Origin: Chloroflexota bacterium
Lineage (GTDB): Bacteria; Chloroflexota; Anaerolineae; Anaerolineales; UBA11858
Reading direction: 5' to 3'
DNA length: 64,000 nt
Assembly (NCBI GenBank): GCA_043818215.1
Contig: JBDRGC010000127.1
Coordinates: forward strand, 12,832-76,831
Shown here: piece after piece, positions 1 to 64,000 of the stretch
Numbering within the stretch: position 1 is the stretch's first letter
Layout of the letters: every line of letters starts with the position of its first letter
Made by a program: the position numbers and the translations under genes
The notes under the pieces: generated by a model
The model's database searches: none
Seen by the model: only the letters and a program-made list of their open reading frames with translations
What the model was told of the DNA's origin: nothing

Positions 1-1014
<1,014 letters not shown>

Positions 1015-1037
1015 AGTAGTTTTTTGGAGGTTGTGGT

Positions 1038-1268
1038 ATGAGTGCATTATTATCAGATATCAAAGAGCATGTAGATAAACTATCTTTCACCGAGCAATTG
1101 TGGCTCATGGAAAAATTGATTCATCGTATGCGAGAGTCAACGGTGGAAGAACGAGACTACGGTTCACAACTGTCGGCTATGGCCTACGATCCGGAAATTC
1201 AAAGAGAGTTGCAAAATATCAACCTGGAATTCTCACTGACAGAAGCAGATGGATTGGAAATATTGTAA
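1038..1268 (+). CDS. putative antitoxin partner of the downstream MazF-like toxin
   Basis: 76-aa acidic ORF whose stop overlaps the toxin start (TAATG at 1266-1270). No family recognised. Confidence 0.45.
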   Translation: MSALLSDIKEHVDKLSFTEQLWLMEKLIHRMRESTVEERDYGSQLSAMAYDPEIQRELQNINLEFSLTEADGLEIL

Positions 1269-1621
1269 TGGCAATTCATCGCGGTGAAATATACTTTGTG
1301 AATTTGAATCCCGTGAAGGGACGAGAGCAGGCTGGCAGCCGCCCGGTATTGGTGCTTTCCATAAACGCGATCAATGAGTTGCCGCTGGTAGTCACAGTTA
1401 TTGTTGGCACGAAAGGAGCGAATCTCAGTCGAGATTATCCAACAAATGTGCGCATCTCTCCGAAAGACAGTGGATTGCCTCTGGAAACGGTGTTTCTATG
1501 CTTTCAGATTCGTTCACTCGACCCAAACCGATTTCCAGATAAGCCCATGGGACAAATTTCAGGAGATATGTTGCGACAAGTGGAAGATACTGTGCGTTAT
1601 TGTCTGAATCTTCAATACTAA
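1268..1621 (+). CDS. mazF: MazF/PemK-family endoribonuclease toxin
   Basis: Internal ATG at 1268. The N-terminus RGEIYFVNLNPVKGREQAGSRPVLVLS is a typical PemK/MazF signature. Confidence 0.8.
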   Translation: MAIHRGEIYFVNLNPVKGREQAGSRPVLVLSINAINELPLVVTVIVGTKGANLSRDYPTNVRISPKDSGLPLETVFLCFQIRSLDPNRFPDKPMGQISGDMLRQVEDTVRYCLNLQY

Positions 1622-1699
1622 CAACAAAGTCTGCTCCAGAGACAATCCTCCTCCGCAAAACGTTTGAACGTTGAACGTTTAAACGTCACGGCGTTTTTT

Positions 1700-2551
1700 A
1701 TGACTGAGACATCGATTACTACAAAACCCGCTCCCGAAACCATCCTCCTCCGCCCCTCGCGCGGCTGGATGGCGCTTAATTTGCGGGATTTGTGGGTGTA
1801 CCGTGAATTGATCTACTTCCTCACCTGGCGCGATTTGAAGGTCCGCTATAAGCAGACTGCCCTGGGTGCGGCTTGGGCAGTTCTCCAGCCCCTCCTTTCG
1901 ATGGTGATATTCACCTTCTTTTTTGGGAATTTGTTGCAAGTAGATTCGGAGGGTTTGCCTTACGCTGTCTTCTCTTACACCGCATTGCTGCCCTGGGGCC
2001 TGTTTGCGAAAGCGCTAGGGGAGTCGGGTCGCTCGTTGGTTGCCAATCGCAATATGCTGACGAAGGTGTACTTCCCCCGTTTGGTGATCCCGATTTCGAC
2101 CATTCTAAGCGGCGTGGTCGATTTTGCGATCCAGTTTGTCGTATTGCTGGGGCTGATGTGGTATTTCAAAATTACCCCCACCTCTGCTGTGTGGATTTTG
2201 CCATTTTTGTTGCTGCTGGCTATGGTGACGGCCCTGGGCGTTGGCCTGTGGCTGGCTGCTTTGAATGTCCTTTACCGGGACGTGGGCTATGTTTTGCCAT
2301 TCTTGACCCAGCTTTGGTTTTACGTGACACCAATCGTTTACTCCTCCACTGAGTTGCCCGAGAATTTGCGGCTGCTCTATGCCCTCAACCCAATGGTTGG
2401 AGTAGTGGACGGCTTCCGGTGGGCCTTGCTAGGCACCGAAACTGCTCCCGGCCCGATGTTGGCGGTCTCGGCTCTCATCTCAGTGCTGATCCTGATCAGT
2501 GGTTTATTCTACTTCCGCCGCATGGAACGGACGTTTGCGGATATGGTTTAA
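1700..2551 (+). CDS. wzm: ABC-2 type polysaccharide export permease (Wzm/TagG-like)
   Basis: Multi-TM protein with the motif WRDLKVRYKQTALGAAWAVLQP typical of ABC-2 permeases, paired with the downstream Wzt-like ATPase. ATG at 1700 chosen over the TTG at 1664. Confidence 0.8.
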   Translation: MTETSITTKPAPETILLRPSRGWMALNLRDLWVYRELIYFLTWRDLKVRYKQTALGAAWAVLQPLLSMVIFTFFFGNLLQVDSEGLPYAVFSYTALLPWGLFAKALGESGRSLVANRNMLTKVYFPRLVIPISTILSGVVDFAIQFVVLLGLMWYFKITPTSAVWILPFLLLLAMVTALGVGLWLAALNVLYRDVGYVLPFLTQLWFYVTPIVYSSTELPENLRLLYALNPMVGVVDGFRWALLGTETAPGPMLAVSALISVLILISGLFYFRRMERTFADMV

Positions 2552-2555
2552 TGAT

Positions 2556-2592
2556 GACGGGAGACGGAGGACGGGAGACGGAGAACGGAGGA
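2556..2592. repeat. heptamer tandem array (GACGGGA/GACGGAG)
   Basis: The tandem 7-nt units can be read directly, between the wzm stop and the next start. Confidence 0.8.
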
Positions 2593-2595
2593 TGG

Positions 2596-2952
2596 ATGAC
2601 TGAGACGTATAAATTTCAAAAGTTGCGTGTTTATCAGTTGGCATTGGATTATGTTGATGCTATTTACTCCCTGAGCAAGCAATTGCCCGAAACAGAAAAG
2701 TACAATCTTCGTTCACAGGTTGAGCGAGCGGCCACATCCATTGTGCTCAATATTGCCGAAGGTTCAGCTGGTCAAAGTGATGCGGAACAGAAACGCTTTC
2801 TTGGTTTCGCTCTGCGTTCTTATCTCGAAACCATCGCTTGCCTGGATTTGATTGAACGCCGAAAGTTTTTGCCAGCAGACGTGTTATCTCACGTTCGGAA
2901 TATAGGACACCAACTATTTATCAAACTGCAAGCATTCCGAAACAGCCTGTGA
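2596..2952 (+). CDS. four-helix-bundle protein (23S rRNA intervening-sequence protein family)
   Basis: YKFQKLRVYQLALDY...NIAEGSAGQS...FLGFALRSYLE matches the conserved pattern of this family. ATG at 2596. Confidence 0.75.
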   Translation: MTETYKFQKLRVYQLALDYVDAIYSLSKQLPETEKYNLRSQVERAATSIVLNIAEGSAGQSDAEQKRFLGFALRSYLETIACLDLIERRKFLPADVLSHVRNIGHQLFIKLQAFRNSL

Positions 2953-3141
2953 AAATGAAATGGGTGCGTTTCATTTGATTTGGAGTAAGACATTTCGCCG
3001 GTTGAGTAGCTGCGTTCTTTGCAGCGTATCGAAACCAGCACTGATTTCGACCAGCTCAATCGACGCTTCCAACCGATTTGAAACACACCCAAATGAAATC
3101 AACATCCCCGTTCTCCGTCCTCTGTCCCCCGTCCAAAAGCC

Positions 3142-4422
3142 ATGTCAAACCTCACCATCCGCGTAACCAACCTCGGTAAACAATACCGCATCGGCGTAGC
3201 CCCGGAAAAATACCGCACGCTGCGTGATTCGCTCGTGGATGCGGTCACCTGGCCGGCACGCCGCCTACGCCAGAGACTGCCCGCTGGCGGTGATGGCGCC
3301 GACACGATATGGGCTTTGCGCAATATATCTTTCGAAGTCGAACATGGACAGGTGCTGGGTGTGATTGGCCGCAATGGGGCCGGGAAGAGCACCCTGCTCA
3401 AGATTCTCTCCCGGGTGACGGAACCCTCCGAGGGGGAGGTGGAAATCCGCGGGCGGGTCGGTGCCCTCCTCGAGGTGGGCACCGGATTCCATCCCGAATT
3501 GACCGGCCGCGAGAATATCTTCCTCAACGGCGCCATCCTGGGCATGAAGCGCACCGAGATCGAGCGCAAATTCGACGAAATTGTAGATTTCTCCGGCGTG
3601 GAGAAATTCATCGACACGCCTGTCAAGCGCTATTCCAGCGGGATGTATTTGCGTCTGGCCTTCGCCGTGGCCGCCCATTTGGAGCCGGAAATTCTGGTAG
3701 TGGATGAAGTCCTGGCGGTGGGTGATGCCGAGTTCCAGCGCAAATGCCTGGGCAAGATGAGTGATGTGGCTCAAGAAGGCCGCACCGTGCTATTCGTCAG
3801 CCACAATATGTCGGCCATCCTGCGGCTCACTCAGGAATCTATTGTGTTGGACAAGGGCCAGATGGTTTACCGTGCCCCCACGGCTGAGGCAGTGGATTAC
3901 TATATGTCATCGGGCTTTTCGGAAACTGGAGAGCGCACCTGGGCCGCTGAGGAGATTCCCGCCAGCGCAGCCCCGTTCAGCCCCATAGCTTTGCGGGTTC
4001 TGGATTCCCGCGGGCAAGTCGTGGACATAGTGCGTTCAACTGAGCCGTTGTCACTGGAAGTCGAATACCAACTCGACCAGCCCATCACAGGGTTGCGCGT
4101 CGGGCTGTACCTGATAAATATGCGCGGCGAGTATGTTTTCACATCCTTCGATACCGATGAGCCAACCCAGTACGAGAGCTATGCCGTGCGCCCGGCCGGA
4201 CATTACATCAGCCGTTGCAGCCTCCCCACGGACATGCTCAACGAGGGGGGCTACGTTGTGGGCCTCAACGCCAGTTCGTACCGCGTCAAAAGCTATTTCC
4301 AGGATGAACACGCCCTGGCCTTCAACGTAGACGGCATGGGCGCGCCCGGCAAGCAGTGGGCCGAAACTCGCTTGGGCCTGGTGCGTCCGCGTTTGGATTG
4401 GGTGATTGAGAATATGAGGTAA
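3142..4422 (+). CDS. wzt: polysaccharide ABC exporter ATP-binding protein (Wzt/TagH-like) with C-terminal extra domain
   Basis: Walker A GRNGAGKST, signature YSSGM, Walker B ILVVDE. An additional C-terminal domain of about 180 aa is present, as in O-antigen Wzt proteins. Confidence 0.85.
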   Translation: MSNLTIRVTNLGKQYRIGVAPEKYRTLRDSLVDAVTWPARRLRQRLPAGGDGADTIWALRNISFEVEHGQVLGVIGRNGAGKSTLLKILSRVTEPSEGEVEIRGRVGALLEVGTGFHPELTGRENIFLNGAILGMKRTEIERKFDEIVDFSGVEKFIDTPVKRYSSGMYLRLAFAVAAHLEPEILVVDEVLAVGDAEFQRKCLGKMSDVAQEGRTVLFVSHNMSAILRLTQESIVLDKGQMVYRAPTAEAVDYYMSSGFSETGERTWAAEEIPASAAPFSPIALRVLDSRGQVVDIVRSTEPLSLEVEYQLDQPITGLRVGLYLINMRGEYVFTSFDTDEPTQYESYAVRPAGHYISRCSLPTDMLNEGGYVVGLNASSYRVKSYFQDEHALAFNVDGMGAPGKQWAETRLGLVRPRLDWVIENMR

Positions 4423-4425
4423 ACC

Positions 4426-4498
4426 GGTATACAGAGTACACAGGGTATACAAAGTATGCAAAATATGCAAGTGGACACGCACAAATCCACTTGTATAC
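4426..4498. repeat. GTATACA-type heptamer words plus hairpin (stems 4468-4475 / 4486-4493)
   Basis: Degenerate 7-nt words are followed by the inverted repeat caagtgga...tccacttg, between convergent genes. This is a plausible bidirectional terminator. Confidence 0.6.
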
Positions 4499-4499
4499 T

Positions 4500-5066
4500 T
4501 TAGACTTGTTCCAGAATAAGCGACGCAAGGAATGGTACACGGATTTCACGGATCAGACGGATTCTTTTTCTTAATTTTATGCTTATATCCGTGTACAAAC
4601 AGTCAGCCGCTGTTATTGAGGAACAACTCTTTTGTTTACTTGTCCCCCCTCGTACAATTTTTAGAAACTCGTGAACCTTGACAATGGGAATCCCCCGGTA
4701 CTCCCCCAGTGAAAGAAGATGTTTGTCGCCGCTGATGATGAAGGACGCTCTCGCGGAGATTGCCGCAAGTATAACGATGTCGTCATCAGGATCAGCCGGT
4801 ACAAGCGTTTCTTCAGGGCTAGATACTGCAGTAAATAAAGAAGACAGTGCAGTTGCTTGACCAACCAGATAAGATATGGATACTCCCATTTCTTTGAGAC
4901 GGTGTTGGAATTTGGGATACGCAAGTACTCTGCTCAGTTCGGCCAGAATCGGTGCTGTCACACAAATTTCCACATCACCATGTTTGGTAAACTTAAGAAA
5001 TTTATAAGGTAGTCCTCGCCAAAGCAAAGCGGAAACCCAGACGTTTGTATCAATTACAACCCGCAC
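4500..5066 (-). CDS. PIN-domain toxin (putative ribonuclease) with unusually long C-terminal tail
   Basis: The N-terminus MRVVIDTNVWVSALL and later SGDKHLL are typical of the PIN_3 family of toxins. The last ~50 aa look like read-through. Confidence 0.7.
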   Translation of the reverse strand: MRVVIDTNVWVSALLWRGLPYKFLKFTKHGDVEICVTAPILAELSRVLAYPKFQHRLKEMGVSISYLVGQATALSSLFTAVSSPEETLVPADPDDDIVILAAISARASFIISGDKHLLSLGEYRGIPIVKVHEFLKIVRGGTSKQKSCSSITAADCLYTDISIKLRKRIRLIREIRVPFLASLILEQV

Positions 5067-5069
5067 GAT

Positions 5070-5315
5070 TTATTCCCCCTGACGCGTCTGGCGGCGCACT
5101 TCGTGAACGATTTCATTGATTTCTTCCATAGTCATCGGCTCACCCGGCGGCGATTTTTCAAGGACATCGAAAATCGAGACGGGTGTAATGCGTTTTAGAA
5201 GCAATGTGTCCCCCTCAAACCAGGTGTAGAACCGATCATCCGGCTGAAAACGTGTCGCGATTTCTTCGGGTAACTCTAGCGTTGTTGGTGAAGTTAGTGT
5301 CGCAAGTTCATTCAT
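5070..5315 (-). CDS. putative antitoxin of the PIN toxin
   Basis: 81-aa ORF from an internal ATG (CAT at 5313-5315), ending 4 nt upstream of the PIN start. Family not recognised. Confidence 0.4.
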   Translation of the reverse strand: MNELATLTSPTTLELPEEIATRFQPDDRFYTWFEGDTLLLKRITPVSIFDVLEKSPPGEPMTMEEINEIVHEVRRQTRQGE

Positions 5316-5493
5316 TGTAACGACCTCCGTCGATAAAATTTCGGATGACAACGTGATTTTTGACAAGTATACTACGCCGTGTGTTGAAACGCACGGCTGA
5401 TATCGGAAACCCGTTGAAAACGGATTGAGATCACCTGCCCGCAACTCGCGCCCAGCTACACTTCGGGTATCAGCCGCTGAATTCATTCATCGG

Positions 5494-5536
5494 CTTGCCT
5501 CTTGCCTCTTGCCTCTTGCCCCTTGCCCCTTGCCCC
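5494..5536. repeat. heptamer array (CTTGCCT/CTTGCCC)
   Basis: Six tandem 7-nt units lie immediately 5' of the ATG at 5537. Confidence 0.85.
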
Positions 5537-7132
5537 ATGGAAAACACGACACTCAAACACATCCTCGGTGACATCCCCCTCACCGCCGAACTTTACTGGC
5601 TTCTGCGGCAAACACATCTTCCCCCTGTGGGCGGCTACGATTTGAAGAGGTTGCAAAAAGCGCTCCCCGAATGGGTCGCGCAGGCTCAGGCCACAAAACG
5701 CGCTCAACCCGGCAAGCGCGTGCTGATATTCAGCATGCTGCGCTACTGGATCGAGCAAACCACAATGCTGGGTCTGGCCCTCAGCGCCCTGGGACATGAC
5801 GTGACCCTGGCTTATCTGCCTCACGGTCACTGGAAAAAGCATCTCAAACGTTTTGACCTGCGCCGCCAGAATCTGTATGTGCGTGATACCCTCGAACAGG
5901 TTGAACCCCTGCTGAAGACCATCTCCGTGCTGGAAATGCCGAAAGCCAGAGCGCTCTCCGCCGAGTTAGCATCGCAAATGGATGCCGCCGCCTACCGCGA
6001 CGTGCAGTACAGCCTCCTCCGCGAAGATGTCGAGCGGGATAGTGACTTGTACCGCCTGCGCACGGAGCGCAATCAGGCTCACGCCCGTTCAATGCTGGCC
6101 CGGATGCAGGAACACCGTCCCGACGTAGTCATTGTGCCCAACGGCAGCATCTTGGAATTCGGCATCACCTTCCGGGTGGCGCAATATTTGGGTATCCCCG
6201 TGATGACCTACGAATTCGGCGAGCAAAGCGAGCGGATGTGGCTGGCCCAAAACGCCGACGTGATGCAGCAGGATACCTCCGATTTGTGGACTGCCCGCGG
6301 CGAGATTCCTTTGACCGATACGGAGTGGGCGCGCGTCCGCGATTTTTTCGCCACCCGACAGGGAGGCGGCCTGTGGGAGAACTTTTCCCGCCATTGGCAG
6401 GGGACTCCCGCCCGTGGAGGCAAGCAAACCCGTGCGGAGTTGGGGCTGGATTCGCGACCTGTAGCATTAGTACCTGCCAACGTCCTCGGCGACAGCCTGA
6501 CCCTGGGGCGGCATCTCTTTAGCGGGAGCATGACCGGGTGGCTGGAGCGCACCATTGATTATTTCTCCGAGCGGACTGATGCTCAACTTGTGATTCGCGT
6601 TCACCCTGGCGAGCAGATCGGTTGGGGACCTTCGGTGTACGATATCTTGCGAGAGAAATTCCCTCAACTGCCTGAGCATATCCACCTGATGCCTGCTGAT
6701 GCGCAGGTCAACACCTACGATCTGGTCAACACCGCCGACTTCGGTTTGGTCTTCACCACCACCGTGGGCCTGGAAATGGCCATGAGCGGATTGCCGGTCA
6801 TCGTCACGGGGCAGACTCACTATCGGGGCAAGGGATTCACCCTCGACCCTGATTCGTGGACCGCCTACTTCGCGACCCTCGACCAATTGCTGGAATCCCC
6901 CACGGATCACTGCCCTTCCCGCCGGCAGGTCGAATCTGCCTGGACCTATGCTTACCGGTTCTTCTTCGATTATCCCCAGTCCTTCCCCTGGCATGTCCAG
7001 CACTTCTGGGAAGACGAGGCCAAATGGTCGCTGGCACGGGCCTTGTCGGATGAAGGTATGGCCTTGTTTGGTAAGACGTTCCAGTATCTGGTTGGTGAGC
7101 CGATAGACTGGGGAGCAGGAATCAGGGACTAG
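5537..7132 (+). CDS. large GT-B-like protein, capsule-polysaccharide-biosynthesis-like (function uncertain)
   Basis: 532 aa. The C-terminal half (LVIRVHPGE...DLVNTADFGLVFTTTVGLEMAMSGLPVIV) resembles the nucleotide-sugar-binding half of GT-B / capsule-synthesis proteins. The assignment is tentative. Confidence 0.4.
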   Translation: MENTTLKHILGDIPLTAELYWLLRQTHLPPVGGYDLKRLQKALPEWVAQAQATKRAQPGKRVLIFSMLRYWIEQTTMLGLALSALGHDVTLAYLPHGHWKKHLKRFDLRRQNLYVRDTLEQVEPLLKTISVLEMPKARALSAELASQMDAAAYRDVQYSLLREDVERDSDLYRLRTERNQAHARSMLARMQEHRPDVVIVPNGSILEFGITFRVAQYLGIPVMTYEFGEQSERMWLAQNADVMQQDTSDLWTARGEIPLTDTEWARVRDFFATRQGGGLWENFSRHWQGTPARGGKQTRAELGLDSRPVALVPANVLGDSLTLGRHLFSGSMTGWLERTIDYFSERTDAQLVIRVHPGEQIGWGPSVYDILREKFPQLPEHIHLMPADAQVNTYDLVNTADFGLVFTTTVGLEMAMSGLPVIVTGQTHYRGKGFTLDPDSWTAYFATLDQLLESPTDHCPSRRQVESAWTYAYRFFFDYPQSFPWHVQHFWEDEAKWSLARALSDEGMALFGKTFQYLVGEPIDWGAGIRD

Positions 7133-7188
7133 GAACCAGGGACTAATCACCTAGTCCCTAGCCCCTAATCCCTGGTCACTAGCCCCTA
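7115..7188. repeat. inverted heptamer arrays (CAGGGAC/TAGGAAC then CTAGTCC/CTAGCCC)
   Basis: The left and right arms are approximate reverse complements. The left arm overlaps the 3' end of the preceding CDS. Confidence 0.8.
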
Positions 7189-7190
7189 TT

Positions 7191-8075
7191 TTGAAAATGA
7201 TGACAGATGTCGAAACCAAAGGACAAGTGCGCGAATTTTATGACCGGGTCGGCTGGCAGGAGGTCGGCGAGGGTGTGTATCAGAACGCTCGTTACGAAGA
7301 CCTGCGCCCGGTGTCGCGCGATTATATCCATCGCTGCCACCTGCGGGTGATGCGCCACTTGAAATCGAATGGCCGCTACATGCTGGATGCCGGCTCCGGC
7401 CCGATCCAGTACCCTGATTATCTGGAATATTCCAAAGGGTATGACTACCGCGTTTGTGCGGATATTTCGATCACCGCTTTGCAGGAAGCCCGTAAACGCA
7501 TCGGTGAAAATGGCTTGTTTGTGGTCGCTGATATTGCAAATTTGCCGTTTGCCCCTTATGTCTTCGATGGAGTGGTATCGCTGCACACCATCCACCATTT
7601 GCCGATGGACGAACACGTGCAAGCCTACGGAGAATTGGAGCGTGTGCTGGCACCCGAGAGCACGGCTGTGGTGGTGAACGGCTGGGGCAGCCCGCCGATT
7701 GCACGCTTCCTGCTGATGCCGATGCGTTGGACCAATCGCTTGCAGGGCATTGTCCGCCGGATCATCGGGCATCCCTCGCCATCTGCAAATACAGGCCAGG
7801 CGGACGCAGCCCCAAAGAAGAAAAAGCCAAAGGGCACTTTTGTGCGCAAGAGCAACGCAGCCTGGCTCAAACAAGAAGTGGGTGCGCTGATTCCGCTCGA
7901 AATACTTGTTTGGCGCAGCGTCAGTGTGAAGCATCTGCGAACCTTCGTTCACGATGGCTGGGGCGGGCGCGGGATTCTGCGCTTGCTGTTTTGGCTGGAA
8001 GAACGTTCCCCGCATTTCTTTGGCGAGAAAGGGCAGTATCCGCTGGTGGTAATCAAGAAACTCAGGAGAGAATGA
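7191..8075 (+). CDS. class I SAM-dependent methyltransferase
   Basis: Motif I LDAGSGPIQ and a post-I acidic residue. There is a Lys-rich insertion (APKKKKPKG). Confidence 0.7.
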   Translation: MKMMTDVETKGQVREFYDRVGWQEVGEGVYQNARYEDLRPVSRDYIHRCHLRVMRHLKSNGRYMLDAGSGPIQYPDYLEYSKGYDYRVCADISITALQEARKRIGENGLFVVADIANLPFAPYVFDGVVSLHTIHHLPMDEHVQAYGELERVLAPESTAVVVNGWGSPPIARFLLMPMRWTNRLQGIVRRIIGHPSPSANTGQADAAPKKKKPKGTFVRKSNAAWLKQEVGALIPLEILVWRSVSVKHLRTFVHDGWGGRGILRLLFWLEERSPHFFGEKGQYPLVVIKKLRRE

Positions 8076-8076
8076 C

Positions 8077-8286
8077 ATGTCTGTTCAAACCTTTACAGCG
8101 ATTATTCATCGCGAAGATGATTTGTACGTTGTCGAATGTCCCGAAGTGGGCACTGTCAGTCAAGGCTATTCGATTGAGGAAGCCGTGGCAAATATAAAAG
8201 AAGCCACTGAACTATACTTAGAGGAATTTCCAACTCCTGAAACTAAACGATCTCTGTTGACCACTTTCGAGGCAGCTTATGCCTAA
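8077..8286 (+). CDS. hicB: HicB-family antitoxin
   Basis: FTAIIHREDDLYVVECPEVGTVSQGYSIEEAVANIKEA is the UPF0150/HicB pattern. It overlaps the downstream hicA by 8 nt. Confidence 0.7.
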   Translation: MSVQTFTAIIHREDDLYVVECPEVGTVSQGYSIEEAVANIKEATELYLEEFPTPETKRSLLTTFEAAYA

Positions 8287-8506
8287 GTTGCGCAGAGTTT
8301 CGGGAAGGCAAGCTATTCGCGCATTAGAACACCTGGGATTTTTTCAAGTCAGGCAGCGCGGGAGTCATGTAATCCTCAAACAAAAAACATTTGAGAGCGA
8401 GCGAGGCTGTGTTGTGCCGCTTCACCGAGAATTGGCGATTGGTACATTGCGGGGCATTCTCAAACAGGCTGGCGTGACTCCAGAAGAATTCATGGACAAT
8501 CTCTAA
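8279..8506 (+). CDS. hicA: HicA-family mRNA interferase toxin
   Basis: The GRQAIRALEHLGF...QRGSHVILK pattern is that of YcfA/HicA. Confidence 0.75.
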   Translation: MPKLRRVSGRQAIRALEHLGFFQVRQRGSHVILKQKTFESERGCVVPLHRELAIGTLRGILKQAGVTPEEFMDNL

Positions 8507-8583
8507 AAGGGATTGCCCGAAAGAATTATCAAGCTGTGGAAGCGATTTCACTCTAAAACGAAATTAGCAGCACGGAGCAATCA

Positions 8584-9591
8584 ATGAACTGGAAAGATCA
8601 AACCATTCTCGTCACCGGCGGTACCGGCTCGTTCGGCAAGAAATTCATCCAAATCATGCTGGCAGAGTACAATCCGGCCAAACTGATCGTCTACAGCCGC
8701 GACGAACTCAAGCAGCATGAGATGCGTGTGGCTGGATTCAATCATCCCAACCTGCGTTACTTCATCGGCGACGTGCGCGACCTGCCCCGCCTGCGGCGCG
8801 CCATGCAGGGCGTGGATATTGTGGTTCACGCCGCGGCTCTCAAGCAGGTCCCCGCCTGTGAATACAATCCAATGGAAGCTGTCAAGACCAATATTCTCGG
8901 CAGCAGCAACGTGGTGGACGCCGCCCTGGATACTGGTGTGAAGAAGGTGCTGGCCCTCAGCACGGACAAAGCCGTCAACCCGGTCAATCTCTACGGGGCC
9001 ACAAAACTAGCGGCTGAAAAATTGATTGTGCAGAGCAACGCCTACGCGGGAGGGCGCGAGACCCGCCTCAGTTGTGTGCGCTATGGAAACGTGGTCGGTA
9101 GCCGTGGTTCAGTAGTACCGGTCTTCCTCCGTCAGCGTGAGAGCGGTCACCTTACCGTCACCGACGAGCGCATGACCCGCTTCTGGCTCTCGTTGGAGCA
9201 GGGTGCGCGTTTCGTTATCAAGTGCATCGAACAGATGCAAGGCGGCGAGGTCTTTGTCCCCAAGATTCCTAGCATGAAGGTGGTTGATTTGGCTCGCACC
9301 ATTGCTCCTGACGCCGTAATACAATTCATCGGCATCCGCCCCGGTGAAAAGCTGCACGAGATGTTGATTTCCCGCGACGAGTCCCGTTCCACCATTGAGT
9401 TACACGATATGTTCGTTGTCCAGCCGGTGGAGGCCTTCTGGTTCGGCGGCGAGTGGCAAAAAATGGGCCAACCCGTCCCCGATGGTTTCCGTTACTCCAG
9501 CGCTGAAAATCATGAATGGCTGAATATCGACGAAATCAAAGCCATAATTGCACCTTTCGAAGAAGCGTACGCACGAGGTAAACTGACTTAG
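8584..9591 (+). CDS. pseB: UDP-N-acetylglucosamine 4,6-dehydratase (inverting), PseB/FlaA1-like
   Basis: Collinear with FlaA1/PseB: ILVTGGTGSFGK, YSRDELKQ, FIGDVRD, STDKAVNPVNLYGATK, VRYGNVVGSRGSVVP, IRPGEKLHE. Confidence 0.85.
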   Translation: MNWKDQTILVTGGTGSFGKKFIQIMLAEYNPAKLIVYSRDELKQHEMRVAGFNHPNLRYFIGDVRDLPRLRRAMQGVDIVVHAAALKQVPACEYNPMEAVKTNILGSSNVVDAALDTGVKKVLALSTDKAVNPVNLYGATKLAAEKLIVQSNAYAGGRETRLSCVRYGNVVGSRGSVVPVFLRQRESGHLTVTDERMTRFWLSLEQGARFVIKCIEQMQGGEVFVPKIPSMKVVDLARTIAPDAVIQFIGIRPGEKLHEMLISRDESRSTIELHDMFVVQPVEAFWFGGEWQKMGQPVPDGFRYSSAENHEWLNIDEIKAIIAPFEEAYARGKLT

Positions 9592-9596
9592 CCTTT

Positions 9597-9657
9597 TTTG
9601 TTTTCCCTGTATACTGTGTATGTAGACAAGGTATACACAGTAAACAAGGTACACACC
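9597..9657. repeat. degenerate GTATACA/GGTACAC heptamer words
   Basis: Tandem degenerate 7-nt words lie 5' of the ATG at 9658. Confidence 0.6.
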
Positions 9658-10575
9658 ATGCGCATTCTTATCACCGGCGCCAGCGGCCTGCTGGGTATCA
9701 ATCTGGCCCTGGAAGCCGCCGGCCAGCACACCGTTTTCGGAGTGGTTAATAGCCGCGGACTGAAAACCGAGGCCTTTACCGTCCTGCAAGCGGACTTGCT
9801 GGAACCTGGCGCGGTGGAACGTGTTCTTGATGAGAGCCAGCCCGATTGGGTGATCCACTGCGCCGCCCTGGCCAACCTGGAAGCCTGCGAAAAGCATCCG
9901 GCGTTGGCCCGGGAATTGAATACCGAAGTCCCCCGAAATCTGGCAGCCCAATGTCGGAATGGCGGAGCGCGCTTGTTGCACGTCTCCACGGACGCGGTAT
10001 TCGATGGTAAGCGCGGCGGCTACACAGAAGATGATTCCCCCAATCCGCTGGGCGTCTACTCCCGAACCAAACTCGAAGCTGAACACGCCGTAGCCGAGGC
10101 TTACCCCGAGGCGATCATCGCCCGCGTCAATCTCTTCGGCTGGAGTCTGACCGGTAAACGCAGTCTGGCCGAGTTTTTCTTTTACAATTTGCAAGCGGGT
10201 AAAAATTTGATGGGCTTCACCGATGTTTATTTCTCCCCCCTGTTGGTGAACGATATTGCTCACATTTTCATCAAAATGCTGAAAAAGGGCTTAGGCGGCT
10301 TGTATCACGTTGTCAGCAGTGAGAGCTTGAGTAAATATGAATTTGGTGTCGCTATTGCCCGGAAGTTCGGACTCGATTCCGAGTTGATTGCCCCCAGGTC
10401 AGTTTCGGATGCCGGCCTCGAGGCTGTCCGCTCCCCCAACTTGACTCTCAAGGTTGATAAACTTATCCACGCTTTGGGCGAATCTCCCCCCGGAATATCC
10501 CCAGCTTTAGAACGCTTTTACACCCTTTATCAACAGGGTTATCCACAGTTTCTTGGTAGGTTGGTAGGTTGGTAG
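9658..10575 (+). CDS. SDR-type sugar reductase, RmlD (dTDP-4-dehydrorhamnose reductase)-like
   Basis: MRILITGASGLLG Rossmann start and YSRTKLEAE (YxxxK). Its size and layout match the RmlD substrate-binding family. The last codons run into the TTGGTAGG array. Confidence 0.65.
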   Translation: MRILITGASGLLGINLALEAAGQHTVFGVVNSRGLKTEAFTVLQADLLEPGAVERVLDESQPDWVIHCAALANLEACEKHPALARELNTEVPRNLAAQCRNGGARLLHVSTDAVFDGKRGGYTEDDSPNPLGVYSRTKLEAEHAVAEAYPEAIIARVNLFGWSLTGKRSLAEFFFYNLQAGKNLMGFTDVYFSPLLVNDIAHIFIKMLKKGLGGLYHVVSSESLSKYEFGVAIARKFGLDSELIAPRSVSDAGLEAVRSPNLTLKVDKLIHALGESPPGISPALERFYTLYQQGYPQFLGRLVGW

Positions 10576-10668
10576 ATTGGTAGGTTGGTAGGTTGGTAGG
10601 TTGGTAAATTGGATCACCAATTTACCAATTTACCAATCTACCAATTCCCAATTTCCCAATCTACCAAT
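10553..10668. repeat. octamer array with inverted arms (TTGGTAGG x~7 / CCAATTTA-CCAATCTA x~6)
   Basis: The arms flank the centre GGATCACC near 10612 and the right arm is the reverse complement of the left. A long imperfect hairpin is predicted. Confidence 0.9.
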
Positions 10669-10685
10669 GCTCTCGTCAGTTTTGT

Positions 10686-10976
10686 TTAGCTTTCAGCGAT
10701 CTGATAAGTTGGCTTTCGCTGTAATTCCTGTAACTTCTCCTGTACCCATAGATTCAACAGGGTTTCGGCTGAAATACCCCGCTTCCTTGCTAAATCTGTG
10801 ATTTTTGATGACAGGGTAGATTCCACGGCAAAGTAAGTTTTACCGGATTGAATATCGATCTCGAATTCGACTTCGGGCATACCATCCAGGTAATCCCCCA
10901 TGTCTGTCTCATCAAAAAATGCTGCCATTTCATCAAGCGATTGGAATTTTGGAAGAGTCTTCCTATTTTCTGGCAT
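10686..10976 (-). CDS. brnA: BrnA-like antitoxin (copy 1)
   Basis: 96 aa, immediately downstream of the BrnT-like gene with a 14-nt overlap. The C-terminal ribbon-helix-helix-like segment is GISAETLLNLWVQEKL. Confidence 0.6.
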   Translation of the reverse strand: MPENRKTLPKFQSLDEMAAFFDETDMGDYLDGMPEVEFEIDIQSGKTYFAVESTLSSKITDLARKRGISAETLLNLWVQEKLQELQRKPTYQIAES

Positions 10977-11247
10977 AGCTTTTTCTCTCTTTGTTCGCCA
11001 TATTTCTGGCGCTCAAGATTAATGCCTGGCGGTTTATTTTATAGATGAACAAAACCGCCAGATACCTTCCTGCGTCCGTTTTCCCCAGCCCAATATATAC
11101 GTCTTCACCCGGACGTTCTCCTTTTTCCATAAAGCGGATTTTTGGTCTGTTTGTGAAGATCTCTTCTACCTCATAAATTTCAACCTGGTGCTTCACGGTC
11201 AGTTTGTTAACAACATCATGCAACCAAAAAAGCCCGGCAATCTTCAT
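10963..11247 (-). CDS. brnT: BrnT-like toxin (DUF497 ribonuclease, copy 1)
   Basis: The W..D..N..KL..KH.V...EVEE pattern, with RYL.V.F, is typical of DUF497. Internal ATG (CAT at 11245-11247). Confidence 0.7.
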   Translation of the reverse strand: MKIAGLFWLHDVVNKLTVKHQVEIYEVEEIFTNRPKIRFMEKGERPGEDVYIGLGKTDAGRYLAVLFIYKINRQALILSARNMANKERKSYARK

Positions 11248-11249
11248 AT

Positions 11250-11540
11250 TTATTCTTCTGCAATCTGATAGACGGGTTTCGGATGCGTTTCTTGCAGTTT
11301 CTCCTGCACCCATAGATTCAACAGGGTTTCGGCTGAAATACCCTGTTCTTTTGCGACCGCGCAAAGCTTTTTGTCAAGGATGGCATCCACAGCAAAGTAG
11401 GTTTTACTGGATTGAATATCGATCTCGAATTCGACAGGATGCGATTGATCCCAAAACTCACCTGCGTCGTGAGAATCCCAAAACTCGCCGATTTCTTCGT
11501 ATGAACTTGCTTTCGAAATTGAACTCTTATTTTTTGCCAT
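11250..11540 (-). CDS. brnA: BrnA-like antitoxin (copy 2)
   Basis: Paralog of 10686..10976, sharing EFEIDIQS.KTYFAV and GISAETLLNLWVQEKLQE. Confidence 0.6.
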   Translation of the reverse strand: MAKNKSSISKASSYEEIGEFWDSHDAGEFWDQSHPVEFEIDIQSSKTYFAVDAILDKKLCAVAKEQGISAETLLNLWVQEKLQETHPKPVYQIAEE

Positions 11541-11604
11541 ATCTTCTCTGTTCTGACCTTGTCATATTTCTCGCTGATACGACTAATGCAAGTTTATCTT
11601 TATT

Positions 11605-11811
11605 CTAGACGAAAAAAATATTCAGATAACGGCCAGCATCCGTTTGCCCAAGCGCTGAGTATACGTTTTCGCCTGGGCGATGGCCTTTTTCCATGAAGCG
11701 GATTTTTGGCCTGTTGGCGAAGACCTCTTCTACCTCATAAATTTCAACCTGGTGCTTCACGGTCAGTTTGTTAACAACATCACGCAACCAAAAAATCCCG
11801 GCAATCTTCAT
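11605..11811 (-). pseudogene. brnT: BrnT-like toxin copy 2, C-terminally truncated
   Basis: Paralog of copy 1. It ends at RYLNIFFV, lacking about 25 C-terminal residues present in copy 1. Confidence 0.5.
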
Positions 11812-11835
11812 ATCCCAATTATACCCCACTTGATT

Positions 11836-11876
11836 CCTAACTTCCTAACTCTCTAACTCCCTAACTCCCTAACCCC
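11836..11876. repeat. heptamer array (CCTAACT)
   Basis: The tandem 7-nt units can be read directly, 5' of the NeuB-family gene. Confidence 0.8.
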
Positions 11877-11895
11877 TCGCCCCCGGAGTCCACCC

Positions 11896-12981
11896 ATGAC
11901 TACAATCCCCGCCCCCGAAATCACCATCGCCGACCGCAAAGTTGGCCTCAATTACCCCACTTACTTCATCGCTGACATCGCCGCTAACCATGACGGCGAC
12001 CTCGACCGCGCTATCGAACTCATCCGTCTGGCGAAACAAGCCGGAGCGGAGGCAGCAAAATTCCAGAATTTCCGCGCCCCAAAGATTGTTTCCGATTATG
12101 GCTTCAAATCCCTGGGCGGGCAGCTCTCCCATCAGGCCGAGTGGGAGAAAAGCGTCTACGAAGTCTACGATGATGCCTCCGTGCCTTTCGAGTGGACGCC
12201 CATCCTCGAAGAAGCCTGTGAAGAATTCGATATCCACTACTTTTCGTCACCCTATGACTACGACGCTATCGAGATGCTCGATGCTTACGTCCCGGCGTAC
12301 AAGGCCGGTTCGGGATTGATGGCCTGGCCCGAAGCGTTGGTGCGAATGGCAAAGATGGGCAAGCCAATTCTGATTGCAACCGGCGCAGCCGACATCAGCG
12401 ACGTGGTGCGCGCCATGCGGGCAGTCAGCGCGGTCAACGATCAGATTGTGCTCATGCAGTGCAACACCAATTACACCGCGGCCGACTCGAATTACGACCA
12501 CCTCAATATCAACGTGCTCAAAACCTACGCGGCTCTCTTCCCCAACGCGGTGCTGGGCCTCTCTGATCACACCCACAACCCGGCTCCGATTGTAGGGGCG
12601 GTAGCCCTCGGTGCCCGTGTCATCGAGCGTCATTTCACCGACGATAACAACCGCGAGGGGCCTGACCACAAATTTGCCATGAACCCCGCAGCCTGGGCTG
12701 AGATGGTGCAGCAGGTGCGCACCCTGGAGCGTGCTCTCGGCTCCACTGATAAATTCGTCACCGGCAGCGAACAGGAGACCTACGTGCTGCAACGCCGCTG
12801 CCTGCGCGCCGCCCGCGATTTCAAAGCTGGCGAAACCCTCACCGCTGAAATGGTCGAACCCTTGCGCCCTGCCGCTCCCGGCGCCCTCATGCCCTGGGAA
12901 TTGGATAACCTCGTGGGAAAGAAGGCTCTGATCGATATGCCCTACGGCATGGATTTGCGGTGGGAGAATATCGGTGCGTGA
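11896..12981 (+). CDS. nonulosonic acid synthase (NeuB/PseI/LegI family) with C-terminal SAF domain
   Basis: PTYFIADIAANHDGDLDRAIELIRLAKQAGAEAAKFQNF is the N-terminus typical of NeuB. The sugar specificity cannot be called from sequence alone. Confidence 0.8.
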   Translation: MTTIPAPEITIADRKVGLNYPTYFIADIAANHDGDLDRAIELIRLAKQAGAEAAKFQNFRAPKIVSDYGFKSLGGQLSHQAEWEKSVYEVYDDASVPFEWTPILEEACEEFDIHYFSSPYDYDAIEMLDAYVPAYKAGSGLMAWPEALVRMAKMGKPILIATGAADISDVVRAMRAVSAVNDQIVLMQCNTNYTAADSNYDHLNINVLKTYAALFPNAVLGLSDHTHNPAPIVGAVALGARVIERHFTDDNNREGPDHKFAMNPAAWAEMVQQVRTLERALGSTDKFVTGSEQETYVLQRRCLRAARDFKAGETLTAEMVEPLRPAAPGALMPWELDNLVGKKALIDMPYGMDLRWENIGA

Positions 12982-13056
12982 AACGTGAAGCGTGAAAACG
13001 TGAAGTTACGTATCACGCTTCACGTTTCCCGTCTCATGCCTCACGCCTCACGCATC
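12982..13056. repeat. inverted heptamer words (ACGTGAA / CACGCTT-CACGCCT)
   Basis: acgtgaagcgtgaaaacgtgaag is followed by cacgcttcacgtt and the CTCACGC units. Confidence 0.75.
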
Positions 13057-14193
13057 ATGCGCATTTTATACTTCTCCCGCGACTACACCACCCACGACCA
13101 CCGCTTCCTCTCGGCCCTGGCGAAGACGGAGCACGCGGTAGGCTCTCTGCGCCTGGAGCGCCGGGGACACCAGGTAGAAGATCGACCTCTGCCCCCGGAG
13201 ATCAAACAAATCCAGTGGGCGGGAGGCCAGTCCACGGCAGAATTCAGCGACGGCCCGCGGCTGGTTGCCGGTTTACGGAGAGTGATCGGCACCTTCGAGC
13301 CTGACCTGATCCAGGCCGGCCCTTTGCAACGATCCGCGTTTTTGGTGGCCCTGACAGGCTTCCACCCCCTGGTGAGCATGTCTTGGGGCTACGACCTGCT
13401 CATAGACGCGGATCGCAACCGCTGGTGGAATTGGGCGACGCGGTATACCCTCCGCCGCAGCGATGCTTTCGTGGGGGATTGTGACACCATCCGCAATCTC
13501 GCCATTCAGCACGGCATGACCCCCGACCGCATTGTTACTTTCCCCTGGGGCGCAAACCTCCAACGCTTTACTCCCCTAACCCCTGGCTCGCTCCCCGCTC
13601 CCCTCTCCCCTCTCTCCGCTCTCCGCACCCGTCTCGGCTGGGGTGACGACACCTTTGTGCTGCTCTCCACGCGCGGCTGGTCAGATATTTACGGCGTGGA
13701 AGATTTGGCGCGTGCCTTCGTGTGTGCTACCCGACAGCGACCGGAATTGCGCTTGCTGATGCTGGGCAACGGCCCGCTGGCCTCCACCATTCGGAGGATT
13801 TTCATTCGGGGCGGTGTGCAAGATCAAGTGCATTTTCCGGGGCAGGTAACCCAAGAGAATTTACCCAACTTCTACCGGGCCGCGGATTTGTACATCAGCA
13901 CTTCGCACAGTGATGGCACTTCTATTTCATTGCTCGAAGCATTGGCCTGCGGAACCCCCGTGCTGCTGGCTGATATTCCTGGCAATCAGGAATGGATTAG
14001 GGGTGAGGGCGTCGGCTGGCTGTTCCGCGATGGGGAGGTGGACTCACTCACGGAGGGGATTCTCCACGCCTGGGGTGCGCGGGAGCAGTTGCCCGCTATG
14101 GGCCGCGCCGCTCGTCATTTGGCAGAATCACGCGCCAACTGGGAAAAGAACTTCCTTAAGTTGTTCGAGGCCTGGGAAATCGCGCTATCGTGA
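13057..14193 (+). CDS. glycosyltransferase family 4 (GT-B, GT1-type C-terminal domain)
   Basis: The [24 protein letters not shown] (E-x7-E region) and [10 protein letters not shown] start are typical of GT4. Confidence 0.75.
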
Positions 14194-15035
14194 TCCCATC
14201 TCTGATCGTTCTATCCCATTATCAGGCTGAGTCTCTGATTCGTGCTAAGGGAAACACTGCGGCTGAAGTCTCCCCAGATTTAGGCTTGACCACGGTAACG
14301 GTCGCTCTGCAAAATGAAAAGATATGCTTCCCCAATGGCGAGTATCTTTCCTGGGGAGCTGTTGATGAAATCGCGGCTAACGAGAACAATTGCTTTGTGG
14401 TGGAAGGCGGGGATGTCACGGTTGTGCAAGCATTTTCCGAAACTTTCGAGCGGGTATACACTTTGTACCCCACAGAATCTGCTCCCACGATGCTGGTTTC
14501 AGGCTTGCCTATGCACCGCATCAAAGACACTGACCCCTGGCGCGATACGCAAAGCAAAATCAGGGCGATGGGGCGCGTGAGCGGGCAGGTGCTAGATACG
14601 GCAACCGGACTGGGCTATACTGCTATTATGGCCGCAAAAACCGCCGGCCAAGTGACAAGTATCGAGCTGGACCCGGCGGCGCAGGATATTGCCCGGCATA
14701 ATCCCTGGTCGCAGCCGCTGTTCGATAACCCCAAGATCACGCAGATCATCGGCGATACTTATGACGAAATCGAGGAATTCGACAGTAGCATGTTCTCTTG
14801 TATCATCCACGACCCACCGATGTTCAGGCTAGCGGGAGACTTGTATTCGTTAGCCTTTTACCGTCAGGCTTTTCGGGTGTTGAAACCGGGCGGGTGCATG
14901 TTTCATTATATCGGCAACCCGCACAGCAAGTCGGGCGGACGCGTCACCCGAGGGGTGATCCGGCGATTGCAAGAGGCCGGCTTTTTACGCATCACGCCCA
15001 GGCCGCAGGCATTTGGGGTGGTGGCGTATAAATGA
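14190..15035 (+). CDS. class I SAM-dependent methyltransferase (COG2521-like)
   Basis: Motif [13 protein letters not shown] and a later IIHDPPMF motif. It overlaps the upstream gene by 4 nt. Confidence 0.6.
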
Positions 15036-15224
15036 GTCCGCGAGTCAGCGAGTCAGCGAGTCGGCGAGTTGGCGAGTTGGCGAGTCAGCGAGTCGGCGAG
15101 TCAGCGAGTCAACGAGTCGGCGAGTCAGCGAGTTGGCGAGTTGGCGAGTTGGCGAGTCGGCGAAGTAGAAGATTGTCGAATCGCTGATTCGTTGATTCGT
15201 TGATTCGCTGACTCGCTGACTCAC
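15036..15224. repeat. octamer array (GCGAGTCA/GCGAGTTG/GCGAGTCG, ~16 units) with short inverted arm (GATTCGYT/GACTCGCT)
   Basis: Read directly. The array is stop-free, which generates the spurious ORF 15045..15239. Confidence 0.9.
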
Positions 15225-15241
15225 CGCACCAGGAGACACTT

Positions 15242-16012
15242 ATGCTTACATTCGACAACCTCACAACTGAATTCCGCGCCATTGGCGTACAAACGGGCGA
15301 TACATTACTCGTCCACTCGTCATACAAATCCTTCGGCGGCGTGGAGGGCGGCCCGCAGACGGTGATCGACGCTTTGCTGCACGTTCTTGGCGACGCAGGC
15401 ACCCTCATTATGCCAACTTTCAATTTCGATTTTTGCAAGGGTAAGCCCTGGGATGTGCGCTCCACGCCCTCACACATGGGAGCCATCACCGATATGGTGC
15501 GCGAACATCCTGACAGCCGCCGCGTTTTTCACCCGATTTATTCTTTCGCAATTCTTGGCAAGCACGCAGAATTTCTAACCAAAGAGCGCTACAAGAGCAG
15601 CTATGAGCGCAACTCGCTGTTTGGCAAGTTGCGTGACTTGGACGGCAAGATAATGGTAGTCGGCCTGAGTTATAACGACAGTATGACCTTTTTTCATCAC
15701 ATCGAGGAGTTAGAGGGGGTGGATTACCGCTATATGAAAGTGTTCACCGGCATGGTCACGGACGAGAACGGCAATACCTACAAAGATACTTTCACTATGC
15801 TGGTGCGTGACATCGAGAAGGGCGTGCAGACCATGGTCGATCCCATGGGCGCTTTGATGGAAGATGAGGGAGTCATCACGGTTAGCAAAATTGGTGAGGC
15901 CAAAGTCAGTTTGATGAAGGCCAATGAGGTCTACGAGTTCACGGCTCGAGAGATGAAGCGCGACCCGATGTTGTTGTATCAGATTGAAGGAAACCAGGGA
16001 CTAGGGAACTAG
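15242..16012 (+). CDS. AAC(3)-family N-acetyltransferase (aminosugar acetyltransferase in this context)
   Basis: LVHSSYKSFGG...GTLIMPTFNFDFC is the pattern of the aminoglycoside 3-N-acetyltransferase fold. The 3' codons (GNQGLGN) are array-encoded. Confidence 0.75.
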   Translation: MLTFDNLTTEFRAIGVQTGDTLLVHSSYKSFGGVEGGPQTVIDALLHVLGDAGTLIMPTFNFDFCKGKPWDVRSTPSHMGAITDMVREHPDSRRVFHPIYSFAILGKHAEFLTKERYKSSYERNSLFGKLRDLDGKIMVVGLSYNDSMTFFHHIEELEGVDYRYMKVFTGMVTDENGNTYKDTFTMLVRDIEKGVQTMVDPMGALMEDEGVITVSKIGEAKVSLMKANEVYEFTAREMKRDPMLLYQIEGNQGLGN

Positions 16013-16087
16013 GGACTAGGAATCGGGAACTAGGAAGCTACTACATTCCCGACCCCTAATCCCTAATCCCTGATCCCTAGTCCCTGC
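15990..16087. repeat. inverted heptamer arrays (CAGGGAC/TAGGGAC then CCCTAAT/CCCTAGT)
   Basis: Read directly. It spans the stop of the acetyltransferase gene. Confidence 0.85.
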
Positions 16088-16092
16088 CTCCC

Positions 16093-17433
16093 ATGCTAAA
16101 AGAAATTCTCACCCAACTCTATCCCCTCCACCGCACGCTGGCTTGCGACGGTACTGACGAAGCCTTGCGCATTGTCGGTGCGCAGATGCCCGCGGCCGCA
16201 GGATATGCTATCGAAACCTACACCCCCGGCGCGCCCGTTTGGACGTGGAAGGTGCCGGAGCGATACATAGTTCACGAGGCTTATCTTGAAACGGAGAACG
16301 GCCAGCGCATCGTAGATTTTGCCGACAACCCTCTGCATATCGTTTCGTATTCCCTGCCCATAGACAAACTTCTTACCTGGGATGAACTCGAATCCCACCT
16401 GTATTTCAGCGAGAAACTGCCCCACGCCATCCCCTGGATTTTCAAATATTATCAGCGCGATTGGGGATTCTGCCTGCCCAAAGACACCTTCGACAAGTTG
16501 CCGCGGGATACCCGTTACCGGGCTGTCATCCGCAGCGAGTTTGTCACCGATCCCGATCATGGATTCCGCATCTCAACGGGAGTCCTAACCCCTAACCTCC
16601 TAACCCCTAACCCCCAAACTCCTAACTCGTATAGTACTAACAACCCCGGCGAATTCTTCATCTCCTCCCACATCTGCCACCCCATGCAGGCCAACGATGA
16701 TGCTGCCGGAGTGGTGACGGCCATCGAAGTGGCCCGCCGCCTGGCAGAGAATCCGCTTCCCCCTGGGTCGATGTCGGTGCGCTTCTGGTTCGGCCCGGAG
16801 ACCATCGGCACCATCGCTTACCTGGCTCACCACGAAGACCTGATTCCCCAACTCAAGGGCGGCATCTTCGTGGAGATGACTGGCAACCGCAGCCCCATTG
16901 CCTGGCATCACAGCCGCCAACACGACCACCTGCTCGACCGCGTCACAGACTACGTTCTACGCAACACGGATCACGTCGAGCGCGATTTCGCCGCCCACCC
17001 CGCCAATGACGAACGCGTCATCAACGGCCCCGGCGTCAACGTGCCCTGCATCTCGATCAACCGCTGGCCCTACGATGAGTACCACACCAGCGATGACAAC
17101 CTTGACATCATCCACGAAGATATGCTCCAGGAAGCCGCCGACGTGATCGAAGAAATCGTGCGAATTTATGCCAGCAACTACATACCCAGGCGTACATTCC
17201 GCGGACCGGTGTTTCTCTCCGGTCACGGGCTGTGGGTCGATTGGCGCGATAATTGGGAACTCAACCGCGCCATCGAAAAAATTATGATGCGCTTCGAGGG
17301 ACAGCACAGCATTTTCGACATCGCCGAAGAGGTGGGCCTGGATTACTGGGTGGTGCGCGAATACGTCGAAAAATTCCGGGCTAAGGGTTTTGTGAAAGCG
17401 CTGCCTATTCCCGGCGAGTCTCCGGGTTCATAG
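16093..17433 (+). CDS. aminopeptidase-like domain protein of polysaccharide loci (DUF4910/COG4310-like) with C-terminal winged-helix
   Basis: 446 aa with the M28-like core HICHPMQANDDAAGV. It contains an in-frame heptamer array at 16584-16628. Confidence 0.6.
   Translation: MLKEILTQLYPLHRTLACDGTDEALRIVGAQMPAAAGYAIETYTPGAPVWTWKVPERYIVHEAYLETENGQRIVDFADNPLHIVSYSLPIDKLLTWDELESHLYFSEKLPHAIPWIFKYYQRDWGFCLPKDTFDKLPRDTRYRAVIRSEFVTDPDHGFRISTGVLTPNLLTPNPQTPNSYSTNNPGEFFISSHICHPMQANDDAAGVVTAIEVARRLAENPLPPGSMSVRFWFGPETIGTIAYLAHHEDLIPQLKGGIFVEMTGNRSPIAWHHSRQHDHLLDRVTDYVLRNTDHVERDFAAHPANDERVINGPGVNVPCISINRWPYDEYHTSDDNLDIIHEDMLQEAADVIEEIVRIYASNYIPRRTFRGPVFLSGHGLWVDWRDNWELNRAIEKIMMRFEGQHSIFDIAEEVGLDYWVVREYVEKFRAKGFVKALPIPGESPGS
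16584..16628. repeat. in-CDS heptamer array (CCTAACC)
   Basis: It encodes LTPNLLTPNPQTPN inside the DUF4910-like protein. Confidence 0.8.
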
Positions 17434-17447
17434 GGTATACTTGAAGC

Positions 17448-17819
17448 ATGAGCGCGACTTCGACACTTAAACCTATCGAAATGGATTTAGATACCTGGAA
17501 GACCAGTTTAGAATTGGAACTGGCGCGCTTTGTGGAGCTGGTCATCAATCGTTTCGATCCCCAGAGGATAATTTTATTTGGCTCATTAGCTCAGGATAAT
17601 CCAAAGGTTTGGTCAGATATTGATGTGATAGTCATTCGAGAAACGGATGCTCGTTTTATAGACCGCGGCCTGGAAATTCGGAGTGCATTTCATCCGCGAG
17701 TGGGCATGGATATTTTAGTTTATACTCCCGAAGAGTTCGAACACTTATGTGTTGAGCGGATATTCTTCCGACAAGAAATTCTTGAAAAAGGGAAGGTACT
17801 ATATGAGCAGCGCTACTAA
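17448..17819 (+). CDS. MNT-type nucleotidyltransferase antitoxin (copy A)
   Basis: The GS-x9-12-D-x-D motif (LFGSLAQDNPKVWSDIDV) is present. It is paired with a HEPN gene. Confidence 0.75.
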   Translation: MSATSTLKPIEMDLDTWKTSLELELARFVELVINRFDPQRIILFGSLAQDNPKVWSDIDVIVIRETDARFIDRGLEIRSAFHPRVGMDILVYTPEEFEHLCVERIFFRQEILEKGKVLYEQRY

Positions 17820-18201
17820 TTGGTTGCAATTTGCTCGTGAGGATCTCCGAGTAGCAGAATGGGCACTTGACGAGACAATTAATAATCAAGCTTGTTTTCA
17901 TTCGCAACAATGTGTGGAGAAATCTCTCAAAGCCTGGTTGGTGAGTCAGGGGAAAGCTCCGCCTCGCGTTCATCAGTTGGCGACACTGCTTTCATTGATC
18001 CCTGGTGAACTTGTAGATGATCTCATAGATGGTATTGAGCTTTTGGACCAATTTTATATCCCTACGCGTTATCCTGATGCGCTTGTAAGCTCGTTGCCTG
18101 ATGGTCCGCCAAGCGATCACCAAGCGAGGCATGCCGTAGTGACTGCTCGCAAAGTTCTCCAACGCGTCGAACAACATATTTCCACCCAACCATCCCGTTG
18201 A
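17803..18201 (+). CDS. HEPN-domain toxin (copy A)
   Basis: The FAREDLRVAE...FHSQQCVEKSLKA and IPTRYPD motifs are typical of HEPN. ATG at 17803. Confidence 0.75.
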   Translation: MSSATNWLQFAREDLRVAEWALDETINNQACFHSQQCVEKSLKAWLVSQGKAPPRVHQLATLLSLIPGELVDDLIDGIELLDQFYIPTRYPDALVSSLPDGPPSDHQARHAVVTARKVLQRVEQHISTQPSR

Positions 18202-18308
18202 TTCATCTCCCCTCACCCCTCACCCCTCTTCCCTCTCCAAATATCATCGCCATCGTCCAGGCCCGAATAGACTCTTCTCGCCTGCCGGGCAAAGTGCTGC
18301 TCGACATC
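18198..18308 (+). pseudogene. 5' fragment (~37 codons) of the SpsF-like cytidylyltransferase gene
   Basis: Near-identical to 20476-20586 (MIHLPSPL.PLPSPNIIAI.QAR.DSSRLPGKVLLDI). Similarity stops abruptly at 18308. Confidence 0.7.
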
Positions 18309-18654
18309 AGGGCGAGATACCCTGGCACCGCCCGCCATACCATCCAGGTACAGGACATCGTCCCGATACCTATGCAGGTACTGCGCACTTGCGCCGCACG
18401 CAGTGTAGGTGTGGAAACCTGTCCTGAGTGTATCGAAAGGTCTCGGCTATAGACCCTAACTTTTGAAGAGGATACAAAATTTTATTGTATTCCTTTACCC
18501 CTTCGGGGCACAGGTATGTGTTACTTCGTGCGCAGTGCCTGCATAGGTATACTTTGTGGTTGGCCCCTTTTTGGTTCCGGCCTGTCCCTGTGTATTTCGG
18601 GGGTATGTCCGGGTTAGAGTAGACTTGAAATAGATGTTTTGATATGCCGCTATT

Positions 18655-18981
18655 GTGCAGGAGGCGTTTATGTTAGTTGACACGCGATACGAACACGTAA
18701 TCATGGATGAAGCCAATGTGCCTATAATAACAGGGACAAATACTAAGGTAGTTGAACTTGTTTTGGATAATATTGCCTACGGTTGGAGTCCTGAAGAACT
18801 TCATTTCCAACATCCTGAGTTAACGTTAGGGCAGATATATTCGGCGCTATCTTACTACTGGGACCACAAAGAAGAGCTTGATCAAGACATCGAGCGTCGT
18901 CTTCAACGCGTCAACCATATTCGGGAAGCAGCGCAGCAACTACCCCTGGAAACCCGGTTGAAGACAGCGATGGCAGCCTGA
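18655..18981 (+). CDS. DUF433-domain protein (antitoxin-like)
   Basis: PIITGTNTKVVELV...GWSPEELHFQHPELTLGQIYSALSYY is the pattern of DUF433. The start could be 18670. Confidence 0.65.
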   Translation: MQEAFMLVDTRYEHVIMDEANVPIITGTNTKVVELVLDNIAYGWSPEELHFQHPELTLGQIYSALSYYWDHKEELDQDIERRLQRVNHIREAAQQLPLETRLKTAMAA

Positions 18982-19328
18982 TGGCGATCAAGTTTTACAT
19001 GGACCATCATGTGCCGCGCGCGATCACGAACGGCCTCCGGCTGCGTGATGTAAATGTGATAACTGCTTACGAAGATGGAACCAGCAGATTTGATGACCCA
19101 GACCTGTTGGATCGAGCGGGCGCATTAGGACGCGTGCTATTCACCCGCGATGATGATCTCCTCGTGGAGGCAGCCCGACGACAGCGAAGTGGCATTTCGT
19201 TTCAAGGTGTGATCTATGCTCATCAACTCCATGTCACCATAGGTGTTTGCATTCGTGATTTGGAAACCATTGCCAAGATTGGGGAATCTGACGATTTGAT
19301 GAGTGGAGTGATATTTTTGCCCCTTTAA
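18981..19328 (+). CDS. DUF5615-family PIN-like protein (toxin-like partner of DUF433)
   Basis: The KFYMDHHVPRAITNGLR...VLFTRDDDL pattern is present, and the start overlaps the DUF433 stop (ATGA-type overlap). Confidence 0.65.
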   Translation: MAIKFYMDHHVPRAITNGLRLRDVNVITAYEDGTSRFDDPDLLDRAGALGRVLFTRDDDLLVEAARRQRSGISFQGVIYAHQLHVTIGVCIRDLETIAKIGESDDLMSGVIFLPL

Positions 19329-19342
19329 AGTCGAATAACCTT

Positions 19343-19711
19343 TGGCCCTACGATGAGTACCACACCAGCGATGATAACCTTGACATAATCCACGAAGATA
19401 TGCTCCAGGGAGCCGCCGACGTGATCGAAGAAATCGTGCGAATTTATGCCAGCAACTACATCCCCAGGCGCACATTCCGCGGGCCGGTGTTTCTCTCCGG
19501 TCACGGGCTGTGGGTCGATTGGCGCGATAATTGGGAACTCAACCGCGCCATCGAAAAAATTATGATGCGCTTCGAGGGCCAGCACAGCATTTTCGACATC
19601 GCCGCAGACGTGGGTCTGGATTACTGGGTGGTGCGTGAATACGTCGAAAAATTTCGGGATAAGGCTCTTGTGAAAGCGCTGCCTATTCCCGGCGAGTCTC
19701 CGGGTTCATAG
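19343..19711 (+). pseudogene. 3' fragment (~122 codons) of the DUF4910-like gene
   Basis: Collinear with 17065-17433. By manual alignment about 6 of ~122 residues differ. It has no 5' part. Confidence 0.75.
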
Positions 19712-19725
19712 GGTATACTTGAACC

Positions 19726-20088
19726 ATGAGTACTTTACAGACCCTTGAACCAATTGAGATGGATTTGAATACATGGAAGGCTCGCCTGGAGTCCGAATTG
19801 GCGCGTTTTGTGGACTTAATTATCGAACATTTCTCGCCGAAGAAGATCATCTTATTTGGCTCATTCGCGGAAGGGAAACCGCGGATCTGGTCTGATATTG
19901 ATTTGGTAGTGATCAAAGAAACAGATGATCGCTTTCTGGATCGTTCGAAAGATTTACTTCCTTTACTGATGCCGCGTGTTGGCTTAGACCTCATTGTTTA
20001 CACGCCAGCAGAATTTGACCAATTATGCCAGGAACGTAAATTCTTCCAAGATGAAATCTTGGAAAAAGGGAAAGTGTTGTATGGGTAG
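19726..20088 (+). CDS. MNT-type nucleotidyltransferase antitoxin (copy B, diverged)
   Basis: LFGSFAEGKPRIWSDIDL motif. Clearly more diverged from copy A than the flanking segments are. Confidence 0.75.
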   Translation: MSTLQTLEPIEMDLNTWKARLESELARFVDLIIEHFSPKKIILFGSFAEGKPRIWSDIDLVVIKETDDRFLDRSKDLLPLLMPRVGLDLIVYTPAEFDQLCQERKFFQDEILEKGKVLYG

Positions 20089-20479
20089 CCCCACTGATTG
20101 GCTTTATTTTGCTCGTGAAGATCTTCGTGTGGCAGAATTGACGCTATCGAATGAGATTTACAACCAGGTATGTTTCCACTCTCAACAATGTTGTGAGAAG
20201 GCTCTCAAAGCCTGGCTTGCTCATCAAGGTATTGAATCGCCGAGAAAACATCAATTGAGTGTGCTATTGGCCCTTTCGACGATTGATATTTTTGCAGAGT
20301 TAGGTGGGGATATCGTTCGTCTTGATCGTTTTTACATTCCCACTCGCTATCCTGACGTGCTGGCAGGTTCACTTCCTGAGGGACTTCCAAATAAAGCAAA
20401 TGCCGAGGAAGCTATTGATACTGCTCGCAAAGTTCTCCACCGCGTCGAACAACATATTTCCACCCAACCCTCCCGTTGA
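20081..20479 (+). CDS. HEPN-domain toxin (copy B, diverged)
   Basis: FAREDLRVAE...FHSQQCCEKALKA and IPTRYPD motifs. The last ~19 residues are nearly identical to copy A. Confidence 0.75.
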   Translation: MGSPTDWLYFAREDLRVAELTLSNEIYNQVCFHSQQCCEKALKAWLAHQGIESPRKHQLSVLLALSTIDIFAELGGDIVRLDRFYIPTRYPDVLAGSLPEGLPNKANAEEAIDTARKVLHRVEQHISTQPSR

Positions 20480-21405
20480 TTCATCTCCCCTCACCTCTCT
20501 CCCCTCTTCCCTCTCCAAATATCATTGCCATCATTCAGGCTCGCATGGACTCATCACGCTTGCCGGGAAAAGTGCTGCTCGATATCGGCGGTCGTCCGAT
20601 GCTCCAGTGGGTCGTCGAGCGCACCCGCCGCGCCAAAACCGTGGACGAAGTCATCGTCGCCACCACCACCGACCCATCCGACGATGCCGTAGCCCAATTT
20701 TGCGAGGCCAAAGGTTACCCCGTCACCCGCGGCAGCATCCACGATGTGCTGGATCGCTACTACCAGACCGCCCGGCAATTCAAAGCCGACGTCATCGTGC
20801 GCATCACTGCCGATTGTCCGCTGATTGACCCCGCGCTGGTGGACGGGACGGTGTTCTCGTTATTTGAGATTGGAGATTGGAGATTGAAAGCCGAATCTCC
20901 AATCTCAAATCTCAAATCCCCGATTTTTGACTTCGTCGCCAACCGCCTCCCGCCTCCCTGGGGACGCACCTACCCCATCGGCCTCGACACCGAAGTTTTT
21001 ACATTCGATGCTCTGGAACGTGCCTGGAAGCGAGCTATCGCCAGACACCACCGCGAACATGTCACCCCCTATTTTTACGAAGACACTCCTGTCGATCATT
21101 TGAAATTCAGTGTGCAGGGATCGGAATTTTCCAGCGCCATGACACTTGATGGACTCCACATCGCCTTGCTCCACCACGACCCCGACTACGGCCGCCTGCG
21201 CTGGACGGTGGACACCCCCGCGGATTTGGAACTGGTGCGCGCTATTGTGGCCCATTTCGATAGCCGCGACGACTTCACCTGGCAGGATGTGCTGGCTATC
21301 TTCGAGCGCGAGCCGGAACTGGCGCAAATCAACGCCAGCGTGCGGCACAAGACACACTTGGATGTGGACGATAGGTCAGTAAATCAGGAAGCAGTAAATC
21401 AGTAA
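20476..21405 (+). CDS. cytidylyltransferase-domain protein (SpsF/PseF-like CMP-sugar synthetase family)
   Basis: IIQARMDSSRLPGKVLLDIGGRPML is the N-terminus typical of the SpsF/COG1861 family. The start codon is uncertain (TTG at 20476). It contains an in-frame array at 20866-20919, and its tail (NQEAVNQ) is array-encoded. Confidence 0.7.
   Translation: MIHLPSPLSPLPSPNIIAIIQARMDSSRLPGKVLLDIGGRPMLQWVVERTRRAKTVDEVIVATTTDPSDDAVAQFCEAKGYPVTRGSIHDVLDRYYQTARQFKADVIVRITADCPLIDPALVDGTVFSLFEIGDWRLKAESPISNLKSPIFDFVANRLPPPWGRTYPIGLDTEVFTFDALERAWKRAIARHHREHVTPYFYEDTPVDHLKFSVQGSEFSSAMTLDGLHIALLHHDPDYGRLRWTVDTPADLELVRAIVAHFDSRDDFTWQDVLAIFEREPELAQINASVRHKTHLDVDDRSVNQEAVNQ
20866..20919. repeat. in-CDS inverted heptamer array (GAGATTG x3 / AATCTCC-AATCTCA)
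   Basis: It encodes EIGDWRLKAESPISNLKS inside the cytidylyltransferase. Confidence 0.8.
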
Positions 21406-21588
21406 ATCAGGAAACCAGGAAACCAGGAATCAGTAGATCAGGATGCCAGGGAAGACTGATTTACTGATCTACTGATCTACTGATCTACTGATCTACTGAT
21501 TTACTGATCTACTGATTTACTGATCTACTGATCTACTGATTTACTGATTTACTGATCTACTGATCTACTGATCTACTGATCTACTAAC
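21376..21588. repeat. octamer arrays with inverted arms (CAGTAAAT/CAGGAAAC then CTACTGAT/TTACTGAT x~18)
   Basis: Read directly. It spans the stop of the upstream CDS and ends 3 nt before the next ATG. Confidence 0.9.
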
Positions 21589-21591
21589 CTC

Positions 21592-22551
21592 ATGCCCTCC
21601 CTCACCATCTTCACCGCCCCCAAACCATTCACCGACCCGCATATCAACATCATCCAGCGCAATGCCATCCAATCGTTGCTGCATTTGAATGATAGTGTTG
21701 CTCCAGGCGAGTCCGTGACTCGCCGGCCTGGGCACGCCCCCGATCACGGATCGGCTGGGAGCAACCCGGTGCAAGTTATTCTGGTTGGCGATGAAGACGG
21801 TCTGGCTGAGACCGCGGCGGAATTTGCCGTGTTGCATCTGCCAGATGTGGCGCGCAACGAATGGGGCACGCCGTTGGTCAGCTCGATTTTTGCCCTGGCG
21901 CGTGAGGCCAGTGAGGGACCGCTGCTGGCTTATGTCAACGCCGATATTTTGCTGAGGCCCGATTTTGTGGAGACAGCCCGCACAGTAGCCTCTCAGGTCG
22001 AGAAATTTCTGGTGGTGGGGCAGCGCTGGGATCTGGCTGTCACGCAGGACTTGGCCTTCACCCCAAACTGGGATCAGCGGCTCCGGGTGGAGGTTCAGTC
22101 CCGAGGGGAATTGCACGCCCCTGCGGGCAGCGATTATTTCATCTTCCCCCGGTCAATTTTCACAGATATACCCGATTTCGCCATCGGCCGCGCTGGCTGG
22201 GATAATTGGATGATCTATTGCGCTCTGCAAAACCGCTGGCCGGTGGTGGATGCCACCGCAGCGTTGATGATCGTGCATCAAAACCACGATTACAGTCATC
22301 TGCCCGGCGGCGTGGCTCACTACGATCTCGAAGAGACGCAGATCAATGCTTCCCTGGGGGGCGGGATGCGCAATATGTACATGACTCTGGACGCCAGCCA
22401 TGAATTTGTGGGGGGACGGGTGCGGCGGGCGCGCCCCAGCCGGGCACGTATCCTGCGGAGGTTAGAGCGGTGGATGTACCCAGTTTTGCGCACAGGCATA
22501 CGCTGGACTTTCACCCGTTACCTGCGGCGTTGGCGTCGCAAAGTGATGTGA
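21592..22551 (+). CDS. hypothetical protein, possibly GT-A-like glycosyltransferase
   Basis: A 319-aa ORF with good coding character. Only weak resemblance (SDYFIFPRS...GRAGWDNW) to glycosyltransferase-like proteins. Confidence 0.3.
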   Translation: MPSLTIFTAPKPFTDPHINIIQRNAIQSLLHLNDSVAPGESVTRRPGHAPDHGSAGSNPVQVILVGDEDGLAETAAEFAVLHLPDVARNEWGTPLVSSIFALAREASEGPLLAYVNADILLRPDFVETARTVASQVEKFLVVGQRWDLAVTQDLAFTPNWDQRLRVEVQSRGELHAPAGSDYFIFPRSIFTDIPDFAIGRAGWDNWMIYCALQNRWPVVDATAALMIVHQNHDYSHLPGGVAHYDLEETQINASLGGGMRNMYMTLDASHEFVGGRVRRARPSRARILRRLERWMYPVLRTGIRWTFTRYLRRWRRKVM

Positions 22552-22555
22552 ACTG

Positions 22556-23455
22556 ATGCCTGAAATTGTGAAGTGTTGCCCCCTGTGTGGCAGCCAACTG
22601 AGCCGCTTCTTCGACCGGCGGGAATTCCGCGGTCACGAAGTGGTCAACCGGATTTGCGGAAACTGTGGGCTGGTGTACCAATCCCCGCGCATGATAGCCG
22701 CGGAACTGGATGATTTCTACGCCCGCGAGTACCGACAGGTTTATCAGGGGGAGGCTGGCCCGACCCCCAAGGACTTATTCGTCCAAAGTGGGCGTGCGGA
22801 TGCGTTGCTGAGGTTGGTGGGTGATTCCATTAATGAGGTGAATCGCCACCTTGACATTGGCTGCTCCGCCGGAGTGCTGCTGGCTCGCTTCCGAGAGCGC
22901 TACCACTGCGATGTGGCCGGCGTGGAACCCGGGGCGGCATACCGCTCCTATGCCCAGGCGCAGGGACTGTCGGTTTACCCCGATCTCGCCGACATGCAGG
23001 CTGCCGGCGGAGCTTGTTTCGACCTCGTCAGTATGGCGCATGTTTTAGAGCATATCCCGGCCCCGGTTGAATATCTGGCGGATTTGCGCGCAGATATTTT
23101 GACCCCCGATGGCTGGCTGCTGATCGAGGTGCCTAACCTGTACTGTCATGACAGCTTTGAGATCGCCCACACAACATCTTTCAGCGGGCATACGCTGCGC
23201 CAGACTATCGAAAAGGCTGGTCTCGAGGTTGTCAAACTGAAAAAACACGGTCTGCCGCGCTCGGAGTTACTGCCCTTGTATTTGACGGTGCTGGCGCGGC
23301 CCCGTAGAGTGGCTTTCGAAGTTGATCTACAGCGTGAGCACAGCGTGGCTCTCAAACGACGCATTGGCATGTTCTGGCGGCGCGTGGTGCAGAAACTATT
23401 TCCCCGCCGGGCGTGGATACCGCTGAAGAAAATGGAGAACAGAGACACACGATGA
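22556..23455 (+). CDS. class I SAM-dependent methyltransferase with N-terminal Cys4 zinc ribbon
   Basis: CPLCGS...CGNCG ribbon and motif I LDIGCSAGVLL. Confidence 0.7.
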   Translation: MPEIVKCCPLCGSQLSRFFDRREFRGHEVVNRICGNCGLVYQSPRMIAAELDDFYAREYRQVYQGEAGPTPKDLFVQSGRADALLRLVGDSINEVNRHLDIGCSAGVLLARFRERYHCDVAGVEPGAAYRSYAQAQGLSVYPDLADMQAAGGACFDLVSMAHVLEHIPAPVEYLADLRADILTPDGWLLIEVPNLYCHDSFEIAHTTSFSGHTLRQTIEKAGLEVVKLKKHGLPRSELLPLYLTVLARPRRVAFEVDLQREHSVALKRRIGMFWRRVVQKLFPRRAWIPLKKMENRDTR

Positions 23456-24369
23456 ACAAAACGATAAAATTGTATTGGCTCTTGGGTTTACTGGCGTTTA
23501 TAACTGGCTGTGTTCCCCAATCGACCGCTACTCCGGTGCCTGTCGCCGAAGCTGCTACGGCAACGCAGAAAACTCCCACGCAGACGAATACCCCGCCGCC
23601 GCCGACTTCCACACCAACTTTGCCGCCCTCTGCCACCCCCACCCCGCCGCCGACGAAAACTCCCACCAGCACACCGTCTCCCACAGCGACAGAAGAACCC
23701 GCCGCCCTGACAATGGATCAAAACGCGATCTGCCGGTCTGGGCCGGGGACAGTGTATGATGTGGTGACTTATTTGGTCGAGGGTGCGCAGGCTGATGTGG
23801 AAGGCCGGATAGAAGACGATTCCTGGTGGCTGATCCAACCACCGGAAGCCGAAGCGGCCTGTTGGGTGTCCGCAGAGATTGTTTCTGTGCGGGGGGATCT
23901 CGAAGGCTTACCTGTTTTGACTCCCCCGCCGCTGCCGACTCTGTCACCTACGCCTACGCTCACGTCGGCGGGCGTATACTATATTTTGATCGCTGAGAAT
24001 ACCGGAGGCCCATTGGGATGTGGCGACGGCTTAATCAAGTTTTACCCAGGGATACTAAGTCATGGGGGGTTTGAGGATGATATCAAAACTGCCCTGAATG
24101 CGTTGTTTTCCAATCACAGCGAATACTACAACGGATTGTATAATCCGCTTTATAAATCGGATTTGCGTGCCAAAAGTGTTGAATTGGATGCTTCGAATAC
24201 CCCTGTGATCCAACTGGGTGGTACCTTTGTAAAACCGAAAGATGAATGCGAAAGCAAACGTATGCATGCCCAAGTTTGGTATACGGTGGCTCAATTTTCG
24301 TCTAAGCGAGCCATAATTTTTCTTAATAATGCCCTGCTTGGCGATTTGATGGTAGTGTCAAATAAATAA
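23452..24369 (+). CDS. lipoprotein with Pro/Thr-rich linker and SH3b-like domain
   Basis: Lipobox LAFITGC, a long PT linker and an SH3-like segment (AICRSGPGTVYDVV...DDSWWLI). ATGA overlap with the upstream gene. Confidence 0.55.
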   Translation: MNKTIKLYWLLGLLAFITGCVPQSTATPVPVAEAATATQKTPTQTNTPPPPTSTPTLPPSATPTPPPTKTPTSTPSPTATEEPAALTMDQNAICRSGPGTVYDVVTYLVEGAQADVEGRIEDDSWWLIQPPEAEAACWVSAEIVSVRGDLEGLPVLTPPPLPTLSPTPTLTSAGVYYILIAENTGGPLGCGDGLIKFYPGILSHGGFEDDIKTALNALFSNHSEYYNGLYNPLYKSDLRAKSVELDASNTPVIQLGGTFVKPKDECESKRMHAQVWYTVAQFSSKRAIIFLNNALLGDLMVVSNK

Positions 24370-24373
24370 GGTG

Positions 24374-24413
24374 CAAGGTGCGACGCACTTAGCAGAAAGT
24401 GCGTCGCACCTTG
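24374..24413. other. perfect 16-bp stem hairpin containing the palindromic core GTGCGACGCAC
   Basis: caaggtgcgacgcact (24374-24389), an 8-nt loop, then agtgcgtcgcaccttg (24398-24413). It lies between the lipoprotein stop and the GT2 start. Confidence 0.85.
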
Positions 24414-24424
24414 ATAAATCTGAT

Positions 24425-25384
24425 ATGCGCATCGGTCAAAATCCTGCCAAGTCTATAAAACACGTTGTCCAGCCGCAGCAAGTGACGGTGGCGGTGGTCA
24501 CGTATATTCCGTTCCTGAGTGGGTATTATGCCCAAAGTCTGGATGTGCTCAAGGTATGTCTGAACAGCATCTGGGAGCACACCGACCTGCCTTACGATTT
24601 GATGGTCTTCGACAACGGCAGTTGCCCCGAAGTGCGGGATTATCTCTGCGAGGCCCGCGACCGGGGCCGGATCCAATACCTGGTGCTCTCTGAGAAAAAT
24701 ATTGGCAAAGGCGGGGCCTGGAATTTCATCTTTGGGGCTGCTCCGGGCGAGTACATTGCCTACGCTGATAGCGACGTGTATTTCTATCCCGGCTGGCTGG
24801 CTCCGCAACTCGAAGTCTTGGAGACCTTCCCCGAGACCGGGATGGTGACTGGCATGCCAATGTGGACGCCCTCGGAATTTTCGACTGCTACCGTCCGGTG
24901 GGCGGAGGCGAATCCTGAGGTGCAGTTGGAGCGGGGCAAATTCCTGGCCTGGGAAGATTACTGGCGTCATGCTCGCAGCCTGGGTGCTGACGAAACCAAA
25001 GCCCGCACCCACTTTGACACCTGTGAGGATATTGTTGTCATCCGCGATGGGAAGCGTTATTTCGTCGGGGCGGCGCATTTTCAGTTTGTGGCCCGCAAAA
25101 GCGCGCTGCAGAGCGTGCTGCCCATCCCCTCGCAGCGACCTATGGGTCAGGTGCGCTTGCTGGATATTGCCCTCAACGAAGCTGGATATTTGCGCTTCGC
25201 AACGCCCAAATGGTGGGTTCGACATATCGGCAACACCTTGGGGGCTGAGTTCGCTTCCTCGGGAACGGAACCCGTCATCAGGTCAGCGCGACGCGGTTCC
25301 CGCGGGATATGGGGAATCAAATTCGTTCGCGGCCTCGTCAATTGGTTGTACCACCGCACGTTTGAAATCCTGTATCGAGATTGA
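24425..25384 (+). CDS. glycosyltransferase family 2
   Basis: VAVVTYIPF start, FDNGSC and ADSDVYF (DxD-like) motifs. ATG at 24425. Confidence 0.7.
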   Translation: MRIGQNPAKSIKHVVQPQQVTVAVVTYIPFLSGYYAQSLDVLKVCLNSIWEHTDLPYDLMVFDNGSCPEVRDYLCEARDRGRIQYLVLSEKNIGKGGAWNFIFGAAPGEYIAYADSDVYFYPGWLAPQLEVLETFPETGMVTGMPMWTPSEFSTATVRWAEANPEVQLERGKFLAWEDYWRHARSLGADETKARTHFDTCEDIVVIRDGKRYFVGAAHFQFVARKSALQSVLPIPSQRPMGQVRLLDIALNEAGYLRFATPKWWVRHIGNTLGAEFASSGTEPVIRSARRGSRGIWGIKFVRGLVNWLYHRTFEILYRD

Positions 25385-25434
25385 AATTCCTGCCCCTGAT
25401 GCCTCCCCCCGATAATTCCCGGAGAGCCAAAAAC

Positions 25435-26937
25435 ATGAAACGAATTTTTATTTGCGCCGATCACGGTCTGGCGACGGTTTATTTTTTGCAGAGTGATATA
25501 GTTTCCACTTTGTTAGCTGCAGGAGTCGAAGTTATTCTGCTCACAGATGAGGCTTTGCAGGCCCAAATTCAGGCGCGATTCGGCCAACCGGGTTTAACTG
25601 TCGAAGGGCTGCGTCTGGATCAGGCGCGCGACTACGAGCGCACGGTCAACCCATCTTTGCAATGGTGGCTGCATTTCCTGCGCCGCGCTGGGGCATCTAA
25701 TCGTATTAACCTGGAAGCCGTGAACGGTTTTATCAGTCAGGTGGAAGACGAAGCTGAGAGAAAAAGAAAACTCTTATTTCCTGTGATGAAATTGGTGGTC
25801 GGTTTCCTACGTACCTCCCGGCTGGCTCGCCGGGCGCTCGGACGCTATCAAAACCGCTTCACTCCCCAAATATATACGGATCTGTTCGAAAAGTACCAGC
25901 CAGATTTGGTCGTAGCCAGCACACCGGGTTGGCGCTTGGATCGATATCTTCTGCGGGAGGCAGCCGCCCGCGGTGTGACCACTGCCGCCGTGATCGTGGG
26001 GTGGGATAATTCCAGCAGTTACAGCTTGCCAGGGGCCAGCGTGGACTGGATTTCGTGTTGGTCTGAACTCCAGAAGGACGAACTCACTCGCGGCGCTGAC
26101 TGGTCTCCCGCGCGGGTCAATATTGGGGGCGTCCCGGCTTACGATAGATATTTTCGCCGGGAGTGGCTCATGCCGCGCCATGAATATTTCCAGTTGCATG
26201 GCCTGGATCCAAATCGCAGGTTGATTTCTTATGCCAGCAGTTTCGTGACCTTCTCGCCCAATATCCAAAACGTGGAAGCTATAGCACATTTAGTTTCGTC
26301 GAATCAGTTATCCAGGCCTGCGCAATTGTTGATTCGCTTGCATCCTACGCATTTCATGGACACCCCACGCTTCGCCGCCGAGAGAGAGGCTATTCGGGCA
26401 CTGGCGAAAGAGCTGCCCCATGTTCATGTCGTCGAGCCGGTGCCCCTGGGCGAGGGGGGCATGAGTTACTATTCGGGGGAAGATATGCCCGAGAAATCAT
26501 CGATGATGGCGTATTCGGATGTGATGGTGACAGTCTACTCGACGATGGTGGTGGAAGCATCCATCCACGGGACGCCTGTTGTGAGCTTGTGTATTGACTC
26601 ACCGGAGGGCTGGCCGGGGAAATTCACTTTGCCGTTGACTCAAATAAGTGGATGGCCTACTCATTTGCGCTTCAGGGAATCGGGCGCTGGATGCGAGGCC
26701 CTGAACGAGGTTGACCTGCGAGCAGCGCTAAACCGCTATTTGGAGAATCCCTCCGCAAACCAGCAAGCCAGAAATGATTTCATTGCCCGCGAATGCACTT
26801 ACGCGGATGGCAGCGCAGGCAAGCACACCGCAGCTTATTTGCTTTCTCTTTTGGATAGGAAAGGGCGCATCTACGACTTGGGGGAGGAGACAGAAACAAC
26901 CACTGATTTCACAGATTGCACGGATAAAAGGCATTAA
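25435..26937 (+). CDS. large GT-B-like protein of unknown specificity
   Basis: 500 aa. The C-terminal half (LIRLHPTH...DVMVTVYSTMVVEASIHGTPVV) has a GT-B / TagF-like flavour. Tentative. Confidence 0.35.
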   Translation: MKRIFICADHGLATVYFLQSDIVSTLLAAGVEVILLTDEALQAQIQARFGQPGLTVEGLRLDQARDYERTVNPSLQWWLHFLRRAGASNRINLEAVNGFISQVEDEAERKRKLLFPVMKLVVGFLRTSRLARRALGRYQNRFTPQIYTDLFEKYQPDLVVASTPGWRLDRYLLREAAARGVTTAAVIVGWDNSSSYSLPGASVDWISCWSELQKDELTRGADWSPARVNIGGVPAYDRYFRREWLMPRHEYFQLHGLDPNRRLISYASSFVTFSPNIQNVEAIAHLVSSNQLSRPAQLLIRLHPTHFMDTPRFAAEREAIRALAKELPHVHVVEPVPLGEGGMSYYSGEDMPEKSSMMAYSDVMVTVYSTMVVEASIHGTPVVSLCIDSPEGWPGKFTLPLTQISGWPTHLRFRESGAGCEALNEVDLRAALNRYLENPSANQQARNDFIARECTYADGSAGKHTAAYLLSLLDRKGRIYDLGEETETTTDFTDCTDKRH

Positions 26938-27004
26938 AAATCAGTGAAATCGGTGAAATCCGTGGTTAAATAGGTCTGGAAAGTAGCTCTCCCCCAACTT
27001 GTAA

Positions 27005-28051
27005 ATGCGCCCGATAGGAAACATGATAAACAAAATCACTAGCCGATTGAAGCTGACCGCCCGAGTGTTTCTTACCGGGCAAATTCTCTCGAATCCGAGA
27101 GGGGAAATTCCCTCCATCACCCCCGAAGAGGTTGCCGAGGCCCGCGAATTCTTCCCCCTCGACAAATTCTTCATCTTCGGCCACGCCCGCTCCGGCACCA
27201 CTCTGCTCACTCGCCTGATCCGCCTGCATCCCGACGTGCATTGCAACTACCAGGGGCATTTCTTCACCCGCCAGCCCACGCTGGAGGGGTTGGTACACAG
27301 CGCCGAGATCGAAGCCTGGCTCACCCGCCGCAGCAATCGCTGGAACCGCGGGCGTGATCTGTCACCCGTGGTGCTGCGTGCCGCGGTGGACTTCATCATG
27401 GAGCGCGAAGCCCGTCCGCTGGGGGCGCGAGTGGTGGGCGATAAAAGCCCCAACAGCCTGCTGAACGGCGAGGCCGTGCGGCTGATGCACAAAGTCTACC
27501 CCGATGGTAAGCTCATCTTTATCGTGCGCGACGGGCGTGACGCAGCCGTTTCGCATCGTTTCCAGACATTTATCGACGCCACCCAACACCTGACAAAAGA
27601 AGACTGGACTATCCGGGAGGCCTTCGAGCGTGACCCGGAGCCGTTCCTGCGTGGCGAACGCTCGATTTTCACCGGGTCGGGCATTCGCACAGCCGCCGAG
27701 GGCTGGGTGCGCAACGTCACCGAGACCGACGAACTTGGCAGGCAGATTTTCGGCCAGCAATACATCTCCCTGCGCTACGAAGACCTGCTCTCCCAACCCT
27801 GGGAGCAGATGGCGCGCTTGTGGCATTTCCTCGACGTGGATACCGAGTTACCCGATTTGCCCGAAACCCTGCGATCCGAACTCACCAGCAACCCCGATAG
27901 GGACTGGCAGCGGCAGAAAGCCGGCGAGTTGGTCGAACCGCTGCAAAAGGGCAAATCCGGCTCCTGGCGGAATTTGTTTGCCAGACGGGATAAGGCGGTG
28001 TTCAATGAGATTGCGGGAGATGTGCTCACTCATTGGGGTTATGGTGACTAG
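27005..28051 (+). CDS. sulfotransferase-family protein
   Basis: 5'-PSB loop GHARSGTTLL and 3'-PB motif IVRDGRDAAVS, characteristic of PAPS-dependent sulfotransferases. Confidence 0.8.
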   Translation: MRPIGNMINKITSRLKLTARVFLTGQILSNPRGEIPSITPEEVAEAREFFPLDKFFIFGHARSGTTLLTRLIRLHPDVHCNYQGHFFTRQPTLEGLVHSAEIEAWLTRRSNRWNRGRDLSPVVLRAAVDFIMEREARPLGARVVGDKSPNSLLNGEAVRLMHKVYPDGKLIFIVRDGRDAAVSHRFQTFIDATQHLTKEDWTIREAFERDPEPFLRGERSIFTGSGIRTAAEGWVRNVTETDELGRQIFGQQYISLRYEDLLSQPWEQMARLWHFLDVDTELPDLPETLRSELTSNPDRDWQRQKAGELVEPLQKGKSGSWRNLFARRDKAVFNEIAGDVLTHWGYGD

Positions 28052-28172
28052 GGATTAGGAACCAGGAAACCAGGAAACCAGGAAATCAGGAAACCAGGAA
28101 ACCAGGAAATACCGCCCCCTGGTCTACTGATTCCTGATTTACTGATCTACTGATCTACTGTTCTACTGATAC
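28049..28172. repeat. octamer arrays with inverted arms (CAGGAAAC then CTACTGAT)
   Basis: Read directly, between the sulfotransferase and oxidoreductase genes. Confidence 0.9.
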
Positions 28173-28179
28173 CTATACT

Positions 28180-29385
28180 ATGAAATTTCTCATCGCCGGC
28201 TTCGGCTCCATCGGACGCCGCCACTTTCGTAATTTGCTTGCTTTGGGTGAGCGTGACATTGTGTTCCTGCGCAGCAAGCGGAGCACTCTGCCCGATGCCG
28301 AGATAGCCGCTTTCCCCGTGGAGACTGATATTCAAGCTGCGCTGGCACACAAGCCGGATGCGGTGATTGTCTCGAATCCCACGTCGCTGCATTTGGATGT
28401 GGCCCTCCCGGCGGCGGAAGCGGGCTGCCACATTTTTTTGGAGAAGCCCATCTCCCATTCGATGGAGCGCGTGGACGAATTGCAGGCCGCAGTCCAGCGC
28501 GGGGGCGGGCAGGTGCTCGTCGGCTTCCAATTTCGCTTTCACCCCAGCCTGGGCCTCATCAAACAATGGTTGTCGGGCAACCACGCCCCACGCTCCACGC
28601 CTCACGCTCCACCCCCCACGCCCCATGCTCTACGCTCCACGCCACACCCCCCACGCCCCATGCTCCACGCCTCACGCTCCACGCCCCACGCTCCACGCTC
28701 CACGCCCCACCACACCCCACGCCCCACGCACCACTCCCCACTCCCCGCGCCCCCAATCTCCAATCTCCAATCTCTAATCTCCAATCCCCACTCCCCCATC
28801 GGCCGGCCCCTTTCCGCCCGCGCCCACTGGGGCGAATATCTCCCCGGCTGGCATCCCTGGGAAGATTATCGGCAGGGGTACAGCGCGCGGGCAGATTTGG
28901 GAGGCGGCGTGATTCTGACACTTTGCCATCCTTTGGATTATCTGCGCTGGTTGTTGGGTGATGTGACAGGATTGTGGGCGTTTACGGGAAAGGCCGGCGA
29001 TTTGGAGTTGGCAGTCGAAGATACTGCTGAAATCGGGCTTCATTTCGCCAGCGGAGTGATTGGCAGTGTGCATCTGGATTATAATCAACGCCCCCCGTCC
29101 CATCACTTGGAAATTGTGGGAACTCATGGAACCATCCGCTGGGACAATGCCGACGGCGCGGTGCATATCTATCGTGCCTCTTCTGATGAATGGGGCATTT
29201 ACCCGCTTCCGCAGGGGTTCGAGCGCAACCAATTGTTCCGGGATCAGATGAAGCATTTCTTAGCGGTCGTGGGTGAGGGCGAGCAGCCTGTCTGTACTCT
29301 CGAAGATGGTGTGTGGGCATTAAGGCTGGCATTGGCCGCGCACGAGTCGGCTCGAAAAGGGGAAGTTATTACTTGGGCAGCGTGA
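28180..29385 (+). CDS. Gfo/Idh/MocA-family oxidoreductase carrying a ~70-aa array-encoded insertion
   Basis: The N-terminal Rossmann domain (MKFLIAGFGSIGRRH, EKP motif) and the C-terminal Gfo-type domain are separated by the low-complexity stretch HAPRSTPHAP...PISNLQS. Confidence 0.75.
   Translation: MKFLIAGFGSIGRRHFRNLLALGERDIVFLRSKRSTLPDAEIAAFPVETDIQAALAHKPDAVIVSNPTSLHLDVALPAAEAGCHIFLEKPISHSMERVDELQAAVQRGGGQVLVGFQFRFHPSLGLIKQWLSGNHAPRSTPHAPPPTPHALRSTPHPPRPMLHASRSTPHAPRSTPHHTPRPTHHSPLPAPPISNLQSLISNPHSPIGRPLSARAHWGEYLPGWHPWEDYRQGYSARADLGGGVILTLCHPLDYLRWLLGDVTGLWAFTGKAGDLELAVEDTAEIGLHFASGVIGSVHLDYNQRPPSHHLEIVGTHGTIRWDNADGAVHIYRASSDEWGIYPLPQGFERNQLFRDQMKHFLAVVGEGEQPVCTLEDGVWALRLALAAHESARKGEVITWAA
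28580..28796. repeat. in-CDS heptamer arrays (CACGCCC/CACGCTC ~24 units, then CCAATCT ~5 units)
   Basis: Read directly. It is open in all three forward frames and two reverse frames (ORF track 28180.., 28367.., 28566.., 28559..28921, 28602..28799). Confidence 0.9.
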
Positions 29386-29391
29386 ACGGCA

Positions 29392-30981
29392 TCAAGGCTG
29401 AATTTGGACACGATCCCATAAAATGTTTGCAGAATCGCTGAGAATTGAGAAAAGCATTCCATCAACTTCAACAACTGTATAATACTGTTCGATGTATTTC
29501 TCGGCGGGTTGGCTGTCACCCCAAAGCTGAACGATTATATCGGGTTTTAGTTGACCGATAGAGTAATCGTAATCCCATTTCATGTGGCCGGGGCGGATAT
29601 CAGCTAAAGCGGGCGGAATGTGGCTGGGGCGGTGGGCAATGATGGGATCGTTTTTCCCGAGCAGATCAATTGCCGGCCGGGTACTAAAGTAAGGAATAAC
29701 GCCCGCAGTGACCACGGCAAGATGGGCCTCGGGAGTGGTGATCTGTTTTAGGGCTAAGGCAATGCGCAGGTCCTCTTTGTTGCCTTCTACAAAAATGGGT
29801 TGGCGCTTCAATATCCAGGTTTCGATAGTGCGGCGAGCAGTTCTGAGCGTGAAATTGAAATTATACATGCTGGCAAGTACGAAAAGAGCAATACCCAAAT
29901 TTATGAGTATTTGCTTCGAGGGGGCCAATGCGTTTGTGTGGGATGCTATTGCTCGGAATATTTGTTCTGTGCTGTGAGTGAAGAGAATAAAAAATATGGG
30001 AATGCCGATGGAAATGTAACGGTTGCTGCCTCCCTGGTGCTCCCATGCGTCTCCCCCGACGTATATGCTATAGGCGATTTGCCCTAAAATGATCAGCGCC
30101 AAAAGCAGGGTGACTCGATTGCGCCGGAAAGCGAGCAGCGAGAAGGGCAGCAGGAATAGTACCCAATTCATTTGGACGGCAAATTCAGAAAAGACATACA
30201 GTCCTCGTTTGATCCGCAAAAGCAGCGGGAAACCCTCCATTTTTAGATAGTAGGTATTGGGTAGCACATCGCCGTAATACCAGAAACGGAATAGTGTTTG
30301 GCTAAGAATGAAAGCTGCTAAAAGCCCCAGCCCCCAGACGAAATTATTTTTACGGTTCTTTGAATCTGCGATGAACAGGTAGCCGAATATGACCAGGTAA
30401 GGGACAGCCATATCAATTCGCACTAATGTGCCCACACCGAGCAAAACGTAGATCCAGGGGGAGAAACGGTTATTGCGTAAGCATTGTATGGTCATCCATA
30501 GCGCCACACTTGTGATCAACGTGAGGATACTGACCTCCATGCCTTGCAAGCCCCAATTGTTCAACGGCATATAGAAAGCGGTCAATATCATAGCGAGCAC
30601 AGGAACTATGATGTTGGTGGAGAGAGACGCCGCGATTTTCTTGACATAAACCAGGTTAGCGGTGAGGAATATCGCCCCACTGATTTGGATCGGAAGGCTC
30701 ATCTTCGCTATTGGGATGGGCAATAAATGGAAGATCGCCATGAAAACCACCCATAATGGGTTTGTGTAACCTTCGACGGGAAGTTCACCCGGATTCCAAA
30801 CCAAACCGTACCCCTCAGCCAGGTTTTTGGCGTAGCGCATGGAGATCATAGCGTCATCGAAGAGAACGAAATAGCGTTCGCCGTCTGCTACAAAACTGGT
30901 TTTATAGATATATATCCCTGCATAGAGTACATAAACGAGAATGATGAGAACAAAAGGCCAGTTTTTTTTGATAGTATTCAT
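29392..30981 (-). CDS. polytopic membrane protein, GT-C-like (ArnT/PMT-type) glycosyltransferase candidate
   Basis: 529 aa with more than 10 predicted TM segments. The first-loop acidic motif (FDDAMISMRYAKN) is as in GT-C enzymes. It is visibly more AT-rich than its neighbours. Confidence 0.5.
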   Translation of the reverse strand: MNTIKKNWPFVLIILVYVLYAGIYIYKTSFVADGERYFVLFDDAMISMRYAKNLAEGYGLVWNPGELPVEGYTNPLWVVFMAIFHLLPIPIAKMSLPIQISGAIFLTANLVYVKKIAASLSTNIIVPVLAMILTAFYMPLNNWGLQGMEVSILTLITSVALWMTIQCLRNNRFSPWIYVLLGVGTLVRIDMAVPYLVIFGYLFIADSKNRKNNFVWGLGLLAAFILSQTLFRFWYYGDVLPNTYYLKMEGFPLLLRIKRGLYVFSEFAVQMNWVLFLLPFSLLAFRRNRVTLLLALIILGQIAYSIYVGGDAWEHQGGSNRYISIGIPIFFILFTHSTEQIFRAIASHTNALAPSKQILINLGIALFVLASMYNFNFTLRTARRTIETWILKRQPIFVEGNKEDLRIALALKQITTPEAHLAVVTAGVIPYFSTRPAIDLLGKNDPIIAHRPSHIPPALADIRPGHMKWDYDYSIGQLKPDIIVQLWGDSQPAEKYIEQYYTVVEVDGMLFSILSDSANILWDRVQIQP

Positions 30982-31375
30982 GGTATCCTTTTCCGGTGAG
31001 ATTTTGAGTAGAATGTCTCACATTATATAGCATTGAAGGATACCTGTCATCTGGTATTGCGTTGGCTATACGGGAAAGATTTGTAGCGCGATTTTGGAAA
31101 ATCGCTCAGGCAGCGAAAACTGCTATAATTGCACCTTCGTCGGCAGCTTTTACACCACTGTCATAACCGCATCTAGCGCCTCATCGCTATTTGTAAACCA
31201 ACAAGAAAACTACTCAGCCTGCTCAGGTTCGGCAGTTGGAAACTGCACCAACGAAGATCACAAAGCTGACCGGAGCCTGCACAGAGCTTGTCGAAGTGTC
31301 GGCTAGGAGTCCACGAAGGTGGACTTCGTGCATTTCGTTGCTGCGACTTAAGTCGCCCCGACATGGGCCAAGTAG

Positions 31376-33127
<1,752 letters not shown>

Positions 33128-33198
33128 GTTTTGGAGCGATTCCCAGGTTTCAAAGGACGTTTTGCCAACTCAGAAAGTGCGTCGCACCTGAACTAACC

Positions 33199-34251
33199 AT
33201 GCCCGATTTACCTCGACTTTTCGATCTGACAGACCGCGTTGCCATCGTCACCGGCGCCGCCGGCCTGTTGGGAACTGAATTCTGCCGCACACTGGCCGAG
33301 GCTGGGGCGGCGGTTACGATTGCGGATATGGATGGGGACTCTGCCGCTGATGTGGCGGATACCCTCACCCGAGGCGGATTCCGCGCCCTGGGGCTTAAAA
33401 CCGACGTGACCGCGCCGGATTCCGTTACCCGAATGGTGGCTGCTACCCTGGGGGCATTTGGGCGTCTCGACATCCTGGTTAACTCCGCCGCTCTCGATCC
33501 CAAGGTCAGGGAGCAGGAAGCAGGAAACCAGGAATCAGGAAACCAGGGATTAGGGACTAGGGATCAGGGACTAGGGACTAGGGATCAGGGATCAGGAAAC
33601 CAGGGATCAGGAAACCAGGGATCAGGAAACCAGGGATCAGGAAACCAGGGATCAGGAAACCAGGGATCAGGAAACCAGGGATCAGGAAATCAGGGATCAG
33701 GGACTAGGAATCAGGAACCGGGAGAATCCCTAACCCCTAACCCCCTAACCCCTAACCCCTTGTCCCTCACCTTCGAAGACTACCCCCTCGAACTCTGGCA
33801 GCAAGCTCTGGACGTCAACCTGACGGGGGCTATGCTATGCTGTCAAGCCGCCGTGCGGCCCATGTTGGAACAGGGCCGCGGGGTCATCATCAACATCGCT
33901 TCCATCTACGGCCTCGCCGCCCCCGACCAGCGACTCTATCAGCGTGAAGGGCAGTTCCCGCAGTACAAGCCCGCCTATTACACCGTCACCAAAGCCGGCG
34001 TGCTCGGTCTCACCAAATATCTGGCGGCCTATTATGCTGGCAAGAATATCCGCGTCAATGCCCTGACTCCCGGCGGCGTCTACAACGGCCACGATGACGA
34101 GTTCGTCAAAGCCTACTCCGCCCGCGCCGTCATGGGCCGCATGGCCGAAAAAGACGAGATGAACGGCGCCCTCCTCTTCCTGGCCTCCGAGGCCTCCAAA
34201 TACATGACCGGCGCTAATCTCATCGTCGATGGGGGCTGGACAGCGTGGTGA
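33199..34251 (+). CDS. SDR-family oxidoreductase carrying an ~85-aa array-encoded insertion
   Basis: TGAAGLLG, NSAA and YxxxK (YTVTK) motifs. The insertion (GSGNQ)n lies right after the NSAA strand. ATG at 33199. Confidence 0.75.
   Translation: MPDLPRLFDLTDRVAIVTGAAGLLGTEFCRTLAEAGAAVTIADMDGDSAADVADTLTRGGFRALGLKTDVTAPDSVTRMVAATLGAFGRLDILVNSAALDPKVREQEAGNQESGNQGLGTRDQGLGTRDQGSGNQGSGNQGSGNQGSGNQGSGNQGSGNQGSGNQGSGTRNQEPGESLTPNPLTPNPLSLTFEDYPLELWQQALDVNLTGAMLCCQAAVRPMLEQGRGVIINIASIYGLAAPDQRLYQREGQFPQYKPAYYTVTKAGVLGLTKYLAAYYAGKNIRVNALTPGGVYNGHDDEFVKAYSARAVMGRMAEKDEMNGALLFLASEASKYMTGANLIVDGGWTAW
33506..33762. repeat. in-CDS arrays: CAGGAAAC/TAGGGAC words, a 15-nt (7+8) unit CAGGGATCAGGAAAC x~8, then CCTAACC
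   Basis: Read directly. The 15-nt composite period keeps the frame and gives (GSGNQ)n. Confidence 0.9.
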
Positions 34252-34352
34252 TTCCAGTGTTCAGTATTCAGTTTTCAGTAAAACCGAACACCGAATGCCG
34301 ATCACTGAACACTGAACACTGGACACTGAACACTGAATACTGATGACTGAAA
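34252..34352. repeat. inverted heptamer arrays (TTCAGTG/TTCAGTA then CACTGAA)
   Basis: Read directly, immediately after the SDR stop. Confidence 0.85.
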
Positions 34353-34396
34353 CCCCCGCCCTCACCCCCGCCCGCGGCGGTTGGACGGCTTGGTAA
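34343..34396 (+). pseudogene. orphan 5' end (13 codons + junction) of the NeuA-like cytidylyltransferase gene
   Basis: ATG ACT GAA ... GCC CGC GGC GG encodes MTETPALTPARGG, matching LIPARGG of the intact gene at 37205-37225. It diverges after GCGGCGG. Confidence 0.6.
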
Positions 34397-34529
34397 AAAG
34401 AGCGTTCAGTGCCGGGGGGGGGGTATAATCAAGTATCCGATTCAAGAGGAAAGACACGGATGCGAGGGTGGAAAATGAATTGGCGCAATACAATGTAGTA
34501 TTGGCTTTGCAGCTTGGAGGTTTGGCGTT

Positions 34530-34889
34530 ATGAGTACACTTGATTTGCCAACAACTCTGACGAAGGAGATTCGATGGGAAGCAGAGACCGCTGGAATGTC
34601 AGTGGCGGATTTGCTAGGAGATGCAATTTACCATTACAAGTTAGTATTACAACGCCGCAAGATCAACGCGGAAGCCACTTGGTGGAATAGCGCATCTTCC
34701 GAGATACGTGACATCTACCAGGGGGAATACGTCGCGATTCACTGCCAACAAATTGTGGACCACGACGTTGATCGAGCAGCGCTCTATGACAGAGTGAGAA
34801 AGAAGTACGAAGACGCGGCTGTGCTCATTACCCCGGCCCGTGGAATTCCAACGCTTCGCATCTTAAGCCCTCGCCTGGAACGTTTATGA
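34530..34889 (+). CDS. DUF5678-like small protein (antitoxin-like partner of the aspartic protease)
   Basis: The YQGEYVAIHCQQIVDHD pattern is present, with a 4-nt overlap with the downstream gene. Confidence 0.45.
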   Translation: MSTLDLPTTLTKEIRWEAETAGMSVADLLGDAIYHYKLVLQRRKINAEATWWNSASSEIRDIYQGEYVAIHCQQIVDHDVDRAALYDRVRKKYEDAAVLITPARGIPTLRILSPRLERL

Positions 34890-35293
34890 ACATACCTTAT
34901 GATCCCTCGTACTGGCCGCCCTTTCCGGTTTTAGAAATTTCCCTGGCTCTGCGAGAGCAGCGACCTCAGGTTGGGCCTCTGCTTGCCCTGGTCGATACAG
35001 GCGCAGATGGGACTTTTATTCCCATCACGCATATCAAAACTTTGAGAGCGCCTGTGAGCGGACAGATGATCGTTCATCCGCAGTTTGGCAGCCCATACGT
35101 AGCACATACGCATACATTGGATGTTTTAGCCGGATCAATTCGGCTTTCCGCAATAGAGATTGTAGGAGATGACACGGGAAACGAGATTATTCTGGGTCGT
35201 AATCTGCTCAATAAGTTGGTGATGCTGCTAGATGGGCCGCAGGCTCAAACCGGCGTTTGGGAAAGCCGCCCGGATATTCACTGGCGGAAATAA
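34886..35293 (+). CDS. retropepsin-like (clan AA) aspartic protease
   Basis: ALVDTGADGTFIP contains the D-T/S-G catalytic triad, and the later IILGRNLL flap/closing motif is present. Confidence 0.6.
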   Translation: MNIPYDPSYWPPFPVLEISLALREQRPQVGPLLALVDTGADGTFIPITHIKTLRAPVSGQMIVHPQFGSPYVAHTHTLDVLAGSIRLSAIEIVGDDTGNEIILGRNLLNKLVMLLDGPQAQTGVWESRPDIHWRK

Positions 35294-35377
35294 GATAAAG
35301 GACACGGATGCGAGGGTGGAAAATGAATTGGCGCAATACAATGAACGCATCCCAGGAGTAATTGTTGGAGGTGTAGG

Positions 35378-35650
35378 ATGAAAAGAGTATTGATGTTTCC
35401 GATGTTTCGGTATGTAAAAGCTGCTTTGAGTCAGGCGGAATATGAGCGCAATGAGGATGGCGTCATCATTGCCCAGATAACGAACGCATCTGGTTTTTAC
35501 GCCCAAGGGGACACTTTCGAGGAAGCCCGCGAGAACTTGCGAGACGTAATCGAAGGCAATGTAGTATTGGCTTTGCAGCTTGGGTTGGAGATTCCGGCTA
35601 TCGAGGGGATAATCATTGAGGAACAAAATGTCGAGGCTGTCGCCGCTTAA
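35378..35650 (+). CDS. hicB: HicB-family antitoxin (second locus)
   Basis: GVIIAQITNASGFYAQGDTFEEARENLRDVIE is the pattern of HicB/UPF0150. Confidence 0.65.
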   Translation: MKRVLMFPMFRYVKAALSQAEYERNEDGVIIAQITNASGFYAQGDTFEEARENLRDVIEGNVVLALQLGLEIPAIEGIIIEEQNVEAVAA

Positions 35651-35852
35651 GCCCCATCAGGTCATTCACAAATTACAGAAGCTGGGCTATGAGGGGCCGT
35701 ATCCAGGAGGCCGTCACGTTCGCATGGTTCACGAGGAAACAGGGCAAATCGTTCCTATACCTATGCACAAGGGCAAGGATGTTAGCGTTGGGCTGATTCG
35801 GGCTATCATCCGTCAGGTTGGCATTACGCCCGAAGAGTGGAAGGAGTTGTAA
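35628..35852 (+). CDS. hicA: HicA-family toxin (second locus)
   Basis: The KPHQVIHKLQKLGY...GGRHVRMVH pattern is present. ATG at 35628 preferred over 35616. Confidence 0.7.
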   Translation: MSRLSPLKPHQVIHKLQKLGYEGPYPGGRHVRMVHEETGQIVPIPMHKGKDVSVGLIRAIIRQVGITPEEWKEL

Positions 35853-35982
35853 GGTTGAGAAAATCACAATATTAACATCCAATCTCCAATCTCCAGTCCC
35901 CAATCTCCAATTACCAGGTTCTGGTCCTCATCCCTGCCCGCGGCGGCTGGACGATGTAGTGAGGCAGAATGCATCGGGGAAC

Positions 35983-36327
35983 ATGAATATGAAGCTTCGC
36001 GATCTCGTCAATCGAGTTAGTATCGACCCTCGCAAACTAACAGAATACGCGTTACACCCCGATCACCCAAGAGGTGGTCACAAAGCGCGTGTATTTGAGG
36101 CGGCACTGGGATATAATCAAAGCAACTATCAATCCCTGCTTGACCAAATCGCGGATGAAGCCCTGGAATCTGAAGTGATACCAGGACAGGTTGATCAATT
36201 TGGGCAACGGGTCTGTGTTGGTTTGGAAGTTACAGGTGTGGAAGGCCAACGAGTGATTGTGCTAAGTGTTTGGATGATAGTGTCGCATGGTAGCGAAGCT
36301 CGTCTGGCCACATTGTATCCAAAGTGA
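35983..36327 (+). CDS. DUF6883-like protein
   Basis: 114 aa from the ATG at 35983. The KLTEYALHPDHPRGGHKARVFEAALG pattern is recalled for DUF6883. Confidence 0.5.
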   Translation: MNMKLRDLVNRVSIDPRKLTEYALHPDHPRGGHKARVFEAALGYNQSNYQSLLDQIADEALESEVIPGQVDQFGQRVCVGLEVTGVEGQRVIVLSVWMIVSHGSEARLATLYPK

Positions 36328-36336
36328 GAAGAGCTT

Positions 36337-36690
36337 ATGTCCGATCCAGAACTTTTTGATGTAATAGAATTACTCACAGATGTGCCTGAACAAAACCTGC
36401 GCGCAGGTACTCAGGGTACCATTGTGCATCAATATTCCGATGAAATTTTTGAAATCGAGTTCACCAACACTGAGGGAGAGACGTTGGCCTTGTGTGCGCT
36501 TCCATTTCGGCAGTTTATTGTCGTCTGGCAATCGGAGTATCAACGATGGGTACCAGTCGTTGAGCAACTTGTCCAAATAGTTGCTCGCTTGCCAGAAAAA
36601 GCTGGGACAGAAGTGCTCGACTTTGCACGATTTATCAGCGTTCGCACTGAACACCGTCACCCCACCCGCGTAGAACGTGTAGCTGCATAG
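36337..36690 (+). CDS. DUF4926-like protein
   Basis: FDVIELLTDVPEQNLRAGTQGTIVHQY..EIFEIEF is the pattern recalled for DUF4926. It is paired with the upstream gene. Confidence 0.5.
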   Translation: MSDPELFDVIELLTDVPEQNLRAGTQGTIVHQYSDEIFEIEFTNTEGETLALCALPFRQFIVVWQSEYQRWVPVVEQLVQIVARLPEKAGTEVLDFARFISVRTEHRHPTRVERVAA

Positions 36691-37065
36691 ATCCCTTATC
36701 CCTGGTAGTCCCCAAGATTGGCGGAGCATCCGGTACCAATCACGCGTACAGATAGCCAACGTGATAATATTATCCAATTGGCAGATTTTGTAGCCGGGGC
36801 AACCTACCAAAAACACATCCGAGGCAATTGTGTGTACACAGACCTTTTCGCCGAACGAGTGGTAGTGGAACGCACCATCCAATGGCACCCAAAATAAAAA
36901 AGGACAGGGATCCCGAGGGGCGTTTTAACCTGATCTTGTGTCAGGTGGGCCACGGTAATCGCGACCCCGCCGCACTCAGCCTTACTCCCTGTCATTGCTT
37001 ATAGTCTACTACAAAATAAGACAGAGGCAAACAGCAAAAGGGGTGAGAAAATCACAACATTAACA

Positions 37066-37190
37066 TCCAATCTCCAATCTCTAATCTCTAATCTCCAATC
37101 TCCAATCCCCAACCTCCCATGTACAATCCCCAATCCCCAATCTCCAATCTCCATTCTCCAATCTCCATTCTCCATTCTCCAATCTCCAAT
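37066..37190. repeat. heptamer array (CCAATCT and variants, ~17 units)
   Basis: Read directly. It contains the only in-frame ATG (37119) of the NeuA-like ORF. Confidence 0.9.
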
Positions 37191-37931
37191 TACCAGGTTC
37201 TGGCCCTCATCCCCGCCCGCGGCGGATCGAAATCCATCCCCCGCAAGAATATCATCGACTTTGCCGGCCACCCGCTGATCGCTTACAGTATCGCCGCAGG
37301 ACTGGCCGCCGAGACTGTGACGCGGGTGATCGTCTCCACCGATGACGATGAGATCGCCGCCATCTCCCGCCGCTGCGGGGCCGAGACTCCCTTTCTGCGT
37401 CCTGCGGAACACTCTCTCGACAACACCCCCGACCTGCCCGTCTTCCGGCAGGCCCTGGAATGGCTGGCCGACAACGAAGGCTACTGCCCGGACATCGTCG
37501 TCCAACTGCGGCCCACTTCCCCTTTCCGTCGCGTTTGGCATATCGACCAGGCTGTCTTGCGGCTCATCGAGCACCCCGAAGCCGACGCGGTGCGCACCGT
37601 CTGTGTGCCCTTCCAGAACCCCTTCAAAATGTGGCGCATCGCCCCCGACGGGTTAATGCAGCCCCTCGGAACCGAGCTGGGCATCCCCCGCGAGCCATAC
37701 AACCAGCCCCGGCAAGCCCTCCCCGAAGTCTACTGGCAGACCGGCTACGTCGATGCTGCCTGGGCCGACACCATTCTCTCGAAGAATTCCATGACCGGGG
37801 ACGCAATCCTACCCCTGGTCATCGACCCCTCCGAATGGGTGGACATCGACTCTCCCAATGATTGGCGCAGGGCGGAGAGACTGTTGGAGAGCGGGGAGGT
37901 TACTTTGGATGATCTAGGTTTTTCTATTTAG
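37119..37931 (+). CDS. acylneuraminate cytidylyltransferase family (NeuA/LegF/PseF-like CMP-nonulosonate synthetase)
   Basis: LIPARGGSKSIPRKNI N-terminal motif and the CTP_transf_3 layout. The first ~25 codons are array-encoded, so the true start is uncertain. Confidence 0.8.
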   Translation: MYNPQSPISNLHSPISILHSPISNYQVLALIPARGGSKSIPRKNIIDFAGHPLIAYSIAAGLAAETVTRVIVSTDDDEIAAISRRCGAETPFLRPAEHSLDNTPDLPVFRQALEWLADNEGYCPDIVVQLRPTSPFRRVWHIDQAVLRLIEHPEADAVRTVCVPFQNPFKMWRIAPDGLMQPLGTELGIPREPYNQPRQALPEVYWQTGYVDAAWADTILSKNSMTGDAILPLVIDPSEWVDIDSPNDWRRAERLLESGEVTLDDLGFSI

Positions 37932-38322
37932 GAATCAGTAGGTCAGTAGATCAGTAGATCAGTAAATCAGGGATCAGTAGATCAGTAAATTAGTAAATCA
38001 GTAGATCAGTAAATCAGGAATCAGTGGATCAGGGAGCAGTAGATCAGGAATATAATCAGGGTTTCCTGATTTCCTGATTTCCTGGTTTCCGGATTTCCTG
38101 ATTTACTGATTTCCTGATTTACTGATTTACTGATTTCCTGATTTCCTGATTTCCTGGTTTCCTGATTTCCTGATTTCCTGGTTTCCTGATTTCCTGGTTT
38201 CCTGGTTTCCTGGTTTCCTGATTTCCTGGTTTCCTGGTTTCCTGATTTCCTGGTTTCCTGGTTTCCTGGTTTCCTGATTTCCTGGTTTCCTGGTTTCCTG
38301 GTTTCCTAGTTTCCTAGTTTCT
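37931..38322. repeat. largest array in the window (~390 bp): CAGTAGAT/CAGTAAAT arm then TTTCCTGA/TTTCCTGG arm
   Basis: About 48 octamer units can be read directly, with an orientation switch near 38055. It generates the spurious ORF 38127..38411. Confidence 0.9.
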
Positions 38323-38375
38323 TGTCGTGGTAGAATGTATCTACATTTGTGGGCACATTCTACCGGGAGGTCGAA

Positions 38376-38627
38376 ATGATTGCTGTTGGAATACGTGAAT
38401 TGAAACAGCAAACCAGCGAGTTGATCCGTCTGGTGCGCGAAGAAGGAAGAGAACTCCAGGTTACTTATCGCGGCGATGTTGTGGCCCTCGTGGTTCCCGT
38501 GACTCGCGCCACATCACCGGATGCTGAAGCTGCCTGGTCCAGTCTGGATGTGCTGGCTGCGGAGATTGGGGCGTGCTGGCCTGCTGACGTTACCAGTGTG
38601 GAAGCCGTAGCTGAGGGCCGCGCGTGA
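38376..38627 (+). CDS. Phd/YefM-family antitoxin
   Basis: The MIAVGIRELKQQTSELIRLV...VTYRGDVVALVVP pattern, with GGGAGG upstream of the ATG at 38376. Confidence 0.7.
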   Translation: MIAVGIRELKQQTSELIRLVREEGRELQVTYRGDVVALVVPVTRATSPDAEAAWSSLDVLAAEIGACWPADVTSVEAVAEGRA

Positions 38628-39043
38628 GTGGCTACGTGGTAGTAGATGCCAGTGTATGGGTCGCGCGTATGATCGATCAAGACGTTTTTCATGCCATCAG
38701 CCGTCAATGGCTGGACGAGCAACGCACCAACGGGATGCGTTTTATTGCCCCCACGCTATTACTCGTCGAAGTGGTCGCCGCTATTTCCCGCCGCACGGGG
38801 GACAGAGGATTAGCACAACGCGCCGTGGATATATTGGAAAACCTGCCCGATTTGCGGCTGGTGGATATGGACCGCAGCCTCGTGCAAATTGCCATTCGCG
38901 TAGGGGTTGACCTGGGGGTGCGCGGTGCAGACGCGTTTTACATCGCCATTGCGCAACAGCTACACCTCCCCCTTACCACCCTGGATGTGGATCAGCGTAC
39001 CCGCGCCGGCCAGATAATAGAGACATGGAAGATAACGGGTTGA
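38624..39043 (+). CDS. vapC: VapC-type PIN-domain toxin
   Basis: VVVDASVWV start and the later conserved acidic residues (LLLVEV, GADAFYIA). 4-nt overlap with the antitoxin. Confidence 0.75.
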   Translation: MSGYVVVDASVWVARMIDQDVFHAISRQWLDEQRTNGMRFIAPTLLLVEVVAAISRRTGDRGLAQRAVDILENLPDLRLVDMDRSLVQIAIRVGVDLGVRGADAFYIAIAQQLHLPLTTLDVDQRTRAGQIIETWKITG

Positions 39044-39076
39044 ATAATCAATATGGGTGAGTTGGGGTTTTCTATT

Positions 39077-39262
39077 GGGGACTGGTAAATTGGGGAGTGG
39101 TAAATTGGTAAATTGGGGATTGGTAAATTGGTAAACTGGGGACTGGTGATTGGTTCCCAGCTTACCAACCTACCAATCTACCAATCTACCAACCTACCAA
39201 CCTACCAATCTACCAATCTACCAATCTACCAATCTACCAACCTACCACTCCCCAATTCCCAA
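39077..39262. repeat. octamer arrays with inverted arms (TGGTAAAT/TGGGGACT then CCAATCTA/CCAACCTA)
   Basis: Read directly, ending 5 nt before the kinase ATG. Confidence 0.9.
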
Positions 39263-39267
39263 AAACC

Positions 39268-40674
39268 ATGTTCACTTCCCTCCGCTCCCGCCTGTTGTTG
39301 ACTTATGCCCTTGTCATCGGGGTGGTGCTGTGCGTGGCAGGGACTGCGCTGATCTGGTACATTTTGCAGAATCCCGCCATCGAACGGCTATTGTACGTGC
39401 GTCTCGATCAGGCTGCGGAAAATGTTCTCCAGCAAGAGATGCCCGCTTTATCTTCGTCGCAGACATTACAAGCAACCGCCCGGCGTATCGACCAGCAATA
39501 TAATGTGCGTGTTTTGGTGCTGTCGGTTGATGGGGAAGTGTTGACCGACTCTCGGAGCGGGGACGAGCCAGAGTTGGCTCCCAAAACACGTCGCATCACA
39601 CAAGGAACGCATGGACTGGCCTGGGACGCCAACAACCGGGCCTGGTTATTCGTGTGGCAGCCACTCGATGATGACACTTTTCTGGTTTTGGCTGTGCCGC
39701 GTGTCAGAAAAGTATCTCTCCTTTTCTCCCAGCGTTTACGAGAAGTATTGCGGGATGATCTATTTCCGCCCCTGCTTCAAGCTGGCTGTGCGGCCTTGAT
39801 TTTAGCGCTGATCCTGGCTTTGTGGATGTCGCGCTGGGTGGCGGCCCCTTTGCGGCGCATGGCTGCAGCAACGCGGGACATGTCAGCGGGGGAATATGGT
39901 CACATTTCGGTAGAAGGGCCAGAAGAAGTACAGTCCCTGGCGCACGCCTTCAACGAGATGACAGCCCGGGTGCAAGCCAGCCAGCAATCCCAGAGAGACT
40001 TTGTGTCCAATGTCTCCCACGAGTTGAAAACGCCACTTACATCCATTCAGGGCTTCTCACAAGCCATGTTAGACGGCACTGCGGATACCCCGGAGAAATT
40101 GCAGCAATCTGCTGAGGTGATTTTTAGCGAGGCCGGGCGGATGCACCGCATGGTTTTAGACCTTTTGGATTTAGCCCGCCTGGATGCCGGGACGGTGGAA
40201 TTGGAGCGTGTTAGCGTGGACCTGGCAGCTTTGCTGCACAATGTGACCACCAGGCTCTCCCCGCAGGCCGCACAGGCTCAGGTGGATTTGCAGTTCGAGA
40301 GCTTTGCACTTCCGATTGTGATCGGCGATGGGGACCGCCTGACCCAGGTTTTTACAAATCTGGTGGAAAACGCCCTCAAGTATACGCCTCCGGGCGGGCA
40401 GGTGCGGCTCCGAGCGGCAGCGGCGGCAGACTGCGTGGAAATCTCGGTGGAGGACACGGGGCCGGGCATCCCCCCGGAACACTTGGGACGCATTTTCGAG
40501 CGATTCTATCAAGTGGACAAATCCCGCCCCGGTGGGGGCCGCCGCGGAGTTGGATTGGGGTTGCCCATTGCGCGGGAGATTATCCAAGCCCACGGAGGCA
40601 CAATCACAGCCCACAGCCAGACGGGACAGGGAAGTGTTTTTGTGGTAAAAATACCCCTTGCACGCCCCGAATGA
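39268..40674 (+). CDS. sensor histidine kinase (2 TM, HAMP, HisKA, HATPase_c)
   Basis: H-box SHELKTPLTSI, N-box NLVENALKYTP, G1 DTGPGI, G2 GVGLGL. No response regulator is adjacent. Confidence 0.85.
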   Translation: MFTSLRSRLLLTYALVIGVVLCVAGTALIWYILQNPAIERLLYVRLDQAAENVLQQEMPALSSSQTLQATARRIDQQYNVRVLVLSVDGEVLTDSRSGDEPELAPKTRRITQGTHGLAWDANNRAWLFVWQPLDDDTFLVLAVPRVRKVSLLFSQRLREVLRDDLFPPLLQAGCAALILALILALWMSRWVAAPLRRMAAATRDMSAGEYGHISVEGPEEVQSLAHAFNEMTARVQASQQSQRDFVSNVSHELKTPLTSIQGFSQAMLDGTADTPEKLQQSAEVIFSEAGRMHRMVLDLLDLARLDAGTVELERVSVDLAALLHNVTTRLSPQAAQAQVDLQFESFALPIVIGDGDRLTQVFTNLVENALKYTPPGGQVRLRAAAAADCVEISVEDTGPGIPPEHLGRIFERFYQVDKSRPGGGRRGVGLGLPIAREIIQAHGGTITAHSQTGQGSVFVVKIPLARPE

Positions 40675-40683
40675 ATTCGGTGT

Positions 40684-40790
40684 CTCGCCATTCGCCATTC
40701 GCCACTCGCCACTCGCCATTCGCCATTCGCCACTCGCCATTCGCCATTCGCCCCTCGCTATTCGCTATTCGCCACTCGCCACTCGCCCCC
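40684..40790. repeat. heptamer array (CATTCGC/CACTCGC, ~15 units)
   Basis: Read directly. It extends the ORF-track ORF 40658..41809 upstream of the real start. Confidence 0.9.
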
Positions 40791-40813
40791 ACGCTTCACT
40801 CCTCACGTACATA

Positions 40814-41809
40814 ATGAAAAGACCACTCAGCATCATAATTCCATGCTTCAATGAACAAGCCACTATTCGTTTGCTGCTGGACGCCATCTACGCGCAAACG
40901 TATCCCCGCGAACAGATAGAAGTGATTATTGCCGACGGCATTTCCACGGATGATACCCGCGCAGAGATTCGCGCTTTCCAGCAAACCCATCCAGACCTGA
41001 ACATCGAAGTGGTAGATAACCTGAAGCGCAATATTCCTGCGGGGCTTAACCGAGCCATCGAGGCTGCTGGCGGAGAGTTCATCGTGCGGCTGGATGCTCA
41101 CTCTGTGCCCCACAATGATTACGTTTCCCGGTGCTTGGCTGCTTTAGATGCCGGCCTGGGCGACAACGTCGGAGGGGTGTGGGAAATCCAGCCCTCGGAG
41201 CCGGGATGGGTGGCACGTTCCATTGCGGCTGCGGCAGCCCACCCACTTGGCGTGGGCGATGCCAGTTACCGGGTCGGCGGCCAGCCACAAGCCGTAGATA
41301 CGGTTCCCTTTGGGGCCTTCCGCCGCGCATTGACTGATCGCATAGGCCTTTTTGATGAGACTTTGCTTTCCAATGAAGATTATGAGTTCAACGTTCGGGT
41401 GCGCCAATCGGGGGGCACTGTTTGGATGGACCCTGCAATCCGCTCGCAATACTTTGCGCGTCCTAACCTGCGGGCGCTTGCCAAACAGTATTGGCGCTAC
41501 GGGTATTGGAAATTGTGTATGCTGAGACGTTTCCCGGAGACGTTTCGTTGGCGGCAGCTTTCGGGGGCCTTCGTGCTTACCTGGTTGGTTTTAGGTATAC
41601 TTGCAATTTGGTTCCCTGTGGCTCAGTGGCTCCTGTCGGCGGAGGCTATCATTTACAGTCTAGCCCTGGCAATGGCCGGAGCGCAGACTGCTGTGAAAAA
41701 CCGTGATCTGGCGATGTTGGTTGGCGTGCCTCTGGCAATTGCAACCATGCACTTCGCCTGGGGAACAGCGTTTTTGTGGAGTTTGTTGAAATCGGTGATT
41801 GGAGATTAG
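40814..41809 (+). CDS. glycosyltransferase family 2 with C-terminal TM helices (ExoA-like layout)
   Basis: LSIIIPCFNE, ADGISTDDT and RLDAHS motifs. ATG at 40814. Confidence 0.75.
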   Translation: MKRPLSIIIPCFNEQATIRLLLDAIYAQTYPREQIEVIIADGISTDDTRAEIRAFQQTHPDLNIEVVDNLKRNIPAGLNRAIEAAGGEFIVRLDAHSVPHNDYVSRCLAALDAGLGDNVGGVWEIQPSEPGWVARSIAAAAAHPLGVGDASYRVGGQPQAVDTVPFGAFRRALTDRIGLFDETLLSNEDYEFNVRVRQSGGTVWMDPAIRSQYFARPNLRALAKQYWRYGYWKLCMLRRFPETFRWRQLSGAFVLTWLVLGILAIWFPVAQWLLSAEAIIYSLALAMAGAQTAVKNRDLAMLVGVPLAIATMHFAWGTAFLWSLLKSVIGD

Positions 41810-41909
41810 AGATTGGAGATTGGATACTGGAGATTGGAGATTAGAGACTGGAGACCGTAGACGGAAATTGAGACTGGAAATCTCTAATCCCTAATCTCCA
41901 ATCTCCAAT
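41795..41909. repeat. inverted heptamer arrays (GAGATTG/GAGACTG then AATCTCY)
   Basis: Read directly. It overlaps the GT2 stop. Confidence 0.85.
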
Positions 41910-41917
41910 GAATATTT

Positions 41918-43330
41918 ATGACAAATCAAAAAACTAGCCGCTGGCGTCTAAGCCCCGTAGAGCGCCGAACACTGTTGGTAATCGGTGACTTTGTTGTGGG
42001 GCTGATCTCTTTGGCGGCCGCACTTGTATTTTGGGCTAATAATGCGGAATGGCTGGGCTTGTCTGTGGCTTTTTTGCAGGAGCGCGTCGCCACATGGTTT
42101 TATCTTCTCCCTTTTATCTGGCTGGCGCTATTAGTTGACACGTATGATATACACCGGGCTGCTGATTGGCGTAAGACCGTGCAAGGGGTTGCCTCCGCTA
42201 CGTCTATGGGATTGGGTTTATACCTAGTGGTTTACTTCGCATCAGATAACCCATTGCCTCGTAGTGGCGTGGCCGCTTTTCTAATTGCCGCTTCGGGGTT
42301 GACTCTAATCTGGCGGCTAATGTACATCCGCGTTTTCACCGCTTCTCAATTCATGCGCCGGGTTTTGGTGGTTGGCGCCGGCAAGGCCGGGCAGACGATT
42401 CTAGGCGCAATCAACAGCCTGCAACCCAAACCTTTCGATTTGATTGGTATTATCGACGATGACCCGGAGAAGATTGGCACTAAGGTCGAAGGTTATGATG
42501 TCATTGGCAGCAGCTATGAATTGCCAAACCTTCTGCAGGAAGAAAACATATCAGATATCATCGTGGCAATTTCGGGGGAAATGCAAGGATACACTTTCCA
42601 AACTTTGTTGGATGTCCAGCAGCAGGGGGTAGAGATCACCCGGATGCCGGTGGCCTACGAGGAATTGTTGAACCGGGTGCCCATCCAAATTCTCGAAGCG
42701 GATTGGATTCTGCGTTCCTTTGTAGATCAATTCCGCACGAATAATTTTTACAGAATCGGCAAACGTCTGCTAGATATTCTGGGCGGGCTGGTCGGTATGC
42801 TAATTCTGATGGTGATTGTGCCATTTGTGGGATTAGCAACCATATTGGATAGTGGCCGCCCCGTGTTCTACTCTCAAGTGCGGTTGGGCCGAGGCGGAAA
42901 ACTCCATAATATCTTCAAATTCCGCACTATGCGCCTGGATGCGGAGGCGGATGGTAAAGCGGTAACTGCCAAAGAAGACGATGAGCGCGCCACGCGGGTG
43001 GGGCGATTCTTGCGGAAGACGCATATCGACGAGATTCCTCAATTTATCAATGTCTTGCGCGGCGAAATGAGTCTGGTGGGGCCTCGGTCGGAACGTCCAG
43101 GTCTCATAGAGCATTACCACCGTCATATTCCTTTCTACCGCGCTCGTTTACTGGTCAAGCCGGGGCTTACTGGCTGGGCACAGGTTAATTATGGTTACGC
43201 AGGAAATATAGACGATACGATAATAAAGATAGAGTACGACTTATACTACGTTAAGCATCGGAATATGGTGTTAGACATAATCACTCTATTGCGTACTCCT
43301 GGGACAATGTTCGGGATGCGAGGCCAGTAG
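41918..43330 (+). CDS. polyprenyl-phosphate sugar phosphotransferase (WbaP/EPS initiating enzyme family)
   Basis: N-terminal TM block, central Rossmann-like region and the C-terminal bacterial sugar transferase domain (PVFYSQVRLGRGGK..FKFRTM, SLVGPRSERP). Confidence 0.85.
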   Translation: MTNQKTSRWRLSPVERRTLLVIGDFVVGLISLAAALVFWANNAEWLGLSVAFLQERVATWFYLLPFIWLALLVDTYDIHRAADWRKTVQGVASATSMGLGLYLVVYFASDNPLPRSGVAAFLIAASGLTLIWRLMYIRVFTASQFMRRVLVVGAGKAGQTILGAINSLQPKPFDLIGIIDDDPEKIGTKVEGYDVIGSSYELPNLLQEENISDIIVAISGEMQGYTFQTLLDVQQQGVEITRMPVAYEELLNRVPIQILEADWILRSFVDQFRTNNFYRIGKRLLDILGGLVGMLILMVIVPFVGLATILDSGRPVFYSQVRLGRGGKLHNIFKFRTMRLDAEADGKAVTAKEDDERATRVGRFLRKTHIDEIPQFINVLRGEMSLVGPRSERPGLIEHYHRHIPFYRARLLVKPGLTGWAQVNYGYAGNIDDTIIKIEYDLYYVKHRNMVLDIITLLRTPGTMFGMRGQ

Positions 43331-43525
43331 TGGAGGGTGGAGCGTGGGGCGTGGGGCGTGAAACGTGACGAAGTCCCCGAAGCGCAGCGGAGTGGGAAGA
43401 CGTGAAACGTGATGCGTAGGCAACTTGCCTCTTGTACCTTGCCTCCTGCACCTTGCCCCCTGCCTCTTGCACCTTGCCTCTTGCCTCTTGCCCCCTTGCA
43501 TCCCGCCACCCGCCACTCGCCTCAC
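43331..43525. repeat. composite array: GGGGCGT/ACGTGAA words, a 45-bp conserved element, then CTTGCCT/CTTGCAC and CACTCGC words
   Basis: Read directly. It extends ORF 43409..45472 upstream of the real ATG at 43535. Confidence 0.85.
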
Positions 43526-43534
43526 CGGAACTTC

Positions 43535-45472
43535 ATGAATATAAAAAATCTGCTGACAAAACTTACGCTGCCACATGCACCTGTGCGCAATCGCATGTTA
43601 TTGCTGGGCGATCTGTTCTTGATCGCTGCGGCGGTATTAGGTAGTTTTGCTCTGCGCTTCGAATTAGGGAACCTGTTTGCATTTTATCTGCCTCAAGCAT
43701 TGAAGATGATAATCCTGGCCCTTTTGATCAAGCCGGTAGTTTATTACTTCTTCGGTTTGTACCGCCGTCTGTGGGCTTATGCCAGCATTCGCGAACTGCT
43801 TTTGATTGTCGCGGCAGTTACAGCAGCTTCGATTTTGCTCTCGGTGAGCGTCACCCTGATGACATACAGCCAGGCAAGGTCGCCAAACTATATTGGCTTT
43901 CCCCGCGCCACGCTGGTGATCGATTGGCTGCTTTCTATATTTCTGGCCGGCGGGTTGCGCTTTTCCACCCGCCTGATTGCAGAGAGCAAATCCACGGCTG
44001 CCGATGGGAATGCCCGTACAAAGATGGTTCAAAACGTGTTGATTGTCGGGGCGGGAGACGCGGGAGCATTGGTCCTCCGCGAAATTCAGAAAAATCCTCA
44101 GCTCAATCTATCGCCGGTATGCTTTTTGGATGACGATAAAACCAAACAGGAGCAGCAAATCCATGGCGTCCCAATTGTCGGGACATTGGATGATTTAGCG
44201 CGGGTGGTACACGCCAAACGGATTCAGGAAGTGATCATTGCCATCCCCACCGCTCCGGGGCAAATCATCCGTAAAGTGGCTGATGTGTGCCGGGCAAAGC
44301 GCATCCCTTTCCGCACCATGCCTGGAGTTTACGATCTTATCGGCGGCAAAGTAAGCGTCAATCGCCTGCGAAATGTCAATATCTCCGACTTGCTGCGCCG
44401 CGCCCCCATCGCTATCGATAACCGGCGCATCGGCTCGATTTTGAGCGGACGCCGGGTGCTGGTCACAGGTGCGGGCGGCTCGATAGGCCGTGAACTCTGC
44501 CGCCAGATAGCCCGTTGGGGGCCATCTGCCCTGATATTGCTCGGACATGGCGAGAACAGCATTTTCGAGACCTTGATAGAACTCAAAGATGACTACCCCT
44601 CGCTGCTTTTGCACTCTGTCATCGCCGATATACGCGATCGAGACCGGCTGGAATCAGTATTCGAAAATCTCAGCCCTCAAATGGTCTTTCATGCCGCCGC
44701 GCATAAACACGTCCCCCTGATGGAAATCAACGTCGAAGAAGCCATCACCAACAATATTTTGGGCACTCGCAATGTGGTCGAAGTCTCGCTGACTTATGGC
44801 ATTGATCGGCTGGTAATGATTTCAACGGATAAAGCCATTCGCCCCACCAGTGTTATGGGGGCCACCAAACGCATGGCAGAGTTGTTGGTTTTGGATGCCG
44901 CTCATCGTTCTGATCAGGCCTATTCCGTGGTGCGATTTGGAAACGTATTGGGCAGCCGGGGCAGCGTTGTGCCGAAATTCCAGCGGCAAATTGCCCGCGG
45001 TGGCCCTATCACCATCACCCATCCAGACATGGAGCGCTACTTTATGACCATCCCCGAGGCCGTACATCTGGTTTTGCAGGCCGGCGCCATGGGACAGTGC
45101 GGCGAGGTCTTTGTGCTCAAGATGGGCGAACAAGTGCGAATTTTGGATCTGGCCGAAGACCTGATCCGCCTCTCCGGGTTGGAACCGGGAAAAGACATCG
45201 AGATCACTTTTACCGGCATCCGCCCTGGCGAAAAGTTGAAAGAAGAACTCTGGGATAAATGGGCGCAATATGAACCCACCTCTCACCCGGACATTGTCCT
45301 GCTGACCGAAGAAGACATCATCAGTGAAGGCGCCCTGCATCAGGCCGTGGATGAGCTGATCTATCTGGCGCGTGAAAGCAACGCTTCTGCCATTATCAAG
45401 CGATTGGATGCCCTCATTCCCGGCGCCACCGTGCGCAGCACCCCTCCCCCGGAGATCACAGCCGTAATCTAA
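43535..45472 (+). CDS. membrane-anchored nucleotide-sugar 4,6-dehydratase (CapD/WbpM/PglF family)
   Basis: N-terminal TM helices with two Rossmann regions. Motifs VLVTGAGGSIGREL, FHAAAHKHVPLME and STDKAIRPTSVMGATKR. Confidence 0.85.
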   Translation: MNIKNLLTKLTLPHAPVRNRMLLLGDLFLIAAAVLGSFALRFELGNLFAFYLPQALKMIILALLIKPVVYYFFGLYRRLWAYASIRELLLIVAAVTAASILLSVSVTLMTYSQARSPNYIGFPRATLVIDWLLSIFLAGGLRFSTRLIAESKSTAADGNARTKMVQNVLIVGAGDAGALVLREIQKNPQLNLSPVCFLDDDKTKQEQQIHGVPIVGTLDDLARVVHAKRIQEVIIAIPTAPGQIIRKVADVCRAKRIPFRTMPGVYDLIGGKVSVNRLRNVNISDLLRRAPIAIDNRRIGSILSGRRVLVTGAGGSIGRELCRQIARWGPSALILLGHGENSIFETLIELKDDYPSLLLHSVIADIRDRDRLESVFENLSPQMVFHAAAHKHVPLMEINVEEAITNNILGTRNVVEVSLTYGIDRLVMISTDKAIRPTSVMGATKRMAELLVLDAAHRSDQAYSVVRFGNVLGSRGSVVPKFQRQIARGGPITITHPDMERYFMTIPEAVHLVLQAGAMGQCGEVFVLKMGEQVRILDLAEDLIRLSGLEPGKDIEITFTGIRPGEKLKEELWDKWAQYEPTSHPDIVLLTEEDIISEGALHQAVDELIYLARESNASAIIKRLDALIPGATVRSTPPPEITAVI

Positions 45473-45504
45473 CCGGTATCGTCTCGACAAATGCGTGGAG
45501 GATG

Positions 45505-45585
45505 AATCGTGAAGACGTGAAACGTTCTCTGTTGTCACGCCATTCGCCACTCGCCACTCGCCACTCGCCCCACGCTCCACGGAGT
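45505..45585. repeat. heptamer words (ACGTGAA then CACTCGC)
   Basis: Read directly, upstream of the FemAB-like gene. Confidence 0.75.
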
Positions 45586-45599
45586 CCCCTGCCAATCTC

Positions 45600-46586
45600 A
45601 TGCCTGAAACCACTCTCGAAGAATGGGACGCTTTCCTATCCCGCTATCCCAACGCTCACCTGCTTCAAACCCAGTCGTGGGGTGAACTCAAGTCCACCTT
45701 TGGTTGGAACGTGGTCAGGATTGTGACCCGTGACGCCGGCGCCCAGATTCTCTTCAAAAAACTCCCCCTGGGACTGACGTGGGCCTACCTCCCCAAGGGG
45801 CCGGTGGGAGAGAATTGGGGCGATCTCTGGCCCGCGGTGAACGCGGCCTGCCGCAGGCGGCGGGCTGTATTCCTGAAAGTGGAACCCGACCTATGGGAGC
45901 AGGAGGCGGGTTCCCCCCGGGATGCCGCTACGCCCACAGGATTCCGCCTCAGCCCCCACCACATCCAGCCCCCGCGCACCCTGTTAGTAAACCTCGCCGG
46001 GGCAGAGGATCAAATCCTATCGCGCATGAAACAAAAAACTCGCTACAATATCGGTCTGGCAATCAGAAAAGGCGTGGTTGTGCGCTCATCGAATGATATT
46101 GATGGCTTTCACAAATTAATGCAAACGACTGGCGAAAGGGACGCGTTCGGGGTTCATAGTCTGGAATACTATCGCCGGGTATACGGTCTGTTTGCGCCGC
46201 GGGGCGAGTGCGAGTTGTTGTGGGCCGAGTATCAAGAAGAGCCGTTGGCAGCTTTGATGATTTTGGTGCATGGGAACCGGGCCTGGTATTTTTACGGCGC
46301 GTCATCGAACCTGCACCGCAACCGCATGGCTCCTTATATTTTGCAGTGGGAGGCCATGCGGTGGGCACGTGCGCAGGGCTGTATCGAATATGATCTGTGG
46401 GGTGTCCCGGATGCCGATATAGAAACCCTTGAGGCCGAGTTCATGCAACGCAGAGATGGTTTGTGGGGCCTGTACCGTTTCAAGCGCGGCTTCGGCGGCA
46501 AACTGCACCGCGTGGCCGCCCCCTGGGACCGCGTTTATCGCCCGGGTTTATATGCTTTTTATCGTTGGTGGGTGTCGTCTCGATAA
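45600..46586 (+). CDS. FemAB-family aminoacyl/peptidyl transferase
   Basis: LLQTQSWGELK...AWYFYGASSN.HRNRMAPYILQWEAMRWA is the pattern of FemAB (PF02388-like). Confidence 0.75.
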   Translation: MPETTLEEWDAFLSRYPNAHLLQTQSWGELKSTFGWNVVRIVTRDAGAQILFKKLPLGLTWAYLPKGPVGENWGDLWPAVNAACRRRRAVFLKVEPDLWEQEAGSPRDAATPTGFRLSPHHIQPPRTLLVNLAGAEDQILSRMKQKTRYNIGLAIRKGVVVRSSNDIDGFHKLMQTTGERDAFGVHSLEYYRRVYGLFAPRGECELLWAEYQEEPLAALMILVHGNRAWYFYGASSNLHRNRMAPYILQWEAMRWARAQGCIEYDLWGVPDADIETLEAEFMQRRDGLWGLYRFKRGFGGKLHRVAAPWDRVYRPGLYAFYRWWVSSR

Positions 46587-46593
46587 TAAGGTA

Positions 46594-46845
46594 GTTGCTC
46601 AAAATGTTAGTGGTGGATTGCATCCCAAAGGAAGCGTACCCACCAACAAAACCGAATTGTAAATGGTAAATGGTGAATTATAAATGGTAAATGATTGTGG
46701 CGCTGTCTGCACTTCATTTACAATTTACCATTCACCAGTTACCATTTATAATTTCATTCCCCCCTGCATAATTCAAATGACGCACTTTGGGGGGCAAAAA
46801 AGCATTTATGGGGATAACTTGAATAGACCGAACTGCAATATCATG
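46594..46845 (+). repeat. 252-bp dispersed repeat, copy A (contains a TAAATGG inverted heptamer hairpin)
   Basis: Near-identical to 48222-48473 in direct orientation. Confidence 0.9.
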
Positions 46846-47025
46846 CCCTTTGGGTACGCACCAAACGTTAGTATAAGTAGGGCAGGTATCCTTACCTGCC
46901 ACTCGTCAATCTCGCAACGTAATCGTCATCGGTGGGAATGGAATCCCGCCCTACGAGTACGTATAACAACAGGGATTTTGAGCAATTACAACTATTTCTA
47001 GTTAGCGCTTTGAAGGCTGCCGTAA

Positions 47026-48195
47026 ATGAATAAAAAACGTCCATTCGTACTCCATCTAACCTGGGTGGTATTAGCTGTGATCATCATTGCTGCCATTGTA
47101 TTGGCATCTTTGGTTCTGAAAAATATCGCCAACGAGAATTCACAAATCATACCCATTTACAGTCCAGGATCATATAATTTCGAGGGCCAAGCTGTGCGCC
47201 TGGCCTGGTTTTACAAGCCGCCTGTAGATGGCAATCTGGCTTCAGTGGCCGAGAACTTCGACACTATCATTTTGACATCCAACGATGAAAACGAGCGCGA
47301 TGAGCTTCAACAACGCGGCCTTGACACCCCCATTTTGCAATATCTAAGTTTCGACGCCATCCAAGATCCTGGCTCATGCGATGCCCAGCCCTACCAAAAC
47401 CAGGTCGCCAACCAGATCGGCGATTTCTGCCGTATCAGCGAACAGCACCCCGATTGGTTTCTGCTAGATATGCACGGCGAACGCATGAGTAACGGGAGCG
47501 GAAGCGTGATGATGGACCCCGGCAACCAGGAGTGGCGCGCCTTTTGGCTGGAGCGGGCCATCCAAAGCCAGGAACACCTCGGTTGGGATGGCGTTTTCCT
47601 TGACAATGTGGAGGCCAGCCTAAGCAAGCGCGCCCGCCGGGGACAGCTCCCCGCGGCTTACCTCACCAATGCCAGCTACCAAACTGCTGTTTTGAGATTT
47701 TTGCAATACATCTACATTAACTACTTTCAACCACAACAACGCCCCCTGATGGCCAATATTATCGCACTGGAAAATGAGGGCATCTGGTTCGATTATCTGC
47801 AATTTCTTGATGGCGTCATGGATGAAGGATGGGCAGTCGATTGGGAAGATGGTTACCGCAGCTCTGGCAGTTGGGAAGCAGACCTCGTCCGGGCCGAGGA
47901 GACTCAAGGGCTTGGCAAAACGATCCTGCTCGTCTCACAAGGGAATTACAGCGATATCCAACGCCAGGAATTTACCTTTGCCTCATACCTGCTCATCACC
48001 TATGGACGGGCCGCATTCCGCTACACCCACGCCGATCATTATAATGAAATTTGGCTTTATCCAGCCTACGACCTCGATCTGGGGGAACCTCTGGGCGGGC
48101 GTTATATCGACGGCAATCTGTGGCGCCGCGATTTCACCAACGGAACCGTGACCGTTGATCCCCTGAATCATACTGCGACGATTAGTGGGCCGTGA
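47026..48195 (+). CDS. exported/anchored putative glycoside-hydrolase-like protein (GHL15 / TIM-barrel-like)
   Basis: N-terminal TM/signal anchor, with WFLLDMHGERM...MMDPGNQEWRAFW...WDGVFLDN reminiscent of the GHL15/GH114-like families. Tentative. Confidence 0.4.
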   Translation: MNKKRPFVLHLTWVVLAVIIIAAIVLASLVLKNIANENSQIIPIYSPGSYNFEGQAVRLAWFYKPPVDGNLASVAENFDTIILTSNDENERDELQQRGLDTPILQYLSFDAIQDPGSCDAQPYQNQVANQIGDFCRISEQHPDWFLLDMHGERMSNGSGSVMMDPGNQEWRAFWLERAIQSQEHLGWDGVFLDNVEASLSKRARRGQLPAAYLTNASYQTAVLRFLQYIYINYFQPQQRPLMANIIALENEGIWFDYLQFLDGVMDEGWAVDWEDGYRSSGSWEADLVRAEETQGLGKTILLVSQGNYSDIQRQEFTFASYLLITYGRAAFRYTHADHYNEIWLYPAYDLDLGEPLGGRYIDGNLWRRDFTNGTVTVDPLNHTATISGP

Positions 48196-48221
48196 AACGT
48201 GGTGCTACACATTTTCACGTT

Positions 48222-48473
48222 GTTGCTCAAAATGTTAGTGATGCATTGCATCCCAAAGGATGCGTACCCACCAACAAAACCGAATGGTAAATGGTAAATG
48301 GTGAATTATAAATGGTAAATGATTGTGGCGCTGTCCGCACTTCATTTACAATTTTCCATTCACCATTTTCCATTTATAATTTCATTCCCCCTTCATAATT
48401 CAAATGACGCCCTTTGGGGGGTAAAAAAGGCATTTATGGGAATAACTTGAATAACCCGAACTGCAATATTATG
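48222..48473 (+). repeat. 252-bp dispersed repeat, copy B
   Basis: Near-identical to 46594-46845. It abuts a truncated trmO-like fragment. Confidence 0.9.
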
Positions 48474-48608
48474 GTGCTCGATGTAGACGAGGAACACGGC
48501 ATCGTTATGCTGCCCTGGATAGATGCTCTCGATGGCACACCCGTTCTCGATCTGAAGCCTTACATACCAATCTCAGATCGCATTCATGATTACAAGGTTG
48601 CAGCATGA
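48474..48608 (+). pseudogene. 3' fragment of a TrmO/YaeB (TsaA-like) methyltransferase gene
   Basis: LDALDGTPVLDLKPYIP is the conserved C-terminal motif of TsaA/TrmO. The N-terminal ~100 residues are missing, and the apparent N-terminus of ORF 48414.. is repeat-derived. Confidence 0.5.
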
Positions 48609-48734
48609 CTTGAAGAGTGGCCCGAATGGATGGAAGATGCCGCTGAACATTTTACCAAGCACGAAGTTGATTTTGGGGAGTGAGTCTATAAAGCGGTATT
48701 GCGATAAAAACAATCTTGCAAAAGGGAGCCCGCG

Positions 48735-50534
48735 ATGAGCAAATCATCTTCTCTGCACATTTTTGGGCGGACAATTCCGATGTGGGTTGTGGCGTTGGCG
48801 TTTGTCATATTGGGGCTGATGGCTTACTCGCCTTATCTGGGTTCTGGCTTCTCCGGTGATGATTTCATCTTCGTCAATATGCTGGAAGGTGCCATTCCTT
48901 ACGACCCGGTGATGGGTTTCTGGTTCGGCGACATAGACTCCTACCCAGGTTTTACGATGCAGTGGTGGTTCGAACCAGGCGTGGCAGGGTCTTTCCTGCG
49001 CCCGTTGGCAAGCTGGACGCTGACCCTGCTGTACCAAACCTTTGGCCGCAACGCGGTTCCCTTTCATATCACACTGGTGATGGTACATGCGCTGGGAGCT
49101 TTTACCGCCTGCCTCGTGCTGCGGCGATTATCGGGCCGTGACGCGCCCGCGCTGCTGGCTGCGCTGCTGTTTCTCATCTGCGAAGACCACGCCATGACTG
49201 TGGCCTGGATCGCCACCATCACCGACCTGCTATGCGCGCTGTTCCTGAATTTGGCCTTTCTGTGTCACATCACTGCCCGGCAGGAGCGCAAACCCTGGCT
49301 GATTGCCCTGAGCCTGGTTTTCTTCCTGGGGGCGATCACTTCCAAAGAGACGGCTGCCATCTACCCCTTGATTATCGCCGCTTACGAGTTCTTCTTCGCC
49401 GAGCACTTGAGCAGCGACCGCGAACAAGTCAGTTTGATCGCCCGCGTCAGGCTGTTTTTCCGGCATTGGTGGGCCTGGGCGATTCCCCTGACCGCTGTCG
49501 CCGCTTATATGACCTTCTACCTCAACCTCGTCCCGCCAATGCGCAGCCTGATGTACGTGGATCCCTTCAGCCAGCCGGGCCGTTACCTGATTATGATGCT
49601 GACCAACCTGCCGGTGATGTTCGTAGCTCTGTTGACGCAATTCCTGCCTTCGATTGTGGTCATGCTCCCCAAGACGCTGCCCTTCGTGGCGGGGCCCGGA
49701 GTGATCTTGACCGGCCTGCTGCTTTGGGCGTTGCTTCCCTACCGGCGGGAACGCGCCGTCTGGTTTGCACTGCTCGTCTTCGTGTTGGGCCTGCTCCCGG
49801 GCCTGGCGACCGAACCCGGCGAGCGGCTGCTCTACTTCCCCAGCATGTACGGGCTTTTCCTCGTGATCTGGCTCATCGTGCAGATTCCCATCTTGCGGCC
49901 GCGATTCGCGCCCGATGCCCCGCCCGGCGTGCGGCGGCTTGGCGCGGCGTGGGGCTGGTACCTGGCGGCTTCTGCGCTGATCCTGCCGGTCATCCTGCTG
50001 TTCGTCTCCCCCTCGATGTGGATTCCTGGCCTGCAATGGCCTGAACAGACAATGCTCGACAGCCTGCCGATTATCGACGCCGGCGAGTACGAGCATATCG
50101 TCTACCTGAACACCGACTCATCCTACAATTCCTTCTATCTGCCCGATATCTACCGCTACCACCGCGGCGAGTACATCGACCTGCGGCTGCTTTCGAGCTT
50201 CAACGGGCACGTGTGGGCCAGGCAGGCATCGGATCATGCCATCGTACTCAAGAGCGAGGATACCGGCTGGTTGAGCAATATGTTCGCCCGGCTCACGCGC
50301 CTCACGCCGGAGTTCGCTGTGGGCGACGAGTACACCACGTCGCTGTTCACGGCCACCATTTTAGCTGTAACGCCAGACAGGCAGGATGTGCAAGAAGTGC
50401 GCTTCGAGTTTACACTCCCCCTGGACGATCCGTCGATTGTGCTGCTGTTCTACGATGGGGAAAACTATCTCCGCTGGGAGCTATCGACGGAGTGGGAGCT
50501 GCTCAACCCGAGGTTGGATCCGTTTGCGTTCTAA
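48735..50534 (+). CDS. polytopic membrane protein, GT-C-like glycosyltransferase/polymerase candidate with soluble C-terminal domain
   Basis: 599 aa with about 12 TM segments. The early loop motif is SGDDFIFVNMLEG. No precise family recognised. Confidence 0.45.
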   Translation: MSKSSSLHIFGRTIPMWVVALAFVILGLMAYSPYLGSGFSGDDFIFVNMLEGAIPYDPVMGFWFGDIDSYPGFTMQWWFEPGVAGSFLRPLASWTLTLLYQTFGRNAVPFHITLVMVHALGAFTACLVLRRLSGRDAPALLAALLFLICEDHAMTVAWIATITDLLCALFLNLAFLCHITARQERKPWLIALSLVFFLGAITSKETAAIYPLIIAAYEFFFAEHLSSDREQVSLIARVRLFFRHWWAWAIPLTAVAAYMTFYLNLVPPMRSLMYVDPFSQPGRYLIMMLTNLPVMFVALLTQFLPSIVVMLPKTLPFVAGPGVILTGLLLWALLPYRRERAVWFALLVFVLGLLPGLATEPGERLLYFPSMYGLFLVIWLIVQIPILRPRFAPDAPPGVRRLGAAWGWYLAASALILPVILLFVSPSMWIPGLQWPEQTMLDSLPIIDAGEYEHIVYLNTDSSYNSFYLPDIYRYHRGEYIDLRLLSSFNGHVWARQASDHAIVLKSEDTGWLSNMFARLTRLTPEFAVGDEYTTSLFTATILAVTPDRQDVQEVRFEFTLPLDDPSIVLLFYDGENYLRWELSTEWELLNPRLDPFAF

Positions 50535-50560
50535 CCTTATTTCTACCGTACATCTGTGAA

Positions 50561-50613
50561 AATAGAACGCGGACACTTGCGCCTGCGGTAGGTACAAGTG
50601 TCCGCGTTCTATT
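50561..50613. terminator. perfect 19-bp stem / 15-nt loop hairpin just after the membrane-protein stop
   Basis: aatagaacgcggacacttg ... caagtgtccgcgttctatt. No T-tract follows, so terminator function is inferred only. Confidence 0.45.
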
Positions 50614-50792
50614 GAAAGGGGAAGCAAATATCGGGAAGGCGGAGGGGGAGATGAAAAGTTTGAAGTTCATTATGAATCGCAACGATTGGCTTCCGTCATC
50701 AAGCAAACCTTAAATTATTGTTTCTGCCTTGACTTAGAACATGTGTGCGTGTATTATTGAGAACAGAACGGGCGTTCTAATTATGGCTCTAT

Positions 50793-51269
50793 TTGAAGGT
50801 AAATTATATGAACAGATTATTCTCTGGCTCAACGCATGTAGATATTCAAGGAAAACAGGTATTAATATTCCACAGCCTTAATGCAGAGGTTGCAGAATAC
50901 GCAGTAATTGGCTTCGAAAACTATCCTGTGCAAATCCTTGACTACCGGGACTTTGGGTTAGCTGCAATCAACTCCCTTTTGGCGACCAACAGATTTCACG
51001 ATTTCGCTCCAAAGTTCAATCATCCTGCACATACGACCATTGTTAAATCAGAGCAGGGAAAGATACAAATTGAGCTTAGGAATACAGATGAACAGAACCC
51101 ATCTCACATGCTTAGGATTGCAATTGGTATTAAGGAAGCAACTATCCCCGAATATACTTTTTTGCTAAAAGAACTTCAACCATTTAAGAACAAAGTTGCT
51201 TTACTTTCTATATATGAACGTCCTTTTCCAAACGAATTTCCTGCTTACTACCCTTCTTGTGATACGTAA
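50793..51269 (+). CDS. hypothetical protein (within insertion)
   Basis: A 158-aa AT-rich ORF with no recognisable motifs. Confidence 0.3.
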   Translation: MKVNYMNRLFSGSTHVDIQGKQVLIFHSLNAEVAEYAVIGFENYPVQILDYRDFGLAAINSLLATNRFHDFAPKFNHPAHTTIVKSEQGKIQIELRNTDEQNPSHMLRIAIGIKEATIPEYTFLLKELQPFKNKVALLSIYERPFPNEFPAYYPSCDT

Positions 51270-51340
51270 TTTTCCACTTCTGTACACTCAATGTCATTGA
51301 GCGAAGAAAAAGGGTACGGTGCGACAAAAAGAGAGCATCC

Positions 51341-52282
51341 ATGAGCAACAACCATCGAGTCTATCGCAGCATCCGAAATGCCACCAAGCAATTCTATCCA
51401 AATAAACCCGAATGGAATTTGGCTCGCCAATCGAACCCGTTGGCGGAGTTGGCAACAGTGATCGCTCAAAGCAATCGCAGACAATTGCCTGCGATTGCCT
51501 GGAAGTTTCCTGTTAGCACCAAGCCGGAGAGCCAGGTGACGAAATATTGCTGCCGTATACAGAACGAGCTGACTGATTTGGAAATCCACTATTTGCCCTT
51601 TGTCAGAGAATTTCTGGCTGCGCTGGCCGATATTCGCACGTTGGTCTTGGTGATGGATGATCGTGAAGTGGGGCACAATTGTCCGGCTCTGATGCTCAGC
51701 GTGGTTTACAAAGGTCGAACTTTGCCTATTGCGTGGATCGTTGCCAAAGGCAGCCACGGTAATTATCCTGCCGCAAATCATGCCGCCTTAGTCCATAAAG
51801 CCCACCAACTTATCCCCGCAGGAGCAGATGTCATTTTCTTAGATGATATGGACTTGGACAGCACTCCCCTGCAAACCACGATCAAGGCGTATGGATGGGC
51901 TTATGTCTGCCGCGCGGCAGAGGACGTCATCCTTCAAGAAGATGGGGTAGAGTTCTCGTTCAAAGACCTTATGGTCACTCCCGGAGATTGCCTCAGTCTG
52001 CCGCAAGTATTGCTCGCTCAACAAGGTTATAGGCCAGTCCATGCGATTGCCCGGTGGCAAAAAGGCTGCCAAGAACCACTCTATTTGATCACCAATTTAG
52101 AATTGGCAGAAGAAGCTTGTTACTGGTATGCCAGGCGGCTCCGAATCGAAACCTTTTTTTCTGATGAAAAAAGCCGTGGATTTCACATTCACAAGAGCCA
52201 TCTTTCTGACCCAGATCGATTAGCCCACCTAATGATAGCCGCTTGTTTAACCTACATTTGGATCATTTACCTGGGCGTTTAG
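51341..52282 (+). CDS. IS4/IS5-superfamily DDE transposase (possibly truncated)
   Basis: Acidic residues occur in LVMDDRE and IFLDDMD contexts, and the Y-x2-R-x3-E-x6-K signature (YARRLRIETFFSDEK) is typical of DDE_Tnp_1. The ORF ends soon after it. No terminal inverted repeats were found. Confidence 0.6.
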   Translation: MSNNHRVYRSIRNATKQFYPNKPEWNLARQSNPLAELATVIAQSNRRQLPAIAWKFPVSTKPESQVTKYCCRIQNELTDLEIHYLPFVREFLAALADIRTLVLVMDDREVGHNCPALMLSVVYKGRTLPIAWIVAKGSHGNYPAANHAALVHKAHQLIPAGADVIFLDDMDLDSTPLQTTIKAYGWAYVCRAAEDVILQEDGVEFSFKDLMVTPGDCLSLPQVLLAQQGYRPVHAIARWQKGCQEPLYLITNLELAEEACYWYARRLRIETFFSDEKSRGFHIHKSHLSDPDRLAHLMIAACLTYIWIIYLGV

Positions 52283-52641
52283 GAATGAGAATTAAATAAC
52301 TTACCCATTCAAGCAATCACGGTAGCGCCGGTTGAGTAGCGCAGGCACATGCTTTTCGTGCCGTAGCGTATACCTATGCAGGTATACCGTCCCGGTATCT
52401 AGGGACTGCGCACCTGCACTGCATGTGGCGCAAGTGTCGAAACCCAGCGGATTACAGGAAACTAGCCCATTTTCAAGCCCCGTTTGGTTTCTGGACGATC
52501 CATCGATTGTGTTGCTGTTCTACGATGGGGAAAACTATCTCCGTTGGGAGCCATCGACGGAGTGGGAACTGCTCAACCCGAGGCTGTATCCATTTGCGGT
52601 CTAAACCCCGGTGCATGCAAGGATGAAGTGATATTCATTTC

Positions 52642-55600
52642 TCAAGCTATGGGCCATTCGGTTATCACTGCATCTATCTCGGCCATCAGGCGGATGGTTT
52701 CGCGCAAAGCTTTGACAATACACCCATAATGGCGCACGTCGTCGAAGGTGAGGGCGCGCTGGGCTTTTTTGCGATCTTTGAGCCATTTATCGAGTACCTG
52801 GTAGCCGCCGATCTGGAATTCCCACACTTGTGGCTCGATGCCAGCGAAGTACTGCTGGTTGTTGATGTAGACGCGGCCTTGCTCCAAGTGAGTATCGCTG
52901 CCGGGAGCGGGTTCACCTGGAGCGTAGTAACGCGGGTAACGGCTGACCGTCAAATCTGAGCCGGAGACTGGGTAGCTGACGCCAGTTTTACGTAGGGACT
53001 CGGATTCCATCAGGTGCAGAGCGACCAATTGCCCGCCTTTTTCGGCCAGGGTGCGGAAGAGGGCCACATCACTTGTCAGGGGCAGACGGGGGAAATCAAT
53101 CTTTAGAAATTCAGCGTAGCGTTCGCGGAAGGTGGGCGAGTGGAAGACGGCGTAGGCGTAGTCGAAGATGTCTTCAGGGCCGAAGTTTTCTTGCAGGTCG
53201 CCGCGGCCGTTAGGGGTGAAGGCTAAACTCAGTTTATCTTTCGTATAGGCCAGGAACTTTCGTGAGAGATTAGGACAGCGGGTTTTGTATGGTTCCTGTT
53301 CTTCAAACAGACTCAAAATGAACGGCATGCTGCCCCCGCTGCTGAGAGTTTCTATCTTTTTTCTCGTGTTGTTATAGAGATAGAGGGGAAATAGAACAGG
53401 AGTTCCTCGATTACTAAAAAACGTTCTGTTATCAGCAATTACATTCGTAGCAATAAAGTGATTATGTGGAGGACCAACTACTTGTCGTATGGTTAATAAT
53501 GCCATGTTATTGTGCAACATGTGCTGAGATACATCCATTCTTGGGCGGTCGACAAAACCAACAGAATAAAAAATTGATCTAATGTCAAAAGGACGATAGA
53601 GATATTGACTGAAATGTTCGTCCCAGCCAGTTTGATTTTGAAAACTATCCCGTGCCTCGGATAACTTCCAATCTCGAGTGTCATTCAGTTCAAAGCGATC
53701 TTTAATTATCTCATCAGAAAATTTCTCATCGCGAAATATTTTGATTCTTTCTCGTAATGCGTCTTCGTCAAAATCAATCACAAAATGATCCCTGTGAGTT
53801 TTGACACCGCTGGAATGCACAGGGAAAATATCGGTCACGCTCCAGCCGCGCTGGTATTCATCGTACAAGTTAAAATCTTTGGGCACGAAGAAGTAGTGCG
53901 GGGCTTGGGGGGTTAGTTCTTCCCAGTCGGTAGTGCTGAGGTCGTGGGTGTTGAGGGCGTTGTATTTATCAGCGCGGCGGCCCCACAGGTCAGCGTAGTA
54001 GACATCTGCCAAGACCTCCGAGGTTTCCGAGACCTCGGAGGTCTTACCTTGGGGCAACTTCACCGCCAAAATAATCCCCACGCCCTGACGAATGTCGAAT
54101 ACGTTTTCGTCTTTGCTGCCGTCGGAAGCGGTTTCTCCCATCAGGGCATTGCCGTGCAGGTTGAGCAGGTAAATCTCATCGAAGGTTTTCATCAATTCCT
54201 GGCGCATGCCGCGGTGAATCAGCCCGGAGAGATAGGAGTGATTGGTGATCATCCCCACCAGCCCGTAGCCAGTCTGTTCGATGCGCTCGTGAGCAAAACG
54301 TAAAAACTTGATGTAATCATCCGAAAGGGGCTGGATATTGCGCTCATCGCGCACGGCCTTTTTGTAACGCTTCATCAACTGCTCGATGTATTCTCCCTTG
54401 TTGGCCGAACTGACCGAGTAAGGCGGGTTGCCCAGTACAACCATAATGGGCTTATCTCCCTTGATTTCAGCGGCTGCGTTGGCTTCCTCGGTAATATAAC
54501 GCGCAAAGGGGGCAACCTCCTCTTGAAAAATAGGTTTGCCCAAAGTGTTGGTCAGGTAAACACCCAACCGCTGTTTTCCAGCAAATTGATAGCCTAATTT
54601 TTGAAGCTGAATCCCCAACTTCATATGCGCCACCGCGTAGGGAGCCATGAGCAACTCGAAACCAAAGATGCGCGGCAAAAGCTGGTTTTTAGCGTAATCG
54701 TCCCACATCCCGGCCAGCCCCATAACTTCCAGCGACTCGTAAACGCGCTGGATCACGAAATACAAAAAGGTAGCCGTACCCACCGCTGGGTCGAGGATTA
54801 GGGTGTCCCGGTCGGCCAGTCCATCGGGTCGGCCAAAGCGTGTTTTAAGCAAATAATCCAGCGAGCGCACGATATACGAAACCACTGGCTCCGGAGTGTA
54901 ATACACACCGCGTGCCTGACGCATTCGCGGGTCGTAGGCAGCCAAAAAAGTCTCGTAGAAATGCACCACCGGGTCTTCCTGGCGGGTGCTTTTGCCGAAA
55001 TCACGCAGAACTGCGTCCATATCGGCGTTAGCCAGCAGATGGGCAATATCATCTACCAACCAGGCGATGCTGTCATCCAAGTCTGGCCCGGCAATTTCGT
55101 TGAATAGCTTACGCAAGAAAGGATTGGTTTTGGGGAGATTCCAGGCCGCTTCGCGACGGGTGAATTCCTGAGGAGCGGGTACTCGCACCCGCGCGGCGAA
55201 CAACCCATAGGTGATGGTTTGGGCGTACATATCGGCGAACTGGGCCACATCTAGGTCAGGTATCAGCGTTTCACGGAAGACGTTCATTTGAGCGTGAAGC
55301 GCACCCGATGCGCTCTCCTGCTCGAAGGCTTCGGAGAGCAGTTCGCGTAACATACGCGCCAGACCAGCCATCCGCCGCGCCAGTTCCTGCGGGTCGCCAA
55401 TGACCGGGGTCTGTTGGGTCAAAAACCGGTTGAGTAGGTTGGCGGTTTGCTGTATGCCCCCTGGTTCGGTACGAATTTGATGGTCTCTGGTCAACCTGCC
55501 CAGCTGGACTGTCTCCCGCAGATCGCCGTTTACATACCAATGGAATTCCAAGTAATCAGTCAGTATGAGATTGTTGAGCGAAGTCCGATAACGGGTTATT

Positions 55601-55863
55601 TGCTCATCATTTTCCAGCGCGTGCAGATTCGCCCCAATATCTTTGGCCTCCACGTAACCAATCGGTGTTTGCCCGCGCAATATGCAATAATCAGGCGCGC
55701 CACAAGCCACACGTTTGGGTTCGTTTATAGCCTGGATATCATCGGCGAAGCTTTCCAGCAAAACCGACAAAGCTGGGCGGTGGGTGTGCTCAGTAGCATC
55801 GCCGGTATCGAGTTTCTGGCGCAATGATTTTAGATATTCCTTGAGCATAGTATTATCAGTCAT
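52642..55863 (-). CDS. single-polypeptide type IIG (type IIL-like) restriction-modification enzyme: N-terminal PD-ExK nuclease, gamma-class N6-adenine methyltransferase, C-terminal specificity domain
   Basis: GAPDY-x12-VEAKD near the N-terminus, motif I LDPAVGTATFL, motif IV GNPPY and a long C-terminal region conserved in type ISP/IIG enzymes (FDYAYAVFHSP..., GGYQVLDKWLKDR). Confidence 0.7.
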   Translation of the reverse strand: MTDNTMLKEYLKSLRQKLDTGDATEHTHRPALSVLLESFADDIQAINEPKRVACGAPDYCILRGQTPIGYVEAKDIGANLHALENDEQITRYRTSLNNLILTDYLEFHWYVNGDLRETVQLGRLTRDHQIRTEPGGIQQTANLLNRFLTQQTPVIGDPQELARRMAGLARMLRELLSEAFEQESASGALHAQMNVFRETLIPDLDVAQFADMYAQTITYGLFAARVRVPAPQEFTRREAAWNLPKTNPFLRKLFNEIAGPDLDDSIAWLVDDIAHLLANADMDAVLRDFGKSTRQEDPVVHFYETFLAAYDPRMRQARGVYYTPEPVVSYIVRSLDYLLKTRFGRPDGLADRDTLILDPAVGTATFLYFVIQRVYESLEVMGLAGMWDDYAKNQLLPRIFGFELLMAPYAVAHMKLGIQLQKLGYQFAGKQRLGVYLTNTLGKPIFQEEVAPFARYITEEANAAAEIKGDKPIMVVLGNPPYSVSSANKGEYIEQLMKRYKKAVRDERNIQPLSDDYIKFLRFAHERIEQTGYGLVGMITNHSYLSGLIHRGMRQELMKTFDEIYLLNLHGNALMGETASDGSKDENVFDIRQGVGIILAVKLPQGKTSEVSETSEVLADVYYADLWGRRADKYNALNTHDLSTTDWEELTPQAPHYFFVPKDFNLYDEYQRGWSVTDIFPVHSSGVKTHRDHFVIDFDEDALRERIKIFRDEKFSDEIIKDRFELNDTRDWKLSEARDSFQNQTGWDEHFSQYLYRPFDIRSIFYSVGFVDRPRMDVSQHMLHNNMALLTIRQVVGPPHNHFIATNVIADNRTFFSNRGTPVLFPLYLYNNTRKKIETLSSGGSMPFILSLFEEQEPYKTRCPNLSRKFLAYTKDKLSLAFTPNGRGDLQENFGPEDIFDYAYAVFHSPTFRERYAEFLKIDFPRLPLTSDVALFRTLAEKGGQLVALHLMESESLRKTGVSYPVSGSDLTVSRYPRYYAPGEPAPGSDTHLEQGRVYINNQQYFAGIEPQVWEFQIGGYQVLDKWLKDRKKAQRALTFDDVRHYGCIVKALRETIRLMAEIDAVITEWPIA

Positions 55864-56057
55864 TCGAATCTTTCTTTGTTGCTGCCTAAAACCGCATTAC
55901 GGTAAAAGTGGCGCAATCAATTCTGGCCTGACCGCCGACCACCAACCGCAGGCCATACTTTCGGCTGCCTGGTTTTGGCCGTCTGCCTTCTCTTAACTCC
56001 CCCTCTCCCCAGGTTGGGAGAGGGGGAGAGGGGGACAGGGGGTGAGGGTTGCCCTCA

Positions 56058-56825
56058 TTAAATATAAAACTTATCCCGATCCACCTCATCCCTCAGCACC
56101 CGCAGCTCCTCATCACTAGGCGGCGGATTCTGCGTCACTTCATCGGCAACCAATAATTCGAAACCAGTATTTTCGATTACCTCGTCCACCGTGATGCCCG
56201 GCTGAGTGGACAGCAGCATCATGCGCTTCGATTCGGGATGATAGCCCATCACCGCCAGGGTAGTGACTACGCGGTACGGCCCGGTTCCTGGCGGCAGACC
56301 GGCGGCTTCGCGCGCTCCGGGGCCGGTCAGGTAGCCGGGCGTTGTGATGAAATCAACTTTTTCGATGAAGCGGCGTTTGTCGTGGGGCATGATTGCAATC
56401 GTCCGCCAGCAGTGCGAGCCGACATCGTTGCCGCCGCCGCTGCCGGGCAGGCGCACCTTGGGTTTAAAGTAATCGCCGATCACGGTCGAGTTCAGGTTGC
56501 CGTAGGAGTCGATCTGCGCGCCGCCCAGGAATCCGTAATCGACAAAGCCGCGCTGGACCGTCTCCACGACATCGAGGATGCCGGAGGCCGCCAGCGCTCT
56601 GTGGAAGGTTCGCCGCTCCCCCACGGCCAGGGGCAAATCATCCAAAATGGCGCCCGTGCCCCCAAACTCGAAGATGCTCACCAAATTGGGGGCATGCATC
56701 TTTTGGGCCAGCGCACCCGCCAACATGGGAATACCTGTGCCAATAAAAGCAGTGGTATTGTCGCTCATCAACCGCGAGGCAGTACAAATCAATAATTCGT
56801 TGGGATTGTAAGTTAATTCGGACAT
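56058..56825 (-). CDS. CoA-transferase subunit B (3-oxoacid / glutaconate CoA-transferase family)
   Basis: The GAAQ-type region FLGGAQIDSYGNLN and SGGGNDV are typical of family I CoA-transferase beta subunits. ATG at 56825. Confidence 0.8.
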   Translation of the reverse strand: MSELTYNPNELLICTASRLMSDNTTAFIGTGIPMLAGALAQKMHAPNLVSIFEFGGTGAILDDLPLAVGERRTFHRALAASGILDVVETVQRGFVDYGFLGGAQIDSYGNLNSTVIGDYFKPKVRLPGSGGGNDVGSHCWRTIAIMPHDKRRFIEKVDFITTPGYLTGPGAREAAGLPPGTGPYRVVTTLAVMGYHPESKRMMLLSTQPGITVDEVIENTGFELLVADEVTQNPPPSDEELRVLRDEVDRDKFYI

Positions 56826-56844
56826 ATCATTCCTCTCAAAAAAG

Positions 56845-56950
56845 TGAGACGTGACGCAGTCCCCGAAGCTTAGCGGAGTGGGAAACGTGATGGGTGAGTT
56901 CACTCTCCACGTTTCACGTTTTACGCATCACGTTTCACGCTTCACGCCTC
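56845..56950. repeat. 45-bp conserved element followed by inverted ACGTGAA/CACGTTT heptamer words
   Basis: 56845-56898 resembles 43358-43420. The words can be read directly between the two CoA-transferase genes. Confidence 0.75.
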
Positions 56951-57910
56951 AGGCACCATATCTCTAAGTTCTTGTAGCCGTTCCTTGCCGATCAAATCCA
57001 GATATTCCTGGTGGTCAGCGACCTTGTGGATATACTTGTCAAGATAGGCTTGCGTATCCTCCACGGTTTTAGAGGCCTCCACCCAGGCTTTGATTTGGGC
57101 CTCGTCCCGCTCGTAGATATAACACATCTCGCCGGGGTGCGACCCGAAGGGGGCATGTATTACCGCGTCCACCAGGTAATAGGGAATCACGGTGCGATCG
57201 GGCTGCGAGCGGATAAAATCGGTGTCCACGATTTCCTCGGCGCTGATGATCAGCCGCTTGGAAGCCCGCGACATCTCGAATGCGAATCCGCTGATGCCGT
57301 CGATTTGGGCGTTGCCGTATTTATCGGCCCGGTGGACGTGGATCAATCCCACGTCGAGGATCAAGGCCGGCAGCAGTGCAATCGGGTCGCCAGTGAAAGG
57401 ACACTCGACTACCTTGGCGGCGCTGTATTTGAGGGTGTCGGTGCCCAGCATGGAGCGGACGGGGATGAAGGGCACGCCCATTGCGGCGGCCTTGAATCGC
57501 CAGGCAATCCCGGCGTTGCTCCAATCGACGCATTTGACGCGCCCGCTTTCCACCTCCCGCCGCAGGCAGTTGGAGATGCCGTAAACCTCCAATCCAATAT
57601 AGGTGTGGTCGAGTGCCTTGACCAGCCCGGCCCCCAGCAGGATGTCCAACTCGTAGACTCCCTGCCCGGCCACGCGCAGGTCTTTTTTCCCCTGGCGGAC
57701 GATCTCGTTGACCAGCGATTGCGGGCAGCGCACCGTGCCGTACAGTTCCGTGCCGATATAATCGCCATCGTGGACGAAGCGGCTGACGGCCTCGGCTTCG
57801 GTCATCATTTTGTCCACCAACCCCCTGGGCTTGTTGCGATTATGCTCGCGGAAGGCATTGACATCGGGCGGTTGAAGCATTTCGCCGATGCCGGATTGGA
57901 GTACTTTCAT
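56942..57910 (-). CDS. CoA-transferase subunit A
   Basis: EAVSRFVHDGDYIG...AGQGVYELD...VHVHRADKYGN is the pattern of family I CoA-transferase alpha subunits. ATG at 57910. Confidence 0.8.
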   Translation of the reverse strand: MKVLQSGIGEMLQPPDVNAFREHNRNKPRGLVDKMMTEAEAVSRFVHDGDYIGTELYGTVRCPQSLVNEIVRQGKKDLRVAGQGVYELDILLGAGLVKALDHTYIGLEVYGISNCLRREVESGRVKCVDWSNAGIAWRFKAAAMGVPFIPVRSMLGTDTLKYSAAKVVECPFTGDPIALLPALILDVGLIHVHRADKYGNAQIDGISGFAFEMSRASKRLIISAEEIVDTDFIRSQPDRTVIPYYLVDAVIHAPFGSHPGEMCYIYERDEAQIKAWVEASKTVEDTQAYLDKYIHKVADHQEYLDLIGKERLQELRDMVPEA

Positions 57911-57924
57911 GATCACGTCTCCTT

Positions 57925-57998
57925 GTTGGTAATTGGTAAATTGGTGATTGGTAGATTGGTAAATTGGTAATTGGTAAACTGGTGCTTGGTGGATTGGT
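57925..57998. repeat. octamer/heptamer array (TGGTAAAT/TGGTAATT/TGGTAGAT)
   Basis: Read directly, upstream (minus sense) of CoA-transferase A. Confidence 0.85.
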
Positions 57999-58183
57999 AT
58001 GCTCAGTATACTCCGCACGGTCAGTGTAAAGTCAATGTCATTAATTTTATCCATCGGCGGATTATAGCGCAGTATCCCCTTGCGGGATGAAACCGCCTGG
58101 AACATGTCAGAAAACCTTATTTTGCTCCTGTCGGATCCGTCCCTCAAGGGGATGCTGCGCGATGATCCGACAGACACCAACCC

Positions 58184-60661
58184 CTAACTTAATAACCTTG
58201 AGCATAAAGTGATCTCCAACTCACCAATCCGCTCGAACTCCACGGGGATACGATACCGGCCCTGACCGGCAGATTGGCAAGCAACCGGTTTCTGGTTTAA
58301 TACGACCTTGTCAGGGGGGCGCGGTAGAGCGACCTCTATCTCGCCCCGCGCTTTTCCCGGCCTCTCGAGGCGAACCCGGAGATTTGAGGGTGATTCTACC
58401 CATTGAGTGACTTCCAGCCCCTGAGAGATATGCAGGTCGCTCCCCAGGTACACCGCCCCCATCCGCCGCAGGGAAAGCAGCCGCACCCCGTGGGCCGGGA
58501 TTCCCCTCAGGGTCAGCACCCCTCCCCCAATCCGGGCAGTGGTTCCGTCCCAAAAGGAACGGGCAAAGTAATCCCCGTCGGGGTCGAGGTCGAATTTCTC
58601 CAAAGGCAGCCTCGCACCCGCAGGTTTATCATCCCAATTGAAAATTGCCAGCAAATGCCACACCCCGGTGACGTTTTCCAAATCCAATCGCAGCAGGCGC
58701 GGGGTGGCGGAGTCGAACCAATCGAGGACACGGGGTGACTCGCCAATCAGCGGTAGCAACTGCCCGGCGATGCGCAGACGATCCGGGGGCAGCTTGGGCA
58801 GGTCGTCGGAGAGCAGCACAGGGCCGCCGGTGAGGGCAATGGCCGTGGCAAGAGATCGAACTTCGTCCAGGGTGAGGTCTGAATCGGGGCGCAGCAACAG
58901 GCAGTCGGGGTCGTTGATCCACCAGCGGCGGTGGAATGGGGCGCGTGTGAGTATATTTTGGATGGCGTTGCGCACTGCGGGCATAGCCGGTTCATCTCGG
59001 AAACTGCCTTTGTGACCATGAAAGGCGGGCATCCAGTCGGGGGCCACATCGGCGCCGATACGCATGACGTCCACCAATCCGATGGCCGACCCCATCGGGC
59101 AGCCGCAGCCCAGCAGGGTGGTATCCGGCCCCGCGGCCTCCCGCAGTGCTTCCAGGCCGGTGCGCAAAACCTGGGCGCGGGTCTTGGTGCGGTCACGGTA
59201 GCGGCCGGGGAGCGCGGCGGCGTAGAGAAAATCGAGCTTGAGGTAGGAGTAGCCCCACTCGTGGGCTGCGGTGCGCACGACTTCGCGGGCATAATCGAGG
59301 GCCGGGGGGTGGGTCAGGTCGAGGGCGCGGTCGAATGCATTCCACACAAAACCGGCGTTGACTGGCAGCCGCCAGCGGTTGCGCAACAGCCAATCGGGAT
59401 GCTGGCGGGCCAGTTTCGATTTTGGGTGTACGATGAAAGGCGCCAGCCACAGGCCGGGCGTGAATCCCGCCGCTCGGATTTCGCCGGCCAGAGGAGCTAC
59501 CCCATCGGGGAAGCCGGGGGCGAAATCGAACCAATCGCCGATTTGAGCCTCGAAGCCATCGTCGATTTGGAAAAGCTGGAGGGGGATGGCCGGCCGCATC
59601 TCCGCAGCAGCCTGTAGGTTAGCGCGCATTTTGTCGGCGGTGATGTCTTGGAAGAAGTGATACCAGGAGCACCACCCTGCTGAAGACTGAAGATTGAAGA
59701 TTGAAGACTGAAGACCGAAGACTGAAGACTGAAGACTGAAGACTGAAGACTGGAGCCTATGTTCACGCGCTACAGCATTTAAATATGGGCCGAGGGGATC
59801 GGGGGCGTCGATGTTCACAAACTGGACAACGGCCCAGTCGGTACTCATTTGCGCGCCGGGGTCGAGGCGGGCATGATCGCCGTTGGCCCACAAACTCAGG
59901 GCCGGGTACACAGAGTCGCAGCGGGATTCGAGGGAGCCGAAGTGCTGCTTTTGGGAGAGGAAGCCCGCTAAGATACCGGTGCGGTGTTGGCGGTCTCCCA
60001 GCACGCCGAACATATCGCTGGCGAAGTGGCCGGCTTTTTTAGGGCGCGGCGTCCCGGCGTTGTACCACATCGGCGCGGCGATGAATCCCAGGCGTGTATT
60101 CCGGTAACTATCACCGGGGCCGAAAGCTCCCGTGTGAGACCAGGATTGCCAGCCGTTGGAGAAGAAAGCTATTTCCCCCAAGTCGGGGTGGGGGCGAATA
60201 GCCCCGTATCCGCTGGGAGGTGTATTTTTACGCAGGGAGACATATCCCGGTTCGGGCAGCAAAGTCTTCTTCGGGAAGAAGCCGGCTCGCAGAAGCACCA
60301 GGCGGTCGATTTCTACGGCGTGTTCCCCCTGATTTTCGATGCTCAGTTTCCACAGGAAAAGGGGGTGGTCTTCGGGTAAAGAAAATGTGAATGTATACCG
60401 CAATCCGTTTTTATCAGGGCCGATGGTGACGTGAAGCTGTGTCAGTGTTCCGTGGAGTGAGGGCATATTTTCGGGGCCGCGTATTTGGGGATTATGCCAT
60501 TGCTCCAAAGCCTGAAAGCGCTGCCGCCCGCGGCGATAGTGGACGCGCATCCACACATCTTCGAGAAAAGGGGACTCGCGGTTTGTCCCGTGCAAGCTCC
60601 AAGTAGCTTTGTCAGGGTTGATAATGAATTGGAGGTGGGGGGAAGTAAGTATAAAGGTCAT
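58184..60661 (-). CDS. GH36-family alpha-galactosidase (melibiase-like) with in-frame array insertion
   Basis: GWCSWYHF, QIDDGFE, YLKLDF, GCGCP and WINDPDC motifs. ATG at 60661 chosen, which removes the overlap with the next gene. Confidence 0.8.
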   Translation of the reverse strand: MTFILTSPHLQFIINPDKATWSLHGTNRESPFLEDVWMRVHYRRGRQRFQALEQWHNPQIRGPENMPSLHGTLTQLHVTIGPDKNGLRYTFTFSLPEDHPLFLWKLSIENQGEHAVEIDRLVLLRAGFFPKKTLLPEPGYVSLRKNTPPSGYGAIRPHPDLGEIAFFSNGWQSWSHTGAFGPGDSYRNTRLGFIAAPMWYNAGTPRPKKAGHFASDMFGVLGDRQHRTGILAGFLSQKQHFGSLESRCDSVYPALSLWANGDHARLDPGAQMSTDWAVVQFVNIDAPDPLGPYLNAVAREHRLQSSVFSLQSSVFGLQSSIFNLQSSAGWCSWYHFFQDITADKMRANLQAAAEMRPAIPLQLFQIDDGFEAQIGDWFDFAPGFPDGVAPLAGEIRAAGFTPGLWLAPFIVHPKSKLARQHPDWLLRNRWRLPVNAGFVWNAFDRALDLTHPPALDYAREVVRTAAHEWGYSYLKLDFLYAAALPGRYRDRTKTRAQVLRTGLEALREAAGPDTTLLGCGCPMGSAIGLVDVMRIGADVAPDWMPAFHGHKGSFRDEPAMPAVRNAIQNILTRAPFHRRWWINDPDCLLLRPDSDLTLDEVRSLATAIALTGGPVLLSDDLPKLPPDRLRIAGQLLPLIGESPRVLDWFDSATPRLLRLDLENVTGVWHLLAIFNWDDKPAGARLPLEKFDLDPDGDYFARSFWDGTTARIGGGVLTLRGIPAHGVRLLSLRRMGAVYLGSDLHISQGLEVTQWVESPSNLRVRLERPGKARGEIEVALPRPPDKVVLNQKPVACQSAGQGRYRIPVEFERIGELEITLCSRLLS
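59681..59754. repeat. in-CDS heptamer array (TGAAGAC on + strand, ~10 units)
   Basis: It encodes LQSSVFSLQSSVFGLQSSIFNLQSS directly before the catalytic-barrel motif GWCSWY. Confidence 0.9.
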
Positions 60662-60710
60662 GGGTTGGGGATGATCGCCGACGGACGACGGGTGACGGGC
60701 GACCGACGAC

Positions 60711-60811
60711 AAAGGTGCGACGCACTTACAATCAGTGCTCAAAAGTTGCGATTTGGCTTGATTTGACGCTGGTTGAGTGCATTGAAATGGTATAAAGTGC
60801 GTCGCACCTTC
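60711..60811. other. pair of inverted copies of the AGGTGCGACGCACTT motif separated by about 64 nt
   Basis: aaaggtgcgacgcactta (60711-60728) and taaagtgcgtcgcaccttc (60793-60811). This is the same core as at 24374-24413 and 33171-33190. Confidence 0.8.
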
Positions 60812-60857
60812 TGCCGATTGATATTGGCGGTCAGCGGTCAGCGGTCGGCAGTCGCTA

Positions 60858-61898
60858 TCAGCGGAGAACTTCACCCGTTTGTGCCAGCACCTCGAGTACT
60901 TTGTCGGCGATGGCGACGGTGGTGGAGCCGAGACCGCAGGCAGGGGTGATCAGGCTGCGAGACTCGAATTCAACGGGGTTGATGGACACTCCTCGGGCGG
61001 CAGCCTTATCGCAAATCAACGCCAACCCCGCGCGCAGTTGGTCGGCCAATCCCTGAGGGGTGACGGAGTGGATGTCTTCGTTGTTGGGCACGATGCCCCA
61101 GGCAACGATGCCGCCGCGGTCGAGGAATTTTCGCAGTTCCTCGGGATAGAGGGCCAGGTTGTCCAGGTATCCGTAGGCATCCAGGTTGAGAATGTCCAAC
61201 TGAGTAGCCAGCAGCACCGACCAATCGGTGTTGGCGCAGCAGTGTACACCGGTCAGAGCGTCCTCGGCGTGGATGGCTTCGAAGACTTCGTCCATCATGG
61301 CGATAGCTTGCTCGCGGCTCAGGCTGATAAAGGCCGAACCGAAGGATGCCATGTAGGGTTCGTCAACGAACATGATGATATTGGGGCGCACACTGCGGAG
61401 CTGCTGGATTTGCCAGCGAGCGTTCAGGGCCATATTTTTGACGATGGTGTCGGCCAGAAGTTCGTTGTAGAGCACGGAGCGCAGGTCTTGATCGACGACA
61501 GTGAGGCCAAAGCTGATGGGGCCGGTGACCTGTCCTTTGACCCATTCGCCGGGGGTGGCACGCAACGTGTCCAGCATGGCGTAGAATCCGGCGGCGTACT
61601 CCGGGGTGAGACCAAAAGCATCGAAGTCTTCGTCCAGGTATTTCATGTAGAAAGTTTCTAATTCGGGGGTGAAGTCGCCGGTGGTATCGAAGGTGATCTT
61701 CTGGTTGACTTCATCCAGCACGGTGCGGGGCAGCGCGGCGCTATACTGCGTGTACATATTCTCGCGGAAACCGAGGCGCACCATCTGCGGCCAGGTAGGG
61801 ATGTCGATGGCAGCGGCGATGCGCTGGCAGACTTCGACGGCGTCGGTATGCGGAAAGCTGCCGATGAGGGTTGTCAGGAAATTGGGTCGGAAGGTCAT
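60858..61898 (-). CDS. cobalamin-independent methionine-synthase-like (MetE C-terminal / URO-D superfamily) protein
   Basis: N-terminal TTLIGSFPHT and later HCCANTDW (metal ligands) resemble MetE-like methyltransferases. The substrate is unknown. Confidence 0.55.
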   Translation of the reverse strand: MTFRPNFLTTLIGSFPHTDAVEVCQRIAAAIDIPTWPQMVRLGFRENMYTQYSAALPRTVLDEVNQKITFDTTGDFTPELETFYMKYLDEDFDAFGLTPEYAAGFYAMLDTLRATPGEWVKGQVTGPISFGLTVVDQDLRSVLYNELLADTIVKNMALNARWQIQQLRSVRPNIIMFVDEPYMASFGSAFISLSREQAIAMMDEVFEAIHAEDALTGVHCCANTDWSVLLATQLDILNLDAYGYLDNLALYPEELRKFLDRGGIVAWGIVPNNEDIHSVTPQGLADQLRAGLALICDKAAARGVSINPVEFESRSLITPACGLGSTTVAIADKVLEVLAQTGEVLR

Positions 61899-62020
61899 AA
61901 AACTGCTCTCTCGTGGTATAATATTTCGGCGGGTGGCCAGTGGCGCAGCTATCCTTGACCGGACGCTCTCTCCCTGGCAGCAAGGCCCAACGCCGGCACA
62001 AAAGGGCCTCCCCGCTGGAA

Positions 62021-62503
62021 TTATTGGCCCGTGATCGGTATCAGCAGATCACGGGCTGTTATTATTCTATCAGCCCTGGCTATGCCTCTATATATTGCCA
62101 GGGCTTTTTTATATGCCGGCGATTTCTTTCCAACATATCCAAACGTGATATTTTCGGCGTCGTAATCAGGGTTGTCTCGCCATAGCAATGCCAACAGCAT
62201 GTTTTTGATGCTTTTCTCATGTCCAGTGTATTCTTTATCTATGACAACCCGTTCCCCTGGGGGTAATTCCCTGACCAGGTAATATAACGCCACAGCAAAG
62301 AGGCGCAGATGAACTCGTACACGCCGGCGTCCCCTGGGATGCGGGCGTAAAGCACGAATTGCCTCTCTCTTTTCCCTGGCAGGGATGCGGATCGTGTATT
62401 CTCTGCTGTTGCTCAAAGCCAGGGCGGTGTCGCCTGTGCTCTCGATCTTGTTACTTTGGTCTATTTGATAGGACAAACGGTCTGCCTCCCATCCTGTGCG
62501 CAT
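62021..62503 (-). CDS. hypothetical protein
   Basis: A 160-aa ORF, relatively AT-rich and basic, with no recognisable motifs. Confidence 0.3.
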   Translation of the reverse strand: MRTGWEADRLSYQIDQSNKIESTGDTALALSNSREYTIRIPAREKREAIRALRPHPRGRRRVRVHLRLFAVALYYLVRELPPGERVVIDKEYTGHEKSIKNMLLALLWRDNPDYDAENITFGYVGKKSPAYKKALAIYRGIARADRIITARDLLIPITGQ

Positions 62504-62512
62504 CCGACCTTT

Positions 62513-63775
62513 CTAGCAATGCAGCCTTCGCGCGGCCACAAACGACAACCCCCTCTCCGTCAACGCCCAGGCGGTCTTGTTGAGGGCATCGAATTTATCG
62601 AGGAAGTTTAGCTGTAAGGCGTCCCAATGGCCGGTTTCGATGATCTCATCTTTGGCCCGGAAATAGTCGAGGATGTCGGAGGGATGCTCGCGGGTCTGGT
62701 CGATCTCGGGGTCGCCGCCTTCGTGCTTGGCAGAGATATTGGCAACATGGCCGGCGATTTCGAGCAATTCGTCGCGGCGGTTGTAGGGCTGGATGACGAT
62801 GCTCTTGTACGTTTCGACAATATGGTGTTCGAAGCGCACAACATCTTCAAAGCCCCAGTCTTTGCGGAATTGGGCGGTGATCTCCATGGTTTCGTTGTTG
62901 ATCGAGTTGGCCCAGTTGAAGCCAATCAGCGGGGAGGTGCCGTCATCGCGGGCAAAGAGCTTGGCCCCAAGCAGAGTCCACAAAGCAGCGTAGGGATTGT
63001 CGTTACCCATATAGACCGAAATCTTGAATTCGATGTCCACACCAATGCGGTGAAGCATATAACTCAGCAGCACGGTGCCGGGGTTGATATTGAGCACCTG
63101 ATTGACGCCGTATTCGGTGTAATAATACAGGAATTCGTCGAGCCATTGAATGGCATGCCCATTGGGTTGACCCACACCGCCGAAGTAGCCAGTGATAGTT
63201 TCCGGGCCGCCGAGGTGGATATTGGAACCATCGGTGCCCTTGGTATCGAGGGTTTCCACGTAACTGGCTCCAACGATCTGCATGGCGGCAGCAAAAGCTG
63301 CCAGGTCGCCGTCGGCCTCCTGCTCTTTCATATTGCGGACGCGAATGAAGCGGCCTGGCATGAGCAAGCCTTCTGCAATGGCACGTTTGGCAATTTCGAT
63401 AAGATAAGGGAAGAATTGGCAGGCGCTGATCTCCAATGTGACTGCAAAATCGTCGGCAAAGGTCATCGTATCGGCTTTATCGCCGAGGACTTTGCGGCGA
63501 TACTCGTCCACGCTGATGAAGGCTCCCTTGTCGCGCTGCTCGGCCAGCCAGTCAAGGTCAGCGAGGTATTCGGGCTTGATGGCCTTCACACAGGCGAGCA
63601 GGGCAGACATTTCACGAGCTGCTTTGGCTTTAGCGTTGATCTCCTCGGGAGTGCCGTATTTGGCGACCACATCGAGAAAATCATTGATCACACGCGTATC
63701 GGGGTTTAGCAAGACGGCGTTGATGTCGTCGAGGCGGGAGGGGGGAATTTGTAGTAGTTTACGTAGGTCTGTCAT
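62513..63775 (-). CDS. conserved-looking hypothetical protein (420 aa), family not recognised
   Basis: A long ORF with a good coding pattern. The opposite-strand ORF 62627..63709 is judged a shadow. Confidence 0.4.
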   Translation of the reverse strand: MTDLRKLLQIPPSRLDDINAVLLNPDTRVINDFLDVVAKYGTPEEINAKAKAAREMSALLACVKAIKPEYLADLDWLAEQRDKGAFISVDEYRRKVLGDKADTMTFADDFAVTLEISACQFFPYLIEIAKRAIAEGLLMPGRFIRVRNMKEQEADGDLAAFAAAMQIVGASYVETLDTKGTDGSNIHLGGPETITGYFGGVGQPNGHAIQWLDEFLYYYTEYGVNQVLNINPGTVLLSYMLHRIGVDIEFKISVYMGNDNPYAALWTLLGAKLFARDDGTSPLIGFNWANSINNETMEITAQFRKDWGFEDVVRFEHHIVETYKSIVIQPYNRRDELLEIAGHVANISAKHEGGDPEIDQTREHPSDILDYFRAKDEIIETGHWDALQLNFLDKFDALNKTAWALTERGLSFVAARRLHC

Positions 63776-63796
63776 GGGTGGTCTCCTTTAGGTCAA

Positions 63797-63897
63797 GTGG
63801 CTAGGGACTAGGGGCTAGGGATCAGGTACTAGCCCTTATCCCTGGTTTCCTATTTTCCTAGTCCCTAGTTCCTAGTTCCTAGTTTCCTAATCACTAG
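63797..63897. repeat. inverted heptamer arrays (CTAGGGA/CTAGGGG then TTCCTAG)
   Basis: Read directly, between two minus-strand genes. Confidence 0.85.
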
Positions 63898-64000
63898 TCA
63901 ATCAAGTCCAACAAATCTTCGTACTCTTCATCCTTCATAGTGAACCAATTCTCGCGCTGCGGGAAAGTTTTGTCTTTCACTTCTGAAACGTATTCCTGCA
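63896..64000 (-). CDS. 3' end of an unidentified gene running off the window
   Basis: The open frame on the minus strand ends ...EEYEDLLDLID then TAG (CTA at 63896-63898). It is too short to classify. Confidence 0.25.

Follow-up and report, generated by a model that had tools for sequence, protein, structure and literature searches.

Several families of short repeats that occupy bacterial intergenic DNA offer points of comparison for the locus described here. The BOX and RUP elements of pneumococci, the Correia elements of neisseriae and the ERIC and BIME elements of enterobacteria are non-coding, hairpin-forming and modular, and lie just downstream of genes. The STRR sequences of cyanobacteria are heptamers repeated in tandem between genes, and each genome has many such arrays. 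Gene units bracketed by MITEs or insertion sequences are also known, as composite transposons and as the MITE-flanked integrons of Acinetobacter.

A further comparison is with the IS66 family, in which the inverted repeats begin with GTAA and the direct repeats are 8 bp long (PMC11946415). ISDge4, from the ISBst12 group of this family, has the ends GTAACTGCTCAGCA and an 8-bp direct repeat (PMC12898284). The MITEs derived from IS66 elements (ISBst12 group; ISDge4, Deinococcus geothermalis) share with the repeats examined here the GTAA ends, the 8-bp repeat (seen here in one relative), the small size, the lack of a transposase and the presence of multiple copies. The repeats at this locus have diverged from each other and belong to a small MITE-like family, non-coding and mosaic in structure, from an uncultured Anaerolineae lineage, and they flank a GHL15 gene that is followed by the remnant of a trmO-like gene.

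Structure of the repeat pair

The window (the whole 64-kb stretch of DNA that was analysed) contains two copies of the repeat and no more. The left end of element A lies 4 nt 3' of the FemAB stop codon, and its terminal inverted repeats (TIRs), GTAGTTGCTCAAAAT and ATTTTGAGCAATTAC, are complementary at 14 of 15 positions (93%; 46591-46605 vs 46975-46989), in agreement with the terminal inverted similarity that the earlier note had described for this stretch. A hairpin that it had placed near 46879 is likewise present, as GGCAGGTA-TCCT-TACCTGCC at 46881-46900. The sequences flanking element A, ATAATAAG and AACTATTT, differ and show no target duplication.

Copy B begins 23 nt 3' of the GHL15 stop codon. 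The two copies had been proposed to be direct repeats of 252 bp; they are indeed direct repeats, but homology begins 3 nt earlier and extends over 255 bp, with 92.97% identity in 256 columns, two 1-nt indels (blastn, E ~1e-105) and 18 differing positions. A heptamer hairpin of the TAAATGG type, also recognized previously, could be located in each copy, with arms that are 88% complementary in A (46655-46694 / 46714-46753) and 83% complementary in B. The element has no coding capacity, tRNA or Rfam family: its longest ORF (105 aa) matches no Pfam family and is not kept in copy B, Rfam 15 gave zero matches at the gathering score, and at E <= 1 nothing appeared beyond miRNA precursor models matched as generic hairpins, far under the cut-off.

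The sequence CTGCAATATyATG, previously taken as a conserved tail that closes the element, does not mark its end. A 32-nt family module, GAACTGCAATATCATGCCCTTTGGGTACGCAC, crosses the supposed end at 46830-46861 and occurs again at 1265-1296 of L001, a 99.8%-identical contig from a conspecific MAG, and family sequence continues through the tail in both places. Because the module spans the supposed end in A and in L001, the junction in A is native and that of B is novel.

Table 1. Coordinates and supporting evidence for features of the locus, for other repeat-bracketed insertions in the window and for additional family copies on contig L001
Feature	Position	Strand	Evidence or remark
FemAB-family gene, upstream neighbour of A (window and L004)	45600..46586	+	Pfam PF02388, E = 2.7e-38
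Element A, complete, 399 bp, MITE-like, both TIRs	46591..46989	+	TIR scan; no Pfam, no Rfam
Repeated part of element A (copy A of the 252-bp repeat of the earlier note)	46591..46845	+	92.97% identity to 48219-48473
Heptamer-array hairpin in A	46655..46753	+	Units AATGGTA / CATTTAC
Right arm of element A, not in copy B	46846..46989	+	Contains hairpin 46881-46900 and right TIR
GHL15 putative glycoside hydrolase (389 aa; hydrophobic anchor or signal at the N-terminus)	47026..48195	+	Pfam PF14885
Element B, truncated: left TIR and left 255 bp only	48219..48473	+	TIR scan
Heptamer-array hairpin in B	48283..48381	+	Arms 48283-48322 / 48342-48381, 83% complementary
ATTATG, inferred microhomology between B interior and trmO-like gene interior	48468..48473	+	Junction comparison
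TsaA/TrmO-like remnant, last 70 of ~168 codons	48471..48683	+	TrmO_N 89-116 of 116, E = 1.6e-6
PMT_2 / GT39-like membrane glycosyltransferase, downstream neighbour	48735..50534	+	PF13231 precomputed on homologues
Window insertion bracketed by direct repeats	50421-50534 / 52491-52604		
Window insertion bracketed by direct repeats	17053-17352 / 19331-19630		
Extra copy, same species, unrelated context	L001 2750-2975		Extra copies 85-94% identical
Extra copy, core inverted, upstream of a gene	L001 1229-1475	opposite orientation	Extra copies 85-94% identical
Extra copy, same species	L001 3081-3325		Extra copies 85-94% identical

A dispersed family with IS66-like ends

The repeat is not unique to its two positions in the window, as L001 carries at least two further copies in unrelated contexts. 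For the species as a whole, 4-5 copies occur in ~67 kb of sequence, in three or four spacers between unrelated genes; of five copies, three retain only one recognizable end (B, C and D). A 148-bp relative lies at 3444-3591 of L006, a contig of a sister species with a 92% identical PMT_2 protein. Its ends, GTAATTGCTCAAAAT and ATGTTGAGCAATTAC, form TIRs (3444-3458 vs 3577-3591), its first 36 nt share 89% identity with the left end of A, and the 8-mer GATTTTTC adjoins both ends as a perfect 8-bp target duplication, the only clean one among the family members seen, which range from 148 to 399 bp. The extra copies in the same species, the TIRs and the target duplication in the relative bear out the earlier view of the repeat as a non-autonomous, dispersed, MITE-like sequence, and the family has presumably spread by transposition. 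As A and B are slightly more similar to each other (93%) than either is to other copies (85-90%), B may have arisen locally from A.

Searches for more distant members returned little. An nhmmer search with a five-copy profile found zero additional copies in the window and the contigs examined, and the family motif TTCATTCC-N3-10-CATAATTCAWAKGAYGC had zero matches in GTDB representative genomes. The one match to this motif in JGI metagenomes (L005), on an AT-rich phage-like contig, was rejected as chance, and three matches of the 19-mer GTTGCTCAAAATGTTAGTG in viral contigs all look like chance, their likeness ending after ~25 nt and one of them (L018) lying within apparent coding sequence.

The ends of the family match those of ISDge4 at 11 of 14 bases, and the ends of ISGka4 on pHTA426 include GTAACTATTCAGC. 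Inverted repeats that start with GTAA and an 8-bp target repeat, features of IS66/ISBst12 elements, are both present in the L006 element, a likeness that concerns short ends only. These ends and the 8-bp duplication fit mobilization in trans by an IS66-family transposase resembling those of the ISBst12 group, which, judged from the sequence of the ends, would be the partner of the family. A matching autonomous IS was not found in the 64-kb window, nor was a transposase gene bounded by such ends seen in the sequence examined from this lineage. Its sole transposase, an IS4-family fragment at 51341-52282 with an NF033591 match under the cut-off, was rejected as a partner, as its flanks form no matching inverted repeats.

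The family differs from IS66-derived MITEs in that most copies are truncated or rearranged and in that a long subfamily carries an internal tandem-heptamer hairpin of ~100 nt. In its mosaic character it resembles the BOX/RUP, Correia and ERIC/BIME elements, since module content, length and orientation vary among A, B, C, D and the L006 element. However, its sequence is unrelated to theirs, it shows ends like those of IS66 with a duplication of 8 bp instead of TA or other targets, and its copy number appears low in the available sequence.

The trmO-like remnant and its junction with copy B

In relation to the TsaA/TrmO family (PF01980, TrmO_N), the remnant directly after copy B corresponds to the C-terminal part of the domain and retains the DGTPVLDLKPY motif. 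It contains no complete TrmO_N domain, keeping only profile positions 89-116 and the C-terminal tail, with an internal stop. The presence of a headless trmO-like gene at this position had been noted before and stands, whereas the remnant is 70 codons long rather than ~44. Homologues are 70-77% identical across all 69 residues and have Trp at the position of the in-frame TGA (48606-48608), and an identical TGA is found in protein P0242 of an independent MAG. Because the TGA takes the place of a conserved Trp, the remnant is a pseudogene. The full-length form, rebuilt from L020, has 168 aa with TrmO_N at 11-116, and this ~168-aa gene is itself broken elsewhere, by an in-frame stop in L020 and by an internal deletion and frameshift in L022 and L023. 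The remnant is an ordinary dead gene, derived from a paralogue that is short (~168 aa) and has a single domain, and not a working TrmO. Short TrmO-like database matches (64-111 aa) were considered as a conserved mini-protein family and dismissed, the DNA showing contig-edge calls or gene fragments.

No right TIR was found after copy B in the TIR scan. The junction sequences read CAATATCATGCCCTTTGGG in the native element (A), CCATTATGGTCCTGGACGTAGA in the native gene (relative L021) and CAATATTATGGTGCTCGATGTAGA in the window. By this comparison, the ATG in copy B belongs to the trmO-like gene as well, as does probably the whole ATTATG.

Taken as a whole, the locus is probably best explained by dispersed MITE-like copies and a microhomology deletion that truncated both B and the trmO-like gene. 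A basic element of ~150 bp, with 15-bp TIRs of the form 5'-GTA(A/G)TTGCTCAAAAT and producing an 8-bp target duplication, would have given rise to the subfamily found here, which would have grown to ~400 bp by gaining the internal tandem-heptamer hairpin and other modules. Copy A lies in the FemAB-GHL15 spacer and copy B in the spacer past GHL15. One illegitimate deletion would have taken out the right-hand ~145 bp of B and the first ~98 trmO-like codons, fusing B to the gene at the 6-nt ATTATG, and the TGG to TGA nonsense mutation would have come later, in the surviving 70-codon fragment. The deletion reading draws on one junction, and an intact element-plus-gene arrangement was not found among the relatives examined.

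The structure of this junction also bears on whether the two copies moved GHL15 together by transposition, in the manner of a composite transposon. Such a unit would account for one gene lying between two copies of an element that has TIRs, both in the same orientation, the feature in which the locus resembles known MITE- or IS-bracketed units, but it would require two functional outer ends and a duplication around the block. The block has one usable outer end, as B lacks its right TIR; no 8-bp duplication surrounds it, the left flank being ATAATAAG and the right one trmO coding sequence; its right boundary is a mid-gene fusion at microhomology rather than an element terminus; and its cargo has native composition. 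Joint transposition is accordingly considered highly improbable.

The GHL15 gene and its surroundings

The assignment of the gene between the repeats as GHL15-like is upheld by a Pfam match above the gathering score (E = 3.6e-34, 119.4 bits vs a cut-off of 27, residues 132-374). Its GC content is 52%, and its codon-usage distance of 0.060 falls inside the range of its neighbours. The nearest homologue outside the species is 68% identical, and relatives at or below this level all occur in unrelated contexts. Relatives of the PMT_2 gene (65-92% identical) have wholly different neighbours, with no adjacent trmO in any examined. Most simply, GHL15 is a resident gene of a glycan-biosynthesis cluster, with a family member that happens to lie in the spacer on either side.

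The earlier note had instead seen the repeat and GHL15 as a unit that the repeat had brought into trmO or its immediate vicinity. Several observations speak against this proposal: no 5' part of trmO lies upstream of A, the junction falls within the element and not at its terminus, B has no right end, target duplications are absent around both A and the A-to-B block, and the codon usage of GHL15 is that of its neighbours.

An insertion by recombination, in which a circular or linear DNA carrying the element and GHL15 recombined (Campbell-type) into a resident, already truncated copy between FemAB and the trmO remnant and so doubled the 255-bp homology around GHL15, is unlikely but has several points in its favor. 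A single crossover yields direct repeats around one gene, and it predicts the arrangement observed, with a complete left copy and a right copy at the old junction; among the copies, A and B resemble each other most (93%); two other insertions in the window are bracketed by direct repeats (114-300 bp; Table 1); and L001, in which the GHL15 side of copy A is joined to a different left flank, suggests exchange at the repeat. Against it, the 7% by which A and B have diverged is a high value for a duplication made recently by one crossover, GHL15 is native in codon usage and GC content and its function suits the glycan genes around it, an allele without GHL15 was not found, and the L001 join may be an assembly chimera, a ~60-nt exact stretch being common to A and other copies.

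The same join raises the question of assembly. The window and L001 diverge immediately left of 46601, and this conflict makes the assembly or strain structure at the repeat uncertain. Contigs L004 and L002 of a second MAG break within copy A, and the L001 version of A appears chimeric in its first ~100 nt. A repeat-induced misjoin or a collapse of strain variants in the metagenome could produce such mismatches and breaks. However, the segment from the right part of A through GHL15 and B to the trmO remnant is 99.8-100% identical in L001, L002 and L003, from three separate sample accessions, and the 18 differences between A and B mean that they are not one collapsed sequence, leaving an artefact as an extremely improbable explanation of the locus.

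Hairpins and heptamer arrays

In folding comparisons with shuffled sequences, a 444-nt stretch was much more stable than its shuffles (z = -6.7). The copies might be cis-elements (a terminator, an mRNA-stabilizing hairpin, a promoter or a small RNA) kept by selection, making the locus one of duplicated regulatory regions. Such a role would agree with the strength of the hairpin, with the position of A and B, which begin 4-23 nt past a stop codon, and of copy C on L001 and the L006 element, ~70 nt past stop codons, with promoter-like hexamers (10/12) that both copies carry in the descending arm, and with the presence of similar heptamer hairpins in most intergenic gaps. However, none of 38 hairpin pairs covary among five copies, substitutions breaking pairs with none compensated; the copy at L001 1229-1475 is reversed and lies 5' of a gene; the T-tract signature of a terminator occurs at the hairpin no more than expected by chance; no Rfam family matches; and the TIRs and the target duplication point to transposition. 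A selected regulatory function is thus very unlikely.

Palindromic arrays of 7- or 8-mers are not confined to the element. The window holds 48 of them, which make up 4.8% of its length and occur in nearly every intergenic gap, and they are all but absent from the relatives examined. This lineage-specific abundance is more striking than the finding of the repeats, which is itself ordinary. The hairpin of the element is built from tandem intergenic heptamers, as in STRR sequences, but the Anaerolineae belong to a different phylum, an array is usually joined here by a complementary array to form long hairpins, and the units are 7 or 8 nt long, changing between spacers.

It is conceivable, though improbable, that the hairpin belongs to a genome-wide system of palindromic 7/8-mer arrays, specific to the lineage and made by an undescribed process. 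If so, the arrays might arise from a source such as hairpin-templated slippage or a dedicated enzyme, and the MITE copies would show that arrays can be captured and then spread by a transposable element. The copies would also serve as sites of recombination at which gene neighbourhoods are rearranged, as might be suggested by the other left flank that GHL15 has on L001.

Concluding remarks

The dispersed MITE-like copies explain why contigs break and joins conflict in the MAGs of this species, and the adjacency of FemAB and GHL15 should be treated with caution, as it may be strain-specific or mis-assembled. A 53-aa protein called as a 'SAM-dependent methyltransferase' in public MAGs is a pseudogene fragment. 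For the Anaerolineae, in which few mobile elements have been described, a MITE family with IS66/ISBst12-like ends is new, and the truncated trmO-like gene beside copy B illustrates the loss of a gene at the edge of a MITE.

The GHL15 repeats belong to a dispersed family

The direct repeats A and B on either side of the GHL15 gene are 92.97% identical over 256 columns with two 1-nt indels, far above chance. An earlier note had reported them as 252-bp repeats; their existence stands but their bounds do not, as homology begins 3 nt before its coordinates, and 46845, where it ended copy A, is not the end of the element, which runs on to 46989. Homology between the copies breaks off sharply past ...CTGCAATAT(C/T)ATG. 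Each copy has a G+C content of ~38% (window, 53.8%) and contains a long imperfect hairpin, the 40-nt arms of which are tandem heptamers (AATGGTA-type units and their complement) with 88% complementarity in A and 83% in B. The 180 bp between the repeated part of A and GHL15 hold more hairpins, such as GGCAGGTA-TCCT-TACCTGCC (46881-46900). The repeat region yielded no Rfam family and no tRNA, and neither mismatch-tolerant block searches nor a profile search detected copies besides A and B in the 64-kb window.

Same-species contigs from other assemblies, found via exact-protein look-ups and 99.7-100% identical to the window, revealed that the repeat is a dispersed family rather than a local pair. 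Contig L001 (GCA_018812425.1) agrees with the window for 11.6 kb starting at 46601, and its differing left flank carries three more family members (see table). In a second MAG, both contigs break within copy A (L004 ends at window position 46724, L002 starts at 46750), as usually happens in assemblies at multi-copy sequence. Pairwise identity between copies is 85-94%, and that of A and B (93%) is only slightly above the identity of either to the others.

Left of copy A, the window and L001 conflict: FemAB lies upstream of 46601 in the window, while L001 1-3087 holds a biotin-ligase-like gene, orf73, and two further repeat copies, and over its first ~100 nt copy A in L001 bears variants that belong to a different member of the family. 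The conflict reflects either true recombination at the repeat or a chimeric assembly. A GC-rich ~114-bp unit (gaagcgtcccggaacg...ggggcgtggtgcgt), tandemly repeated ~2.3 times at L001 960-1228, adjoins one MITE-like copy, and a 30-nt piece of it also lies beside the L001 2750 copy (L001 ~3004-3033).

Element structure and a possible IS66-type partner

A 32-nt module, GAACTGCAATATCATGCCCTTTGGGTACGCAC, crosses 46845 in A and is contiguous again in the L001 1229 copy, so that A's sequence across the supposed end is native to the family. The right terminus of A, ATTTTGAGCAATTAC, is inverted and complementary to the left one, GTAGTTGCTCAAAAT, at 14 of 15 positions. In a sister species whose PMT_2 is 92% identical, contig L006 carries a 148-bp element (termini GTAATTGCTCAAAAT and ATGTTGAGCAATTAC), the first 36 nt of which share 89% identity with A's left end and which is flanked directly on both sides by the same 8-mer, GATTTTTC. 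Such a perfect adjacent 8-bp duplication is the mark that transposition leaves; combined with inverted ends, small size, multiple copies, and absence of coding capacity in the element, it fits a MITE. The non-autonomous, MITE-like nature proposed by the earlier note is supported by the inverted ends of A, the extra L001 copies, and the L006 duplication. A weak point is that no target duplication surrounds element A (ATAATAAG vs AACTATTT), which would also be an expected product of recombination between copies. The family is modular: the heptamer hairpin is absent from the short L006 form, one module is in opposite orientation between copies, heptamer counts differ by whole units, and both ends are kept only in A and the L006 element. 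The latter, with its target duplication, is followed directly by an array of ~5 CTTTGCG heptamers (L006 3592-3640), which shows that family elements and heptamer arrays co-locate in the sister species too.

The termini are identical at 11/14 positions to the published ends of ISDge4 (GTAACTGCTCAGCA), an IS66-family element of the ISBst12 group that makes an 8-bp direct repeat (PMC12898284). IS66 ends generally begin GTAA, and the family makes 8-bp repeats (PMC11946415); related ends, containing GTAACTATTCAGC, occur in an IS66-like element on Geobacillus plasmid pHTA426. Judged from these short ends only, which resemble its own, the element may have an IS66-type partner. No matching transposase was seen, and the window's sole transposase, an IS4-family fragment, was rejected as partner on its unrelated flanks.

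The hairpin folds very stably (z = -6.7, whole 444-nt stretch), elements begin 4-70 nt past stop codons, and promoter-like hexamers (10/12) lie in the descending hairpin arm of both A and B. Across five copies, compensatory changes were found at 0 of 38 pairs. Because substitutions break pairs uncompensated and one family copy is oriented oppositely, a terminator or promoter effect is treated as a possible by-product, not the reason for the copies' existence.

The trmO-like remnant and its junction with copy B

Past copy B, the match to the TrmO_N profile is confined to positions 89-116 of 116. The truncation of a trmO-like gene described previously is real, with 70 codons left instead of ~44. 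An in-frame TGA stands where every homologue has Trp and recurs in P0242, a MAG protein from an independent assembly, which marks the remnant as a pseudogene. Database homologues are 70-77% identical across all 69 residues. A short-protein family was rejected for these matches, as homologue DNA shows contig-edge calls or pseudogene fragments; the full-length gene has ~168 codons (TrmO_N positions 11-116).

In other Anaerolineae the same TsaA/TrmO-like gene is broken by an in-frame stop (L020 4700-5336) or by an internal ~150-nt deletion with frameshift common to two samples (L022 and L023 4860-5195), and the paralogue seems to undergo repeated decay. Public 53-111-aa calls annotated "tRNA (Thr-GGU) A37 N-methylase" or "SAM-dependent methyltransferase" are fragments of it.

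Alignment of the native element, the native gene, and the window junction placed the break within ATTATG, common to element and gene. A 6-nt microhomology thus appears to join the inside of copy B to the inside of the gene, and the simplest event would be a single illegitimate deletion that took ~145 bp of the element and ~98 codons of the gene. Insertion of a mobile unit into trmO, as first suggested, would leave other traces: the gene does not abut an element terminus, a target duplication is lacking, and the 5' half of the gene is nowhere upstream, where the FemAB stop codon lies 4 nt from A.

GHL15 between the repeats

The G+C (52%), GC3, and codon-usage distance of GHL15 (0.060; neighbors, 0.043-0.082) all lie within the neighbor range, while orf158 is clearly foreign by contrast (38% G+C). 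The function predicted for GHL15 suits the cluster around it, which comprises sugar transferase, CapD-like dehydratase, FemAB, GT2, and PMT_2 genes. Both observations speak against GHL15 as an insert. Campbell-type integration of a circle bearing one element copy and GHL15 into a resident truncated copy is an unlikely but live rival; it would yield exactly the structure seen, and two other insertions between long direct repeats occur in the window. A transpositional composite of element copies and GHL15, whose defining features the locus lacks, is highly improbable. Synteny favors neither side: the closest GHL15 from another species, at 68% identity, has different surroundings, and each relative examined differs in its neighborhood around PMT_2. 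Overall, the original observation is confirmed with corrections and its interpretation partly supported: the evidence favors a MITE-like non-autonomous repeat but does not support a repeat-plus-gene unit inserted into trmO.

Coordinates and sequences of the repeat family, the trmO junction, and other repeats
Feature	Location	Detail
GHL15-family gene, 389 aa	between repeats A and B	PF14885, E = 3.6e-34
Element A	46591-46989	repeated part 46591-46845
Copy B	48219-48473	
Family copy	L001 2750-2975	89.5% identity to A
Family copy, core inverted	L001 1229-1475	89% identity across 157 nt
Variant left end joined to A's sequence	L001 3081	
Sister-species element	L006 3444-3591	
trmO-like remnant	48471-48683	last 70 codons
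In-frame TGA	48606-48608	
Native element (A)		CAATATCATGCCCTTTGGG
Native gene, relative L021		CCATTATGGTCCTGGACGTAGA
Window junction		CAATATTATGGTGCTCGATGTAGA
Segmental duplication	17053-18308 vs 19331-20586	1256 bp; 77% identity overall, 95% in first 300 bp
PMT_2 last 114 bp incl. stop	50421-50534, repeated at 52491-52604	92% identity, 2070 bp downstream
Direct repeat	10961-11249 vs 11525-11813	289 nt, 78% identity, 564 bp spacing
Type ISP restriction-modification enzyme	52642-55863, minus strand	1073 aa (N6_Mtase + Type_ISP_C)
Example arrays	10553-10668, 15034-15219, 21376-21585, 28060-28170, 33506-33760, 37934-38321	
Example arrays	39083-39247, 40685-40787, 41797-41909, 43424-43499, 57926-57999	

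Other duplications and tandem arrays

The segmental duplication spans the 3' end of a DUF4910/M28 peptidase gene, a nucleotidyltransferase-HEPN toxin-antitoxin pair, and the first ~110 bp of the next gene, with an extra small-gene pair (18655-19328) between its copies; that identity is uneven along them suggests either alternative cassettes stacked in tandem or gene conversion. The PMT_2-end repeats, also present in MAG contigs L001 and L002, enclose the low-GC orf158 and the IS4-family transposase fragment (313 aa), and look like the result of an insertion by which a substitute 3' end of the gene was brought in or duplicated. The Type ISP gene directly follows the duplicated PMT_2 end. PIN, DUF6883, and NTase/HEPN toxin-antitoxin genes are scattered within the glycan cluster.

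The window holds 48 tandem arrays of 7- or 8-nt units (3078 bp, 4.8%; 7.5 per 10 kb), in nearly every intergenic gap and many with their own unit sequence, mostly paired with a complementary-unit array a few nt on to give long hairpins. Cyanobacterial STRR sequences are likewise tandem heptamers, but the present arrays form palindromes and their host belongs to the Anaerolineae. These arrays, collateral to the MITE-like repeat, are the most unusual thing seen. Their density in L001 equals the window's, and because more distant relatives are almost without them (0-1 per locus, 10 loci), their abundance looks lineage-specific.

Follow-up and report, generated by a model that had tools for sequence, protein, structure and literature searches.

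The 64-kb stretch of Chloroflexota DNA analysed here, referred to below as the window, is a surface-polysaccharide locus, and such loci are known for recombination. On its plus strand lies an intact gene (48735–50534) for a membrane glycosyltransferase of 599 aa, which by its homologs and domains is PMT_2 / GT39-like and of the GT-C type; the NCBI name of the product is glycosyltransferase family 39. We found 114 homologs, the full-length ones mostly 599–601 aa and most of them with a precomputed PF13231 domain. The last 37 codons of this gene and its stop (copy A, 50421–50534), which are functional, recur in the same orientation at 52491–52604 (copy B), where they form a relic of a glycosyltransferase 3' end that is truncated on its 5' side and non-functional. 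To the right, on the minus strand, is a Type ISP restriction-modification gene (52642–55863; PF18135, PF02384, PF07669), convergent with the glycosyltransferase gene. A gap of 37 nt separates its stop codon from copy B, and the gene flanks the region on the right in each of the four assemblies.

The two copies align over 114 nt without a gap, 105 positions being identical (92%; BLAST E about 1.7e-40), with a spacing of 2070 nt from copy A to copy B and a longest identical run of 31 nt. The left edge of the repeat is sharp, there being zero similarity 5' of CTGGACGAT, and on the right the repeat closes with the stop codon, TAA. The glycosyltransferase is full length, as its homologs are, and the repeat ends at its stop, which is the layout expected where an element brings a replacement 3' end. 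The DNA between the copies amounts to 1956 nt with a GC content of 45.9%, against 59.2% in the glycosyltransferase gene and 53.8% in the window. A reading made earlier from the sequence alone had described an AT-rich insertion bracketed by 114-nt direct repeats of a gene's 3' end, and that description stands. Its inventory of the enclosed DNA, namely a hypothetical gene, a DDE transposase gene and a hairpin-rich tail, needs amendment in two points: the IS4-family transposase ORF is truncated, and the 208-nt tail has a fold z of −1.3, no more structured than shuffled sequence. The hypothetical gene, of 153 aa, is real and belongs to a conserved family of small size. The strong hairpin lies at the opposite end of the insert, at 50561–50613.

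The transposase belongs to an IS4-family remnant (51270–52282, plus strand), whose ORF (51341–52282) is cut at its 3' end, encoding 313 aa as compared with about 365 in relatives; the alignment shows the last ~50 residues to be missing. It matches PF01609 (E 6e-8) and NF033591 (E 1e-30, below the NCBIfam cutoff), the match ending at model position 281 of 340, and a Y-2-R-3-E-6-K motif is present as judged by eye. Searching for terminal inverted repeats by way of relatives, as the sequence-only reading had advised, gave a left-end-like sequence at about 51275–51291, with 5 mismatches to the relatives' 17-mer, and no detectable right inverted repeat after 52282, so that only one of the two ends has a candidate. 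The IS copy on a sister-lineage contig (L057) retains its right end and occupies the same insertion site. We also considered the tail as the source of the missing right end, on the strength of CGGTAG and AACTTACCC noticed by eye; local alignments to the right ends of three relatives score no better than shuffles, and the idea was rejected.

An IS without the 3' end of its coding region and without a right inverted repeat cannot have moved the segment. Nor can the repeat be a target-site duplication. A relative of this IS (L049) makes a duplication of 9 bp, so the sequence-only reading was right that 114 nt is far too long for an IS4-type duplication; moreover the repeats do not abut the IS, copy A ending 740 nt before the left end and copy B lying 208 nt after the truncated ORF. 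What the locus has in common with an IS4-family insertion that made a target-site duplication is the IS4-family element enclosed by the repeats; the length of the repeats, their distance from the remnant and the lack of a right end all set the locus apart. Our conclusion is that the IS is a dead passenger, and that the 114-nt repeat was not made by it.

Between copy A and the 153-aa gene is a spacer (50535–50662) limited to this lineage, which folds with a z of −5.3. The hairpin mentioned above has 24-bp arms and is terminator-like when read on the minus strand. The spacer also holds an IS-end-like motif (50541–50557) whose core, CTACCGTACA at 50543–50552, is the 10-mer core of the IS-family inverted repeat; this core occurs once in the window, with 0.05 occurrences expected, and alignments were made as well. 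A 12-nt sequence, GGGGGAGATGAA, at 50644–50655 is common to the spacer and the sister-lineage contig L044. The 153-aa gene (50808–51269, plus strand) and its upstream region, together 50663–51269, include a predicted promoter-like site at 50729–50757. The protein has 11 homologs at 57–84% identity, mostly of 149–154 aa with two of 165–169 aa. It matches no family in Pfam, NCBIfam or PHROG, and no viral contig or other viral relative was matched, which led us to reject a phage origin for the gene.

Over about 62 nt the tail (52283–52490) resembles 18356–18421 (72–88% identity, E 1e-3), and at about 52366–52447 it carries a partial copy of a MITE-like element, of which a full copy with a terminal repeat pair (18366/18528) lies at 18366–18550. 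We rejected the tail as an RNA or structured element, since its Rfam matches are chance hairpins only, no tRNA was found in the 64-kb window and its fold is unremarkable.

The sequence-only reading took the enclosed DNA to be an incoming, IS-bearing import, and a recent import does not agree with what is found in the sister lineage (ENA ERZ27250555, JGI 3300028045). There the 153-aa gene and the IS are likewise paired, with the IS at the same site and 80% nucleotide identity. Between the two lineages the 153-aa gene has an omega of 0.30 and a dS of 0.28, similar to the dS of the glycosyltransferase gene (0.22). Given the shared insertion site and this divergence, the 153-aa gene and IS would form one old haplotype block with copy A; the pair is an old unit and not a recent IS-borne arrival. 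That the block also lies downstream of the glycosyltransferase gene in the sister lineage is a weak link, the left flank of L057 differing from the end of L044.

We turn now to the divergence of the two copies. Copy B differs from copy A at 9 positions, of which 6 are synonymous, and its C-terminus retains 34 of the 37 residues; copy A differs from the sister-lineage protein by a single change, P583L. Synonymous states specific to copy B are T at repeat positions 22 and 54, C at 94 and A at 102. The glycosyltransferase region is 92% identical in nucleotides to the sister-lineage contigs L006 and L044, this similarity being limited to 48722–50534. Comparing copies A and B gives dS 0.28, dN 0.036 and omega 0.13, while the dS of copy A against the sister lineage is 0.29 locally. 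As the synonymous distance between A and B is as large as that between A and the sister, copy B looks like the allele of a third lineage at a comparable distance. Two of the changes in copy B, D595Y and F599V, are radical and fall at family-conserved residues (D is invariant in the family at 595, and the closest homologs have F or Y at 599); they fit a short decay after truncation. The divergence, from few substitutions, may reflect an origin of the copies in two genomes. It suggests that what survives in copy B is the truncated end of a second allele that was once functional, and not a duplicate that arose in place and decayed; the two copies look like alleles on which purifying selection acted in each case until they were brought next to each other. 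Along the repeat the differences contain no clean switch point such as a single recent crossover would leave, which counts against the recombination reading given below. An attempt to root A, B and the sister copy (O) with deeper outgroups was abandoned, the outgroups being saturated and the signals in conflict (2 sites grouping A with B, 2 B with O and 1 A with O); the comparison of copy A, copy B and outgroup therefore uses unrooted branch lengths only.

The account we favour, with about as much belief as doubt, sees copy B as the final 114 nt, left stranded, of a second allele that was once functional, and as the scar of a recombination between haplotypes. A second allele of the glycosyltransferase gene would formerly have stood directly in front of the restriction-modification gene, this recipient haplotype reading '...TTTACACTCCCC' plus a B-type end joined directly to 'ACCCCGGTGCATGC'. 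A different haplotype would then have been joined to the resident gene 114 nt before its stop codon, bringing in order an intact gene, the hairpin spacer, the 153-aa gene, the already dead IS4 remnant and the tail. This would leave the gene intact on the upstream side, with a dead piece of a 3' end downstream of it. Two routes are the likeliest. In one, homologous exchange would have taken place in the gene or upstream of it and been coupled to an illegitimate joint at 52490|52491, the donor being a relative diverged by ~8%; in the other, a circular fragment with the 114-nt segment on it would have integrated by a single crossover, on the model of Rhs C-terminal displacement. Both the side that came in and the route used are what we infer. 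In agreement with a homologous anchor, the gene runs directly into the added block, which has a homologous relic of 114 nt at its far side, and published models of displacement, as described in PMC2935791 and PMC5361080, predict an intact gene followed by a displaced fragment.

The sequence-only reading had likewise proposed recombination, through a homologous segment carried by the incoming DNA. The involvement of homologous DNA is supported, both by the two copies, which look like separately evolved alleles, and by a second structure with the same signature at 17053–20586; the role of the 114-nt segment as the substrate is not. The segment may instead have survived from the resident gene on the far side of an illegitimate joint, or a deletion may have spared it from a second resident copy. 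The check it had suggested, a search for an empty-site allele, recovered none, whether by protein look-ups, among the genome contigs scanned or among the metagenome contigs scanned with a 13-sequence profile. The look-ups were exact-protein ones with the glycosyltransferase, the transposase and the restriction enzyme, and all these searches together led only to four assemblies of the same population and to contexts that are unrelated. Neither an empty site nor an alternative haplotype turned up that could stand as donor or recipient, which counts against the favoured account.

The deletion just mentioned is the strongest competitor, although we consider it unlikely. It would start from two resident full-length copies in the same orientation (paralogs or a xenolog), one followed by the 153-aa gene and IS and the other by the restriction gene, and a single deletion from the tail into the second copy would have left its last 114 nt. 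This accounts equally well for the mostly synonymous divergence between A and B and for the later radical changes in B, and the truncated IS and truncated MITE-like element in the tail attest that deletions did happen here. However, it requires the long-term upkeep of two copies 92% identical, and none of the ~40 related loci has a second copy or C-terminal segment nearby (the 153-aa gene, the IS and the restriction gene are also absent from all of them). One contig of a relative that seemed to carry tandem homologs proved to be two different contigs.

Improbable, in our view, is an in-place tandem duplication of the gene's 3' end, with insertions or deletions thereafter and neutral decay of copy B. 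The unrooted branch lengths (3 unique changes in copy A, 6 in copy B and 4 in the outgroup) would suit a duplication about halfway back to the sister split with B evolving faster, as would the two changes in B at conserved residues. Yet only 2 of the 6 changes on the copy B branch are non-synonymous, whereas 69–77% would be expected under neutrality (P 0.03–0.08), a synonymous excess not expected of a neutral fragment; the neutral in-place model is disfavoured at P 0.03–0.14, and the selection signal, from 9 substitutions, is borderline. The model also needs an insertion exactly at the tandem junction, or else the precise deletion of a second intervening copy, and the analogous gene-end fragments of the second structure (18198–18308 and 19331–19711) likewise differ from their intact copies mainly at synonymous sites, with omega 0.09–0.18.

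Integrative elements that target gene 3' ends keep the gene intact and leave attL/attR direct repeats, and the repeats might be read as such sites, flanking an integrase-driven island that supplied a replacement end and has since lost its integrase. The likeness is real, in that here too direct repeats of a 3' end, terminating at the stop codon, accompany an intact gene and an insert of lower GC. We nevertheless regard this explanation as very unlikely. No integrase or other recombinase gene was detected in the insert or among the window ORFs scanned; the core of the insert is shared with the sister lineage at host-gene divergence, which makes it old synteny rather than a recent island; it has no phage or PHROG relatives; and the repeats show 9 scattered differences and no defined identical core. 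An assembly artefact joining two strain haplotypes can hardly be credited. It is true that all sources are metagenome assemblies, and that contig L001 departs from the window at the place of a neighbouring repeat, 46591. Yet the structure is identical in three assemblies (two MAG contigs having no SNP across 48987–52773), the break of the fourth within copy B falls exactly on the 31-nt run that A and B have in common, no k-mer is shared across 52490|52491 that could cause a misjoin, and the copies differ at 9 positions.

It had also been noticed that both repeats, and a cassette at 35947, begin with CTGGACGAT. The observation is correct, the sequence occurring in the window at 50421, 52491 and 35947 and, on the minus strand, at 18252. 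A special role at junctions does not follow, as CTGGACGAT encodes family-conserved Leu-Asp-Asp codons and is found at the same place in unrelated homologs; its presence at the 35947 junction is possibly coincidence. In this polysaccharide locus the focal repeat can be counted among at least three structures in which cassettes of 1–2 kb, either IS remnants or toxin-antitoxin pairs, are bracketed by 0.1–1.3 kb direct repeats of neighbouring gene ends; the others lie at 17053–20586 and 35853–37218. As a further example we rejected the repeats on either side of the GHL15 gene (46591 and 48219): they are copies of a MITE-like family, present also in L001 and L044, and not host gene ends. It is conceivable, but improbable, that together the three structures record recurrent homology-guided integration in this Chloroflexota lineage, small circles with a piece of a flanking gene entering by single crossover. 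Were this true, Rhs C-terminal displacement would have a general counterpart that needs no integrase, and CTGGACGAT, shared by two breakpoints, might mark a preferred joint.

In Rhs C-terminal displacement, as described by Jackson et al. (2009, PMC2935791), a circle with a piece of the gene and intervening genes integrates by single crossover. The layout here is alike in having an intact gene and then a dissociated fragment that starts with homology to the gene's 3' end. In the Rhs loci of that account the displaced pieces have different toxin tips and immunity genes, and the arrays grow; here, in contrast, the displaced end has the same sequence, there is a single relic, and toxin and immunity genes are lacking. 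Type VI secretion effector displacement in Vibrio cholerae, which leaves orphan immunity genes (Kirchberger et al. 2017, PMC5361080), is similar in that a module arrives with its anchor in a conserved gene upstream and pushes the older 3' material downstream, where it survives as a relic, and differs in that the present locus is without an effector-immunity module and its relic is without evident function. Homology-facilitated illegitimate recombination (de Vries & Wackernagel 2002; Prudhomme et al. 2002), as summarised in PMC3240628 and PMC5361080, offers a homologous gene-body anchor, an illegitimate joint, the addition of extra DNA and the keeping of resident DNA beyond it; according to these summaries it was shown experimentally in transformable bacteria, whereas the present case concerns an uncultured Chloroflexota lineage.

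Set beside these systems, the structure opens no new mechanism and answers no long-standing question, and the 114-base copy is most likely a fairly ordinary genomic scar, the dead leftover of a second version of the gene. For annotation it serves as a caution that an IS between long repeats need not be the agent of the rearrangement. If the recombination reading is true, the locus records gene flow between relatives diverged by ~8% in an uncultured Chloroflexota population. Additive, one-sided recombination would then have left, at the border of a surface-glycan locus, relics of displaced gene ends that can be dated; discussion of this has so far centred on toxin loci, namely those of Rhs, contact-dependent inhibition and type VI secretion.

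The 3' end of a gene encoding a PMT_2/GT39-like membrane glycosyltransferase (599 aa, assigned by homology; 48735-50534) occurs twice in the window. Copy A (50421-50534), within the gene, and copy B (52491-52604), downstream of it, can be aligned gap-free along 114 nt and differ at 9 positions (92% identity; E ~1.7e-40 by BLAST against a near-identical contig), so the direct repeat described in the sequence-only reading, with about ten substitutions, is present and ends at the stop codon. On the left, similarity ceases abruptly at the 9-mer CTGGACGAT, upstream of which the copies share none; on the right, the edge is the TAA stop codon, and the longest run identical between the copies is 31 nt. 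The enclosed 1956 nt have a GC content of 45.9%, compared with 59.2% for the glycosyltransferase gene. An assembly artefact is unlikely, because three assemblies share the structure, without any SNP across 48987-52773, and a fourth contig stops, at 52514, exactly at the 31-nt run common to both copies. A 90-codon ORF with a TTG start (52332-52604) reads from the DNA preceding copy B in frame into it; Pfam and PHROGs contain no homologs of this ORF, it is not called as a gene in the MAGs, and if expressed it would yield a small protein ending in the C-terminal 37 residues of the glycosyltransferase.

Full-length members among the 114 homologs of the glycosyltransferase are mostly 599-601 aa, and thus the upstream gene copy is complete. 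The gene forms the right edge of a surface-polysaccharide locus that contains Wzm/Wzt transporter genes, NeuB, cytidylyltransferases, a sulfotransferase and several glycosyltransferases, with toxin-antitoxin pairs interspersed; no recombinase gene was detected among the window ORFs scanned. Its closest relatives, at 92% nucleotide identity, belong to a sister lineage, lineage O (contigs L006 and L044), and this similarity begins 13 nt ahead of the start codon and goes no further than the stop codon. A tRNA methyltransferase gene has left a relic just upstream of the glycosyltransferase gene: a 64-codon ORF (48414-48608) in which no more than the final ~30 positions of the TrmO_N domain are matched.

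The repeat is not a transposition footprint, because it is 114 nt long and does not touch the ends of the dead IS that it encloses; in a complete relative of this IS4-family element (contig L049), the inverted repeats are 19 nt long and the target duplication measures 9 bp. The earlier view of the repeat as a recombination scar, too long for a target duplication, is thereby upheld. Copy A is followed by a spacer seen only in the window's lineage (50535-50662). Eight nucleotides after the stop codon lies the 10-mer CTACCGTACA (found once in the window, 0.05 expected), which is the terminal-repeat core of the enclosed IS's family and agrees in every base with the inverted-repeat core of an IS4-family relative. 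The IS-end-like motif built on this core (50541-50557), with the IS remnant's own left end ~730 nt further downstream, may be the solo end of a second, lost IS copy. The spacer also contains a very stable hairpin (50561-50613; fold z -5.3). There follows a gene for a 153-aa protein (50808-51269) from a small conserved family of 11 proteins (57-84% identity, mostly 149-154 aa), for which no Pfam, NCBIfam, PHROG or viral relatives were found. Comparison with relatives places the left end of the IS at ~51275-51291, directly after the stop codon of the 153-aa gene, and reveals no detectable right inverted repeat after the transposase ORF (51341-52282), which is ~50 residues shorter than its relatives and whose match to the NCBIfam model ends at position 281 of 340. 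The remaining tail (52283-52490) had been called hairpin-rich; it shows neither an Rfam match nor significant structure, the strong hairpin being the one in the spacer. Within it, 43 nt before copy B, is a partial, diverged MITE-like copy (52366-52447). The full MITE-like element (18366-18550), with 23-nt terminal inverted repeats (ATACCTATGCAGGYACTGCGCAC), adjoins a truncated gene fragment (18198-18308), and thus both copies lie near breakpoints.

An IS is indeed enclosed, as first noted, but its arrival as a recent insertion is not borne out. Contig L057, recovered from the two samples in which the lineage-O glycosyltransferase gene was also found, is 80% identical to 50663-52171. In it, too, the 153-aa gene precedes the IS, which occupies an identical position, has an internal deletion of its own and keeps its right end. 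Between the window and L057 the 153-aa gene has a dS of 0.28 (omega 0.30), and between the window and lineage O the glycosyltransferase has a dS of 0.22 (omega 0.17), so the 153-aa gene and dead IS have been diverging for about as long as the glycosyltransferase. On these sequence comparisons, the 153-aa gene, the dead IS, as a passenger, and copy A would constitute one old haplotype block. Physical linkage of glycosyltransferase and block in lineage O is suggested by L044, which terminates 68 nt into a 177-nt MITE also present in L057, and by the 12-nt GGGGGAGATGAA, which closely precedes the MITE in L044 and, in the window, the point where homology to L057 starts (match score reached by 2 of 300 shuffles); the left flank of L057, however, differs from the L044 end. 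The 177-nt element (L057 70-246; terminal inverted repeats GTAACTACTTAGCC...GGCTGAGTAGTTAC) lies upstream of the 153-aa hypothetical gene in the sister lineage, and the window has an 84-91% identical relative (31240-31382) upstream of its ATP-sulfurylase/APS-kinase gene.

Six of the nine differences between the copies are synonymous, and the three replacements from A to B are L583P, D595Y and F599V. At position 583 the proline of B is typical of the family; D595 is invariant, the closest homologs have F or Y at 599, and B is altered at both of these positions. Taking lineage O as third taxon (deeper outgroups gave conflicting polarities and were left out), the branch lengths are 3 for A, 6 for B and 4 for O. 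Over the last 37 codons, dS and omega are 0.28 and 0.13 for A versus B, 0.29 and 0.04 for A versus O, and 0.41 and 0.06 for B versus O. Neutral decay since an in-place duplication would make 69-77% of changes non-synonymous, compared with two of six on the B branch (P 0.03-0.08; P 0.05-0.14 for all nine differences). This shortage suggests, though not decisively, that B evolved mostly within a functional gene, its truncation coming later.

A second structure supports a process common to both: direct repeats of 1256 nt (17053-18308 and 19331-20586) surround a 1022-nt insert comprising a 185-nt MITE-like element and a DUF433/DUF5615 pair, and their gene-end fragments likewise differ from the intact genes mainly at synonymous sites (omega 0.18 and 0.09). 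What is repeated comprises the 3' part of a DUF4910/M28 gene, one MNT and one HEPN gene, and a cytidylyltransferase gene up to codon 37; identity is 91-95% at the edges but drops to 71% (nucleotide) in the centre, where the MNT/HEPN alleles have diverged.

Other repeats occur in the window. At 35853-37218 the upstream region and first ~12 codons of CTP_transf_3 are repeated either side of a DUF6883-containing cassette (35947-37040), which opens with CTGGACGAT, as does copy B. This shared start, pointed out earlier, is real. CTGGACGAT occurs four times in the window (0.66 expected; four reached in 1 of 100 shuffles), two of these being the repeat copies themselves, where it encodes a family-conserved Leu-Asp-Asp; the identical 9-mer stands at the same gene position in four homologs (L005, L008, L027, L030). 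At 35947 it falls exactly on the breakpoint, with no similarity after it, and it is absent from other junctions. The sharing is probably coincidence. A ~255-nt repeat (46591-46845 and 48219-48473; 93-95% identical), starting GTWGTTGCTCAAAATGTTAGTG, flanks a GHL15 gene. The lineage-O glycosyltransferase has a related element, with terminal inverted repeats, on its downstream side (L044 11880-12030), and the family also occurs at 2743-3325 of L001, a MAG contig. To the left of 46601, precisely at this repeat, L001 no longer follows the window; a strain rearrangement or a chimeric contig could account for this. CopG-antitoxin-type modules form a tandem pair at 10685-11813 (564-nt period, 75-78% identity). 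Many intergenic spacers hold 7-8-nt tandem-repeat arrays, such as ACTGATYT, GCGAGTCR, CCAATCT and GGAAACCA (15024-15199, 21404-21627, 28034-28178, 33499-33716, 37063-37209, 38014-38320, 39052-39272, 40663-40809, 57903-58021), often in both orientations across a gene boundary; they recall the TAACTGA repeats reported between genes of Beggiatoaceae (PMC4679880).

The scar is most simply explained by the joining of two haplotypes at 52490|52491. One, common to lineage O, would have carried the gene, spacer, 153-aa gene and IS, and the other the gene followed directly by a convergent Type ISP restriction-modification gene. The joint could have arisen by homologous exchange in or upstream of the gene together with illegitimate joining 114 nt ahead of the resident stop codon, or by a single crossover that integrated a circle bearing the 114-nt segment. 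Both routes would give the layout, either haplotype may have been the incoming side, and the 114-nt segment is at most a candidate for the sequence that actually recombined. It is also possible that a deletion between two resident gene copies made the layout. Under the joining of two haplotypes, the first route would be homology-facilitated illegitimate recombination (reviewed in PMC3240628), which has been invoked for similar relics (PMC5361080). The second corresponds to the displacement model for Rhs C-termini, in which a circle integrates by single crossover and fragments are seen behind the intact gene as direct repeats (PMC2935791); the likeness is the direct-repeat fragment downstream of an intact gene. 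The scar is a fresh example of an already known type of relic.

Follow-up and report, generated by a model that had tools for sequence, protein, structure and literature searches.

The locus raises the question of how a tandem array with a unit of seven nucleotides came to lie in frame within the gene of a conserved catabolic enzyme, a GH36 alpha-galactosidase. The window, i.e., the whole stretch of 64,000 nt that was analysed, belongs to an uncultured member of Anaerolineales (Chloroflexota). With a probability of about three in four, a heptamer-repeat process acting throughout the lineage gave rise to the GH36 array as a tolerated by-product, with the reading frame and the tolerance of the site as filters. 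According to this explanation, a heptanucleotide microsatellite would have been born in place and grown by replication slippage within a permissive linker, located between the N-terminal domain and the first strand of the barrel in a functional GH36 enzyme. The starting point would be the normal linker of the clade, 12–13 aa long and already a tract of 4–5 units, and not a foreign insert. Arrays of 7/8 nt would have spread through the whole genome in this lineage specifically, and the GH36 array would be one local result. Coordinates of all features are listed in Table 1.

Table 1. Features of the GH36 locus and its repeat arrays (positions in the window)
Feature	Position	Strand	Evidence and remarks
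GH36 alpha-galactosidase CDS, 825 aa + stop	58184..60661	-	start M (MTFILTSPHLQF); exact match to NCBI protein P0121
N-terminal beta-sandwich domain, residues 1-300, final helix 291-300 (PLGPYLNAVA)	59762..60661	-	AF2 secondary structure, alignment
Interdomain linker, residues R302-A328 (RLQSSVFSLQSSVFGLQSSIFNLQSSA)	59678..59758	-	nearly all array-encoded; predicted disordered loop
Heptanucleotide array	59680..59752	-	TRF, sequence, shuffles; unit GTCTTCA (coding) = TGAAGAC/CTGAAGA (+ strand)
Catalytic (beta/alpha)8 barrel, residues 329-647	58721..59677	-	phmmer vs 1ZY9, Foldseek
Asp477 in YLKLDF	59231..59233	-	aligned to TmGalA D327; invariant in 19 orthologs
Asp538 in MRIGADV	59048..59050	-	aligned to TmGalA D387; invariant in 19 orthologs
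Short heptamer array, CGACGGA (+ strand), 4.6 copies	60679..60710	-	TRF; leader/intergenic, upstream of GH36 start, separate from coding array
Short heptamer array, GCGGTCA (+ strand), 5.6 copies	60827..60864	-	TRF, sequence; 3' end of upstream gene, intergenic, separate from coding array

Comparison of sequence and predicted fold confirmed the protein as a TmGalA-type GH36 alpha-galactosidase, the enzyme named in the initial annotation. It matches Pfam Melibiase (PF02065) with 54 bits against a cut-off of 27, and phmmer aligned its residues 325–647 with residues 194–501 of the TmGalA chain (PDB 1ZY9, E=2.6e-64). TmGalA structures were recognized as the best matches in Foldseek (TMt 0.70, prob 1.00), and the AF2 model (pTM 0.74) has the N-domain, (beta/alpha)8 barrel, and C-terminal beta domain of this fold. 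The barrel opens with the beta-1 strand GWCSWY, of which G329 is coded at 59675–59677. We take D327 of TmGalA (TmGalA numbering) to be the catalytic nucleophile, here found within a K-x-D motif, and D387 to be the acid/base; these roles were given to Asp477 and Asp538, respectively. A D387A mutant entry of TmGalA is named in the Foldseek table, and a DDG motif is invariant among the orthologs together with the two aspartates. The mechanically called ORF reaches 60874 by upstream read-through beyond the GH36 start. Homologs of the protein belong to Anaerolineales and other Chloroflexota, and a cyanobacterial origin of the DNA, which the heptamer load had first suggested, was rejected on this ground. 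The gene was said to lie outside the glycan locus, and it does lie beyond the glycosyltransferase/polysaccharide block, among neighbours that are conserved and include CoA-transferase genes. It is under purifying selection, with dN/dS of 0.13–0.17 at dS of 0.32–0.45 among the window and the related loci L001 and L002, and the enzyme it encodes is intact.

The array was recognized by TRF with a period of 7, 10.4 copies, 93% matches, no indels, and a score of 125. It spans 73 nt and is the one placed at 59681–59754 in the initial annotation. Five units form its longest perfect run; one unit reads CGGTCTT and two read CAATCTT. When the window was shuffled 50 times with dinucleotides preserved, the maximum TRF score was 58, and the number of TRF rows was 9.2 per shuffle against 113 observed. 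A probe of three units with up to three mismatches found 11 matches, with 0 expected. The unit on the coding strand is free of stop codons in all three frames, whereas that on the + strand contains TGA, so an array of this kind is possible within the gene in one orientation only. Coding on the + strand was considered and rejected, as the TGA recurs there with the unit and the overlapping + ORFs are short and unsupported. The minus-strand translation of the region, ...AVAREHRLQSSVFSLQSSVFGLQSSIFNLQSSAGWCSWYHFFQDI..., is exactly the peptide reported earlier. A single frame runs through the array as (LQSSVFS)n, with homology on either flank, and its last residue stands one before the GWCSWY strand, which bears out the earlier placement of the array directly N-terminal to the barrel.

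Metagenome assemblies are often broken or distorted by repeats, and one of the assemblies with this locus (GCA_018812425.1) is itself broken around it, so misassembly of short reads in a MAG had to be considered as the source of the array, as had a mobile element that left its footprint in the gene. Either origin is scarcely credible. An array identical in unit count and interruptions is present in two further assemblies, at L166 (GCA_018812425.1) and at L167 (GCA_018822265.1), with 10 SNPs over 5478 nt between L167 and the window; the array is therefore no assembly artefact, and its length is also below that of typical reads. Homologous arrays from independent samples, and from independent lineages, occupy the same codon position. 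Terminal repeats and target duplications are absent at the array, and a short allele with the same unit points to growth in place.

This short allele is one of a series, and the polymorphism in unit number that the initial annotation proposed to check does exist among alleles in the assemblies. There are 4.4 units at L164, 10.4 at the window, L166, and L167, and 13.7 at L001, while L002 and L003 have about 4.4–5 related units (TTCAATC/ATCAATC). As in VNTRs, alleles at the one locus differ by whole units; lengths differ by 42 and 21 nt, and every difference observed is a multiple of 21 nt. In the wider clade the linker is about 13 aa long and already a tract of 4–5 heptamers. The window allele exceeds this norm by six units (14 aa) and the sister lineage by nine units (21 aa). 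The earlier notion of an insert has to be refined: the extra units are an expansion of a tract already present and nothing foreign. An ortholog fragment, L168, 67% identical over the searched region, has 4.5 copies of AGTCTTC, the same unit as in the window, and a linker of 13 aa; the L009 ortholog (60% identity) has AGTCATC/AGTCTTC units; and L018 has a lone TCTTCAG within 'HLSSD'. From comparison of these sequences we infer slippage as the mechanism, as well as its rate.

The proposal that units of sister lineages are unrelated and actively replaced was rejected, as the units (TTCAGTC, TTCAATC, ATCAATC, TCCAGTC, and ATCAGTC) are in register and differ by 1–2 substitutions. L165, with CCGCYCC units, is the lone true outlier. 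It is treated as unreliable because it lies on a contig of 1.4 kb with 1.76x coverage, has GWCSWY changed to GWCSRY, and carries an unrelated 3' end. Scans of genomes and metagenomes added one close relative, L084, which equals L003. The window's own species was absent among the GTDB representatives retrieved.

The 10.4-unit allele and the short L164 allele occur together in one MAG. Identity of L164 to the window falls from 99.84% to about 90% directly upstream of the array. The claim that L164 proves slippage within one strain is weakened by this drop, and the L164 allele may come from a strain that has recombined, or from a chimeric contig, and not from simple slippage in one strain. The tract is not visibly hypermutable, since the 10.4-unit allele is the same in three assemblies that differ by SNPs.

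The linker is the permissive site of the protein. In the AF2 model, residues 305–327 are coil with pLDDT below 50, between a confident helix (291–300) and a confident strand (329–334), and a disordered loop is predicted for the repeat peptide. Among orthologs, the linker is hypervariable in both length and sequence; the distance from AVAR to GWCSWY has its mode at 15 aa (a linker of 12–13 aa) and ranges from 5 to 45. Other period-7 tracts fill the corresponding linker at L004, L005, and L086, GC-rich palindromic inserts fill it in other lineages, and irregular inserts of 22–45 aa are found in further lineages of the clade. Wherever an ortholog has an array, period 7 is stronger in the linker than in any other window of the gene, and the background frequency for lag-7 identity of at least 0.6 is 4.9e-4 per window. 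A non-repetitive linker of equivalent length was sought in array-free homologs; distant Anaerolineales orthologs, from genomes without such arrays, have instead a non-repetitive linker of 12 aa (36 nt), and the initial reading of the array was not refuted. In a TIM barrel, the N-terminal ends of the beta strands form the face away from the active site. A repeat peptide that extends a surface loop at the N-terminal end of beta-1 would be tolerated on that face, and the insert is probably neutral for catalysis.

The peptide or the length of the linker could alternatively be adaptive, with the number of LQSSVFS copies tuning domain spacing, stability, oligomerisation, or activity, and with selection keeping the unit. 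The identical AGTCTTC unit and its peptide persist in the 67%-identical fragment and near-identical units at 60% identity, although synonymous sites should be saturated at this distance. Such persistence exceeds the strictly neutral expectation and hints at constraint on peptide or DNA, repeated seeding from LQSS codons, or exchange between lineages. Each position of the unit is read in all three codon positions, hence no unit-wide change would be silent, and selection on the peptide would therefore conserve the DNA unit as well. NeuO, the product of a repeat-bearing capsule gene of E. coli K1, is cited as more active with increasing repeat length (PMC13001214). An adaptive linker is nevertheless unlikely, given that the same clade fills it with GC-rich palindromes, other heptamers, and the irregular longer inserts, that 12 non-repetitive residues suffice in distant orthologs, and that AF2 gives the peptide no structure. 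Recurrence of the unit can also be explained by shared seeding from ancestral LQSS codons.

Since 7 cannot be divided by 3, the frame would be kept at this site only where the net change is three units. When changes of one or two units in either direction were simulated, stops appeared at aa 342–392, while changes of three units read through. Such one- or two-unit changes would truncate the protein ahead of the barrel, and purifying selection would therefore leave in-frame alleles alone visible. A non-triplet unit within a CDS, where slippage shifts the frame, is one trait of phase loci, and the array was examined in this respect. None of the nine period-7 linker alleles or lineages (the window, L164, L001, L002, L168, L004, L005, L009, and L086) is out of frame in the consensus assemblies, where minority OFF variants would be hidden. 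A targeted protein search found no truncated OFF products in the close clade. A second protein search found split GH36 genes on long contigs, with frameshifts scattered along the gene, none at a heptamer array; these are probably indel errors of long reads. The frameshift in one of the proteins, P0170, lies within a non-repetitive linker.

Selected slipped-strand switching, with alpha-galactosidase ON at unit counts of 3n and OFF at other counts, stochastically within the population, would be a contingency locus of the NeuO type. The gene neuO encodes the capsule O-acetyltransferase of E. coli K1, its coding heptanucleotide is AAGACTC, and it is ON solely at counts divisible by three (PMC13001214). 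The GH36 array would suit such a switch by its unit length, its ten copies with a perfect run of five, the truncations seen in simulation, and the two alleles found together in one MAG. We consider the switch quite improbable. While neuO is OFF in 65.6% of 64 genomes (PMC13001214), all nine period-7 alleles or lineages are in frame here, and the search for truncated products returned no OFF allele in the close clade, again in consensus assemblies that hide minority variants. The 10.4-unit allele is moreover unchanged across three assemblies, and the array is interrupted (93% matches). The gene encodes a cytoplasmic-type catabolic enzyme under steady purifying selection and is no surface or host-interaction gene. 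An on/off switch like that of NeuO is possible in principle, with no support here.

By-product growth under a tolerance filter agrees also with the load of arrays in the host lineage. There are 49 merged 7/8-nt arrays in the 64 kb of the window. In the scan for array density, the window has 6.7 per 10 kb and L001 has 7.6 per 10 kb, whereas no array was found in 150 of the 164 sequences scanned (163 related loci and the window). The arrays are many and dispersed, their unit families recur, and they are lineage-specific, as in heptamer-repeat genomes known from other bacteria. Arrays were also found in frame in at least five other enzymes of the window, where they lie between Pfam domains or inside them. 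It had been stated that in-CDS arrays are not restricted to glycan genes; this is right, but GH36 is its sole support, as the five other confirmed in-CDS arrays are all located at 12.9–34.3 kb, a stretch with glycosyltransferase and sugar-nucleotide genes.

A role at the level of nucleic acid, as a platform for a heptamer-recognising protein or as a translational pause at the domain boundary, would place the GH36 array in one system with leader and intergenic arrays. Leaders and intergenic regions, both in the window and at orthologous loci, often contain arrays whose units are related by the ACTGA core, and orthologous loci have arrays directly upstream of the GH36 start, as the window does. 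For TAACTGA heptamers of Beggiatoaceae, a post-transcriptional function was proposed, and CspB was reported to bind heptamer repeats with one protein per unit (PMC4679880). Other enzymes of the window likewise have arrays exactly at domain boundaries, but a tolerance filter predicts this equally well. The RNA at the array folds no better than shuffles (z=0.18), and no Rfam family reached the gathering score in the whole window. No promoter-like sites were found at 58000–61200, and terminator-like sites there are at chance level. Many intergenic arrays of the window are paired with an inverted array, unlike the GH36 array, which has no inverted partner. Such a role is therefore highly improbable.

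A broader reading is that 7/8-nt arrays are founded, kept, and changed in length by an active process specific to the lineage, which would act on leaders, intergenic hairpin pairs, and the domain boundaries of enzymes. The recurrence of one unit at one codon position in orthologs of 60–67% identity and the many in-frame arrays of the window would then reflect selection for length-variable linkers encoded by repeats or for stochastic inactivation of genes. We regard this as doubtful.

The locus is real, but it is a fairly ordinary case of repeat-driven variation in protein length. Its value is that of a clean and well-controlled case of a non-triplet microsatellite inside a conserved enzyme, with four conditions in view: a single orientation, a permissive domain boundary, steps of three units, and purifying selection on the remaining protein. 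Arrays of this Anaerolineales lineage repeatedly enter coding regions. For annotation and for MAGs it matters that they lengthen ORFs, cause assemblies to break, and can be mistaken for strain variation. If variants other than 3n appeared in reads, GH36 would join the rare candidates for phase variation among catabolic genes of free-living bacteria.

Compared with TmGalA (PDB 1ZY9, 5M0X), the GH36 protein of the window shares the barrel, the GWCSWY beta-1 motif, the K-x-D nucleophile, and the acid/base Asp. It exceeds TmGalA by about 270 residues, with N- and C-terminal domains that are both larger, and ahead of beta-1 the loop encoded by the repeat takes the place of 'HTPT' in TmGalA. With neuO, the GH36 array shares coding heptanucleotide repeats, a heptapeptide product, and a frame kept by steps of three units (PMC13001214); the units AAGACTC and AAGACTG are identical at six of seven positions, the GH36 unit being read on the opposite strand. 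The neuO repeat occupies the 5' end of a gene for surface modification that is borne by a phage. It has been shown to act as a phase switch, and about two-thirds of the genomes have it OFF. In contrast, the GH36 array is interrupted, lies at a mid-protein domain boundary of a catabolic enzyme, and has no out-of-frame allele among the nine.

Heptamer-repeat genomes are known from Beggiatoaceae, cyanobacteria (STRR-type), and some Bacteroidetes with TAACTGA-type units (PMC4679880), and from Xanthomonas and Nostoc with GGGAATC units (PMC4692102). Their indels between strains come in 7-nt steps, and LSVINYQLS in an RpoC-like protein is an example of an in-ORF heptamer (PMC4679880, PMC4692102). They share with the lineage of the window a genome-wide, lineage-specific excess of arrays, recurring unit families, and a mostly intergenic or leader location (PMC4679880, PMC4692102), and with the GH36 array the limitation of in-ORF copies to the stop-free orientation (PMC4679880) and to variable surface loops. 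The coding unit of GH36 is TCAGTCT (SVFSLQS), that of the TAACTGA type TCAGTTA (SVISYQL). The unit is identical neither to STRR1-3 nor to TAACTGA, as AGACTGA (+ strand) shares the ACTGA core alone. Unlike the arrays of those genomes, arrays of the window are longer (10–33 units), include 8-mers, and repeatedly enter well-conserved enzymes. The host also differs, being an uncultured member of Anaerolineales with a heptamer/octamer load comparable to that of cyanobacteria and Beggiatoaceae; the literature search returned no paper joining heptanucleotide repeats with Chloroflexi or Anaerolineae, and no description of such a load there.

The aaTRs (amino-acid tandem repeats) of Borgs, which are extrachromosomal elements, belong to fast-evolving, genome-specific tandem repeats in intergenic regions and ORFs, which never break the frame and encode disordered segments (PMC9879509). 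Arrays of the window are similarly pervasive in both locations, keep the frame, and lie in segments predicted as disordered. Every in-ORF unit of Borgs has a length divisible by three, and most occur at a single locus (PMC9879509), whereas the GH36 unit has 7 nt, which sets it apart from that class, and unit families of the window recur at many loci. If the doubtful reading of an active process were true, the arrays would correspond, on a bacterial chromosome and with a non-triplet unit, to the aaTRs of Borgs, in a free-living environmental bacterium.

The GH36 alpha-galactosidase gene carries a single heptanucleotide array at 59680-59752, which reads (CTGAAGA)n on the plus strand. TRF gave period 7, 10.4 copies, 93% matches, no indels, and a score of 125, against a top score of 58 in 50 dinucleotide-preserving shuffles of the window; 113 TRF rows were observed in the window, compared with a mean of 9.2 per shuffle. 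A three-unit probe with at most three mismatches had 11 overlapping matches, with 0 expected. Two further MAG assemblies carry the array with equal unit count and the identical three variant units, and one of them has 10 SNPs relative to the window over 5.5 kb. The array is real and not an assembly artefact; the about ten TGAAGAC units of the initial annotation were confirmed by the sequence, TRF, the shuffles, and the two other assemblies, and the minus-strand translation given there is identical to that obtained here, AVAREHRLQSSVFSLQSSVFGLQSSIFNLQSSAGWCSWYHFFQDI. One ORF in one frame runs uninterrupted across the array.

The longer mechanical ORF of the gene is a mere read-through of upstream arrays. 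The Pfam match of the protein is Melibiase, and the closest solved structure is TmGalA, the GH36 alpha-galactosidase of Thermotoga maritima (E=2.6e-64), with the alignment beginning at QSSAGWCSWYH (chain residue 194). The AlphaFold2 model computed from 19 orthologs has pTM of 0.74, and TmGalA provides its top structural matches, with TM of 0.70 on the target. D477 and D538, as well as the DDG motif, are invariant in the 19-sequence alignment, and the two residues align with the nucleophile and acid/base of TmGalA, respectively. Homologous proteins come from Anaerolineales/Chloroflexota and are about 810-820 aa long, and relatives have the conserved gene order of a 347-aa gene, GH36, and two CoA-transferase genes. 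Comparisons among the window gene and two orthologs of 86% identity gave dN/dS of 0.13-0.17 (dS 0.32-0.45). From the Melibiase and TmGalA matches, the invariant D477 and D538, the gene order, and dN/dS, the array-bearing gene is predicted to encode a working enzyme. GH36 orthologs on contigs of 48-588 kb are often split by frameshifts at scattered positions (P0125, P0127, P0128, P0132, P0159, P0161, P0166, and P0170); in P0170, the frameshift lies within a non-repetitive linker, and GWCSWYQF is read as RMVFMVPV. None of the frameshifts in the split distant orthologs is at a heptamer array, and they are probably long-read indel errors, not biology.

The array codes for residues 303-328, flanked by the helix that closes the N-terminal domain (291-300) and by the first barrel strand, GWCSWY (329-334). 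Residues 305-327 have pLDDT <50 and no secondary structure in the AlphaFold2 model. In a TIM barrel, the N-terminal end of beta-1 is at the side of the barrel remote from the active site. No other part of the protein varies as much as this linker: AVAR and GWCSWY are most often 15 residues apart in 120 homologs (linker of 12-13 aa), with extremes of 5 and 45. Distant Anaerolineaceae have a non-repetitive linker of 12 aa, e.g., ENHIRVPEESPT. In other lineages, GC-rich palindromic in-frame inserts occupy the same linker position in orthologs L008, L087, L010, L012/L088/L091, and L013/L085/L089 and in proteins P0023, P0038, P0043, P0047, and P0053 (corresponding to window 59678-59758), and translate as ...SPLPVGEGLGVRA..., ...SPSGRGERA..., or ...SPSKSGEMEGG.... 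Similar peptides (PKSGGMGG, SPPSPKIGGGG, PPVSPPRAGGTEGG) are at two other variable alignment positions; these enzymes would therefore offer small repeat elements several places to land.

Alleles at the site differ in length, and every difference is a multiple of 21 nt. The window and the loci L166 (GCA_018812425.1) and L167 (GCA_018822265.1) have 10.4 units of AGTCTTC in three assemblies. L164 (JAHJDT010000274.1, 939-5428), from the same MAG as L166, has 4.4 units of AGTCTTC and is 42 nt shorter. L001 (86% identity) has 13.7 units, and L002/L003 (86% identity) have about 4.4-5 units of TTCAATC/ATCAATC and a linker of 12 aa. L164 is 99.84% identical over 4279 nt to window 59500-64000. About 25 nt upstream of the array, its identity falls abruptly to about 90%, a level that holds for the rest of the contig. 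Either recombination took place beside the array, or two co-occurring strains were assembled into one chimeric contig. L166, a second contig of this MAG, has the window-type allele. From L164 it follows that one sample contains two alleles, but not that slippage took place within one strain. In L165 (1174-1260; ERZ25083882), a fragment of a ~92%-identical ortholog on a 1.4-kb contig with 1.76x coverage, the 12-aa linker has four units of another, C-rich heptamer, CCGCYCC (SLPAPRPPLPEV). This sequence may be unreliable, because it reads GWCSRY for GWCSWY and its 3' end is unrelated; if real, it would represent unit replacement at the same site.

A short period-7 tract forms the linker in several orthologs at only 60-67% identity. 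In L168, the very same AGTCTTC unit occurs four to five times and encodes GLQSSVFSLQSPV; the units are AGTCATC/AGTCTTC in L009, ATTGTCA in L004, ACGTCGC in L005, and ATTCGAA in L086. Scanned along its full length, each of these genes has its strongest period-7 window at the linker, and the background frequency of lag-7 identity >=0.6 is 4.9e-4 per window. In a neighbour-joining tree, the lineages with a period-7 linker are in one clade, interleaved with lineages with GC-rich palindromic inserts or irregular linkers. Outside this clade the linker is non-repetitive, and outgroup L018 has a lone TCTTCAG, in 'HLSSD'. Judged from sequence, the normal-length linker of the clade is a tract of 4-5 heptamer units, with six units added in the window and nine in L001. 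As short period-7 linkers are found across orthologs of 60-67% identity, the tract predates the expansions in the window and L001. The in-frame array just before the barrel reported in the initial annotation is thus upheld, but the array is to be read as a native repeat-encoded linker that expanded, not as an insert into a repeat-free one. An artefact or a mobile-element insertion has negligible probability, being excluded by the array in three assemblies and the period-7 tracts at the same linker in orthologs. It is modestly new that a heptamer tract has persisted in the linker of one enzyme throughout a diverged clade.

Simulated gain or loss of one or two units ends translation ahead of the barrel, with stops at residues 342-392, and with three units the frame reads through. 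The coding-strand unit GTCTTCA is stop-free in all frames. Because the opposite strand contains TGA, the array can persist in the gene solely in its present orientation; the same orientation rule was given by MacGregor for TAACTGA repeats (PMC4679880). With a probability of about three in four, the tract would have arisen in place within a permissive linker and been expanded by slippage, selection against frameshifts and stops would filter the array alleles, and the repeat peptide would be a tolerated disordered loop. A phase switch of the GH36 gene, the obvious alternative, would have a precedent in neuO, a known coding heptanucleotide VNTR that is ON solely with unit counts divisible by three (PMC13001214). 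It is quite unlikely, as 65.6% of neuO genomes are OFF (PMC13001214), whereas 0 of 9 period-7 alleles are out of frame here, a targeted search in the close clade found no truncated GH36 products, and the allele is unchanged across three assemblies. The same unit kept across 60-67%-identical orthologs hints at adaptive tuning through linker length or peptide, and no unit-wide change is silent because each unit position of the in-frame array falls in turn on the first, second, and third base of a codon; this is nevertheless unlikely, since sister lineages freely replace the linker with unrelated sequence. A nucleic-acid-level role of the array, for which there is no supporting result here, is very improbable.

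The window has 49 merged arrays of 7-/8-nt units, or 6.7 per 10 kb, with up to 33 copies. L001 has comparable density, and 150 of 164 scanned sequences (163 related loci and the window) are without such an array; by this sequence comparison, the load is lineage-specific. The majority are intergenic or just 5' of start codons, and five other enzymes of the window have in-frame arrays, located between or within their Pfam domains; in each, the Pfam matches flanking the array share one frame. In view of this load and these enzymes, the GH36 array is one case of a lineage-wide phenomenon. That in-frame arrays are frequent in enzymes of this lineage is also modestly new.

Unit families TCCAATC, AATGGTA/CATTTAC, TCTCCCC, CCTAACC, ACTGATCT, AACCAGGA/GGTTTCCT, and TTGGTAAA recur at several loci. 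The core ACTGA/TCAGT is common to GACTGAA, CACTGAA, ACTGATCT, TCAGTAAA, and ATCAGTAG. Adjacent arrays with reverse-complement units, e.g., (AATGGTA)n and then (TACCATT)n, are common in the window and would form long tandem-repeat hairpins; the 46.6-kb and 48.3-kb pairs have identical units, and complementarity of TTGGTAGG/TTTACCAA needs G-U pairing. Many genes, GH36 and its orthologs included, have an array directly upstream or at the extreme 5' end, which artificially lengthens stop-to-stop ORFs; in the GH36 orthologs its position is conserved and its unit different.

Positions of genes and arrays (window, unless a locus is named)
Feature	Array	ORF or CDS	Remarks
GH36		58184-60661	minus strand; 825 aa; start identical to NCBI protein of equal length
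GT4 glycosyltransferase	13589-13630	12982-14193	between its two domains
DUF4910/M28-like protein	16584-16626	16081-17433	
CTP_transf_3 cytidylyltransferase	20862-20918	20419-21405	
GFO/IDH/MocA oxidoreductase	28581-28790	28138-29385	70-aa insert between domains, His/Pro/Thr-rich repeat
Short-chain dehydrogenase (SDR)	33506-33760	32794-34251	85-aa insert, (GSGNQ)n
Example arrays	15034-15163, 21455-21585, 37934-38321, 28581-28790, 33506-33717		
Reverse-complement pairs	46655-46693 + 46715-46748; 48283-48321 + 48343-48376; 41797-41878 + 41879-41909; 10553-10606 + 10616-10668; 20862-20886 + 20894-20918; 34255-34280 + 34303-34351		
Upstream or 5'-end arrays	60679-60710, 60827-60864, 57926-57983, 43424-43499, 40685-40787, 39163-39247		
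Upstream or 5'-end arrays, orthologs	L001 26-65; L002 3155-3257		TACTGAA; CACTGAA
ACTGA/TCAGT-core arrays	59680-59752, 34255-34351, 21376-21585, 28119-28170, 37934-38047		

Heptamer SSRs are over-represented in some bacteria, e.g., cyanobacteria, Xanthomonas, and Beggiatoaceae, where copies inside ORFs have been described in stop-free orientation and in variable loops (PMC4692102, PMC4679880). No description of heptamer arrays in Chloroflexi or Anaerolineae was found in the literature searched. In Borgs, in-frame repeats are pervasive and give rise to disordered regions, but their units are triplet-compatible (PMC9879509), unlike the 7-nt unit of GH36. TAACTGA repeats of Beggiatoaceae, cyanobacteria, and Bacteroidetes have the ACTGA core common to several unit families of the window, and the neuO unit AAGACTC is 6/7 identical to the plus-strand GH36 unit AAGACTG. 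These resemblances may be a coincidence or a sequence preference common to the underlying process.
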